From Pecten maximus (lineage: Eukaryota), in contig NC_047017.1 of the NCBI RefSeq assembly GCF_902652985.1, forward strand, positions 42,222,001 through 42,286,000: a DNA stretch of 64,000 bases, read 5' to 3'. A model generated the notes under the pieces. It was not told the origin of the DNA. It saw only the letters and a program-made list of their open reading frames with translations, and did no database searches. Numbering within the stretch: the stretch's first letter is position 1; every line of letters begins with the position of its first letter. Positions 1 through 64,000 of the stretch are shown one piece after another. The position numbers and the translations under genes are program-made.

Positions 1-1162
1 CGGACGCTTTTAATTGTCGTGATTAAGGAGAATACTTAGTTTTATGATATATCTTAACAAGATTTTACGCCTGATAATATTTTTTCTAAAAGTGATTTTA
101 CAGCTATAGCCGCTATAAATCAATCTACATCTATTGATAATATAAGGGAGTGTGATGGGTGTATGTTTCCTTGGCATCGTGATGTAACATTGTGATATCT
201 AATGATTGTTTCATTGGCATCGTGATGTAATATTGTGATATCATGTACAAATAAGGTATATAGTCTATTTTTCTTCATTTTTGTTCTTTCCGTACGAGAT
301 TGAAAACAATCGGCACGAAATTACTGTTTTTTGCAAGGCATGTCTGTTCTCTAAAACAAAATAATAAAAAAAACTTTGATGAGAATGGAAATGACTACCG
401 ATATGTGTTCTGCTTCCTTTAAGGACGTCACACTACAAGGGAACACTATCACGAACGATATACCCATTTCATAAATTTCACTTTTTATGCATGCACATCA
501 CTTTTATGATAATTAAACGTGCTACATTCCGCCCTATCAAAGCCCTAAGTCCGTTCTTTATCATATGCGTTTTAAATTGTTGCAAGGTTTTGGAGAGCAG
601 TCGATATGAATACTATTTGCTTGCGAGTTAAATAGAATACCGCCCGCTCAGTCACTTTAAATCTGTCAAGCTTTCTAAACATTGTCACAAACCCAGAACA
701 AATTTTCTATAATATAGGTCCTCGTGATTCTAAAAGGGTGTTAATATGTCACACAAGTCCAAAATGATTTTGTTTTTACTTTTGTCATGTGATACAAGCC
801 TATAACTGTACATTTGTGAATTTAGAAGTGATGACCGTTTTAAAATCATACCCTACGCAGCGATAATCTGAAGTCGGAAACGAACACTTTTTAAAGTGAG
901 TCCGAGGTTATTCATCTTCGGACTGCACTACGCTACGCTAAGTGTAGGTAGTATGTAAGATGGAGATTATTTAGAAAAGAAACGATCGCACATTTGTGAA
1001 CAATGGTTCTTAAAAAGGAACTAATGTAAAAAGTAAAAACATTGCTTTGAAAGAAATTTCAAAATAAATCGTTCTTTTCTGGTCTTTATTCTAACTTTCG
1101 ATTCCACTGTCACCATGAGTATGTGTGACTCAAACCGGATTTTACCTGGCTTTGTATTGGGT

Positions 1163-1725
1163 TGTCGTCGATGTGACCTAGATTGGTATGACAGATGTCG
1201 TCGATGTGACCTAGATTAGTATGACAGATGTCGTCGATGTGACCTAGATTACTTTGACAGATGTCGTCGATGTGACCTAGATTAGTATGACGGATGTCGT
1301 CGATGTGACCTAGATTAGTATGACAGATGTCGTCGATGTGACCTAGATTAGTATGACAGATGTCGTCGATGTGACCTAGATTAGTATGACAGATGTCGTC
1401 GATGTGACCTAGATTACTTTGACAGATGTCGTCGATGTGACCTAGATTAGTATGACGGATGTCGTCGATGTGACCTAGATTAGTATGACAGATGTCGTCG
1501 ATGTGACCTAGATTAGTATGACAGATGTCGTCGATGTGACCTAGATTAGTATGACAGATGTCGTCGATGTGACCTAGATTACTTTGACAGATGTCGTCGA
1601 TGTGACCTAGATTAGTATGACGGATGTCGTCGCTATGATCTAGATTAGTATGACGGGTGTCGCCATGACCTAGATTAGTATGACGGGTGTCGCCGTGACC
1701 TAGATTAGTATGGCAGATGTCGCCG
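1163..1725. repeat. 33-bp minisatellite (TGTCGTCGATGTGACCTAGATTAGTATGACAGA), about 17 copies, with 165-bp higher-order structure
   Basis: Direct tandem copies visible. The variant ACTTTGACAG recurs at 1251, 1416 and 1581 (every 5 units). The last copies decay. Confidence 0.95.
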
Positions 1726-2395
1726 TTGAAGCAGAAGACGCCTACCTGGCCTTATTATGCTTGTACTCTCTCAAAAGTGTCTCATAAAGTTTGTAATGTT
1801 CGTTTTCTTTTTGCATTGAAAGTTTGACCTTGTGGGTGTCTGTCATAAATCATTGCGAAACTAAATAACTGGAAAATTAGTATTCTCTTGAAAGAAGCTA
1901 CCAAGTATTTCATGTCTGGAATGGTAGTAATAATAATTTCTGTGCAAATATAACACTTGGTGTTCCTAAACAGTTTCTTTTTAGACTTGAAATTACCGTC
2001 ATGTAGATAAAATCAAACAAATATGGTACTCTCACAATGAACAGGAAAGTAACAATGAAAGGTATACAACAAGAAATACACATTTTACTGTACAACGAAG
2101 GCGGAAACAGATGTTTATAGTAGTCATCACACAGGGTCAATTCTCATTGCTTGATTTAATTTTCTAAGCGTGTCATAATCACCAATGAAGCTAGTTGTGG
2201 AATGTTGATAAGGAGGCTTTGATCACCGCTCTATCAGATCAATAAGTACAGCTCCATGTGTAAGATTACAAACATCACTGATACTGGCTGACATCGGATT
2301 GCTAGATGTGAGATTTTGTTTCTAACCGGAACCGAACAGTTTCTTGAAGAAACAATTGCTATTTTTTTATTTTTGAATACAAAATAACATTCAGA

Positions 2396-2898
2396 ATGGC
2401 GTATGGAAATGGATATGATCTACCAGTGTTTGGTTTAGACAATGGCTCGTTTTATGCGTTGCATATCCTGGCGATAACATGCATTTTACTGAGTTTGTCA
2501 TCGGCCATGTTCATAATTATTGCCTCTTTTAAACAACATGGATTACGAACATTTTTCACCTGGTCAAAGAGCGAAAGACTTGTCGTTTATCTTGCTATAT
2601 GCGATGCTTGTTTTAACATATGCCATTCACTCGACCATCTTCATATCCTCCTATCGAAAGACCATGTGCGGCCACCATCACTTTGCAAGTTTTATGGTGT
2701 GAATATTGTCGAGTTTGTTTTTGCTCAAACTCTTATGGTCAACGTGGTAGCCATTAACGTTTTTGTAATGATATATTTCGGGAAGAACATTGATTTTGGG
2801 AAGCGTGACTGGCGTTTGTTGTTATGGACTTTCGGAACACCCTTCCTGATCGCAATGATACTATTATCGACAGGACAACTCGGACCAACTGGAGCTTA
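2396..2898 (+). CDS. Orphan 7TM GPCR (cAMP-receptor/GPR157-like), exon 1 (TM1-TM4)
   Basis: 167-aa ORF with four hydrophobic helices, ERLVVYLAICD in TM2 and a Cys at the top of TM3 (LCKFYG). The apparent TAG stop overlaps a GTAAGT donor at 2899 (phase 2). Confidence 0.85.
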
Positions 2899-5800
2899 GT
2901 AAGTTTATCTTCTTCTTTACACTCATCTAAGACATTGACATTTATTTTCTAATTTCATCTAAAGTGGAGTCTTTTTTTAACATTTCTTTCTAAAACTTGA
3001 TTGATAGCATGCATTTTGAAAGATAAAAACCCCATCAATTTAATTTTAATTTACATTGTTTAACATTTTGTTAACTCAAATCCATGATGCTTTTTTAACT
3101 ACCGTAAAGTATACCGGTATTTAAATGTAAGCACACTTGTTGAGTTGCATGCATAGAAAATAGATCAAGTATATAAATTATTGCAGTTTAATATGGTGCC
3201 TACTTTCGACCATCTTGCCTGTTCGCGTTGATACGCGACAATGCTATACACTGCAATAGCGCGATAGTCCGACAAGATGACCTAGACAGCGCGATTGAAT
3301 TACATAATGACATAACAATGCCACGTTGGCAAGGCTCTTTACCCTACCACTCTAACCATGGTGCGTTAAATCGCTCTTCGGTTGACATGCTCTGTGCAGA
3401 TTGAAACAGTATTACTGCTCCATTTCGGCTGTGTTAGGCGATGGGATTTTAAAAATGATGTAATGCTCTTTGTTATATATTGAACGATCTACATGTAGTT
3501 TTAGAACCATCAAAAGGGTTATATAACAACATGTATTTTCCTGTGTGTTATATGACCTAACTAACGAAATCATCGTTTATAAGTGTGTAGACATGAAACT
3601 TGACGCATTCATAGCCGGACCGGTGCCAACAAGCTCAATTAATTTAAATGCGCGATGACTATTTTCTTTTGTGTTTTGCCTTTTTTCCAATAAAACATTA
3701 ATGGTATATGGCAGAATTAACTAAAATATAACGACGAAAATATGAAATATTTGAAATAATTTAAATGAATTAAATCAAAAACGGTGTTACTGCGGTACTA
3801 TAGCTTGATTATGCCTTTCAACTTCACGGCGCCATTTTGAAATTATTGATCAACGCAATTTAAGCGTTTTCTGCTGTTATCGGAGAATCTGTGCAAAAAA
3901 GCTAACGTCAAGCGAGTATTTTGTAAAAAAAAAACTAGTCTGAATTTTTTAGTAATACAGCAAAATAAGCAATTTAACTATCTTCTGCTTCGATTGGAAA
4001 AATCGGCAAGTTTCAATTAGGTGAATTCAAAGTGTTGCTCTGATTGGTCAAAAACCCAAAACTTACATTTTCACTGCAAAACTTACATTTTCACTGCTAA
4101 TCGCGGCAGTGAAAATATAAGTTTATTGCGTATTCACTTTTCCACTCTATACACTACCATGCCCCATTCAAAACCCAGGGAAAACTTAGATCTATTGTGT
4201 TCTGTCACGTAAAAGGTGAACGGCGATTTTCAGACGAACATTATATTTCGTGCAAAATGTAGGAACTACAAAGATGTAATTTTCCCAAGGTTGAAATCCA
4301 GACAAGGAATAAGGTTCTGGCTAACAACATCTTCAGTTGTGTGAAAATATCATCAAATATACTCAAAATGCTATACAAGCGGAAAAAATATTCCGCCTGT
4401 TGCCGTTGTGGTTGGTTTTGTTTTCATGCGAAATTGATTTCTGGGAAGAGCTTATCATAGACACTGCATTCAATTCATTCAATTTTACCTATTGATATAC
4501 TGATAATGGTGTGTCTTTAAATTGCGTAAATAGTATCAATAGGATATATTCCAGATACTCTGTAGAATTTGAAATCATTACTTCCATATTAACCGCTTAC
4601 CGTGTATCTCGATATTCAATTACATTATTTCCCTACTTTTATTTACCATTTCTAGAAAGAAACACTTTCTTGTTCTCTGCTGTTCTAATATTCTCTTTCT
4701 GTTAAAATTATAGTGTCGAGATGTTTGAAAAATTGCCCGTTCTTCAAGAAGGTTTCTATAGAAAGACGGACTTTGGATAAGTTCGTATGTGTGATAAATT
4801 GCATAAACATGTTTCTTTTTCATACCACTTTGTATTTGTTTTGGTTTTTTTTAACTTTTCTTCCCATTTTGTACTGTTATTGATTATCAACGAAAGTGTT
4901 GTTATCTAATTTAGAAATTTCGCTCCAATATTGAAATGCTCTATTCAGCCATGACCATTTTACTTTGTCGAATGCTTTACTTTGATCGAGCGCTCTTTCT
5001 CACTGATTTACATCTATGTATTCAAAAATATGTTGGGTAAGCGTATTGTCGTATGATATGTTTGACCTTGAACAAATCCTTTCTGATTCGGGTAAATTTT
5101 AACCTTTTAATTAGTTTCTATTAGCTATTAGCTTTTTATATAAAATGTGAGCCTACCTGTTGTTTGAGATTAAGACAGTTTATTTGATGCAAATATTTGT
5201 TTTAAATCGAAATTCTTCTTTTATCGAATACCAGTATCATGTTATGCTCCTTGGCATGTCTGATGTCTGTCATCATCCGATTTCCCATATTGAGAACGTA
5301 AACTAACAAGGACATAACATAGACTTTCATTACGGTTATCGTCAGTGACACAGTAGACCTTTATCTTTTTATAATACATCGTCTTATTCCCCAATCTACA
5401 TTCAAATATTAACACTTTTCTCCCATGTAAACAATGTTTTATCTTATTTTATTCTGAACTTGATCGTGTTATTGTTGGATTATGGAAAGAAAAGGTCGCT
5501 TATACATATACCGCAGGTTAAAATATCAAGAATTACAGGAACTGCATAATTACCAGAATCTTTAATTATGATGCATTACAGAAGTAAGCTCCAAATAATG
5601 ACATGTTCCATCCAACCAAGTTGATGTAAGTGGTATTGATGACAGACATGTTCCTTCAAATATCCATTTAAGTGAGTCTCTAACCGACACCTCAAAGCAG
5701 CGAGAAGCTGTTTGTTCAGTCCAACCGAATGATGCTGTATTTCAACTGACCTCGTTGTACTGCGGCTGAAATTTAGTGCTTAAGACAATTTAATCATCCA

Positions 5801-7078
5801 TGAAAATTGATGCTACACTTGTTCAGATTTCTAAAGTGATGTTTTAATTATAATGAAGAAAGTCGATTTTCTGTGACTGTCCTGTTATTTATTCCCTTAA
5901 AATGAATAATGTTTCGGTAATTGCGCCTTTGAAGTTAAGAAATCAATGTTCTGTAGTCATGTAGAAGGCCGGCATCTCCTCAGTATATATAATTCTTTAA
6001 GGAACAATTAAGTGAAAATATTAACATATTGAGGCAGCTATCATAACCTGTTAATCAGGTTTTAATAAAAGCCTGACACAATAGGGAAATTGAAATATGT
6101 TGGCGGTTTGATAATTATAAGGTTTTGTTACAACTAAGACGTAAACAAACAAACAATAACGCAAACAAAACAAATAAAAGGCAAGTATTAATCGTAATCA
6201 TGATATCAGAGGGACAGTCGTTATATTGATCAGCTTTAAAACAGCTACTACTTTACAATTAAATACAGGAAAAAATAGTACTTGAAATAATAAAAAAATC
6301 ACTATCATTCATGTTTATATAAACACAGTAAGGGTATTATGAATTTACCAAGTGTAGATTATACAGAGAATAAATACAGGAATTCTATATGAAATAGCAA
6401 ATAATGAATTAATCATACAGGTATTATATGCAAAACAAATAAACCCATGTAGTTTTGGATTAAGTGTTTAGAAAAAAAAGTATCGACTATTAAACAAATA
6501 ATAGGAACGAGAAAAATTCGGGTTTGTCAGAAATGTTATTAGGTATTCTGATAAAGTTGCATTTAAATTCCTATCAGTACGAAATTATAATAAGACTTCA
6601 AATCAATATCAGAATTCATTAACACATTGTGCTGACTATTCATCAAATCATATTAGCTCTATACTTCAAAAGATTCCATTTACATCAGATTACTTTTCCT
6701 GGCCTACTTTTCGTGGCACCCAAATTACTTTTCTTTGTTACCACTTTTTATATTTACATTTTTATTACCTTCGCTGGCTTTGAATTTTTAATCAATTTTT
6801 TTTTTCGTCACAACTATGGTAATCAAAAAGTTGATCTCCCTTTGCCTTAATCACTGTTGTACTTCATTTCAATAATTTTATCAATATTCATATAAATTTT
6901 CTTATTTATTTAACGAAGGCCTAAATCTGAATGGGACACGACAATGACATTGCCCTGTAGAATGGTGGATATTGTACTTTATCAGGTTGTACGATACACA
7001 AGTCAACTACACCTAAAGTTAAGGTTAAGAAATGAACATGCACATCGCATACTCAGAATAATAAATATAAAGATGCAG

Positions 7079-7465
7079 CCTACAGCTCTTACGTCCTACA
7101 GCTCTTATATCCTACAGCTCGTATGCCCTACAGTTCTAACATCCTACAGCTCTTACATCCTACAGACCTTATATCCTACAGCTCTTGCGTCCTATAGCTC
7201 TTATGACCTACAGCTCTTACATCCTACAGTTGTTACATCCTAAAGCTCTTACGTCCTACAGCTCTTACGTCCTACAGTTCTTACGTCCAACAGCTCTGAC
7301 GTCCTACAGCTCTTTCCTCATACAGCTCTTATGTCCAACATCTCTTACATCCTACATGTCTTACATCCTAGAGCTCTTACATCCTACAGTTCTTACATCC
7401 TACAGTTCTTACGTCCTACAGCTCTTACGTTCTACAGTTCTTACGTCCAACAGCTCTGACGTCCT
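7079..7465. repeat. 16-bp degenerate minisatellite (CCTACAGCTCTTACRT), about 24 copies
   Basis: Tandem copies visible within the GPCR intron. They explain spurious ORFs 6944-7243 and 7185-7538. Confidence 0.9.
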
Positions 7466-9416
7466 TATTTGTTCAATCATTGGGAGCCTAAATCTGAAAT
7501 CCAAAAGATTAAACCAGGAAAATCAAAATAGGTGTTAAGATATAACGAAATAAACATCAATCGACCTAGCAGAGTCTCGTGGGTTTCCGACGATTTGTTT
7601 TAAGTGATGTACTGAATATTGTTGACTTGTAGAAGTAATTAATTGGTACATGATCATCTATAGTCTGATGTATATGGTTTAAAGATCACCTGAATATAAA
7701 TGCGTCTTTTCATAATGTATATATATATATATTTCAGTGTTGTTACACAGATGGGGAGAGCTAATCCTTTGTTTATAATCAATCCTTTGTGTTTAATCAA
7801 TTTGATAATGTTTTAAAGAAGAAGACCAGTTACAAGGATATAATTCCTGGACAAAATAGAAGTTTTATATATAAAAGATTTTATAAATATATCTATATTA
7901 AGAAATAATGAATATTTCGTTTGTAAATTGTTTCCTGATAACTGATTACAATGGTCAAAATGGATACATCATTTTTACTCATATAATAGAATACAAAACG
8001 CTAGCTTAATAGTATAAGAATCCAGGCTTACATTTGACGTTGACAAAAGTGGCAATACTCTTCTGAAATGGTCTATGCACTGTACTGTAACAACCCAGCA
8101 AACTGTCACGAGAGGCGTGGGAAAGTCTTGTTGGACAGAAAAGTGTAACAGGTATTTACACTATGTAGAATGCAGGCCACCTATATTAAACCGTTTAATG
8201 ATATCATGCTTGCAACATCGGCTTAGCAGGTGCGACAAGTCTCTGTGCACGATAGTCCATCCAACATATAACATCCCCTCCTTGTAATGTTACATGGTTT
8301 TCACATTAAGTAACAAAACATCAAAATATTCTTGTCGATAGCTTGAGGAAATGGATATTGTTTATTGCCTGTAAACAGCGTGGCTTTATTTACTGGCTAG
8401 TATAATCAAAAGTGTTGTTTAAATAGCACATGCATCAATCAGATCAATACAATGCGAAATCTATTAAAGGTTTATCCTGGTGGATTTGAAATAAAATGTA
8501 CAGTGTTTTTGGTCAATAGTTAAGTATATTTCACTCTTGTTATTAATATTGTTTATTGCGCAGATAACTTATTAATATTGTTTATTGCGCAGATAATTAA
8601 CATAACGCACATGCCACGGTAGGAAAGTATATATAGTATATATATGTGTGTGTGTAAAATGAATATGGTATATATTGTAATAAAATGAACGACATGGGTT
8701 AATCATTATTATATTTACCTTTATCATTAAAATCAATAACAAAACAAGGTTTTACTTGATATATGTGCTTTGCGTTACCTTCGGTGCTATTCTAAACAGT
8801 AATGATGATTTAATTGTATTTATGTATAGCATGAATTAACATATTCATACCTATAACATTTGAATTTGCATTATTGTTTTAGCGTACACACAAAAAGGAA
8901 TATCAGAAATATATATACATACATGTATATATCGTTAATAATTTTATAGCTTTAAAAAACGAATTTAACTTATATAAAAATAGCTACCGAGAATGAAATA
9001 GATACCATATCCAAAAACATAAAACAAAACAAGTAGTGAGATCTAAAGTTGTCGGTAATTGATAATCAAAACTTAAAACAGCCCTTGGAAATGTTGGCAA
9101 GGTGTGACATGAGCTCCAGTGTTTTGGTCCTATTACGATCATTAAGAGAACAGATGGGGACTCAGGTTTGGTGAGGTTCATATTAATGTGTTTCTGAATC
9201 TAAATTCCATTGCTAAATATCGTTAACTTGTACATAAACAGTCAGCGAGAAGATCTCATTGTATCACCTCATTATCCATAGTCACTGTATAGCCAGCCAT
9301 GTAAGGTTGAGACGTGTGCAATCAACCGTAACGTGATCGATACATAGTGTACTGACCACATTCCTGAGCGTTCTAGCTTCATATACAGATATATTTATTA
9401 TATCATTTATACCGTA

Positions 9417-10886
9417 ATGACGCTACAGAGAGAACTATCGGTACACTTTTATCACAAGTTCCTAAGGGGAGTATCACATGAAGATGTATTAAATGGTATA
9501 GAAAAACTGAAAATTACTGATCATATAAAAGCGGTACAGATAACTGAGGACAGGTGTGTGATAACTTGTCAAAACGAGGACACTAAACGTGCATTATTAC
9601 TCAATGGAGCTGAAATAAAAAACCAATCAGTGAAACTTTTTGAAGTTGAGAAAACTGTGACAAACGTAACAATTAAAGATGCGCCATATGAACTTGGCAA
9701 CGAAGTCATAGCTTCATACATGTCTAAATATGGTCAAGTTGTGTCTGGAAGTGTTCGGAGAGGTACTATTCGCGGTACAACTATTGAAAACGGAACTAGA
9801 TACTTAAATATCGTTGGTTGCGTTCCTACGCTTCCGTTACGGGCATCAATCGGGCGCTTTGACATTCGTATTTTTGCGAACAATAATAGAACGCCATGTT
9901 ACCATTGCAATTTGAAAGACCACCCATCTTTCAAGTGTCCAAACAAACCTGAGCGTGAACCCAAGAGATGCTATGTATGTCAGAGTACTGATCACATCGC
10001 TCGGAATTGTCCACAAAATGAAGACCGTTTATGTCACTATTGCAACATGCCCGGTCACATTCAATCGGAATGTAAAGAACGAGATTTGGACCAATACAGC
10101 GAATACGCTGAAGATATAAGAGAAGGCAATAAAGACGGTTCTCACGAGTCGGACAATGAAACACACGAAACTATCACGGACAATAGACAAAAAATGCAAC
10201 ATAAGCCAATATCGCTAATACTTGGTGCGTCTAACGCGAAGCGAATCAAATTCAAGGCAAAGAATGTTGTAAACGCTTCGGTCTCAGGTGCTTCTCTAGC
10301 GAATATCGACCAATCACTGGAAACATCATTGTCATATGTAGGGGAGGATGCTTACATTAAAAACGTCACCGTTTGCCTTGGTACCAATGACGTTACAAGA
10401 AATCAAGATGACACAGACCAAATTGTAGTTGATCTTACAGCGGCTATAAATAAAATTGAATACCAATTTCCAGACGTTCCTATTGGAATTTGTGGAATTA
10501 TACCAAGGAAAGGTAATAGTGAGAAAGTATCCTTTCTCAATGATGTCGCAGAGAACGTCAATAGTTTTGCAGAAAAAATGTGTAAAAAGAAACCTCTGCT
10601 GGAATACGTAGATACACAGCGCCTCTTCACCAATGCAGGGAAAGTAATCGACACCCTTTACGACCCCTTTGATGCTGCAGGAATTCATATAAGTGAACAA
10701 GGTGTTGTTAAAATGCGCAATAAAATATCAACTTTCATGAACAAACCGGTAGATAACTCAGGTCCCATTACCGGAACTCCAGTTAATAGAAAGCGCAACA
10801 TTAGTGCAGCTACACCTCCATCAGCAGAACGTCAGCAAAGAAAGATACAAAAGTATGGAACACCGGGTACACCAGAAAATGTTTAA
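9417..10886 (+). CDS. LINE ORF1p: Tx1/ZCCHC3-like RRM region, three CCHC zinc knuckles and a C-terminal SGNH esterase-like domain
   Basis: Knuckles CYHCNLKDHPSFKC, CYVCQSTDHIARNC, CHYCNMPGHIQSEC. SGNH-like blocks LILGASN, VSGA, LGTND and DAAGIH. Intact 489 aa. Confidence 0.85.
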   Translation: MTLQRELSVHFYHKFLRGVSHEDVLNGIEKLKITDHIKAVQITEDRCVITCQNEDTKRALLLNGAEIKNQSVKLFEVEKTVTNVTIKDAPYELGNEVIASYMSKYGQVVSGSVRRGTIRGTTIENGTRYLNIVGCVPTLPLRASIGRFDIRIFANNNRTPCYHCNLKDHPSFKCPNKPEREPKRCYVCQSTDHIARNCPQNEDRLCHYCNMPGHIQSECKERDLDQYSEYAEDIREGNKDGSHESDNETHETITDNRQKMQHKPISLILGASNAKRIKFKAKNVVNASVSGASLANIDQSLETSLSYVGEDAYIKNVTVCLGTNDVTRNQDDTDQIVVDLTAAINKIEYQFPDVPIGICGIIPRKGNSEKVSFLNDVAENVNSFAEKMCKKKPLLEYVDTQRLFTNAGKVIDTLYDPFDAAGIHISEQGVVKMRNKISTFMNKPVDNSGPITGTPVNRKRNISAATPPSAERQQRKIQKYGTPGTPENV

Positions 10887-10977
10887 AAACTTTTAAAATA
10901 TTTTTGGGTGTAAATTGTCTTCAGTTGTTTAAACAAAATTATTCAACTAACTTTTTTGTACCTTTTATAGAAATCCT

Positions 10978-13900
10978 ATGTCAGTAACTATAGCTTCAAT
11001 TAATATAAATGGTTTACGAAATGTTGAAAAACGAAATGCTTTTTTCTACTGGTTAATCAAGAAAAAAATCGATATAATTGCATTGCAAGAAACTCACTGT
11101 AGTGATAATGATACCAAACTTTGGTCAAAAGAATGGTCGATTTTAGGTGGTGGCAAGAGCCTATGGAATAATGGTACGTCAGCCTCAAGAGGAGTAGCTA
11201 TCCTTACTAATAGTAGGACAAAAATATTACTAACAGAGCTCAATAGAGATAAAGAAGGACGGTTATTAACATGTAATATAAAAAGCGATGATAACGACCT
11301 TTTTAATTTAGTTAACCTGTATGCACCAAACAATTGCACGGAACGTAATCAATTTACAAGAAAAATTATAAATAAACATTCATGCAACAGTAGTTACGTA
11401 TATGCAGGAGATTTTAATTGTACATTAAATAATCAGATGGATAGATACCCACATAAAAACACGGATGACTCAACTGCCGCAAATCTAAACTTTTTCATTG
11501 AATCTTTCCAACTGATAGATATTTGGAGACTACGCAATCCGTTAAAATCTGATTACACTTTCAGAAGAGGCATTTCGAAATCAAGAATTGACATGTTCCT
11601 CATAACATCAGATATTGAAAGTGATACAATCAGCACAGATATTAAGCCTTGTGTTCATAGTGACCATGATATGATCACAATTAGAATAAAGTTAAATAAA
11701 ACAACAACTGGTCCGGGCACGTGGAAAATGAATGTAAATACCATACAAAATGATTATTTTAAAAATACCTTTCAAGCCTTTTGGAGGCACTGGACTACAG
11801 AAAAACGTAAATTTAACAATTTGAAAGATTGGTGGGATATTGCTAAAATTAAAATAAGAGAAATCACAATATCTATTTCGAAGATTAAAAAAACACCGGA
11901 TAGAATCATTGATGAATTGGAAAACGAACTAAGAAAACTAACAAAGGAAGACACCGTGTGTAATGATAAAATCAATAAGTTATCTAATACCTTAAGAGAA
12001 CATTATAGTCAGAAAGCAACTGGATTGAGAGTTAGAGCAAGAGTGCAAGAATATGAAGAAAATGAAAGATCAACCAAATACTTCTTCAACCTAGAAAAGC
12101 AACGCGCAAAAGAGAAATTATGGCATAAAATTAAAACAGCTGAAGGGATTTATAAAGAGGACTTACAGTCTATACAAAAAGAACAAATACGATTTTACAA
12201 ACAACTCTTTACTTCTGAGGGGTGGGATAGAGAAGCCGCAGATAAGTTGCTAGAAAACGTGCAGAAAAAAATTACTGATGAACAGAACTTGTATATGGAG
12301 TATGAATTAGAAGAAAACGAATTATTAAAAAGTATCAGTGAAATGAAGAAGAATAAATCACCAGGAGAAGATGGTATAACTGCAGAGTTTTATCAAATTT
12401 ATTGGTATGTTATCAAGAATGATTTCATTGAACTTGTTAACGAAATATGTAGAACTAATAAACTATCTGAATCACAATATAAAGGAATACTAACACTATT
12501 GTACAAAAAAGGTGAGAGAGAGGATATAAAGAATTGGAGGCCGCTAACAATGTTAAATGTAGACTATAAGATAATTGCAAAAACTTTGGCTAATCGAATT
12601 AAAAAAGTGCTTCCTGATATTATTCATCCGGATCAGAAAGGGTTCGTCCCGGGGAGAAATATTGCTGATGCTAACAGATTAATACAAGATGTTTTTGACT
12701 ATAGTAATTTAGAAAATAAAGAGGGCGCTGTTATCTTCTTAGATCAGCAAAAGGCGTTTGATAGAGTTGAATGGGGATGGCTTGATAAATGTCTTGAGAG
12801 GTTTAATTTTGGAACGAAAATGAGGGGATGGGTACAAATGCTGTTAAAAGATGCAAAAACTTGTATTAAAACCAATGGTTTCATTTCTGAGTACTTCAGC
12901 ATCTCTAGATCTGCTAGACAGGGCTGCCCAATCGCGCCGATTTTATATATTATGCAAGCAGAGCCTTTAGCATCTTCGATTAGAAAAAACAATAACATAA
13001 AAGGAATAACACTGCCAGGTCAAATCGAAACAAAGATTAATATGTTTGCGGACGACACCCAACTGTTTGTCAACGATGAAAGTTCAATAACAGAGTCATT
13101 CAAACTTTTAGGGGAGTATGAAAAGGCATCTGGTTCTAAAGTAAACCTACAAAAAACCACCGGAATTTATCTGGGACGATGGAAAAACAATATCCCACGT
13201 TACACAGCAATAAACTGGACAATATCTTATATCAAAACACTTGGCGTTAACCATGGACATGCAATAGACGACGACGCAATATGGAAGGAAAAAATAAAAA
13301 AGATTAACAGTTGTGTGCAAATTTGGAAAACAAGAAACCTATCTTTGTTTGGTAAAAATATCATTATTAAATCACTTATCATATCTAAAATAGGTTTCGA
13401 AATAGACGCCCGTGGCATACCTGAAAAATTCTTGAAGGAAATAAATACAATCATATGGAAATTTGTTTGGGATGGGAAGGTGGAAATGGTTTCCCGTAAT
13501 GTAGTGCGCTCCCAGAATTCAAGGGGTGGAATGGATATTATGGATGTAAATATGTTTACACTGAGTAAGCAGATAAAACTTATGTATAAAATATTGCAAA
13601 CTAACACAAGTGCGTGGAATGCCATTGGGCAGTATTGGCTCCATTCATTAGATGCGAAGTATGATATAAATTTCATGCTATGTAAATGTTCTGATATTAG
13701 CTCTTTAAATCTTAATCACATGTCTCCGTATTATAAAAACCTATTATCAGCATGGTCAATGTTTCTAAGAGTAAATAAACCTAATAGTACAGGAGAACTT
13801 TTAAAACAAGAATTATTTGGCAATCATCTGATTGTTTTTAACAGAAAATCATTATTTTATAGTTCATTTTCAAAAAGTGGAATCCACACCATAGGAGATT

Positions 13901-14753
13901 TATGGGATTCAACACATAAAAGGTTTAAAAATGATGAACATATTTATGAAAGATTAAGGGATAAAAGAAATTGTATATCCGAGTTGGCAAAACTCAAATT
14001 TGCGATACCGGATAGTTACAAAAGAATATTAAGAGAGGAAGATACTATTGTTCATGATGCGTGTGGATTAACAGTCGACAGTACATTGAATATCTTAGAT
14101 CAACACAACACTCAAATTATTCCTAATAAACTAAAACTGAAGAAAGTATGTACGAAACTAAATGGTAATAATGAACCCAAGGTTCAGACCAAATGGGAAA
14201 ATATTTACCGAAAGCAATTTCTATGGAAAGATATATGGCAAAACTGTTTCAATATATTAACATGTCTAAAAATTAAAGAATTTCAGTGGAAATGTTTGCA
14301 TCAATGTATATATACTGAAATGATGATACAAAAATTTGGAAAAACTTTGACGGAAAATGTCATTTTTGTAAGACCGAAAATGAAGATTTACAACATTTAT
14401 TCTTTAGATGTGAATATACTAAAATTATTTTGAATTATGTAGACACTTTAATGAAAGACATTGTACCTGGATATAATACTACCATTCTTGATAAAGAAGA
14501 GAATATAACTCTTGGTTACCCAGGTGCTGACAATTTCACTATTTTGACAAATACTATCATTTGTGTCATGAAATGGACATTATGGAAATGTAGAAATGAC
14601 ATTAAATATAACAACAATCATCCAAACTTAGACATAGCAAAATTAAAATTCAGAAGACAGCTAAAAAATGAGCTTTGGTGTTATTGCAAATCGAAACAGA
14701 AGAAAATAATTCCTGTTAATATTGTAACTCTAATGTATGAAAATATAATATAA
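10978..14753 (+). CDS. LINE ORF2p: APE endonuclease, reverse transcriptase and C-terminal CCHC zinc finger; 1-nt frameshift near 14340-14344
   Basis: EN motifs NINGL, QETH, GDFN, SRID, SDH. L1/Tx1 motif EENERSTKYFFNLEK. RT motifs SPGEDG, NWRPL, DQQKAFDRV, QGCP, FADD. After the A5 run the shifted frame reads CHFCKTENEDLQHLFFRC and runs to the stop at 14753 (1258 aa if one A is restored). Confidence 0.92.
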
Positions 14754-14948
14754 AATATTTCTATATTTCTTTTGTTGCATTGCATTGCCTGTTATGTTTT
14801 ATACAATGGACTTTATATTATTATATAACAGGCATGCATAAGACAATCTTTCATACATGAAAAGAAAATGTAATCTTTAAGTGATTGCTTTCATTATTAA
14901 ATAAAACAATAACTTATGCACTGTGATGATTATTGAGGATGAAAAACC

Positions 14949-15329
14949 NNNNNNNNNNNNNNNNNNNNNNNNNNNNNNNNNNNNNNNNNNNNNNNNNNNN
15001 NNNNNNNNNNNNNNNNNNNNNNNNNNNNNNNNNNNNNNNNNNNNNNNNNNNNNNNNNNNNNNNNNNNNNNNNNNNNNNNNNNNNNNNNNNNNNNNNNNNN
15101 NNNNNNNNNNNNNNNNNNNNNNNNNNNNNNNNNNNNNNNNNNNNNNNNNNNNNNNNNNNNNNNNNNNNNNNNNNNNNNNNNNNNNNNNNNNNNNNNNNNN
15201 NNNNNNNNNNNNNNNNNNNNNNNNNNNNNNNNNNNNNNNNNNNNNNNNNNNNNNNNNNNNNNNNNNNNNNNNNNNNNNNNNNNNNNNNNNNNNNNNNNNN
15301 NNNNNNNNNNNNNNNNNNNNNNNNNNNNN
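14949..15329. other. Assembly gap (381 N)
   Basis: Run of n characters. Confidence 1.
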
Positions 15330-15414
15330 TGCACATTTGCTTACTTGAAACAATAATGTGGTCAAAGATTTCAAAAATTTGCAGACTGAAAACCATTTCT
15401 CAAGTACTCTGAGT

Positions 15415-15448
<34 letters not shown>

Positions 15449-15584
15449 AAACTTAAAACAAACATCATCTTCAGACTGATCTAGTCTTGTTTTTTATCTA
15501 TTCATTTTTTTTTTTATTTTTGTACTGTAGGGTTTGATATCGATGTTTTGATGTTGATAGTCTTAATTTTGTTGTATGTTTCAG

Positions 15585-16035
15585 CTGTTTCCTGGATGGA
15601 GTGACAGCTCGGATTAGTAACATAGTTTTGACCACAGGCTCTATGTGTTTAATCCTAACTGTCAATGCAGTGCTCTATGCCCTCACCTGGTACCGTATTA
15701 CAACTGAGGCCAAACGCCTGGAATCCACACTAGGTGGCACTAGTGCCTCTGTTAAAGCGTCTCATCGAGCGGCCCGGAACATGTTTTTGTTTCTGACGGC
15801 TTTCTTCGTCCAGTGGTGGGCTCTTGCTGCGAATGGGATATGGCTTCTCTTCGCTGTACCGCCCGTAGCAATATTCCAAATCGTCACGACCTTTTCAAAC
15901 ATCGGCGGTGTCCTGAATCTGTTAGTGTATCTAATGATCCGACACAGGAAGAGGACTCTCGCACCAGCGGAAACTTCCAAAGCGGCGACTAAAACAACAA
16001 CTGTTATCTCTAATAATCAAGACAATACTAAGTGA
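15585..16035 (+). CDS. Orphan 7TM GPCR, exon 2 (ECL2 Cys, TM5-TM7, C-tail)
   Basis: TTTCAG acceptor ends at 15584. TA+C gives Tyr, then CFLDGVTAR, in frame with ORF 15601-16035. Three TM helices; TM7 reads SNIGGVLNLLVY. Joined CDS is 954 nt = 317 aa. Confidence 0.85.
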
Positions 16036-17624
16036 TCCTGTATGTGTACCCTAACATTTACCCTGTCTCAGTTTTTATAGGTTTTGGAGCTTTTAAGATC
16101 AACGACAATCTTCTGGCCATATATTAAATATATATTGATTTAGTCAAAAACAATTCTTTAAGCACTCCTTAGATACATTTTTATATTTGCCTTATCTAAC
16201 GCCTTTAAAAGGAATCAGCTTTATCTCGGGAAGATAATTTCATTTCAAGACCAATGAAAATATTTTCCACACTTATTGCATCAGATACGGTGAAATTCCG
16301 GTATGTATTTTTGAACAAGTTAGTCACTGACCACTGACTGCAATTCCTAATCATATCATTGCGTAACATTGTTAGTGAATGATTTTAATCATTAAATGCA
16401 TAGCCTATTGGCACATAGACATGTAGGTAGACATAAAAGCATATTCAGTTAAATTCAGTAAAAACAAAAATTGGGTCCTTCACCTCAAAATATATCTAGA
16501 GTAGCCATTTTGAAAATTGGTAAATTTCGCAGTAATCATTCTCAAACACCTGAAATGTTTACCTGTTAATTGGTATGACCCGAACATTGGAAAAAACATT
16601 AAATAGGACTTACGGACTTTACGAATCATTTTTTCCTATAAATAGTTACCTATCAGGCTACATATATAGTGTGTAACTTCATAATATACCGGCCAATCAG
16701 TGGGTGCCAGACATTTTATCCATGGCTCAACTTTATATACACAGGGGATGTTTCAAAAGTCTATTTTTTCAATTGATTGGTTGTTTCCTTTACGTGTAAG
16801 ACTGCAGGTCTAGTATTTATGACTTATTTCTAGATTGATACTGGAATATCACTAAGCACCCTCAAATATTTGACTTCATGATTAATTTGAACGTTTTGAT
16901 GAAATCTGTCGATTTAAAAGGTAATACATGTATGTAGTACTGATTATGTTGGAGTGATCTTTATAATCGTCTTGAATTAAATATACATTTCATTGCGGTT
17001 TACAAGTTGTTATGATAAGAAATAAGATAATACAACTTTCTTGAGAAGAAAGTACAGTGATTAATGTAAGGAACATAGTGCGTCAGAGACAACGTATTTG
17101 CTAATGTGGTTCGCTGCTTTAAAAAGACAAGATTGATGTACAAACACAGAAAAGCTGTAGCTAGATGTCATCTACAACGAACTAATGGGTTTGAAAATAT
17201 TTTATCGGCAATTAACATTGCTAAACTATTGTATAAACGACTGTTGATTATTGTAGGTTTCGATCTTATTATCGTCATAATATCACAATGAACGCACGCT
17301 TAGATTAGTCAAAGTTTGGCCAGCAGGCTTCATCCGCGTCACACCATCGGCAATGTAACTGTGTTTATGTTGGCTAATGGATATTAACGAAATATAGCAA
17401 CACACCCATATGCATATAGTCAGACAGTCATTTATAGATTTTATAATGGAATGAGGCTGTTTAGTTACACATATATATACAGATTGATGATCTATGTTAT
17501 ATCTATATTATGAATATCCCTACTGAGGGAAGATTGTAAAAATTGACAATACGCTCGTTATATATGTAGTGACAACTGGAACTTTCATTTATATATTGAA
17601 TTAACCTCAAACAGACGAAACGTA

Positions 17625-18891
17625 ATGATGTCACCGTCTCTACTCAGATTAATTATAGTGACATTAATAGCTCCGTCGAAGATCGTGTGCAATAACTCCA
17701 CTTATATGACGTCACTTCACGACAGTCTTCTTGATGGATACAAACCAGCAGTTCGGCCTGGGAGTGACTACTTGAATCAGGCAGTTAAGTTAAACATGAC
17801 ATTTGGGTTGAAAATAATTAAATCCTTTGATGAACTTGACAGTCGATTCTCTATCGTTGGTCATTTTACTATATCCTGGTATGATGAGCGGATGACCTGG
17901 GATCCCAGAATTTATGACGGTATCTCGATGGTGCAATTTCACCTAAAGGACGTATGGATACCTCCACTGACGTACTCGATATCATATAACAATGTTGACT
18001 TACTTGGAGATCCGCTCAGCATCCTGTCTTTTACTAACGGCGGTGAGGCTAACTGGGAACCATCAAATATCTTTGATACTGTTTGTAATGCCGATATATC
18101 ATATTATCCATTCGATAATCAAACTTGTGAATTGAGTGTTTTTGTCGTTGGATACGACAGACGACACATACAATTACACAACATGAACACTTATGTTGGT
18201 TTGAAGTACTATACCGAGAACCCGGTATGGGAATTGTTAGATTGTAAAATTAGTGTAGATGCAGGTATTTTAACGCTAAAGTTTTCTTTTAAAAGGCGAT
18301 CCGCGTTCATCGTAGTAAATCTGATGCTACCCCTGCTGTCTCTGTGTATACTCAACTTGTTTGTATTCGTTCTGCCGGTAGATTCCAATGAACGGGTAGG
18401 GTTCTCCATTACAATATTGTTGTCTATAACTGTGTTCATGTCCATAGTTTCGGATTTATTGCCAAACGCATCGTCACCAAGAATTGCTATATTCTGTTAT
18501 CTACTGTTGTTAGATGTGATTATTAGTGGTCTCATCAGTATCTGTACCATTCTCAGCATTAAACTGTACACTAAACCGAAAACGGAAGGTATCCCTACTC
18601 TCCTGTTTACACTTCAAAAACGTTTCAATGACAGGAAAACAGCAATTGGCGTAGCTCCAATCAGTCCACATCTATCAACTGTCACACTGGTAGGAACTAA
18701 CGATGTTGACGAAAACCTCGATGGAACTAACGATGGTGACAAAAAGGAGAGTAAAATAGAAAAGGATATTCGTGGTGGTACGTCTTGGACAGACGTTGGA
18801 CGTGCTTTTCGACAAAGTTTGTATTTTTGTGTTTTCCTTTTTGCTGATAACCGTTCATGTCACCTTCTTTCTGATCATGACAGTGAGATAG
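17625..18891 (+). CDS. Intronless divergent nAChR-like (non-alpha) Cys-loop channel subunit, paralog 1; +1 frameshift just before M4 (pseudogene or sequencing error)
   Basis: Signal peptide; Cys-loop CNADISYYPFDNQTC; M1-M3; M2 region DSNERVGFSITILLS. GCTTTTCGAC at about 18804-18813 versus GCTTTTGAC in paralog 2. Removing one base restores M4 and the homologous TAG at 18889-18891 (421 aa). Confidence 0.88.
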
Positions 18892-19039
18892 ATGTTTACA
18901 AATACACATCCACACAAGAATTATGTGTTCTACACAAACCAATGTAGGAATGATGTTTGTTCAGTGAGCATTATACGATGACAATTGTTTATAGAACATA
19001 TTAAAGTGCAAATGAAAAGATTATGGCATTAATAAGTCG

Positions 19040-19180
19040 AAGAGCATCAGTGCAAATACAGAGTAGATAATAATATATAGAAGAACATCAGTGCATCTGA
19101 ATATAATAGGATAGTATTTAGAAGAACATCAGTGCATCTGTATAGAATAGGATAGTTTTTAGAAGAACATCAGTGCAAAT
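19040..19180. repeat. About 40-bp degenerate tandem repeat (AGAAGAACATCAGTGCA core, 4 copies)
   Basis: Four copies visible downstream of nAChR paralog 1. Confidence 0.7.
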
Positions 19181-19299
19181 AAAAAGTGATGTATACTGCA
19201 TGCTATCAACCTTTTATCCCATTGTGTACTTACAACTGGATAGGAAGGACTACTATCTGGGCTTTTAACCTATATTGGGTAGAAGTTTAGTAATTCATT

Positions 19300-21990
19300 A
19301 AAGCACAAAAATAACAAATTACAAAGATGTAGTGTACATCAAAGAGTCAAATATGAAAAACAAAACATATTTAACCAGTTTTTATAATGATCTAGTTGGT
19401 AAATTATTCACCTTTTATATTCCTTAAAAAAATACAAGTGCAGAGCTATTCCAACGTTAGTTAGAGTAATGATACGGTATCTTTAACCATCCAGGAGTGC
19501 ACAGTTACATTTCAGAATGACAATAGCATATCAAGTTCACAACCTTACAGGAAATTGTAGTTGATATGTTCGTTCTTTGTGTAGTAAAAACTTATTAACA
19601 TGGTGAAATGCAGAAAACAAGCTCTGGTACAGAATGAAAGGAAGAGATGGTAACTATAAAACAGGAATCAAAAACATCTTACGAGAACAAACCATTTTCT
19701 TTTCCAACCTATTTCCATCAGAAGGATGGGAATGAAGAAAATGCAAAATTTTGAACAGATAAGATAGAAATTAAACTATCAGAGGAAGAGAGTACACACA
19801 TTGAGCAACCTCTAGAACAAAAAGAGATTAAAGAGGCAATAAATCATTTAAAGAAAAACAAAGCACCAGGGGAGGATGGCATAATAAGTGAATTTTATCA
19901 AATTTATCGGAACCTAATTAAAAATGAAATAACTGAACTAATTAAGATACATATTCTTGAACAACCAGAACTCTAGAACTCAAAACAAAGGGCTAATCAA
20001 ACTATTATTCAAGAAGGGAGAGAGAGAGAAGACATACAGAACTGGAGACCAATAACACTACTAAATGTAGATTATAAAATTATAGCAAACATTTAACAAA
20101 CCGCCTTAAACCGGTTCTTAGCAAATTAATTCACCCTGACCAAAAAGGTTTTGCACTAGGTGGGAATATAATGGATGCAAACAGAATGATTCAAGATATA
20201 ATAGATTATAGTGATATGGAAAACCAAGATGGCTCATTTTATTTTTTTCTCGGTCAACAAAAAGCTTTTGATATGATTGAATGGGGATGGGTACTAAAAT
20301 GTCTAAAAGATTTCAATTTTGAAAAAAAAATGTAATTGGATTCATATGCTACTGAAGTCTTCTGAAACTTGTATCCAAACGAATGGTTTCACCTCAAAAC
20401 ATATCAAGATCTGCAAGGCAAGGATGTCCTATCGCCCCACTTTTATACATAATTTAAGCTGAACCACTGACATGCGCAATCAGAGCTAATCAAGATATAA
20501 AAGGCATAGTGATACCTTTACAGAAATAAAAATAAATGTGTTTGCGGATGATACTCAATTATTTAATAAAACAGAAGAATGTATTAGCGAGACATTTAAA
20601 ATATTAGAAGCCTATGAAAAAGCATCTGGAGCAAAAACAAACTATGAAAAAAGAAGGCTTATATATAGGTGCATCAAAAAATAGAAATTCAACATTTAAC
20701 ATAAGGAGGACAAAAAAATGTTAAAACATTAGGTATTCATCATGGATACTAGATAGATGATGACAAAATTTGGAGAGAGAAAATTATGAAAATAGAAAAT
20801 TGTCTGCGTATCTGGAAAACAAGAAATCTTACATTTAAGGGTAATATGAAATCAAATGGATATGAAATAGAAGCAAGAGGAATACCATAAAAATACATGA
20901 AAGAAATAAATAAACTGATTTGGTGTCATATATGGGATGAAAAACCTCATCAACTGAACAGAAAATGTTGTTCTTATAGAACAGAAAAGGGAGGCATGGG
21001 AATGGTTGATATTGAGAATTTTCTCCAAAGTATACAAATAAAAACCATTTATAAAATTTTAAACTTTAAATCAGAAAACTGGAACTCAATATGTAGATTT
21101 TTCCTCGCTAAATTAGACAACAAGTCTGTAGTTAAATATTGTCTATGTTCTTGCTCTGACCTAAATGGAATAGAAACAAATAGATTCCTTCCTAAATTTT
21201 ACTTTAACAGTTTAAAAGCTTGGTAAAAGTTTCTAAGCCAGAGACAGATTACAAGATAAAACAAATGTTTTGAACCAATGCCTTTTATGAAATATCCACA
21301 TCTAATTTAAAAAAAAAAAAAAAAACTTTTTACACAATCATTCCTGAAAAGCGGCCTTATCAAAGTATCATATATACTTCAAACCAACTAATTTTGCAAA
21401 AATTGCAGTATAGACAAAATTAGATAGCAGAAATTTCAAAAATAAGGAAACCTATTCCACAGAAGTTTATTGAAATACTGAAAGGCATTGGACCAAGAGT
21501 AGACAACCAAATTACATTGAAACCTGATATTTATATAAATGATACATTTGAAATGTGTATGACTATAAAAGCCAAAACCCAAATTCTTAATCTAAAATAT
21601 ATTAAAGCGGATATGTTTCGAAAATGGGAAACATAATTACAAAAGGCATTTAACTAGGATTTAACTGCGCAATGACACAAATTATATGTATTTTCATGTT
21701 TTTGATCAATAAAATTATTTTGAATATGAAAAAAAGCGTAAAGTTCCTAGAGGACATTTGAACATGTCACTAGTCTACTAAATCAACTGATTAAAAACGT
21801 AAAAAAAAATGAAGAAAAAAAAACTTGGAGAAAATATGGATAACTTGTAGAGGCGATTTAACTGCAACAGACAATAAAATAAAAGAATACAATTGGAAAT
21901 GTATAGACATTATAATATACACTGAGCTAAAACTCAGTCTTATGAATAGATCAAATGGAAATTGTCACATGTCACAGGTAGAAACTCGAC
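19300..21990 (+). mobile_element. Decayed, 5'-truncated L1/Tx1-type LINE (RT and C-terminal remnants)
   Basis: Broken frames encode KKNKAPGEDGIISEFYQIY, NWRPITLLNVDYKIIA, QGCPIAP and FADDTQ, colinear with ORF2 at 10978-14753. Many stops and frameshifts; boundaries approximate. Confidence 0.85.
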
Positions 21991-23063
21991 GCGAGATCAC
22001 CAATTATATATATGTACTTTCATGTTTTTGATCAATGAAAATTATTTTGGACCTGAAAAAAAGAGATAAAACTGGTAAGCATATGCATTTAGTAACACAA
22101 TAATAAACAAAGTAAATCGTGCAAACAAAAAACAAAAAAACATGGTGAGCATGCATCATGTACGGAGTGTCAAAGTAGGTCATACCTATTTTACACATAT
22201 TTTGAGTTTGACAAACTGAAGCCACTACAATATAATCATTGGATGACCTATAACCTTTCACGGAAATCTAACTCGCTGTATTGATGAAATTAGCTTTATT
22301 GCGTTCACAATCAAACATAATCCTATCAGAGATCATACTAGTCCACCGAGTTGTTCCCTCGGGTATCAACTCTTCAAAGGTGCTTTAATCGAATTTTCGC
22401 GTGACAAATAGAACAATTGTGTTATTTTTGGAAGTCAGTAATGTATTGTAATGCTTTGTTATTTTATTAAAGGTTTACACAGCATCTAATGGGTTAACTA
22501 ATATTCATATTCGTATTTCATGCTGTTTTGATTGACACTAATGAACTCCTGTATACTAAAGCCAACCTGTTATTGTCCGTTTGATCAACACCCTACTAAC
22601 AGTATAACTGTGACCGCACCTTCAACCAACCAAGTTCGTCCGGAGTGTGTAACAGTGTTATCATATAAATCAAAGATAAATGGATACACTTTGTATAACA
22701 ATGCAAACTAGCTGGTTCCTGGAAGACTCGTATACATATATAGTTAATACATGTGTATATTAATTATAGGCCATTTCTATTGCAAGTTATCTAAAAGAAA
22801 AAAGGACATTCGTCATGGGAAACTGTATTCATAATAACATTTATATAGTTGTTTAAACAAAATTGTTATGCAAGCGGTATGACATGTATAGAGAGATAGA
22901 CAGATGTACGCGTGCGATGCAGTAACACTTCAGACTTGTTTCAACGTGCATTGTAGCATCGGCATTCGTTTTCGAAACAAAGTGAAAACATATGATCCAT
23001 GGCATCTCGAAGTTTGAAAATTTAATAGCGAAGTGAACTTGAAACAGACAAAATACATTGAAA

Positions 23064-24311
23064 ATGATGAATACAGACACTTACAAACCGCAAATAGGAT
23101 TAATCATGTTGGCACTAATAGCTCCGATGGAGATAGTGTGTAATAATTCGACTTATATGACGTCACTACACAGGAGTCTTTTACACGGATACAAAACAGC
23201 TGTCCGGCCTGGAAATAACTACTCGAATAAATCATTTCCGCTAAACGCGTCTTTTGGATTACTTCTAATAAAATCATTTGAAGAACTTAAAAGTCGATTC
23301 TCCATCGTTGGTACATTCTTTATATCTTGGTATGATGAGCGATTGACCTGGGACCCCAGCAAATATGACGGTATATCGACGATGCATTTCCTCGAAAAGG
23401 ACGTATGGATACCTCCACTGAGGTACTCGATAGCATATACTAATAACGATTTACTTGGAGACCCGCTCAGCATTCTGTCTTTTAGCAGTGACGGTATAGC
23501 TAAGTGGGAGTTATCAAATATCTTTGATACTGTCTGTAACGCTGATATATCATATTATCCGTTCGATAATCAAACCTGTGAGATACGCCTGTTTGTGGAT
23601 GGGTATGATTATCGAGAGATACATGTACACACTAGACAAAATACTGCTGACCTAACATACTATATTGAGAACTCTGAGTGGGAACTGATTATCATCGACG
23701 TTAACGCAAAACCAGACAGTCTAATGTTACAATTTTCATTAAAAAGGCGATCTGCGTTCATAGTAGTAAATATGATGCTACCCCTTCTGTCCTTGTGTAT
23801 ACTCAACATGTTTGTATTTGTTCTGCCGGTAGATTCTGGCGAACGGGTAGGGTTCTCCATTACGATATTGTTATCCATTTCTGTGTTCATGTCCATAGTT
23901 TCGGATTTATTGCCAAACGCATCATCACCAAATATTGCTATATTCTGCTATTTGCTGTTGTTAGATGTGATTATTAGTGGTCTCATCAGTATCTGTACCA
24001 TTCTCAGCATTAAACTGTACACTAAACCGAAGATGGAATGTATTCCCATATTCCTTTGTATACTCCAAAAATGTCTCAATGGAAAGAAATCGACGGTTGG
24101 CGTAGTCCCTTATGATGCCAGACTGTCTACTGTCACACTGGATGAAACTAACCATGTCGACAAAAATGAGTGTAAAGAAGAAAAGGCTGCAGATGTTGGA
24201 ATATCGTGGACAGACATTGGACATGCTTTTGACAAAGTTTGTATTTTTATGTTTTCAATTTTGCTGACAACTGTCCATGTTACCTTCTTTCTGATCATGA
24301 CAGTGAGATAG
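23064..24311 (+). CDS. Intronless divergent nAChR-like (non-alpha) Cys-loop channel subunit, paralog 2 (intact, 415 aa)
   Basis: ATG at 23064; signal peptide; Cys-loop CNADISYYPFDNQTC; four TM helices; DSGER before M2 (cation-type E at -1'); no vicinal CC in loop C. Confidence 0.92.
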   Translation: MMNTDTYKPQIGLIMLALIAPMEIVCNNSTYMTSLHRSLLHGYKTAVRPGNNYSNKSFPLNASFGLLLIKSFEELKSRFSIVGTFFISWYDERLTWDPSKYDGISTMHFLEKDVWIPPLRYSIAYTNNDLLGDPLSILSFSSDGIAKWELSNIFDTVCNADISYYPFDNQTCEIRLFVDGYDYREIHVHTRQNTADLTYYIENSEWELIIIDVNAKPDSLMLQFSLKRRSAFIVVNMMLPLLSLCILNMFVFVLPVDSGERVGFSITILLSISVFMSIVSDLLPNASSPNIAIFCYLLLLDVIISGLISICTILSIKLYTKPKMECIPIFLCILQKCLNGKKSTVGVVPYDARLSTVTLDETNHVDKNECKEEKAADVGISWTDIGHAFDKVCIFMFSILLTTVHVTFFLIMTVR

Positions 24312-27223
24312 ATGTTTACAATTTTACAAAAGTATGTGTACAATTTCCGTTTTTCTACTGTTATGTTTTTGTATAAAATTATTTTACTGTTATATGGGTG
24401 TATAAATAGGAAAATTATGTTGTTTTAAATTATATTGACATATCTCCTACATGACTAATATATGATTCGACAACCAGTAGTAGTAGCGTAGGAAGTCACA
24501 TGATTTTATATGCATCATACAAACAGTTAGATAAAGCAAGGAGTGTATAGTGTGTTATTGTTACAATGCCATCATTAATCTGAGTCCCGTTATACCATTG
24601 ATTATACTTCAGCGTCAAACATGCTTTTGAATTGTAAAATAGCGTTAGCCTAATGCCTGTAATATGTATTAAAACACAACCAAGACATATACTAACAAGG
24701 AAACAAAGTGTACAATGTACTATTGCTAAATTATCTTCATCCAATTGTACCGAGTTTTACAACATTGTCCCTATTTCCATTCAGTGAACATATGTATACA
24801 AATATAATTAATATTGATATTGATATAATTATATCACAGCAACACAGCCGTCTCAAAGAGATTCGTTGTAATATATAATTATTATCATTATATCCTTGAA
24901 AGTACTGCCTTGTTATTGGATTTCCCTTTTCAATGTGTAGTTGTTGTCGTTTTTCAGTAAGTTTTATGTTTATGTTTTAATGGATCTAATAAAATATTTC
25001 AACATCGTGAACTTTGGTTTCGTTTCTATAGTTTAAAGAAGTAAAAAGACCAAACCTTTTCGTTACAAAAATATCTTCGTTTATCAAATCTATGTGAATC
25101 ATGTTACATAAGATACTTTTTGCATACACAAACAGAACGGAATACCGAAATATCTTGATGTAAGTAGGATTGTTATAGATTAAGACTTTCGTTCAACAAG
25201 AAAATCATCAACAACTTTGTTTTCAAAGATTTATTCCTCATCATATAAAGTGATTTATCAAGGTATTATTACATTTTTACCAGTAAAATATCGATAATTA
25301 TTCATTCTATAAAAAATAGCTAGTAACAAATATCAATCTTTCTAATATTTTCACTTTATCTGATTTGACCAATCAGGAAACTGCTTACAAACGACAATTG
25401 GGACAATCAAGATTTGCATAAAGCCCTCCGTCATGTTATATGACGTCAATAATGGAATACACAACGTCACGATTGGCGTGCATTTGCGAGCCGTTGAAAG
25501 GGGACTACAATAAATTCTGGGAGAGATTGAGCTGCGTCTGTACCATTTTTCCATTCCAAAGTTGAAAGGTTTTATTCGAGTGAATATCCTAAAATACATT
25601 CAGTTGTGGAGACCATGCTTCTCGTTGCTGTTACAGATAAATCACGTAACACAGTCAAAGATAAATAGTGTTATGTTTATAAGTGGGTGTTGCGTTTCAT
25701 AATATTGATCACATCACGAACTACCTAAATATGTATTCTGTTATGAAAATGATCAAGATATCAAGCAATATTTATTTTATCTCACGGCACAATGAAAAAG
25801 TTACAACATAAACACTATAATTTACATTTTGTAATGATTTTTTACAATCGTCCAGACATATAAACAAGGCTCCTTGTCTTGACATTTAGGAAATTATGCC
25901 GGCGATGTAAACTACAATCCTGACAAAGATCATATAATTATTGAATGCAACAATGTTATATTTGCGAGACCTTTCTACATAATCTGCATCATAAAACTCC
26001 CAGCCGTTGTTTATATAGATGTTCTACACAACTGTAATAGCTAATCTGATACCTAAGATATAGATATTCCATTACATTGTTCAAACTTTATATCGATTTT
26101 TGTCTCTTCTATGTAATATCTGATACACAATTACCGTTATACAAACATGTAATTAAGGATTTCATTGCTGTCATATTCTAACCATATCTGTTGATCAGAG
26201 CATCCTGATGGACAAAGATGGCAGCGTAATAATATTATCTCCATTCATTCATGATTGCATTTAATCATAATCATCAAAAATAAGTCTCCCTATATAACTT
26301 AAGTTAACGTTTGATATTTCAATTTCAAAAATAATCTCAAGAAAGCAAAATATACATTTTACATTTACATTGATGTGAATCTTGTTTCCGATCCATCTTC
26401 ATACTTGCTTGGTTTACTGAAATGTATATACTGGTGCAATCTTCGTTTGTTTTATCTTTATTGTTATTATGTATTTGATTTATTCTAAAACCTCCTCATC
26501 AAGAACCAGGGTTATAGTGATATATCTACTGTCTTTGAACTTTGGACTACGATAGCTCATTTGGTTAGAGTGTTGGCCAGATAACCTGAAACAACAATCC
26601 CAGGTGAGTAGCTCGATGCTAACTTCCCGTTGCGATTTGTGTTTCAATTTTAACACATCTTATTTACATAAGAGAAAAGTCAATAGGATTAGAAATCAGG
26701 CATTACCTATCTAAGTCTTCGTCTTAAAGTGACATCAGAAAATATAGACATATATACGCTTTGATATGACAGATTGATTTTAGAGAAAGTAAGCAGACTT
26801 TGTCAGTGTTCTTTAAGATACTACCTAATTTGAAATGCTTATTAGACTATTAGGTTATCAGTGAATAACAAAATGATCATTAAAATTTAATCTTGGCATT
26901 TGACCCGATAAACTTTAGACAGTAGACACTTTTTTTTAATTCTGAACAACTTTGCTTCATCATGTCATAACAAAATCTTAATAAGTGAAAAGATAAAAAA
27001 AAAATCACCTTCCCCTTTCAGACTGATAACCTTGACGTTTGAACATCACTTTTAAGTTGAGTGTACATTTCTGTAACCGGAACATCTTTACCAAGTTTTA
27101 TGAGAATCCGTCAATAAATAATGACATTATACCAAGGAGTAAATTTGTGGACGGACAAACAGACAGATAAACACATGATTACAATGGGGGACCCGTATCA
27201 TCGGGGTCCTAATAACATCACGA

Positions 27224-29210
27224 TTATTTGCAAAACAAACTATAGATAGTTTTGGAAACGTCCAACATCACAAGTACTCCCACAGTTACAGAAAGTATGG
27301 AAACACCGAGAGCCCCCATAGTATATGCACTTTGTCGATCGTCTGTTGCGCTTATCTTCTTCCTTATTGCAGCGGTGGTCTCATTTTTTGCTACTTTTGT
27401 TGAGTTTATCAGCTTCTCAATTTTCTTTGCCAATTGAAGACTGCCAATTTCTAAAGATATGTTGCTTATCATGAAACACTTGCACGTACAATCAGCCAAA
27501 TTGTTTGGTATCATATAATATTGAGAGGTCACGTTATCCATATGCGACGATGTTGTCGGAGACGAAATTGTCACCGTTGTTGTTTCCGTAGATTGAAACG
27601 CCGTTGTAGTTGATAGTTGTGTTGAACTAATTGTAGTCGGCGTTGTCAACGGTTCTGAAATTGTAGACATAGTAGTCGAAGTCATTGTCGTTGTTGATGT
27701 TGTATCTATATCTGTTATGGGTGTTGTTGACGTCGAAGGAGATAATACCGTTGTTGATGTTGTCGTTAGCAATGATGTAGATGTTGTTGACAGTTGTATT
27801 GTTGTCGTTGTCAAAATCGTCGACGTTGTTGTCGGTTCTGAAGTCGTTGACGTCGGAGTTGATATCGGTTGTGTTGCTGTGGACGCTGTTGATGTGGACT
27901 GAGATGATACGGTTGTCTCAGGCTGAGTTGTCATTGCCGTAGTTGTAGTCGACGTTGTTGTCGGCTCTGAAGTCGTTGACGTCGGAGTTGATATCGGTTG
28001 TGGTGTGGACGCTGTTGATGTGGACTGAGATGATACGGTTGTCTCAGGCTGAGTTGTCATTGCCGTAGTTGTAGTCGACGTTGTTGTCGGTTCTGCAGTT
28101 GTAGAAGTTGTAGATGATGGTGGTTGGGTCGTTGTTATGAACATTGTTGATGTCGATGGTGATGATACTGTTGTTAAGGTCGTCGTTGGCCGAGTTGTCG
28201 ACGTTGTTGACGAATGGGTTGTCGTTGTTGATGCTGCTGCTGATGTTGTTGTTGTTGTTGATGATGGTGTTGTTGTTGGCAATGTTACCGGTGCTATAAT
28301 ATAAAAATGTAGAACTAATGATACAAGCTGGAGGACGGGGTTAAAGGCAATAACCTAATAATGTAATTTTGTAATGCGTGGATTATTGACATTGTCTGGT
28401 TGCTTTACCCACAAATTAAGAACGTGAACATATATTGGGATCTACATATATTTATTTGTACGTTTATACAGACTGTAGTATACATGTATAATGTCCTTAT
28501 AACATACAATGTACAATGATCATGTTTTAAACGCTCTTGGAAATGTATACGTCGCCAGCACTGTAGATAATTTGTTTATCGATGGCTCCTTTTAACTCTA
28601 TAAGGAAACTCACATGGAAATCCACAGCCAATAATGTCGAATCGTAACGACATATTGGTGAAGTAGGTGAGTGGACTAATCCGAATGGACATAGCATACA
28701 GCGGTCTGGGTAGATGTCTCGTAACTGTATCTTCATGGTTCGATAAATCATTCGCTGGGAATAGCTATCGTAAATATGTGATTTCATTATTATACAATGT
28801 ATATATTTAAACATTCGTTGTTAATGGGTGGATTTTTACGTTAGAAAACAGATTAAATTCAGTATTCAGTAAAGGTTGTAGCATATTATAAGGACAATGA
28901 AAGAAAGATAGCGCGTACGTGTATTTAAACACTTCTGTCTTGTTTAAAGCGACTTAAAGAAAATTAATAAACATAGTTTGTCTATCTTCATGAATAAATC
29001 CAGTGATGATATAACAAGTCGTATTTTCCATAAATAGGTTATATAATTAATTGTTTGAGTTACCTTCGGTTGGTCATGAGAATCCTGATATTGTGACCAC
29101 TTGTCTCCATCAGAGTTGTAATACAGATAATAAGACCGAACATGGCTACCATCTAACCTGTTACCTGTCGTCGTGATACAGGTTATATTTACCAGAGTCC
29201 CAAAATCTAC
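27224..29210 (-). CDS. Duplicated terminal cassette A (exons 29210-29064, 28764-28614, 28293-27224): C-terminal two-thirds of discoidin 5, mucin stalk and TM
   Basis: All three exons are open and keep their AG/GT sites. Phase-0 entry is compatible with the donor at 35962. Stalk differs from copy B by in-frame indels. Confidence 0.75.
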
Positions 29211-29779
29211 CTGTCATAACATAAATAATCAATGTATGTCGATGTTTTGAGGAAATTTGAAATCGTACGGTACTCAATCCTTACAATACAACTTAAGTGG
29301 TTCGATCTGAAAATAAAGCGAAATATTCTATGAATAAGATTTGTTTTCATGTGCCTATACTCAAATTACAAACCCTGGACAACAACACCACAAGGTCTGC
29401 GGCTCATCTAAGTGACATCAGAAAATATAGACATATATACGCTTTGATATGATAGATTGATTTAAGGGAAAACAAGCAGACTTGTTCAGCGTTCTTTAAG
29501 ATACTACCTAATTTAAAATGCTTATTAGACTATTAGGTTATCAGTGAATAACACCAGACAATAAACTATTGATATTCAAACAAAACATGTATTTGTTTTC
29601 AAAAGAGTAAGAATAAGTCAGAATATTTATATCAATATTAGTGAGATCTATTTGATTGCAATATAAGGTGATGTGTGTTTCTTGAGAAGCAGAAACTTCA
29701 GTAAGACAGTAAATCATAATTACTCTAAATGACATGCGACATGCCTCCCCTATGTTGAACAGTGAGGTAACCACTAAAT

Positions 29780-30900
29780 ACTACAGGGAGTCCCCGCCTC
29801 AACATAACACTAATTGTTTACGAGGTAATCAAAACAAACAAAACAACAACCATCTGGTGACCTTGATCTGTCGTCAGTCACCTTTTCTTATTCTAATTCA
29901 GACCAATTTTGCCTGATTATGCCTTCACAAAATGTTCACCAGTAAAAACTATCAAAATTGACATTGGCTTTTTATCCGTTGGACTCCGTGACATTGACCC
30001 TTGATCATTTGACTTCTTCTTTAGCTCTGACCCGTTTTGCTTCATAATAACGTAGCAAAATATTCATCACAAAAAGATGCAAAATTTGCGATGACATTGA
30101 CGCATTGACGTTGACTTTAAATCCGTTGATTTCTTGTTCAATTCCGTCTAAATTTCCTTCATGATTTAATCTTTTAAAGTCCATCAGTGAAAAGATACAA
30201 AATTGAACTTTGTCATTTGACCTGCTAGTGACCTTGACTTTAAGTCAACGAACTCATTTTTAAAATCTAACCAACATCCCTTTATAGTGGCATAACAAAA
30301 TGATCAATGAAATGATACAAAATTTAACCTTGACGTTTGGCTAAGTGACTTTGAAATTTGGTTAGACATTTTGTTTAATCCTGACCATTATTGCTTCAAA
30401 GTATCATAACCAAATGTTCATCAGTGAAAAGTCACAAAGTGACATTGCCCTTTGACCCAGTGACCTTGACCTCTGATCGAAGGATCTTAACCTTTGGTTA
30501 GTTAATACCTTGTTGAATCATGAACATCTTTGCTGCATCATGCCAAGTCAAAATGATCATAAAAATTTAACATTGGCATTTGACCCGATAAACTTTAGTC
30601 AGAAGATACTTTTTTTTTATTCTGAACAACTTTGCTTCATCATGTCATAACAAAATATTAATCAGTGAAAAGATAAAAAAAAAAAAAAAATCACCTTCCC
30701 CTGTCAGCCTGATGACCCTGACATTTGAACATGACTTTAAAGTTGAGTGTACATTTCTGTAACCGGAACATTTTTACCAAGTTTTATGTGAATCCGTCAA
30801 TAAATAATGACATTATACCAAGGAGTAAATTTGTGGACGGACAAACAGACAGATAAACACATGATTACAATGGGGGACCCGTATCATCAGGGTCCTAATA
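29780..30900 (+). mobile_element. Non-autonomous interspersed repeat rich in TGACCTTGA-like motifs, ending in a GGACCC...GGGTCC hairpin; truncated copy at about 26870-27214
   Basis: Recurrent GTGACCTTGAC/TTTGACC motifs, a GGACGGACAAACAGACAGA tract and a terminal hairpin, ending about 10 bp from the gene's stop codon. Family not determined. Confidence 0.5.
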
Positions 30901-30909
30901 CCATCACGA

Positions 30910-31961
30910 TTATTTGCAAAACAAACTACAGATAATTTTGGAAACGTCCAACATCACAAGTACTCCCACAGTTACAGAAAGTATGGAAACACCTAGAGCC
31001 CCCATAGTATATGCACTTTGTCGATCGTCTGGTGCGCTTATCTTCTTCCTTATTGCAGCGGTGGTCTCATTTTTTGCTACTTTTGTTGAGTTTATCAGTT
31101 TCTCAATTTTCCTTGCCAATTGAAGACTGCCAATTTCTAAAGATATGTTGCTTATCACGAAACACTTGCACGTACATTCAGCCAAATTGTTCGGTATCAT
31201 ATAATATTGAGAGGTCACGTTATCCATATGCGACGATGTTGTCGGTAACGAAATTGTTACCGTTGTTGTTTCCATAGATTGAAACGCCGTTGTGGTTGAT
31301 AGTTGTGTTGAACTAATTGTAGTCGGCGTTGTAGTCGGCGTTGTCGTCGGTTCTGATATTGTAGACATAGTAGTCGAAGTCATTGTCGTTGTTGATGTTG
31401 TAGCTATATCTGTTATGGGTGTTGTTGACGTCGAAGGATATGATACCGTTGTTGATGTTGTCGTTGGCAATGATGTAGATGTTGTTGACAGTTGTATTGT
31501 TGTCGTTGTCAAAATCGTCGACGTTGTTGTCTCAGGCTGAGTTGTCATTGCCGTAGTTGTAGTCAACGTTGTTGTCGGCTCTGAAGTCGTTGACGTCGGA
31601 GTTGATATCGGTTGTGGTGTGGACGCTGTTGATGTGGACTGAGATGATACGGTTGTCTCAGGCTGAGTTGTCATTGCCGTAGTTGTAGTCGACGTTGTTG
31701 TCGGTTCTGCAGTTGTAGAAGTTGTAGATGATGGTGGTTGGGTCGTTGTTATGAACATTGTTGATGTCGATGGTGATGATACTGTTGTTAAGGTCGTCGT
31801 TGGCCGAGTTGTCGACGTTGTTGACGAATGGGTTGTCGTTGTTGATGCTGCTGCTGATGTTGTTGTTGTTGTTGATGGTGTTGTTGTTGGCAATGTTAAC
31901 ATCGCTTGGGTTGTGAAAGCTGTAGTCGTCGATGTCGGAGTTGTTGGCAATGTTACCGGTG
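30910..31961 (-). CDS. Terminal exon, copy B: Thr-rich mucin stalk, CxCxC, juxtamembrane segment and TM
   Basis: ORF 30910-31950 extended to the TATAG acceptor at 31962. Ends MGALGVSILSVTVGVLVMLDVSKIICSLFCK. Confidence 0.88.
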
Positions 31962-34900
31962 CTATAATATAAAAATGTAGAACTAATGATACAAGCTCGA
32001 GGACTGAGTTAAAGGCAATAACCTAATAATGTAATTTTGTAATGCATGGATTATTGACATTGTCTGGTTGCTTTACCCACAAATTGAGGTCGTGAACATA
32101 TATAGTGATCTACATATATTTATTTGTACGTTTATACAGACTGTAGTATACATGTATAATGTCCTTATAACATACAATGTACAATGATAATGTTTTAAAC
32201 GCTCTTGGAAATGTATACGTCGCCAGCACTGTAGATAATTTGTTTATCGATGGCTCCTTTTAACTCTATAAGGAAACTCACATGGAAATCCACAGCCAAT
32301 AATGTCGAATCGTAACGACATATTGGTGAAGTAGGTGAGTGGACTAATCCGAATGGACATAGCATACAGCGGTCTGGGTAGATGTCTCGTAACTGTATCT
32401 TCATGGTTCGATAAATCATTCGCTGGGAATAGCTATCGTAAATATGTGATTTCATTATTATACAATGTATATATTTAAACATTCGTTGTTAATGGGTGGA
32501 TTTTTACGTTAGAAAACAGATTAAATTCAGTATTCAGTAAAGGTTGTAGCATATTATAAGGACAATGAAAAAAAGATAGCGCGTACGTGTATTTAAACAC
32601 TTCTGTCTTGTCTAAAGCGACTTAAAGAAAATTGATAAACATAGTTTGTCTATCTTCATGAATAAATCCAGTGATGATATAACAAGTCGTATTTTCCATA
32701 AATAGGTTATATAATTAATTGTTTGAGTTACCTTCGGTTGGTCATGAGAATCCTGATATTGTGACCACTTGTCTCCATCAGAGTTGTAATACAGATAATA
32801 AGACCGAACATGGCTACCATCTAACCTGTTACCTGTCGTCGTGATACAGGTTATATTTACCAGAGTCCCAAAATCTACCTGTCATAACATAAATAATCAA
32901 TGTATGTCGATGTTTTGAGGAAATTTGAAATCGTACGGTACTCAATCCTTACAATACAACTTAAGTGGTTCGATCTGAAAATAAAGCGAAATATTCTATG
33001 AATAAGATTTGTTTTCATGTGCCTATACTCAAATTACAAAACCTGGACAACAACACCACAAGGTCTGCGGCTCATCTTTATGGGAAATATCAGGAAATAT
33101 CCAATCATAATCAGATCTGCGATTTCCGAAGGTTTACCGATAAAGCAAACTATTACATCATCTACAATTACATGAATGTTGTATTTCAAACAACAAATGA
33201 TTGCAAAGGAAATCAAAATACTGCGAAAACTGAATGAGACGTAAGTGAGATATTTTGACATTGAAAACAATTATCTTTAAAAGCTTACATTGAAACAAGT
33301 GGCTCATGAGTCTCAAAAGTCAATAGAAACCCTTTTTGGCAATGCCTATCAGCTCTTGGGCTCAGATCAACAGTCTTAGACCATCAAATTAACATGCAAA
33401 ACTGCTCATTCCAGCTAAGTAAGAATAAATTCCAGTAGAAATTCAACAAATGATAGTCAAATATATAATTTCCCAATATAAACTACAATAAAATTTACCC
33501 CTCAAAAGGGCCAAACTTGAGACACCAGGGTCATGAAATTCGCAACTGTTGTAAAGCACCCTTAAAGCACTTCCGTCTTTGAAGAGTTTTTGATTCTACA
33601 ATACTTGGGTCTTGATTTTGTTTTTGTTTTTTTTTGTTTTTGTTTTTTTTTTAATTTCAGGTAATCTGACCCTTTTTGCCCCCGCCCATCAGTCCATGAG
33701 GGTCAGTCACTGCCAACATGGGCATACCATCAAATTGTCCTCCCATGCTGACAATTTCAACCAAGTAAGAATCAATTCCAATAGAAACAATTGCTAGTTG
33801 TAATGGGAAACAATTACAGAAACGCCCCTGCAGTGGTACAACTGTGTCCGGCATCCCTCAATATCCCTATATACCAAAATTTATTGAAATTAAACAATAT
33901 CTGATTTCGACCAATCCATATGGTTTCTATGGCAACGAAACCCATTAAGTGAGTTTCGCAGTCTCCTAATACAAATTGGACAATATCTAAATTTGGACCA
34001 ATCAGAGGTCAGGAAATGGCGTCCATCTTTATTGATCGATCGAGGTAAAAAGGGTCAGTTGCACATCTCCTGACCATGATGAACATTTGTATTAAGTTTC
34101 GTGAAGTTCCGTCTAACAGTTTTTGAGAAATGTGTCGGAAACTTAAGAAGAAGAATTTGGGTAATGAGAAGAAGTTGCTCGAAATTTCAGTCAATTTAAG
34201 CCCTTTTTGTCCCGCCTCTCAGTCAGTGGAGTTTGGAGACTATAACTCACAATTTTGGTTGAACTATGGCGCTAGGAGTGTGGTGGCTGGGGGCTGCAAA
34301 ACTCTAACGAAAGTGGTTCAGGGATTTCTGAGAACAGTCGAAAAAATTTCATCTTGAATTCAGACTTGGTTTCGCAGTAAACAAATATTGATGATCCCAG
34401 TACAGAGCTACCTTGTCGGCTATCATGGGTCTTTATTTAAAAACAGAGACGTACATTATTTGGGGAAGCAGTCACAGTGATCGATCAATAGATCGGATAT
34501 TAGTCACAGACCTCATCAAAATGACACAAGCCTTTATTTATGTTTGTAACACAATAAACATCATGAAGATGTACATGTACATATGTAACGCTCGTTTTTA
34601 TTGGTCGAAAAGTTCATGGGTGAAGGGCGTTATTTCAAATCTCCGCTGGAGGGCCAGAGCTGACGACGATATCTAATAAGGGTCCATGGAGTGTAACGCA
34701 ATCAGAAGCCTTGGCTAGCAAAGATGATGCATCAATAATATTAAAGTATATTTGTACATAGATCAAAAACATTCGTTTCATAGCAGTAAACGCCAGTCAC
34801 GATGAAAAATAAATTAACCATTTCATAATATTTTAATCATTTGACCAGTGATGTAAATCTAGAAACCGGCCCAACTGAATCCCAATAAGCGTCCCTCGAT

Positions 34901-37900
34901 CCTTACCTAAACATTTGTTGTTTAATCAGCCTTTCTATTATTCGCGTTACCACGATATTATGTTTAGGTCATGACTAAACTTCCATCATCTGAAGAAATA
35001 TGCTGCCTCAAAATGGCAAACATAAGGCATTTATTCCTGTTTGTGCCGATATAAAAACAAGCCTTTTATAATTGTACCAGTGCATAACATTTAAGCATTT
35101 ACAGACAAATTATATCAGATTATCAGTTTGGAAGGCGACGTATTACTTCGCCTGTCAGCACCATTTTTACCGATCGCGAAGCACTAGCCGCAATGGCAAA
35201 TCATAACGATTAATTTCTACTTTCGTTTCCAAATATCTAATAGTTATCTCCCTTATAACAGTAAGTAATTTATTGCAATGGCTATTAAGGTCGTTCAAAG
35301 TCAATGTTAAGTACATTCTTCGGAGATAATCAATATTCTTGTTGTTATTGAAAATAGCTTTAAGAAAATGTTCGCAACACTTTCAGGATATTTGAATCAA
35401 TTATTATTTCTTTTTACATATTTACTATTAAAACGAAATGCTAAGAAGTTCAATTGTCTCCACTTAGTGACGGAGGTTACCACTCTATCGAAAATTCCGT
35501 AGTTCGGGCAGAAATAAGAAGATAATTACATATTTTTGTACAATATCCATATTATTTTAGCCATGATGTTTTGCATAAATGCATATATATATATATATAT
35601 ATAGCTCAAAACTATCATTAGTGAATTAAAAGAAAGTGCAATAAACTGCAGAAGGCAAAATAAAATGGAAATGAAAGTGAGAAGTCTTGACGACCCGCCC
35701 CGATGGTGATTGCAACATGGCCGAGGTAAACGTCTCCATACAAGTATCTTTCTGATTTATACTCGATAAGAGGATGGTAAAATCTCAACAAAATTAGGAT
35801 GCACAAGGTCTCATTCTCAATATGAAGCCAGGAGGAATGACAACGGCACAACTGCATGAGCATCCCAATAAAACGAATTCTTGAGTCAAAACATCTATCT
35901 GCATGATCTCTCTTTAACGAATTCTAATTTCCATCAGTAGACCCAACACCACAACTGAATACCTGTATAAACTGATCAGATGAGTTTGCACTCATCCATG
36001 ATGAACCAGAGCTAAGTCTCCCCATCTCTGGACCAAAACCTTCCATGGAGGACGAGGCAGTGATGTTGGCATCATCCACATACTGCAGGAGAGATGTGTT
36101 GCAAATATTTCCATCTGCAAAAACACATCAATGTATGTATTAATGTATATTTTTTCACGTATAAACATTCATTCCAATACACAGAGTCTGATTATCATAT
36201 TATTTCTCTGTAAATTATTATTACAACTGTTTGATTTGTTAAATTGGGTCGCAATATTAATACAAATACTATTCTGGTAGTCAAAGAGAAAGTGCAGGTA
36301 GTTATATGGCACCTCTAGAATGGTTCTCGTCAATATTACATGTATGAAACATCACACACAAATATTCAATATTTTAATTCCAATACAATGTCAGTTATAA
36401 ACACCCTCTTACCGTACTGACAGAGACTTTTCGTTTCTGGTATGAACTCTGTGTGGAAGTAAAAAGAAACAAAAAACCTCAATAGATTGTCATTAAACCC
36501 GTACACACCCGCGTGTTATACTACTCCTATACTTTAGGCATCGTATTGGATGATGATCGTATGGTATAACGTTACTAAAGTCAAGAAATGAAAACCTATC
36601 TACAAACTTTTATCCTTAATTAGATAAATGATGAAGCGATTAACAGTTATTAACATTAAAACTTCGAAATCGTTTTGTGTTACCAAACTGTGTTCCAAAC
36701 ATCAACTTAAACTGATGAGAGCTTTATAGGGCGATGCTCTAAGTAGAGAAGAGTGATTTAACAAAGGTAGGCACGTCTGACTTTTGATACCTTAATCTCA
36801 GCTGGTTACGATCAAATGTTACGTGTAAATAATTTAATTTTGCTTGTAACAAGCATTTTCATTGGCTCAAAAAATTATGTTATCATCTCATGACATAAAA
36901 AAATAAAAGGACGTCAGCGGAGTAATCGTTGTTCACGGGATTTTGTATTTATCGATGTATTTTTAAATATCTGAAGCAAAATAAACATGTTAAACTTATT
37001 GTAAATGTTTCTTATCGTTGTTAATTAAATTATAAGGGTTAACTGTAATATTTTTTTGTGTTATTGCTCAATAACGTAAAAAAATATTATAGTTAACCCT
37101 TAAATATATATATACATACTCTGTACAGGTAGCCATGATAAATTACGGATGGAAGTGATTTTTCCAGGTGATGTATGTGAATGGGACAATTGCGTGTGGG
37201 GATATAAAGGCCCAAGTAAGCTGGTAATGTTTGATGATATTTCGATTTAAAAAGAAAATACTTAAGAATGTGATGTATAGTAGTTCGTACCTTCTGAACT
37301 GTTGCGGCAACCTAGTATATCGAACCGCAGACATCCTGCTCCAGTAAAAGGCAACAGCCGTAGATACCGTGTATATACTGCATCCGGAAGTGATCGCTTC
37401 ATCGTATAATCATCATTAAAGTTTCCCGGGATGAGCTAGAGGTTAATTATGATAGCTGCTCATCAATACAAACTTATCAAAGTAATTTAAGTCTGTTTCA
37501 CTTTATAGCCTTATTTACGTTTATATTGCCTTTTAACCATCATACTTAGAATTGTGCCAAACATTATGTCGTTTAAGCAATTTCATTTTTTGGTTTTGGA
37601 TAATTAATGTCAACTGGCTAATTAACATTTATACAAACAGTGTCAATATTAACAAGTTCGACATTTGTCCTGAGCTCCACTTATATTTACTGAGAATAAA
37701 CATTCAATAATCGATTACCAATGTGCTGCTTTTGTCATTTTAGTGAGAATTAAAAAGATTAAACAACAGCATTGTTAGCGACGGTTACCTGGTGGGCGTC
37801 TACCCAGTCGGTGCCGTCGTAATATTGGATGTGGTAAGAACGAGTTGTGCCCAAATTAACGGCCGACCGCGTCACAATGCACGTCACAATGTGTTCTGTT

Positions 37901-40900
37901 TGTAAGTCTACCTTCAAAATGAAAATGATAAAAGTTATTGTCCATATTGTAGATGCGAGCGGCACTTTAGTTACAAAAAACATTTTCATAGATTTCAATT
38001 CAGAATTTTTGTGTGAAATAGTTACCACAGTTCACTACATATTAAACTGTATGCACCTGACGACGTTGTCTCTCTAACACACGTTTAATACAATGTGGTA
38101 TACCTGTATATACTTGTTATTGTCATCATTCCGAGCACACCAGCCGTGTGTTGAATTGTATCGAGAGTTCCACGGCTCAAGGAAAGTTCCTCTTGTTGAG
38201 CTGGCGGAGAAACTTTCGTCCGATAGCGTAAGTTCAGTTATCAAATACGTATCGCATTGCGATCCAGCTGGAAACATCAAATATGGTAACTTGAATAAAA
38301 GTAATTTGTTTTTGAAAGCCTGATTTGTTCCGTTCTTTGGAATTGTAATTATATTATTTAAGCCGCAATTACAAAGCGAATTTGTTTATAGTATCATTTG
38401 AACCATTCAAGTTATTTATACACAAGTTCAATAACTTACATATCATGTATCAACGATAAACAATCTTACCGTAACTACATGTGACGTTTTCTATGTACGC
38501 TGTATAAAAGAAGTAATAAATGTAAAAAATTAACATGTCAATAAACATACCATAATAAACATTTATAATTGCGTAAAATGTTAAATATAGGACCATTTTT
38601 CCTCGTGTCTGTGTACACTTTTATCTGGTGCAACTATTCATGAGAATGAAAGCTATGATATAGGGTATCGAAGCCCGAATCATACATAAGAAAGTCAGCG
38701 TCGTACATAACAAAGTCAGAGTTGTACATAACAAAGTCAGCGTCGTACATAACAAAGTCAGCGTCGTACATAGCAAAGTCAGAGTCGTACATAACAAAGT
38801 CAGAGTCGTACATAACAAAGTCAGAGTTGTACATAACAAAGTCAGAGTGGTACATAACAAAGTCAGCGTCGTACATAGCAAAGTCAGCGTCGTACATAAC
38901 AAAGTCAGCGTCGTACATAACAAAGTCAGCGTCGTACATAGCAAAGTCAGAGTCGTACATAACAAAGTCAGAGTCGTACATAACAAAGTCAGAGTTGTAC
39001 ATAACAAAGTCAGAGTTGTACATAACAAAGTCAGAGTTGTACATAACAAAGTCAGCGTCGTACATAACAAAGTCAGAGGTGTACATAACAAAGTCAGAGT
39101 CGTACATAACAAAGTCAGAGTTGTACATAACAAAGTCAGCGTCGTACATAACAAAGTCAGAGTTGTACATAACAAAGTCAGAGTGGTACATAACAAAGTC
39201 AGCGTCGTACATAACAAAGTCAGAGTTGTACATAACAAAGTCAGAGTTGTACATAGCAAAGTCAGAGTTGTACATAACAAAGTCAGAGTCGTACATAACA
39301 AAATCAGAGTTGTACATCACAAAGTCAGAGTCGTACATAACAAAGTCAGAGTCGTACATAACTAAGTCAGAGTCGTACATAACAAAGTCAGAGTTGTACA
39401 TAACAAAGTCAGCGTCGTACATAACAAAGTCAGAGTTGTACATAACAAAGTCAGAGTCGTACATAACAAAGTCAGAGTTGTACATAACAAAGTCAGAGTC
39501 GTACATAACAAAGTCAGAGTCGTACATAACAAAGTCAGAGTGGTACATAAAGTCAGAGTTGTACATAACAAAGTCAGAGTTGTACATAACAAAGTCAGAG
39601 TTGTACATAACAAAGTCAGAGTTGTACATTGTAGTGTATTCATTCCGGAACTATATAAGTGTCCGGATCCCATTTAGTCTCGCCTGGCGTAGTGATATGT
39701 TTTATGGAAATAAATAGTTCTAATTTGCCGCCATTGAATATACAGTTGTGTTATTCTGTTCCTCCGGTGAAGACACCACATATTGGCGACGAGGATGTCT
39801 GAATCCATCCAGGAAACGTAAGATGGGACAAGAGACTTGTTTATAAGATAATCAAGTAATCTAGACATCGCAATTTTGCAGGAGACCCCTGGTAGAAGGT
39901 ATTTTTGTTCTGGGTCGATTTCGTTGTTCAAACCACGTGTATCGGTGCGGATAATTGTGAATTTCCCCAACATCAATATAAACCAGTATGACGGGTAAAG
40001 TTGGCAGAATTGACACTTTCGATGAGAGTATAGAACGATGGGAAGCCTATAAAGAACGGCTAGACCAATATTTTATTGCTAATACAATAAAAGAAGAAAA
40101 ACAAGTCCCCGCTCTCCTCAGTCTGATTGGCGGAAGGACATACGGACTTCTGCGTGATTTGACCGCGCCAGATTTACCGGCAACCAAAACATACCCAGTT
40201 TTGACGAAAATTTTGCAAGACCATTACTCGCCGAAACCGCTTGTAATAGCTGAACGTTACCGGTTTCACAAACGGGATCAACGTGAGGGAGAGTCAATTA
40301 GGGATTATAATGCAGCCCTTAGGAAACTGAGCGAGAATTGTACATTCGGAGACACACTCAATGATACATTGAGAGACAGATTAGTTTGTGGGTTGAAGGC
40401 AGAACATATACAGAAAAAGTTATTAACCGAATCTGATTTAACTTACCAGAAGGCACTAGAGGTCGCTATAGCCTTTGAAACAGCCACGAAGGATGCGGTA
40501 GAGCTACAGAGACAACACGTGAAGACTCCAGTACATAAGATACGGAAAGAGAAAGTACAACAGCAAACTACCAAGAAACCTTCATTTCCCAACAAGCATG
40601 ACAAGAATAAGGTTTGTTATCGTTGTAAAGGCACACACCACCCCAACGATTGCCATTTCAAAGACGCCATTTGTCATAAGTGCAATAAAAAGGGACATAT
40701 AAAGAAAGCGTGCTTGTCTGGTAAACCATGGAAGAAGGGTGCTCCAGTACACAGAGTTCAAGATGACAGTGGGTCTGAACCAGAGATGATCAGCTCACTA
40801 GAGATATTTGACATTTCGAGCCGTTCAGGAGAATCTGGCGGTTCTGATGCCATTTGGTTACACCCTATGGTTGATGATGTTGAATTGGCCATGGAGTTGG

Positions 40901-43900
40901 ACACTGGGTCAGCTGTGTCAATTATAAGTCAATCAACATTTGACCGGTACTTCTCTAAGAGAAAGAGTGATATTAGAGAAACAAAAGTGACACTTAAAAC
41001 ATATTCTGGAGAAAAACTGAGCCCACTTGGTGTTTTTGAAGTACAAGTTGGACTAAACAGTCAACATAAACGTCTGGAATTGTTCGTGGTGAAACATGGA
41101 GGACCTCCCTTGTTTGGGAGAGACTGGCTACGCAGTATAAAACTGAACTGGCATGAAATTAAGACAGTTACGGTTACAGGTGGTTCGAAACAAACACTTA
41201 GTGTAGCTCAACAGCTTGAGAAATATCCAGAAGTGTTCAAGGATGAGCTTGGTACCCTGAAGGACATTACTGCCAGAATAAAGGTAAAGGAAGGTGCTAA
41301 CCCAAAATTCTGTAAAGCGCGTACTGTTCCTTTCGCCTTGAAGGAAAAAGTTGACGCGGAGCTCAACCGACTGGTCGAAGCGGGCATTTTGACCAAAGTT
41401 GAACATTCAGAATGGGCCACACCCATAGTTCCTATTCCAAAGCGGGACGGCAGCGTACGCATATGCGGTGATTTCAAGGTCACGGTTAACCAAGTTCTTG
41501 ACGTCGACCAGTATCCCTTACCAAGGATCGATGACATCTTCGCCACACTTGCTGGAGGTCAACATTTCACGAAGATAGATCTAAAAAATGCCTATCTACA
41601 AATGGTTGTACGCGAAGAGGACCAACCTTACCTGACAATCAACACACACCGTGGCTTATTTCGGTATAACCGACTAGTATTCGGTATATCATCTGCTCCA
41701 GCAATATGGCAAAGGTCCATTGATCAAGTTTTACAAGGCGTGCCACGCGTACAATGCATTCTCGACGACATGATCGTTACAGGCACGACTGATGAGGAAC
41801 ATCTGGAAAATCTTGAAACTGTACTTCAGCGGTTGGACCGTTACGGGTTACGTGTAAATAAGGACAAATGCGAGTTCTTCAAAGACTCCATTGAATTTTG
41901 TGGACACACCATTGACAAAGATGGCCTGCACAAGACTCCTAGTAAGGTGGAAACTGTGGTAAAAGCACCCTGCCCAGAAAATGTAAGTCAACTCAAGTCT
42001 TTCCTTGGACTTGTGAACTATTATGCTAAGTTCATTCAGAACTTGTCATCGATTGTAAACCCTCTCAACCAGCTACTAGAGGCCGACCGGAAGTGGGTAT
42101 GGTCTAAGGAGTGTGACGCAGCATTCCGACGTGTGAAGGAAGTCGTGGCATCTGAGCAAGTACTGACTCATTTTGACCCTTCGAAAAAGGTACAGCTAGC
42201 GACAGACGCATCTCCCTATGGTTTGGGCGCTGTGCTATCGCACATGATGGAGGATGGATCTGAAAGGCCAATAGCCTTTGCGTCGCGTTCTCTCTCAAAA
42301 TCGGAACGCAATTATTCTCAAATAGACAAAGAGGCACTTGGGATAGTTTGGGGAGTAAAGAAATTCTACCAGTATCTGTATGGGCGTCTGTTCATTTTAC
42401 TGACGGATCATCAGCCGTTGACGTCTATATTTCACCCAGAGAAGGGGATCCCAATGACAACTGCAGCTAGACTTCAACGCTATGCCCTATTTTTGGCAGG
42501 ATTCCAATATGACATCAAGTACAAGAGTACAACAAGACATGCAAATGCAGATTGTTTGTCGCGATTACCCTTGGTCTCTAAGAAGGAGACAGAAGGAGAC
42601 ACTGTCGAGACGTTCATAGTGTCTCATATGGACACTCTCCCGGTAACTAGCAAGGAAATCTCACGAGAAACTTTAAAAGACCCAACCCTGTCAAAAGTGT
42701 ACACCACTGTACAGCGAGGGTGGATCGAGGGTGAAGATAAATGCTTAGGCATATTCTACAACAAGCGTCTGGAAATAAGCATTCATCAGAACTGTCTGTT
42801 TTGGGGTATACGTGTTATTGTCCCCAGTGCACTCAGGCAAAGAGTGCTAGACGAGTTACATGAAGGACATGTCGGCGTGGTAAAGATGAAAGGCTTAGCA
42901 AGAAGCTATGTCTGGTGGCCGGGCATTGACACAGACATTGAACACGTTTGTAAATCTTGTACAGGATGCCAGGAGGTCAAGCATGCGCCACCCGCCGCAC
43001 CTATTCACCCATGGGAATGGCCGTCCATTCCCTGGCAGCGTATTCATATAGATTTTGCAGGCCCATTCCTCGACATGATGTTTTTTGTGGCAGTCGATGC
43101 CCATTCAAAATGGCCTGAAGTGGTTCCGATGAAAACGACTACAGCAGAGAAAACTGTGGAGGTGATGCGAGAGATATTCAGCAGAAACGGAGTCCCAGCT
43201 CAGGTAGTGAGCGATAATGGCCCCCAGTTCGTATCGGAACATTTTTCCAATTTCATGAGGTGTAATGGAATTAAACACACAACATCAGCTCCATATCATC
43301 CAAGCACTAACGGTCTCGCGGAGCGTTTTGTCCAGTCTTTCAAAGGTGCAATGAAAGCAAGCAAGAAGGACTCTGGTTCAGTACAGAAAGGGCTGGCCAA
43401 CTTGCTATTGGCATATAGAAACAGTAAACATATGACCACGAATGAGACCCCAGCAAAGCTCTTCATTGGACGTAACTTACCGTCGCGGCTTGATTTGATC
43501 AAACCGGATATAAGACGACGCGTTGATGAACACCGCTGGAAACAAGAATCCAAGCGACAGGTTCCTTGTAGATCATTCTCTGTTGGAGAGCCGGTATCTA
43601 TACGTGACTATCGTGGTTCACAGAAATGGATTTATGGCAAAGTTGCAGAGAAGACGGGCCCGGTCTCGTACAAAGTTGAAATTGCACCAGGTGTATTTTG
43701 GCGTAGACATTTGGACCAGCTTCGTGCTACAGAGGTGGTCGAGAAACCATCAGAAGTCAACTTACCTGTTAAAGGAGATGTTACACCCAACTCTCCAACA
43801 GTCTTACTGGAAAATACAGTCAGTAACAAGTCAAGAGTCATCGACAACAGTGTGTCGTCAGTACCATCAACAATGTGTCAAGAGTCGTCAAGTGAAGTCA

Positions 43901-46900
43901 GTTCACCGTCTCCTGTCATTGAGCCTTGTCCGACGCCAGAGAATATGTTGACGCCGAAGCGGCGTTATCCACGTCGCAACATCGTTCCACCAAAGAAGCT
44001 TCAAGACTTTGTTACGACCTAGTTTTCTGTTTGAGTGTTCGCAGACATTTCTAGTAATTTTTATGAACACACTGTGTCAGGGGCACAATAATCCCTGTGT
44101 GTATCATAGGAACCATGTCGGTTCCAAAATTTTTGTTAAATAACAAGTTTGTATTGATAGAACATCAAGCAGATGTGTTATGTTGAGTTAGTTGTTACAG
44201 CTACAAGTTACAGTTCACAGTTATAAGTGTTTAAATGTGTATTCGCTGATTATATCTAAAACAGTCAAATACTACTATAGGTTTTTATAGAATTTTGCAA
44301 TGATTGGACAAAATGATGCTAGACTTGAAAGTGAAAACAAGTCTACAATAGGCTTGAGTGAATTTTATTGTGAAGGACAATTTAAACAGAGACATGGCTC
44401 TTGTATGTATCAACATTGATGCATTAGTTAAATGATGTCCAAGTGATCTTGTCAATATTAGTAATTGTTATTATAACTTCATAATTAGGAGGGAGGATAT
44501 GTAGTGTATTCATTCCGGAACTATATAAGTGTCCGGATCCCATTTAGTCTCGCCTGGCGTAGTGATATGTTTTATGGAAATAAATAGTTCTAAGTTGCCG
44601 CCATTGAATATACAGTTGTGTTATTCTGTTCCTCCGGTGAAGACACCACATACATAACAAAGTCAGAGTCGTACATAACAAAGTCAGAGTTGTACATAAC
44701 AAAGTCAGAGTCGTACATAACAAAGTCAGAGTTGTACATAACAAAGTCAGAGTTGTACATAACAAAGTCAGAGTCGTACATAACAAAGTCAGAGTTGTAC
44801 ATAACAAAGTCAGAGTCGTACATAACAAAGTCAGAGTCGTACATAACAAAGTCAGAGCCGTACATAACAAAGTCAGAGTTGTACATAACAAAGTCAGAGT
44901 CGTACATAACAAAGTCAGAGTTGTACATAACAAAGTCAGAGTCGTACATAACAAAGTCAGAGTCGTACATAACAAAGTCAGAGTTGTACATAACAAAGTC
45001 AGAGTCGTACATAACAAAGTCAGAGTTGTACATAACAAAGTCAGAGTTGTACATAACAAAGTCAGTGTCGTACATAACAAAGTCAGAGTTGTACATAACA
45101 AAGTCAGAGTCATACATAACAAAGTCAGAGTCGTACATAACAAAGTCAGAGTTGTACATCACAAAGTCAGAGTTGTATATAACAAAGTCAGAGTCGTACA
45201 TAACAAAGTCAGAGTCGTACATAACAAAGTCAGAGTTGTACATAACAAAGTCAGAGTCGTACATAACAAAGTCAGAGTCATACATAACAAAGTCAGAGTC
45301 GTACATAACAAAGTCAGAGTTGTACATAACAAAGTCAGAGTTGTACATAACAAAGTCAGAGTCGTACATAACAAAGTCAGAGTCGTACATAACAAAGTCA
45401 GAGTTGTACATAACAAAGTCAGAGTCGTACATAACAAAGTCAGAGTGGTACATAGCAAAGTCAGAGCCGTACATAACAAAGTCAGAGTTGTACATAACAA
45501 AGTCAGAGTTGTACATAACAAAGTCAGAGTCGTACATAACAAAGTCAGAGTTGTACATAACAAAGTCAGAGTCGTACATAACAAAGTCAGAGTTGTACAT
45601 AACAAAGTCAGAGTCGTACATAACAAAGTCAGAGTCGTACATAACAAAGTCAGAGTCGTACATAATGAAGTACGAGTTGTACATAATAGAGTGATGCATA
45701 TATAGCTGATTAATTGATGAAGGTACCACTAGAAGGATGAGATAGTATTCCATTTGAAAACATTATCGATCTAATCGGTCCTACAGTGAGTAGACTACCT
45801 CAGTGACTCTCGGATAACACAGTATGTGGTATTAATTTGGGATAGGTTGCGGTATATTGCTCCTTTTCAGATATTAGTAAGCATGATCATATATTTTCTG
45901 TTAAAGTTCAAATGGCTTGCTGTACCTTAAAAACTATATAAACGGCGGTTGTATTTCCCATCTATAATATATATTACGATATAATAGGCGTATGACGTAA
46001 TTTCGTACAATAAAGTGCCGTTAGTAGGCACCTCTAATATATGCATTTATCGGCAAGCCCTCGGGAAATATGATACCTTCTGGTAAATAAACCTTCATAT
46101 TACCCTGCATTCAGGGCCATAAATTGTTTATTTTACCGAAAAATAATCAATTATGATGATACTCAAAAATTAACTGAAGATATTAAATATCATTTTTATA
46201 ACAAATCCCTGTGGTCCCGGTCGCTCAATTGATACGATTCCAAGTCAAGGTGTTATTGACAGTTTCTTTTAGAAACTCTTGGAAACTTACACATTTGTTG
46301 ATATTTCCGTGTTTTACACAATCTTGTTTTGCAAAATTTTATCTATTTCGTTTGCGTTTCTGTTCGTCTGCCATTTGTAAATAACTGGAAGGGAGACAAC
46401 TCCTCGCAACAGAATGTGGGGGTCGCCATAGGGGCACGCGGTTCAGAGAGATATGGTATTTTTCTCCTTGGCTCACGCGCCTCAGGGAGATATGATGTTT
46501 TATCCCCATTTCACGTGAAACGTTTCGGCTAATCACAGGCACTGTTATAAACATGGGGTATAATGAGAGATAACCTATCCTTGGGTTGAATTTACCCATG
46601 GTTAGGTTATCTCTGTGGCGTTTTGCATATCCCCATCTTAGACTTGATGTAACAATGTATATAAAATGTATATATACATTATTGATATCCTTACGTCGTT
46701 AATAAAACGGCCATATTTCAATTCAATTTGGTGTTTGTTAATTTATTATGTGTTACAAGTCTAACAAGCTTGCCATGGGAATAGAGGAATCATCTATAAT
46801 AATATTTAATTGATCGTTGTGTCTGTCAGCTGAAACACAAGGATTGTAGGATCTTACCAGTGGTGTCGTTGGAACAACCAAGAACATCAAAACGCATGCA

Positions 46901-49900
46901 TTTATGTCTGCAAAATGTATATGGATATACACGTATATATCGTGTAAAGATAGCCTCTGGGAACATCACATAATCGTCTGCATAGTCGTCGCCGTCGTTG
47001 CCGGGGAAAAGCTTCAATGTAAAAAGTAGTTCAGCAATGTCGATCCCTTTTTAACAGGCTTTATGTAAGATCAAGTACAAGGTACTGGATGTGAACAAAC
47101 AGACGGTCGCTGGATGCGTTTTACTATACAAAGATAATTGGTCATGTATTAAAGTAATATCGACAGTACAGACAAGTAAATTCTAGAATTGTCTAGGCAT
47201 TCCGACAATTTATGAAGATACAAATAAATTACAACCGATCACATACATACTGTATATTGAACATAAAACAGTTACATATTAAAATTAAGTAGATAAACAA
47301 TGTCGTTATATTTGTGTTTATGTTTGTGTTCTGCGCAGTTGGTTCATTTCGTTCCACAACTGGCGGCAGCGGAAGCATCCATGGGCATTTCAAATTAATT
47401 AAGTGGGTTGTCAAAAAGTGTTATTTATGGGTCAGGATGTTCCGGACGACTCGTCCAAAAATTACGTCAAACACATATGTATATCCGTGTGTCTATTTAA
47501 ATCCAGTACATGTGTACAATTGCATAGATAAATTCCTGTCCTAGGTTCCATCCATCAAGTATGTGTATACACTGTTATAAGTAACGTTATGCAATAGGTT
47601 CCGCCAATCAAGAATCTTTGTTCATTCGTGTGAAAAAAGAATGATGTATTACCTTCAGAGCTCCAGTATTCCTGATGAAATCAAAGTTGACGCCGTCATT
47701 ACTATAGCCGACATAGAATGTTCGCACGTGAAAATCTGGCGTACAACCATCGATAACAATTGCTCGGACAATGCGTCTGAAGCGAAGATCAACCTGTCCA
47801 TTGGGAAAAAACAAATATCTTTTTCCAAATAAAATTTAAACAAATGAAAATATACAGATATCACAATAACTTCATGACACATAATTATACAAACTCAAAC
47901 AGGGAAAAAAACAACATATTTACAAAAGTCTTTTCTAACAGAAATAAAATGACAGCAAGCTATGAGATCAGGTATTCCAGACGGATACGTGTCTGCTGCT
48001 CTTGTGACGACATCCACCATGAAAAACTATGGTGATGACAGCATACTTTACAACTACACACTAATCAGTCATCACACCATTACAACTACACACCAATTAG
48101 TCATCACACCATTACAACTACACACCAATAAGTCATCACACCATTACATCTACACACCAATTAGTCATCACACCATTACATCTACACACTAATCAGTCAT
48201 CACACCATTACTACTACACACCAATTAGTCATCACACCATTACATCTACACACTAATCAGTCATCACACCATCACAGCTACACACTAATCAGTCATCACA
48301 CCATTACATCTACACACCAATCAGTCATCACACCATTACAACTACACACTAATTAGTCATCACACCATTACAACTACACACCAATAAGTCATCACACCAT
48401 TACATCTACACACCAATCAGTCATCACACCATTACATCTACACACTAATCAGTCATCACACCATTACAACTACACACCAATTAGTCATCACACCATTACA
48501 TCTACACACTTATCAGTCATCACACCATTACATCTACACACTAATGAGTCATCACATCATTACAACTACACACTAATCAGTCATCACACCATTACATCTA
48601 CACACCAATTAGTCATCACACCATTACATCTACACACTAATCAGTCATCACACCATTACAACTACACACTAATCAGTCATCACAACATTACAACTACACA
48701 CCAATTAGTCATCACACCATTACAACTACACACTAACTAGTCATCACACCATTACAACTACACACCAATTAGTCATCATACCATTACAACTACACACTAA
48801 TTAGTCATCTTACCATTACAACTACACACTAATCAGTCATCACACCATTACAACTACACACTAACCAGTCATCACACCATTACAACTACACACTAATTAG
48901 TCATCACATCATTACATCTACACACCAATCAGTCATCACACCATTACAACTACACACCAATTAGTCATCACACCATTACAACTTCACACCAAGTAGTCAT
49001 CACACCATTACAACTTCACACCAATTAGTCATCACACCATTACAACTACACACTAACCAGTCATCACACCATTACATCTACACACCAATTAGTCATCACA
49101 CCATTACAACTACACACTAACCAGTCATCACACCATTACATCTACACACTAATCAGTCATCACACCATTACAACTACACACCAATTAGTCATCACACCAT
49201 TACAACTACACACTAATCAGTCATCACACCATTACAACTACACACAAGTTAGTCATCACACCATCACTACTACACACCAATTAGTCATCAACCATTACAT
49301 CTACACACTTATCAGTCATCACACCATTACATCTACACACTAATCAGTCATCACACCATTACAACTACACACTAACCAGTCATCACACCATTACAACTAC
49401 ACACCAATTAGTCATCACACCATTACAACTACACACCAATCAGTCTTCACACCATTACATCTACACACTAACCTGTCATCACACCATTCCATCTACACAC
49501 TAACCAGTCATCACACCATTACAGCTACACACAAATCAGTCATCACACCATTACATCTACACACCAATTAGTCATCACACCATTACATCTACACACCAAT
49601 TAGTCATCTCACCATTACAACAACACAATAATCAGTCATCACACCATTACATCTACACACCAATTAGTCATAACACCATTACATCTACACACTAATCAGT
49701 CATCATACCATTACAACTACACACCAATAAGTCATCATACCATTACAACTACACACCAATAAGTCATCACACCATTACATGTACACACCAATTAGTCATC
49801 ACACCATTACAACTACCCACTAATCAGTCATCACACCATTACAACTACACACCAATTAGTCATCACACCATTACATCTACACACTTATCAGTCATCACAC

Positions 49901-52900
49901 CATTACATCTACACACCAATTAGTCATCACACCATTACAACTACACACTAATTAGTCATCACACCATTACAACTACACACTTATTAGTCATCACACCATT
50001 ACAACTACACACTAATTAGTCATCACACCATTACAACTACACACTAATTAATCATCACACCATTACATCTACACACTAATCAGTCATCACACCATTACAA
50101 CTACACACCAATTAGTCATCACACCATTACAACTACACACTAATCAGTCATCACACCATTACAACTACACACTAATCAGTCATCACACCATTACATCTAC
50201 ACACCAATCAGTCATCACACCATTACAACTACACACTAATCAGTCATCACACCATTACAACTACACACTAATCAGTCATCACACTATTACATCTACACAC
50301 TTATCAGTCATCACACCATTACATCTACACACTAATCAGTCATCACACATTTACAACTACACACTAATCAGTCATCATACCATTAAATCTACACACTAAT
50401 TAATCATCACACCATTACATCTACACACTAATTAGTCATCACACCATTACATCAACACACTAATCAGTCATCACACTATTACAACGACACACCAATTAGT
50501 CATCACACCATCACAACTACACACTAATTAGTCATCACACCATTACATCTACACACCAATAAGTCATCACACCATTACATCTACACACAAATTAGTCATC
50601 ACATCATTACATCTACACACAAATTAGTCATCACACCATTACATCTACACACAAATTAGTCATCACACCATTACATCTACACACTAATCAGTCATCACAC
50701 CATGACATCTACACACTAATTAGTCATCACACCATTACAACTACACACTAATCAGTCATCACACCATTACATCTACACACCAATTAGTCATCACACCATT
50801 ACATCTACACACCAATTAGTCATCACACCATTACATCTACACACCAATTAGTCATCACACCATTACATCTACACACCAATTAGTCATCACACCATTACAT
50901 CTACACACTAATCAGTCATCACACCATTACAACTACACACTAATCAGTCATCACATCATTACAACTACACACTAATCAGTCATCACACCATTACAACTAC
51001 ACACTAATCAGTCATCACACCTTTACAACAACACTAATTAGTCATCACATCATTACATCTACACACCAATCAGTCATCACACCATTACAACTACACACTA
51101 ATCAGTCATCACACCATTACAACTACACACTAATCAGTCATCACACCATTACATCTACACACTTATTAGTCATCACACCATTACAACTACACACTTATCA
51201 GTCATCACACCATTACAACTACACACTAATCAGTCATCACACCTTTACAACAACACTAATTAGTCATCACATCATTACATCTACACACCAATCAGTCATC
51301 ACACCATTACAACTACACACTAATCAGTCATCACACCATTACAACTACACACTAATCAGTCATCACACCATTACAACTACACACTAATCAGTCATCACAC
51401 CATTACATCTACACACCAATCAGTCATCACACCATTACAACTACACACTAACCCGTCATCACACCATTACATCTACACACCAATTAGTCATCACACCATT
51501 ACATCTACACACCAATTAGTCATCGCAACATTACAACTACACACTAATCATTCATCACACCATTACATCTACACACCAATTAGTCATCACACCATTACAT
51601 CTACACACCAATCTGTCATCACACCATTACAACTACACACCAATCAGTCATCACACCATTACAACTACACACTAACCCGTCATCACACCATTACATCTAC
51701 ACACTAACCAGTCATCACACCATTACATCTACACACTAATCAGTCATCACACCATTACATCTACACACTAACCAGTCATCACACCATTACATCTACACAC
51801 TAATCAGTCATCACACCATTACATCTACACACTAATCAGTCATCACATCATTACAACTACACACTAATCAGTCATCACACCATTACATCTACACACTAAT
51901 CAGTCATCACATCATTACAACTACACACCAATTAGTCATCACACCATTACAACTACACACAAATCAGTCATCACACCATTACATCTACACACTAATTAGT
52001 CATCACACCATTACAAATACACACCAATTAGTCATCACACCATTACAACTACACACTAATTAGTCATCACACCATTACAACTACACACTAATTAGTCATC
52101 GCACCATTACAACTACAGAAGGCAAACTTTAAATAGGCATGTCAAGGCACATCTATTAAGGACGGCACAGTTAATACAAAGAACATTTGAAAAGTTGATG
52201 TACGAAGATATGGAGTGGGAGTAACTTGCCATGTTGGAGTGAGATGATTGTATATATCGTTAATGGGAGTTTCTGGTCATCTTTTAACATTCTTTTAAGT
52301 CAGAGCAAACTTAGGCCGCAATGACCTAGTTTGTTTGGATTTATGACATTTTTAAAGATTTTAAGACCCATTATGTCTTATCAGTGACACAAAACAAACA
52401 TCACATTTTACTCAATTATTAAAGTGGTGACAAGTTTCGTTTTACCCACTCTCTCACAAAAAGTTGTTGTTTTGGATAATATACTAGATGCAAATAACAT
52501 TAAAACCTTTCGTTGCAACAAAGTATGCTGATCACTGAGTACTAGAGACAGAGTATTGGGGCTTCATGTGTGTGCAAAGGTGTTGAACTTATCAAGTGCA
52601 GTGATTCTCTGTTGCTCTCTATTTATTGCAAAACTTGAAAAGGACGTAATAATATGTACCTCCCGTGTTATATACATATATATGTATGTCATAGTACACG
52701 TATTGTCAAGATAATAATAATTACGTAGAGAACTATTCCATATAAAAAGTGAACATCACCTGAATGTATTCGCCGAATCCAAGACTCACTGGAGCCCAGC
52801 CAAATTTAGAAGTGAGGCGCGCCATCCATGGCTCGGTGTTAAATATCGTAAAGAACGAGGAAGCCGTGAAACTCTCGTCCCACACTGGATTGTTTCCACT

Positions 52901-55900
52901 ACTCAGGTAATTCAGACAATATTGTCCTTCTATTAAAACAAGGTGTTTATATCTGATAGATATTTTACATAGTTATCTTTAAGTCAAATCGTATCATTCT
53001 TGTGGTAATGACTAATCTTATTTCACGGTGTTTACATGGTCAGCACAAACATTAGCTTTGCATTTTTGTGTTTTTGTTTAGGTTGAAAACCACAAATATA
53101 CTAATTCCAAATTCTTCGAGACTTGAGTGGTTCGCCGAGACTTATATACAATTTTCTATATGAATACACATTAATATCTTTATCTTACCGTAGTGATCAT
53201 CAGCGGTGTCCAGTACGTCATCTGTCAATATAGAAGAGAGATCACGATAACTGTGTTAGTGAACAGTCCAGTACATGTTTAATATTAACGACATATAGCA
53301 AAATAGTCTACCTGTAACATCAATGAAGTTAATATATAATCATCTACGAAAACGTGTTCGAATCAGTAATTCATCTTATCATTTAATGGTGATTCGATTC
53401 CGAATGACTATTACATGTAGACTTACTTGTAGCGTTGCATCCAATGAAATCGAACTTTAGCAATAATGCGTTGTTAAAAGAGAGTATCTTAATCCGGACG
53501 TATCTGGCTACCAAAGGCTCCGGTAGACATCTTGTAGTCATGGAGTCCCCAGGACCATCATTTCCAGCAAATAACTTAAAGAAGTCGATGAAAGTATCTT
53601 ATATGCTTTAAAAGTATATGAATAAAATTATACTTTGAACTGCACCGAACATTCAGACGGTATTACATACAAAACATTAAATGCAAACAAAACAATATCC
53701 TTGATGAACAGAATGGACCACAAATCAACGGGTCAATAAGGATAAAAGGACATAGCATACAGAACAATTACAGTAGTTTCCGGATGCTGAACAATAAGTT
53801 TATAATTAAATTGAGCTTTAAGCTTGAGGTTTTATATTTGATACAAGGAAATTCTCTTTTAGCAACAATATTTTGACGATGACCTCAAACAGTATGACAA
53901 AAACGACTTCTTCTTTCAATGATGAAGAAACACTTGACATGTTCGGAATTTGTTGACAAAAGCAAAAGAAGGGGATTACAATATTATATGCTATAAATAC
54001 AAATGTGGAATTACTCCACTTTCATTTAACATGATCACATTGAAAAACACTATTCGGATGTCTGAGAATGAACATGTATGAATATTGAGTGTTGAAAAAA
54101 ACGTATTCGATAAAGCGCAAGATTCAGAGATATGTATTTCTCTGTTAAGAAACCAAAGTATGGAAATAATTTCAGTCACTTAAGTATTTAATACATACAA
54201 TGTATAAATTCCCTCTCGATCATGGTCTACCAAACTTCGCAAAAGTGCATCAACCATGGAAATAGGATCAAATAATCAATTTTCCTTAATTGTAGTGATA
54301 CGATATACGTCAATCATGCCAGAGAGTCAATAAATTAGTTTGTTATCTACCTTAACATTGCCGAACACGTCAAGTACTGTGTACCATGTGGATCCGTCCA
54401 TGCTGTATAGTACATTGTAGGACTCTACATACCAAACCAGGTGTCCCATGGTCACGATACAATAGATGTTCGTGATACGACGAAAGTCAACCTAAAGAAA
54501 GTGTTACAAATCATCACAACACTCGTCAGTATACGCCGAATAGACGCTGAAAGTGAACATATCATTTTGTTATTTGTTAAGGTATCAATACAACATTCGA
54601 TGTTCTGCTAAGAAAAACAAATACGTTTCGAGTTGCCAGTTGTTACTCAGTACGAATATATAATATAAGTATCGAATGCTAATTTATTTTGATCACAGCG
54701 TATTGACGATTCTTCTATTGCTGCGACAATATCAATATATGTTGTTGTTTTTTTATCAAAACGTAATAATTACCTGTACATATGCGTCAGTTGTGTTTGA
54801 CACCGCCCAATATGAGTTGCACCTCTCTGTATTGGCCTCTAGACGTCCTGCCCATGGTTCATAACCTTCATCAATAGCGGGAGATTCATAGAAGCTAGAC
54901 GCAGTTATCTGTGAATTTCGTACTCCGTATGACTTGGTGGCAAGTGCGCTGCTGCAATCAGTGGCTGAATAACAAATACAATTAAACATATATAAATATT
55001 TATTAATGACATAATAATTCCAAAAGATACCCGATTAGCATCCATCTTTTTATTGCAAAGCAGCAAAGATGGGTGAAACCCATATTGTTAAACCAGAAAT
55101 AAAACTCGTAATCTGAAGCTAAAGCTAAAGATATATCCGGAAAACCTTGTCGCATTTAGAAATTCATGAACAGTTGACAAACTAAACTAGAGACATGATA
55201 AAACAGATATCTGCCGATAGAAAGAAACTTATATATACTAAACGATCAGAATTGAATGAACGTCACAAGGGTTGGTCATTATAATATAAATCGAATGCCC
55301 ATAAAATGTTGTTTTTTTCGATTTTTTTTTTCAACGTGAAATATCATGCGGCCCATCACACTTGAGCGCGAGTTTGGACCAGCCTCCATTATTCAACTAT
55401 CTTGGCTATCAACGTACGTGACCAGTGGACAGACATGACGGACGGTGCGAACGCATTGATGCGCGCCCGAGATGGGGCAATTCCCGTTGGTCATCTACGC
55501 TACTGCTGCAGCCGAAATAACCAGTAAGACCAGGGATATTTATCACGTACCGATTATAACTCATATGTAGGTAAACATGCTTACAAGCCATACGTATAAT
55601 CAGTTGTACCTTGTCAGACAACACGAACAATCACCAAAATTAATCATAAATGTTACATCTTCCACATATATTGATAATAACATTATTATCATTATTCAAT
55701 CTAAAAAGTTGTTCTCTACTCACGTCTCCAGACCAGTTTACTTACGGGCACTATTAGGGATACCTGGAATAACACATTACACAAATATTTAAGTTTCAGC
55801 ATCGTTTCAGTCAAGCTATCGATCCAAACAATTTTATCGTTTTCTTTATTGAGTACTTCCTGTTAAAAAGTTCGTTATTCAATGGTCATTTCAAATCAAT

Positions 55901-58900
55901 ATAAACACAATTGTCGGTTAATGATAGAGATTTGCGACAAGACATGTTTCGTCATAATAAAAATAGAAAATAATACAATCCCCGTTAGTTGAATAGATAA
56001 AACATACTGATAATTCTGTTATGGAAAGTGATGTCTACCTACCAGTGGAGTTACAACATCCCACGAGATCAAAACGAAGAGCTAGTCCATTTGTCCATTG
56101 CTTTGGATATAATCGTACATATTTTGCACTGAAAGGCGGCGATAAGCTGTTCAGGACAACAACTTCCGACGAATTCGTATTGGCTGGAAATATCTAAATA
56201 GTTGCAAGATGAAACCTGAATTATTTCATCTCATCTACTAAAACATTCCTTTGTAAAAAGTAAAGCTACATCAATAGATAAGAGTCGATTGATACATGTA
56301 TGAATAAATATCATTGTTTTATGATTCCAATACTGTGTCAATTTTGAGTATGATTATTTCTATTTCATAAACCATTTAAACGGTTGTTTATGTAATATAC
56401 CATTTCAAAGGTTGTTTATATTATATACCAGTTCAGTGGTTGTTTTTATAATATACCAGTTTAGTGGTTGTTTTTTATGATATACCAGTTTAATGGTTGT
56501 TTATACTATTTACCATCTTAATGGCTTTTTTTGTGATATACCATCTCAATGGTTATTTATATTATATACCATTTGATGATTGTTTATGTTATATGCCATT
56601 ATGATGGTCGTTTATGTAATATACCACTTTTATAATTGTTTAACTGATATACCAATTCAATTGAATCGTTTATACTATACCATTGTAATCTTAGTGTATA
56701 TGATATACCATTGTAATGGTAGTGTATATGATATACCATTTATGTCTGTGATGTGATAAACTATATCAATAAGAGCCGATTTGATATACCACTTGAATGA
56801 TTGTTGATATTATATATCATTTTGATGGTTATCTATATTACATACCATTTCAATGGTTGTTTATATTATACACCATTATAATTGTTGTTCATATACTAAA
56901 ACATTGTAATGGTAGTTTATGTGATATACCATTTTAATGGTTGTATAGTTTGCAGACCACAGTAGGATTGCCCGGTCATGGGTGATTTTTATAAGCAAAT
57001 AACTCCTGTATTATGATATGAATAAAATAATTAAAAATGTATACTATAATTCGTATATTCATTATGAATAAGTATATACGTGCTTCATTTGTTTAAGGAC
57101 TCACACAACTAAATAAGCTTATCAGCTGGTATTTCACCTGAACCAAGCTCTTCAGAGAAATGTGTTTCTTAGGTTTGTAGATGTTTTCCTGAGTAAACAA
57201 CATATGAAATGGATACTTTCTATATACGAGAATAATGGTTGGGGTCTAAAGATTCAAAAAATCAAAACTATACACTCCTAATGAAAATAGAATGACGTAG
57301 AATTCCAGGTGTAAAAAGGCTGAAAAAGGTGGGGGATCCTAGTACACTTTACATTTGCCAGTAACCTTATACAATAACAGCATTTATAAGATAGAATAAC
57401 TTCAAACTTTAATTTAAATAAATTCCATATCATTGGAACTTCAAACGAGCGATGAGGGATGGAGTCACTAGTAATAACATATATAGAGATATTTAGTTGT
57501 GTTAGCCCTATAAAATGAGTTCGAGATGAGAAATTTCCGGATTTTCTGAAAGTGTGTTTCAACCGGAATTTAGTTTTGCCTTTCAGCAAAAAATGGTCTG
57601 TAATTATTGCGTTCTCTTACTAGGTAAGATAGCGAAAACGCTTTATGATGAACACATGCCAAAACAAATATTAATTCTGTTTTTTTTTTGTTTTTGTTTT
57701 TTTATAGATTTCAGGAAAACAAATGTGGAGATAACTGTGTCATGTTGAGTCAAAAATCATGATATTTTGCAATTTTAAAGTGTTTTGAAGTGGTTACCAT
57801 GATATATTCACAGGCCTCAAAAACATAGCAAAAATACCTTTACTTATCCTTCACAGCTGTATTAAAATTGCAAATGTTGTATAGATTACAAATATATATA
57901 CTTTATTAGAGGTAATATGTATGGTTAATTGACTATATTTAGATATCCAAAAAAATATACCTTATTTTTGTCAGAATTTTGCAATTTTTAATGTGCATTG
58001 ATACCGCATGTGATAAACTATTTTAATGGTTGTTTATATACTTTACGATTGTGATCGTAGTTTATGTAATTTACCACTTCAATGATATGGTTGCTTGTGT
58101 AATATACCATTATGACGGTTGTTTACTGATATGTCATTGTAATGGTTGTTTATATTTGTAGTCATGTGTAGTTACCAATGTAATTCTTCTCTATTTCGTT
58201 ATGAACAAATTGGATGTGAATATTTTTGCCCAAGGTATTGAATCCTGTATGGTACATGTTGAGTATTGTCGAACTGTTTATTATTTACCCGTCACATCAC
58301 TGTATTGAATCCTTTATGGTAAATGTACATATATATCTTCGTGGTCGTTTGTGTACAATCAAACTTGGTATTACATATTGAGCTTTTTCAGATATTTACA
58401 TTTTAAGTACAAATTTAATTAAGAAAGAATACCGTGTTCTGTCTTCGCACTTATATATCGATATATATTCAATACCGCGGCGAGTGACATATATACCCAG
58501 ATAAGGAGACCGAAGTTGGAATGGGAGGAAAGGTCATTGATTTTCCATTTCTCTTTTGATAGCTTTGTAAACATTCTCAACTAAACATGTACACATTTGT
58601 ACTTCTTTTTATCTGAATCGAACAAATACCAGCGAAAATTAATCGTATGTTTAATACCAACAGAAATCCCTGTGCAAACCCTGACAAAAAATAACAGGGA
58701 AAGTTAATCAAACCGAAATTCATTTACTTTCATTAATAAGCTTTTAATGTAATATTTATGAATACATCTAATGAAAGGCCGTTCATGTCGAAAAAAAAAA
58801 GAAAGAATTAATACATTAGCATTTAACGCGTTAAACATGAACTAAAACTAACTAGTTTTAACGCGTTAAACATGAACTAAAACTGAAACTAATTTTAACG

Positions 58901-61900
58901 CGTTAGATTTATCATGTAATGTGTTATTTTTGTTTTCTTACCTTCGCAAGTCAAACGCGATAAAAGTAGTAGATATTTTTTAACTTGTGAAAATGACTCA
59001 AATAACAAAACAATCGATTTTGTTGTTGCACACATTCCAATGTTACAGTACAGTATGGCTGACGATGCCAGAACCAGATTCCTGGATAAAATCGGAACAC
59101 CAGTGGACAACTGCTATCGTGGTGACAATGGGTGTGCTGCTAACACCAGAGACACCTGTACAAATACAACACTGTTATTTCTATTTTATAGAGATTCATA
59201 AAGATATATCTAAACTACTTGTTTATTCCCTAATTATTGTAATATTGGTCATGCGTATACACAACGCCACTACCTACACTGTTCGAAGTGCGGGGATATG
59301 TCTATTGTATGGCATTGTATCATATAAGATTGAGTTTTCTGTTTACAGTTATTAATGTATAAACCGCCAACCGAACGTGTAACACCTCTCCGTTTTGAAG
59401 TCTGAATGAATCAGCCTGTCTTCATAACAATAAATTGTGAACTGGAGGCAGACTAGTTGTATTCCTATTTCTAAGGACACTTTATAGTTCATAACTTGTA
59501 TAGACTATTTCAGGGTTAATGAATGCAATGGTTCGTAGTAAGAGGTACAAACACGTCCACAACGTTGCCACGTCTGCCGACCCCGATTGAGGAAACACTG
59601 ACGTGTAATGAAATTTGGAGTACTTGATGGATAGACAGTAGCTACATTTCGTTTTCTGTAAACTGCTTTTATAGCCTGGTCTATTGCTATATGTTGTTAT
59701 GTAGCATCTCACCAAACACTGACGAAAATTCCGCTTTCGTGGCGGTGAGTGCAGGCACATCTCGGAACTATAAATAATGTGACGTCATCAGGATGTAACA
59801 GTTACAGCAATGTACCATAATGTATATCTTATGAAAATGAACACACAAATAAGCAGCAGATTGAGGCACAATGAAACTAGCAAAAGTTTAATTCAGGGAT
59901 CATTGTATAAACTGAATATTGCTACAGTCTCTATTTCATCGGTTTTCAGAAATACCGACGTTCTCATTGAAGAGTTAATATTATGACAACGTTATAGTAA
60001 TATTCTGTCATAAAAGTGTTTGAAATTCCAAAATAATAGCCTATGTAGAGCAAAAAAAAAAAAAACGCACGCTTAAATCATAATTAACATATCGTAGTCA
60101 TACGTTGAGTCTATATTTGGGACGAAGCATCCTTGAAACATCCATGTATTCCGCTTTCATTGAGAACTTACAGTTGTAACGGTGCAACTGATTGGTCAAT
60201 CAGATTAGCATTAAACGCGTTAAAATAGCCCTGACCGTGTTTAAGGCTTTAAAGGCTAACGCGGTAAATTTATCTCGTTTTTGACATGAACGGCCTGTGA
60301 TCATATTTTGGCTATGTATCTACATGTCAAGAGAAATGTAATCACATACCTTATCGTAGTTTGAAATAGCAATTTGTTAACTTTAGCGATGGTCAAATGA
60401 CGCTGGTTGTGGTTTGGACAGCAAAGATACCATTAATAGACCAATTAATGGATGGATAACTTGAAAATCATTGTTCGGTTTTAATTAAACTATACTTTCG
60501 AACCAATCATTAGGATAGCTAATTACATAGAAGAATGTTGCTAAACGGACTTTTAGAATGAATATTTTGTTTTTACTATTTCACAATATTGTTGAGATTT
60601 TGAGGAGAATAAAATGAATATGTACAAGTTTTTAGCTATATTATATCCTAATTCAATAAGCATATAGTTAACAAATGTACAGGATGAAATAATCAGAATT
60701 CATATGCAATGTACAAGATGGCGGAGGATAATTCCATACTAAAACATACACCATAATTTCCATTCCTCAAATTGGTAAAGCCATGCATGTCTCTTGATCC
60801 ACCGTGCCAACGTTACACATTACGGACAACATGACACCTGAATGCCGACATTTAGTTTATTTGGTGGAAATATTCGCATGTAAATATTTCAAGTGTTTTT
60901 ATGTTCGCGTGCGTATATTTTCGCGGAGATTTAATGATCGCGAAATAAGCGAACATTTCCACTTCTACAGTAAACGAACATTTTGCTACTTACCAATGGT
61001 CCAGAGCTATTGCTCACAGTGACCCAGGAACTACCATTAATGCTGTAAGAAACAGTATACGCCTCAACCCAATTCTCGACATCGTAACGCCCAAGCGTCG
61101 CTACTTCACGAATTTCGCATACGTCTCCAAATTCAGCCTACGTGATGTAAACAAATATACTAGTACATATTTTAATTTGGTGTCAGATGTAGTTATACAA
61201 ATTAAACATACATAATGTAAACAAATATACTGGTACATATCTTAATTTGGTGTCAGATGTAGTTATACAAATTCATGACCCCTGTTAATCGTATCAGATA
61301 GTTACAAAATAAAATAAACGTTCTGTTGATCATGTATGTGTATCCTCGGGTATCAGATCTCTATTGTTAGTGGTTTTAATATCAATGACGTTACCCGGTA
61401 CCTTGGAATTTAAACGCTCTATATACCAGACCGGATAAGATATAGCAGGAATGACTCGGGGTATTCTATTTTTATTTGTCAACAAATGTATGTACAGTAA
61501 TTGAATATCATACAGTGACCAATCGCTGCGATGCTATTCCGGATGTAACTGACCTGGATGTAGGGACTATTGTCCGTTGAGGTAGGCATCCATCCTCCAT
61601 AATACCTTGCATTACTCTCAACGGTAGCGTTCAGTCGTGATTTCCATGGCTCTAAGCCTATGTGAAGGAAGCTAGACGCCGATATTTGATCGTTTGCTAT
61701 ACCTTCTGTTCCTCTGCCATCAGGTCCACTTACTAAATAGTCAGTGCATGCTATGGATACTGAAATGTATGGACATCGCATCATCGTTCTCTAACGAAAC
61801 TGCATTGCATTAACTATCCTGAAAGTTGGTATCATACATTGCGTACTAAGGAAATTGGTAAAGCAATGGAAAACCACACGGGTTTCCTCCCAGTAGTTGA

Positions 61901-63177
61901 TATATGGAGGATATCTAACACTGTCTCTAGTAATACCAAATATACTTCACGAGTGTGGCTTATATTTTGATATTTTTCATGAGTGCGTATCTTATAGAAT
62001 GTTCCTTTTGGCTCCTTTATAAATAAGTCTATACATATATCAGTTATGTTTCAATAAACAACAATGCGATTTTACATACGAAAAATTATGAATGAATTTA
62101 TTCATCATTTCAAATACAGATATCTTTTGCGTAAGATGTATTTTAAGAAATAAATCTTAAACGTTTTGCATTTTTGCGAGCCTCGTGGACAAATTTAAAG
62201 TACTTTTATCACATAATTAAGAAAAGTAATATTTTGACAGGTAACTAAGACTAAATTAATCGGACATTGTCAAACGGAGACTGATAATTTGCAGGGTTAT
62301 TCATAATGTTTAACTTCACAATACATTACTGAGTATCTTACAGAAGGGGCGGGAAAAGGGCCTGTCCAAGCAGTGCGCACTTATCTAATTAGTCCATACA
62401 TTGACGTATTTATGCGAATTGGACCAATTAAAATGATCACGCATATGGTGCACGTGACTCCCAACGCGTAAGCAGCACACAGCGTTCCCTTTTACATGTA
62501 CTGTATCACTCACTTTCTATAAAATAGTCAGCATGAAAGATTTCCTCCTTACATAAATAATGAATTCAAGCAAGAAATATCTTTAAAAAAGACAAACGGC
62601 ATAGTTTTAATGCTAGTGGTTATAATATAAAACTGCTGGTGAAATAAATTAACGAAGTAATAATATGTTTCAGCACGGTTAACAAAATTACATCAATTTG
62701 AATCATTTTTTGTGAAAATAAGACTATTTGAATCAGGAATGTAATTTTATTAGTGTGTCATTTGAAAAGATACATCCACTTATTCATTTTGCATTCAATC
62801 TTCATTTTGTTTCGTTTTTAACTGCATAACTGCGTTTTGCATTTATCGCTACATTGACCAATCACATATTTCATCTTTACCAGTAACGCCACCTGTCGCG
62901 TCATATCCGGGACCAAAAGAATATTATACCGCTATGCCGAAAAATAGCTTTACTTGAAACTCCACTTGCGACATCACTGTAAGTTTTAGAAACTGTTACT
63001 GATCCCAAACACATTTCTCTGTAATCTATATCTGAGTAAATCACTCGACTTGACAATTCAATTTGGTTTTGTTTTTATGTAAAAGAAAGTCGGCCATTAA
63101 CCGTACCTTTATGCAGGCTTACCTTTGATGAACAGAACTCCGAGGTATATCATCAGTACGACGCTTAGGTAGTGCAT
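30910..63177 (-). CDS. Multi-exon gene: signal peptide, five discoidin (F5/8 type C) domains, Thr/Ser-rich mucin stalk, TM helix, short tail (about 1177 aa, 20 coding exons)
   Basis: Exons on the minus strand: 63177-63123, 61759-61554, 61137-60994, 56193-56043, 54964-54774, 54491-54351, 53574-53427, 53221-53189, 52929-52760, 47793-47653, 47011-46858, 38499-38470, 38267-38104, 37911-37789, 37435-37291, 36448-36413, 36114-35963, 32878-32732, 32432-32282, 31961-30910. All are AG/GT bounded with matching phases; total 3534 nt. Motifs xASS, EPWxxRL, YIQVD, YSxDG, F(P/A)GN and LRFDxxGC repeat five times. Confidence 0.88.
32282..36114 (-). CDS. Discoidin domain 5 (36114-35963, 32878-32732, 32432-32282)
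   Basis: ITASSS...GRL...FIQ / VDFGTLVNIT...YNSDGDKW / LFPAND...IRISP...LRFDIIGC. Confidence 0.88.
33293..34360. mobile_element. Probable nested non-autonomous repeat fragments
   Basis: Motifs such as ACAAGTGGCTCATG, GGGTCATGAAATT and TTTCTATGGCAAC resemble common molluscan interspersed repeats. No coding capacity; boundaries uncertain. Confidence 0.3.
36413..38499 (-). CDS. Linker microexon 38499-38470, discoidin domain 4 (38267-38104, 37911-37789, 37435-37291) and linker microexon 36448-36413
   Basis: FSASS...EPWNSRY...YIQ / VDLQTE...YYDGTDW / LIPGN...TRYLRLLP...LRFDILGC. Confidence 0.85.
37033..37102. repeat. 70-bp near-perfect inverted repeat (34-bp arms)
   Basis: TAAGGGTTAACTGTAATATTTTTTTGTGTTATTG pairs with CAATAACGTAAAAAAATATTATAGTTAACCCTTA. 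Confidence 0.8.
38683..39629. repeat. 21-bp satellite (GTACATAACAAAGTCAGAGTY), left arm, about 45 copies
   Basis: Tandem copies, intronic, interrupted by the LTR element. Confidence 0.97.
39630..39780 (+). repeat. 5' LTR
   Basis: TGTAGTG...CACCACA; contains TATATAA and AATAAA. Confidence 0.95.
39784..39797 (+). promoter_or_regulatory. Primer-binding site, probably for tRNA-Ser(GCU)
   Basis: TGGCGACGAGGATG lies 3 nt after the LTR and is complementary to the ...CAUCCUCGUCGCCA 3' end of animal tRNA-Ser(GCU), recalled from memory. Confidence 0.75.
39988..44022 (+). CDS. Gag-Pol polyprotein (Gag, two zinc knuckles, PR, RT, RNase H, IN), 1344 aa
   Basis: CYRCKGTHHPNDC and CHKCNKKGHIKKAC; LDTGS; RT ICGDFK...ILDD; RNase H TDAS/DKEAL/TDHQPL; IN HHCC plus HIDFAGP, SDNGPQF, NGLAER. 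RT-RH-IN order indicates Gypsy. Confidence 0.97.
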   Translation: MTGKVGRIDTFDESIERWEAYKERLDQYFIANTIKEEKQVPALLSLIGGRTYGLLRDLTAPDLPATKTYPVLTKILQDHYSPKPLVIAERYRFHKRDQREGESIRDYNAALRKLSENCTFGDTLNDTLRDRLVCGLKAEHIQKKLLTESDLTYQKALEVAIAFETATKDAVELQRQHVKTPVHKIRKEKVQQQTTKKPSFPNKHDKNKVCYRCKGTHHPNDCHFKDAICHKCNKKGHIKKACLSGKPWKKGAPVHRVQDDSGSEPEMISSLEIFDISSRSGESGGSDAIWLHPMVDDVELAMELDTGSAVSIISQSTFDRYFSKRKSDIRETKVTLKTYSGEKLSPLGVFEVQVGLNSQHKRLELFVVKHGGPPLFGRDWLRSIKLNWHEIKTVTVTGGSKQTLSVAQQLEKYPEVFKDELGTLKDITARIKVKEGANPKFCKARTVPFALKEKVDAELNRLVEAGILTKVEHSEWATPIVPIPKRDGSVRICGDFKVTVNQVLDVDQYPLPRIDDIFATLAGGQHFTKIDLKNAYLQMVVREEDQPYLTINTHRGLFRYNRLVFGISSAPAIWQRSIDQVLQGVPRVQCILDDMIVTGTTDEEHLENLETVLQRLDRYGLRVNKDKCEFFKDSIEFCGHTIDKDGLHKTPSKVETVVKAPCPENVSQLKSFLGLVNYYAKFIQNLSSIVNPLNQLLEADRKWVWSKECDAAFRRVKEVVASEQVLTHFDPSKKVQLATDASPYGLGAVLSHMMEDGSERPIAFASRSLSKSERNYSQIDKEALGIVWGVKKFYQYLYGRLFILLTDHQPLTSIFHPEKGIPMTTAARLQRYALFLAGFQYDIKYKSTTRHANADCLSRLPLVSKKETEGDTVETFIVSHMDTLPVTSKEISRETLKDPTLSKVYTTVQRGWIEGEDKCLGIFYNKRLEISIHQNCLFWGIRVIVPSALRQRVLDELHEGHVGVVKMKGLARSYVWWPGIDTDIEHVCKSCTGCQEVKHAPPAAPIHPWEWPSIPWQRIHIDFAGPFLDMMFFVAVDAHSKWPEVVPMKTTTAEKTVEVMREIFSRNGVPAQVVSDNGPQFVSEHFSNFMRCNGIKHTTSAPYHPSTNGLAERFVQSFKGAMKASKKDSGSVQKGLANLLLAYRNSKHMTTNETPAKLFIGRNLPSRLDLIKPDIRRRVDEHRWKQESKRQVPCRSFSVGEPVSIRDYRGSQKWIYGKVAEKTGPVSYKVEIAPGVFWRRHLDQLRATEVVEKPSEVNLPVKGDVTPNSPTVLLENTVSNKSRVIDNSVSSVPSTMCQESSSEVSSPSPVIEPCPTPENMLTPKRRYPRRNIVPPKKLQDFVTT
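44500..44650 (+). repeat. 3' LTR
   Basis: 150/151 identical to the 5' LTR. Confidence 0.95.
44651..45690. repeat. 21-bp satellite, right arm, about 49 copies
   Basis: Same unit as 38683-39629. Confidence 0.97.
46858..52929 (-). CDS. Discoidin domain 3 (52929-52760, 47793-47653, 47011-46858)
   Basis: FTASSF...EPWMARL...YIQ / VDLRFRR...YSNDGVNF / LFPGND...TRYIRVYP...MRFDVLGC. Confidence 0.88.
48049..52116. repeat. 32-bp satellite (ACACACYAATYAGTCATCACACCATTACAWCT), about 127 copies
   Basis: Period 32 (for example 48061 and 48093); intronic; usually one G per unit on the + strand. Confidence 0.97.
53189..54964 (-). CDS. Discoidin domain 2 (54964-54774, 54491-54351, 53574-53427) plus 33-nt linker microexon (53221-53189)
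   Basis: ITASSF...EPWAGRL...YVQ / VDFRRIT...YSMDGSTW / LFAGND...ARYVRI...FDFIGC. Confidence 0.88.
56043..61759 (-). CDS. Discoidin domain 1 (exons 61759-61554, 61137-60994, 56193-56043)
   Basis: ISASSFLHIGLEPWKSRL...YIQ / AEFGDVCEIREVATLGR...YSINGSSW / IFPANTN...YVRLYP...LRFDLVGC. Confidence 0.88.
56370..56945. repeat. Degenerate minisatellite of about 28-30 bp (ATACCATTTCAATGGTTGTTTATATT-like), resuming at about 58010-58155
   Basis: Recurrent ATACCA...TGGTTGTTTAT units, split by about 1 kb of unrelated sequence. Confidence 0.75.
58775..60297. mobile_element. Non-autonomous TIR DNA transposon, about 1.5 kb, candidate 3-bp TSD TGA
   Basis: Left AGGCCGTTCATGTCGAAAA versus right TTTTTGACATGAACGGCCT (inverted, 1 mismatch). 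TGA at 58772-58774 and 60298-60300. Subterminal TTTAACGCGTTAAA-type palindromes at both ends. Confidence 0.75.
61146..61273. repeat. Local direct duplication of about 60 bp next to the acceptor of exon 61137-60994
   Basis: ATGTAAACAAATATACT...GTCAGATGTAGTTATACAAATT appears twice. Confidence 0.8.
63123..63177 (-). CDS. Discoidin-mucin gene, first coding exon (signal peptide MHYLSVVLMIYLGVLFIK)
   Basis: Hydrophobic 18-aa leader ending at a GTAAG donor, phase 1. An acceptor at 63241 implies an upstream non-coding exon. Confidence 0.75.
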
Positions 63178-63459
63178 CTCATTAATGGATAACTGTCACC
63201 AACATAGTTACCCAATCAACTTTGTTCCAGTATGTATCACCTGTGATGATAAATGCACGTGTTATAGAACCAGCTTGTATTATTTCTATCCAACCAGAAT
63301 ATGTTTTTCTTAAAATATTGGTAACGTTTCATGTAGTACAAGTTTATCCAATATTATAAAGAATAATGGGCATGTATATAGCAATACTTCGGATGCTCTG
63401 ACCCCGTTTACTTATACTAAGTTGGTACGGAAATGAATGCATTTACTTACAATGGGTCA

Positions 63460-63700
63460 GTTGAAGCAACCAGAATTTGTTTTACTTCCACGTAAGCCAA
63501 TGTAACTTGAGACAAACAGAATTAGTTTTACTTCCACCTAAATGGGTCTGATTTGAGTCAAAACAAAATTTGTTTAACTTCCACGTAAGTCGTTATAATT
63601 TTAGACAACCTGGATTTGTTTTACCTCCATGTAAGACAGTGTTAGTTGAGACATCCAGAACAAGTTGAGACAACCAGATTTTCACTTACGTCTACGTTAG
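63460..63700. repeat. Degenerate repeat of about 46 bp (TTGAGACAACCAGAATTTGTTTTACTTCCACGTAAG core), about 5 copies
   Basis: Recurrent core visible upstream of the discoidin-gene start codon. Confidence 0.65.
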
Positions 63701-64000
63701 TAAGTACAAGTTGCAATGAATCAGTTATGGTTATATCCTATACATGAATCAATCAGTAGAAATTGGGGCAATTTGATGATTTTACTTCCAGGTATACTAG
63801 CACTGATGTCTTAGATCAGTAGCCGGCGTTTTACTGGTATCGGCCTCTTATACTTCATTCTGGACCCCTGACAGCTATATAAACAGTGTGAAATCGATTG
63901 ACTACACTATGGCGGACGGTGAGGGTAAATTATACAAAACTGGCGTTCCAAATGGCCTAAGAAGCAAATACGATAGCTTGTATGTGCTATTGGTAGCCAC

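Follow-up and report, generated by a model that had tools for sequence, protein, structure and literature searches.

An L1-group (Tx1-type) LINE of Pecten maximus encodes an ORF1 protein that joins RNA-binding modules to an SGNH hydrolase domain

Esterase-type (type IV) ORF1 proteins (ORF1ps) are described in the papers surveyed for CR1, L2, RTEX and Penelope elements only, as a class without RNA-binding domains; in the available part of the supplement of PMC3905857, the elements named are CR1, RTEX and Penelope, and Tx1 is absent. An open reading frame at positions 9417-10886 of a 64,000-nucleotide stretch of Pecten maximus DNA (contig NC_047017.1, 42,222,001 to 42,286,000, forward strand; hereafter the window) raises the question of whether a single LINE protein can combine such an esterase with the RNA-binding modules of the L1 group and, if so, how the combination arose and what it does. 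A first-pass annotation, made from the letters alone, had proposed a Tx1/L1-clade LINE whose ORF1p ends in an SGNH esterase-like domain, and the motifs that it quoted for ORF1p and ORF2 are all present in the sequence. We found no description of an esterase in an L1 or Tx1 ORF1 in the literature surveyed, which includes the available parts of PMC7140322, PMC13343379, PMC11203168, PMC10351740 and PMC8557442; Repbase and Dfam entries may already record the layout. Each part of the protein is familiar by itself, and repeat libraries probably contain the elements already. In UniRef, such proteins go by names that mark them as having CCHC or SGNH domains, and database entries labelled CNBP or lysophospholipase-like are likely to be retrotransposon ORF1s.

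The element and its clade

Window positions 9081-15445 hold a young L1-group (Tx1-type) LINE with a 17-bp target-site duplication (TSD) and a poly(A) tail. Its features are the following:

9064..9080, + strand: target-site duplication, left copy, 17 bp, an exact match to 15444-15460
9081..9416, + strand: 5′ UTR; the alignment to other copies begins at 9081
9417..10886, + strand: ORF1, 489 aa, intact (ORF list, translation, Pfam)
10978..14753, + strand: ORF2, with APE endonuclease at aa 6-230, RT at aa 511-741 and a C-terminal zinc knuckle (Pfam, other copies)
14754..15445, + strand: 3′ UTR, partly N in the window, with a 29-nt poly(A) tail at 15417-15445
15444..15460, + strand: target-site duplication, right copy, an exact match to the left copy

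The window copy is without ~12 terminal 5′ bases found in other copies (the extra bases are common to L031, L034 and L035), and loose ends occur at 9081 in sequencing runs X2, X3 and X8. Its ORF2 gives endonuclease and RT Pfam matches, and the frame is broken near codon 1122, with a stop at 14433. This break is absent from other copies: L034 and L036 have an unbroken 1257-aa ORF2 with the terminal zinc knuckle, and that of L034 also gives a zf-RVT Pfam match. The host genome (G000) contains eight copies on six contigs, 99-100% identical over the 5′ 1.8 kb, of which five span this whole region and three are 5′-truncated. A poly(A) tail, variable TSDs and 5′ truncation are traits of the L1 clade (L1/Tx1), and all are present in this family. 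The LINE of the window is recently active. In RNA run X1, 25 of 30 bins are covered by contigs, which leave the upstream flank empty; contigs do not demonstrate transcription and DNA may be present, so we do not count this coverage as evidence of expression.

The flanks of copies L031-L035 contain no shared target sequence beyond A/T-rich junctions, and we rejected site-specific insertion for this family, which differs in this respect from the site-specific Tx1 families. The likeness to Tx1-type L1-clade LINEs (PMC5203782, PMC4120745) lies in the APE-RT-zinc knuckle ORF2, the poly(A) tail, the TSD of ~15-17 bp and an ORF1p in which tandem RRMs are followed by knuckles. The window's element differs in its added SGNH domain and its three knuckles, whereas neighbouring families mostly have two knuckles and no SGNH domain.

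Against human L1 ORF2p, the product of ORF2 scores 305 bits in an alignment that spans aa 3-870. Among same-genome controls, an L1-group family scored 308 against the human protein, and two non-L1 LINEs scored 100 and 83, in the RT core only. The proposed L1-group membership of ORF2 was upheld by phylogeny as well. In a 36-row RT tree, whose outgroups are host-genome elements labelled by motifs and Pfam domains rather than named references, an L1 group of 23 rows has a support of 100/99 and contains the window's RT, apart from the CR1/L2, RTE-like and I-like RTs. All 12 esterase-bearing rows, six from the host genome and six from metagenome contigs, form one branch inside this group (99/97), and a mixture-model tree without the long CR1-type branch gives 100 for the L1 group and 95 for the esterase branch. 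Thinning of copies and similar families removed 21 loci from the RT tree, broken or short RTs a further 14, and the mixture-model rerun left out four more. Named Tx1, CR1 and RTEX references are absent from both this tree and the esterase tree described below, and no ORF2 named as Tx1 occurs among the best 120 of 315 RT-search matches. We use the label Tx1 because the ORF1p is of type I (RRM then CCHC), a type tied in animals to Tx1 (PMC5203782), and because, within the L1 group, Tx1 is the clade that PMC10294476 lists for bivalves. We regard the architecture and the clade assignment as close to certain.

Domains, active site and constraint of the ORF1p

To the window's ORF1p we compared its relatives in a set of 97 proteins (the window's included) that match RRM and SGNH profiles over most of their length. 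The protein reads RRM-RRM-3×CCHC, acidic linker, SGNH domain and basic disordered tail, all in one reading frame:

9438..9878, + strand: two tandem RRM domains, aa 8-72 and 81-154 (models; Foldseek matches to HuR, IMP3, U2AF65 and hnRNP A1)
9897..10073, + strand: three CCHC zinc knuckles, aa 161-219 (sequence; Pfam zf-CCHC; Lin28 and nucleocapsid matches)
10083..10199, + strand: acidic low-confidence linker, net charge -8, the slot of a NADAR domain in 16 of 97 relatives (model, sequence)
10200..10751, + strand: SGNH hydrolase domain, aa 262-445, with S272, G291, N324 and H424, and D419 five residues before the His
10752..10883, + strand: basic tail, disordered (pLDDT ~50), that contains an RKR...TPPS motif

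The N-terminal half is indeed of the Tx1 RRM/knuckle type, with three CX2CX4HX4C knuckles at aa 161-219, and the number of RRMs is two, not one as first annotated. A separate model of aa 1-159 returned RRM-containing RNA-binding proteins in all matches listed (best E 3.9e-5), with a TM of only ~0.3-0.4 because the two RRM domains hinge. In the tail, a basic-then-S/T-P pattern recurs in 75/97 relatives.

The proposed SGNH-like nature of the C-terminal domain was borne out by both sequence and structure comparisons. Lipase_GDSL_2 matches aa 280-429 with an E value of 5.6e-11 and 43.7 bits, above the Pfam cut-off of 32.9, and further matches are found to Lipase_GDSL (E 1.4e-8) and zf-CCHC (E 3.1e-7). 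An AlphaFold model of the ORF1p, built from 47 sequences, has a mean pLDDT of 83.8, with ~90 or more per 10-residue block across aa 261-440. The structural check that had been suggested for aa 260-445 recovered the SGNH fold: aa 262-444 of the model form a five-stranded parallel alpha/beta fold that aligns to SGNH hydrolases with a Z of 19.6 and an rmsd of 2.5 over 172 residues. Foldseek returned the ZfL2-1 ORF1 esterase (4c1b) at E 2.3e-7 and 22% identity, the highest identity among the matches listed, and a profile of 21 SGNH domains placed the same structure second of 30 PDB matches (E 3.9e-11), behind a streptococcal protein. An ESM Atlas search gave unnamed or GDSL clusters only. The substrate cannot be read from the fold: the best structural matches are carbohydrate and PAF acetylesterases, and Oskar OSK, an RNA-binding protein without enzyme activity, also aligns with a Z of 17.1 (rmsd 2.8, 165 aligned).

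When compared with ZfL2-1 and other type IV ORF1ps, the protein has its SGNH domain in the same ORF1 position, and blocks I-III and V align. It differs in its two RRMs and three knuckles, where type IV has no defined RNA-binding domain, and in the L1-group RT of its element, where the type IV elements have a CR1, L2, RTEX or Penelope RT. From ZfL2-1 it differs also in the active site, with the Asp five rather than three residues before the His, GAS in block I and Cys at both positions of a His/Ser pair.

The catalytic residues are retained across the 97 proteins (S272 in 97, G291 in 96, N324 in 80, H424 in 96 and all four in 78), in counts that are somewhat inflated because the set was picked by family-built profiles. 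The GAS block I and DxxGxH block V of the window protein, noted in the first-pass annotation as possible signs of altered catalysis, are both present, but they are lineage traits rather than decay, since they are widespread: block I is GAS in 49 proteins and GDS in 42, and Asp or Glu stands five residues before the His in 92. An acid three residues before the His is found in 6/97; the window protein has no Asp there, and its block V is slightly longer than that of ZfL2-1, by a short insertion in the alignment. Nor need variants of this kind mean that the enzyme is dead, because a survey of SGNH structures shows the same latitude, with an acid-to-His spacing of 1-12 residues, a backbone oxygen as the acid and several non-GDS forms of block I (PMC10792757). 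The suspicion of altered catalysis nevertheless survives on better ground. Hydrolysis by ZfL2-1 was blocked when H191 and S228 were mutated together (PMC3905857). The residues aligned to these two in the window protein are C320 and C359; its sub-lineage has lost this transposon-specific His/Ser pair, which 34/97 relatives retain. The block III Asn is missing from 17/97 relatives, with Cys in its place in 12/97. We note a deep two-knuckle subgroup (P0164, P0176, P0183, P0191, P0193 and relatives) that has mostly lost this Asn and kept the Ser and His.

The SGNH domain has diverged no faster than the endonuclease, at 48 versus 49% identity against L041 and 39 versus 40% against L046. Parity with the endonuclease while synonymous sites are saturated points to purifying selection on the SGNH domain; dN/dS is beyond reach, between families because of this saturation and among the young copies because they differ too little.

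Spread of the layout and origin of the esterase

A search with the single protein found 69 homologues, 62 of which have a GDSL Pfam match, with Ylistrum, Pinctada, Mytilus, Saccostrea and Pecten among the named sources, and with a profile as the query, 249 representatives were recovered at E up to 1e-30. The search for the same domain order elsewhere, raised with the original observation, thus located it in 97 proteins from bivalves and the annelid Owenia fusiformis, two clusters of which share the layout. The 97 proteins form 66 groups at 50% identity; for distant members, adjoining ORF2s were examined in the metagenome loci. Many diverged families with the same ORF1 layout are present in the host genome. 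A chance fusion or assembly artefact, with an esterase fragment in one dead copy, would fit the frame-broken ORF2 of the window copy but is refuted by the eight near-identical copies on six contigs, the diverged families, the GDSL matches of the homologues and purifying selection, and we give it practically no weight. The Tx1/esterase lineage is real, old and still active, and it unites two ORF1 classes that have been treated as separate.

The 16 next-nearest RT families in the host genome (39-45% identity) include none with an SGNH domain, and a related RRM region is present in 13/16, which suggests that the esterase was likely appended, and likely once, to a native Tx1 ORF1. The local chimera or ORF1 module swap of the first-pass annotation did not hold up, as the RRM-knuckle half is homologous to the ORF1 of esterase-free relatives at those 13 loci. 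A whole-ORF1 swap from a CR1/L2 element is ruled out by the same match of the N-terminal half to the ORF1 of esterase-free L1-group neighbours.

In an unrooted tree of esterase domains, the 30 Tx1-type domains fall on one side; support for this grouping is 81/90, and it occurs in 80% of bootstrap trees. At 99/96 they are joined by two other sequences, the CR1-type ORF L072 and P0430, an esterase of ZfL2-like type with a coiled coil, while 11 other SGNH ORFs of the host genome are set apart; the SGNH ORFs L074 and L085 were dropped, their block III pattern being unmatched. This grouping, the profile match to ZfL2-1 and the retention of the His/Ser pair in 34/97 relatives substantiate the suspected kinship with LINE esterases. 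We consider a single gain of the esterase from a LINE donor probable, with CR1/L2/RTEX as the putative type of the donor and a putative transfer from it into the Tx1 lineage. A search of the esterase profile against longer proteins yielded only 11 matches among 7991 scored and no named donor. An element of CR1/L2 type with its own esterase ORF (L072:2797-6039) and a longer esterase ORF (L074:6521-7942) sit in the same genome, and possible donor types therefore coexist with the lineage. Capture of SGNH domains by retroelements has recurred, as the GDSL/SGNH ORFs of bdelloid LTR and Athena elements illustrate (PMC5408684); those differ in being separate ORFs or in belonging to other element classes, and they were captured independently of LINE esterases (PMC5408684).

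A NADAR domain lies between knuckles and esterase in the 16 relatives mentioned above (P0063, P0068, P0081, P0183, P0201 and 11 more), which fall into two distinct regions of the esterase tree. The window's family has no NADAR, and none turned up in the host-genome and metagenome loci examined. Oyster Tx1 ORF1s of Repbase elements likewise contain NADAR, for which a role in RNA processing has been proposed, and the available main text and searchable supplements of that paper mention neither esterase nor SGNH (PMC12477816). Since 16/97 members carry NADAR, the oyster Repbase entries may belong to this lineage, although the window's own family differs from them in having none.

Other SGNH and ORF1 sequences were seen in these searches. 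The host genome has many further short repeated SGNH ORFs (L071, L073, L076-L079, L083 and L087-L090), in which block III reads GGND and which lie away from any LINE RT; they form a separate branch and may represent another class of mobile element. A tandem array with a 4051-bp period (L018-L020 and L044; G000:C18:17.22 Mb) is made of ORF1 and the beginning of the endonuclease from a related family, and in L070 a fragment of a related ORF1 occurs twice in inverted orientation, ~2.6 kb apart.

Candidate functions of the SGNH domain

Our best explanation, to which we assign a probability of about 0.5, is that this is an L1-group LINE ORF1p whose SGNH domain, gained once from a CR1/L2/RTEX-type LINE, acts as a slow esterase or lipid binder that places the RNP on membranes. 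The RRMs and knuckles would coat the element's own RNA in cis, and the flexible acidic linker would give the SGNH domain access to a membrane, where contact may be made by a conserved basic PRKG loop (R or K at 364 in 86/97 relatives and at 365 in 77/97). There, S272 and H424, together with an acid supplied by D419 or by a backbone carbonyl, would hold or slowly cleave an acyl chain, as proposed for ZfL2-1, and ORF2p would insert the element by target-primed reverse transcription at A/T-rich sites. For the ZfL2-1 esterase, both activity and liposome binding are established (PMC3905857), and a requirement of LINEs for ESCRT is in line with a membrane role (PMC5478143). Set against this, the SGNH domain is not notably basic (net +1, with a family median of 0), while liposome binding by ZfL2-1 was ascribed to surface charge, and slow hydrolysis in the manner of ZfL2-1 has to contend with Cys at both H191/S228 positions and with the lack of an Asp at His-3. 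Taken by itself, the lipid or membrane role is predicted by analogy with ZfL2-1 and is at best an even bet.

The near-invariance of the Ser, Gly and His and of the acid at His-5, taken with the neutral net charge and the acetylesterases at the head of the fold matches, would also suit an active deacylase for a non-lipid substrate (an acetyl- or acyl-modified protein, sugar or nucleotide-derived mark). Such an enzyme, borne on the RNA particle, would undo a host defence mark, with the ORF1p as a platform for accessory enzymes, and the addition of NADAR beside the SGNH domain in 16/97 relatives favours this idea. We consider it somewhat unlikely, as ZfL2-1 showed low turnover and no deacetylase activity on histone peptides (PMC3905857), and as NADAR is lacking from the window's family and from the loci examined. 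The GAS block I, the displaced acid and the exchange of the His/Ser pair for Cys/Cys suggest a different possibility, in which the domain is a non-catalytic scaffold that, like OSK, binds RNA or self-associates and replaces the coiled coil of other esterase ORF1ps. The structural match to OSK and the precomputed OSK match (PF17182) of several homologues agree with this. However, OSK shares the fold and has no catalytic triad (PMC10792757), whereas Ser, Gly, Asn and His are all present in 78/97 proteins here and the Ser and His are near-invariant across the 66 groups; SGNH enzymes tolerate both the acid spacing and a backbone acid, and the protein already has five RNA-binding modules. A scaffold role thus appears improbable.

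The preferred reading, a slow esterase or lipid binder at membranes, has a more far-reaching version, in which an old lophotrochozoan Tx1 lineage has a Gag-like all-in-one ORF1p, whose one end packages RNA like a nucleocapsid and whose other end is a lipase that grips membranes, with an exchangeable NADAR slot, and loads LINE particles into membrane vesicles. We treat this as a long shot; if true, vesicle loading would allow the element to pass from cell to cell and from one aquatic host to another. Because the deep L1-group lineage keeps both kinds of domain, the esterase would add a function atop RNA packaging rather than replace it, and because separate domains hold the RNA-binding job, the esterase should be cleanly removable or mutable. 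The role of LINE esterases thereby becomes a more testable question, with esterase-free sister families in the same genome and natural variants to hand (GDS with His/Ser, GAS with Cys/Cys, with and without NADAR).

The remainder of the window contains several further features. Hydrophobic frames that resemble a seven-helix receptor gene split in two, without a Pfam match, flank the LINE at 2348-2899 and 15538-16035 (+ strand); as these putative halves lie on either side, the LINE may lie in an intron. Two intronless Cys-loop (acetylcholine-receptor-like) ORFs stand in tandem at 17547-18947 and 23043-24311 (+ strand), and a mucin-like frame, rich in Thr and Ser and hydrophobic in a C-terminal segment, is present in duplicate at 27224-28354 and 30910-32022 (- strand). 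A Gypsy-type LTR retrotransposon at 38683-45686 has an unbroken 1346-aa ORF (39982-44022, + strand) and is flanked by two arrays of one 21-bp repeat (45 and 49 copies), likely within the LTRs. A 32-bp satellite of 127 copies with extreme GC skew occupies 48048-52117.
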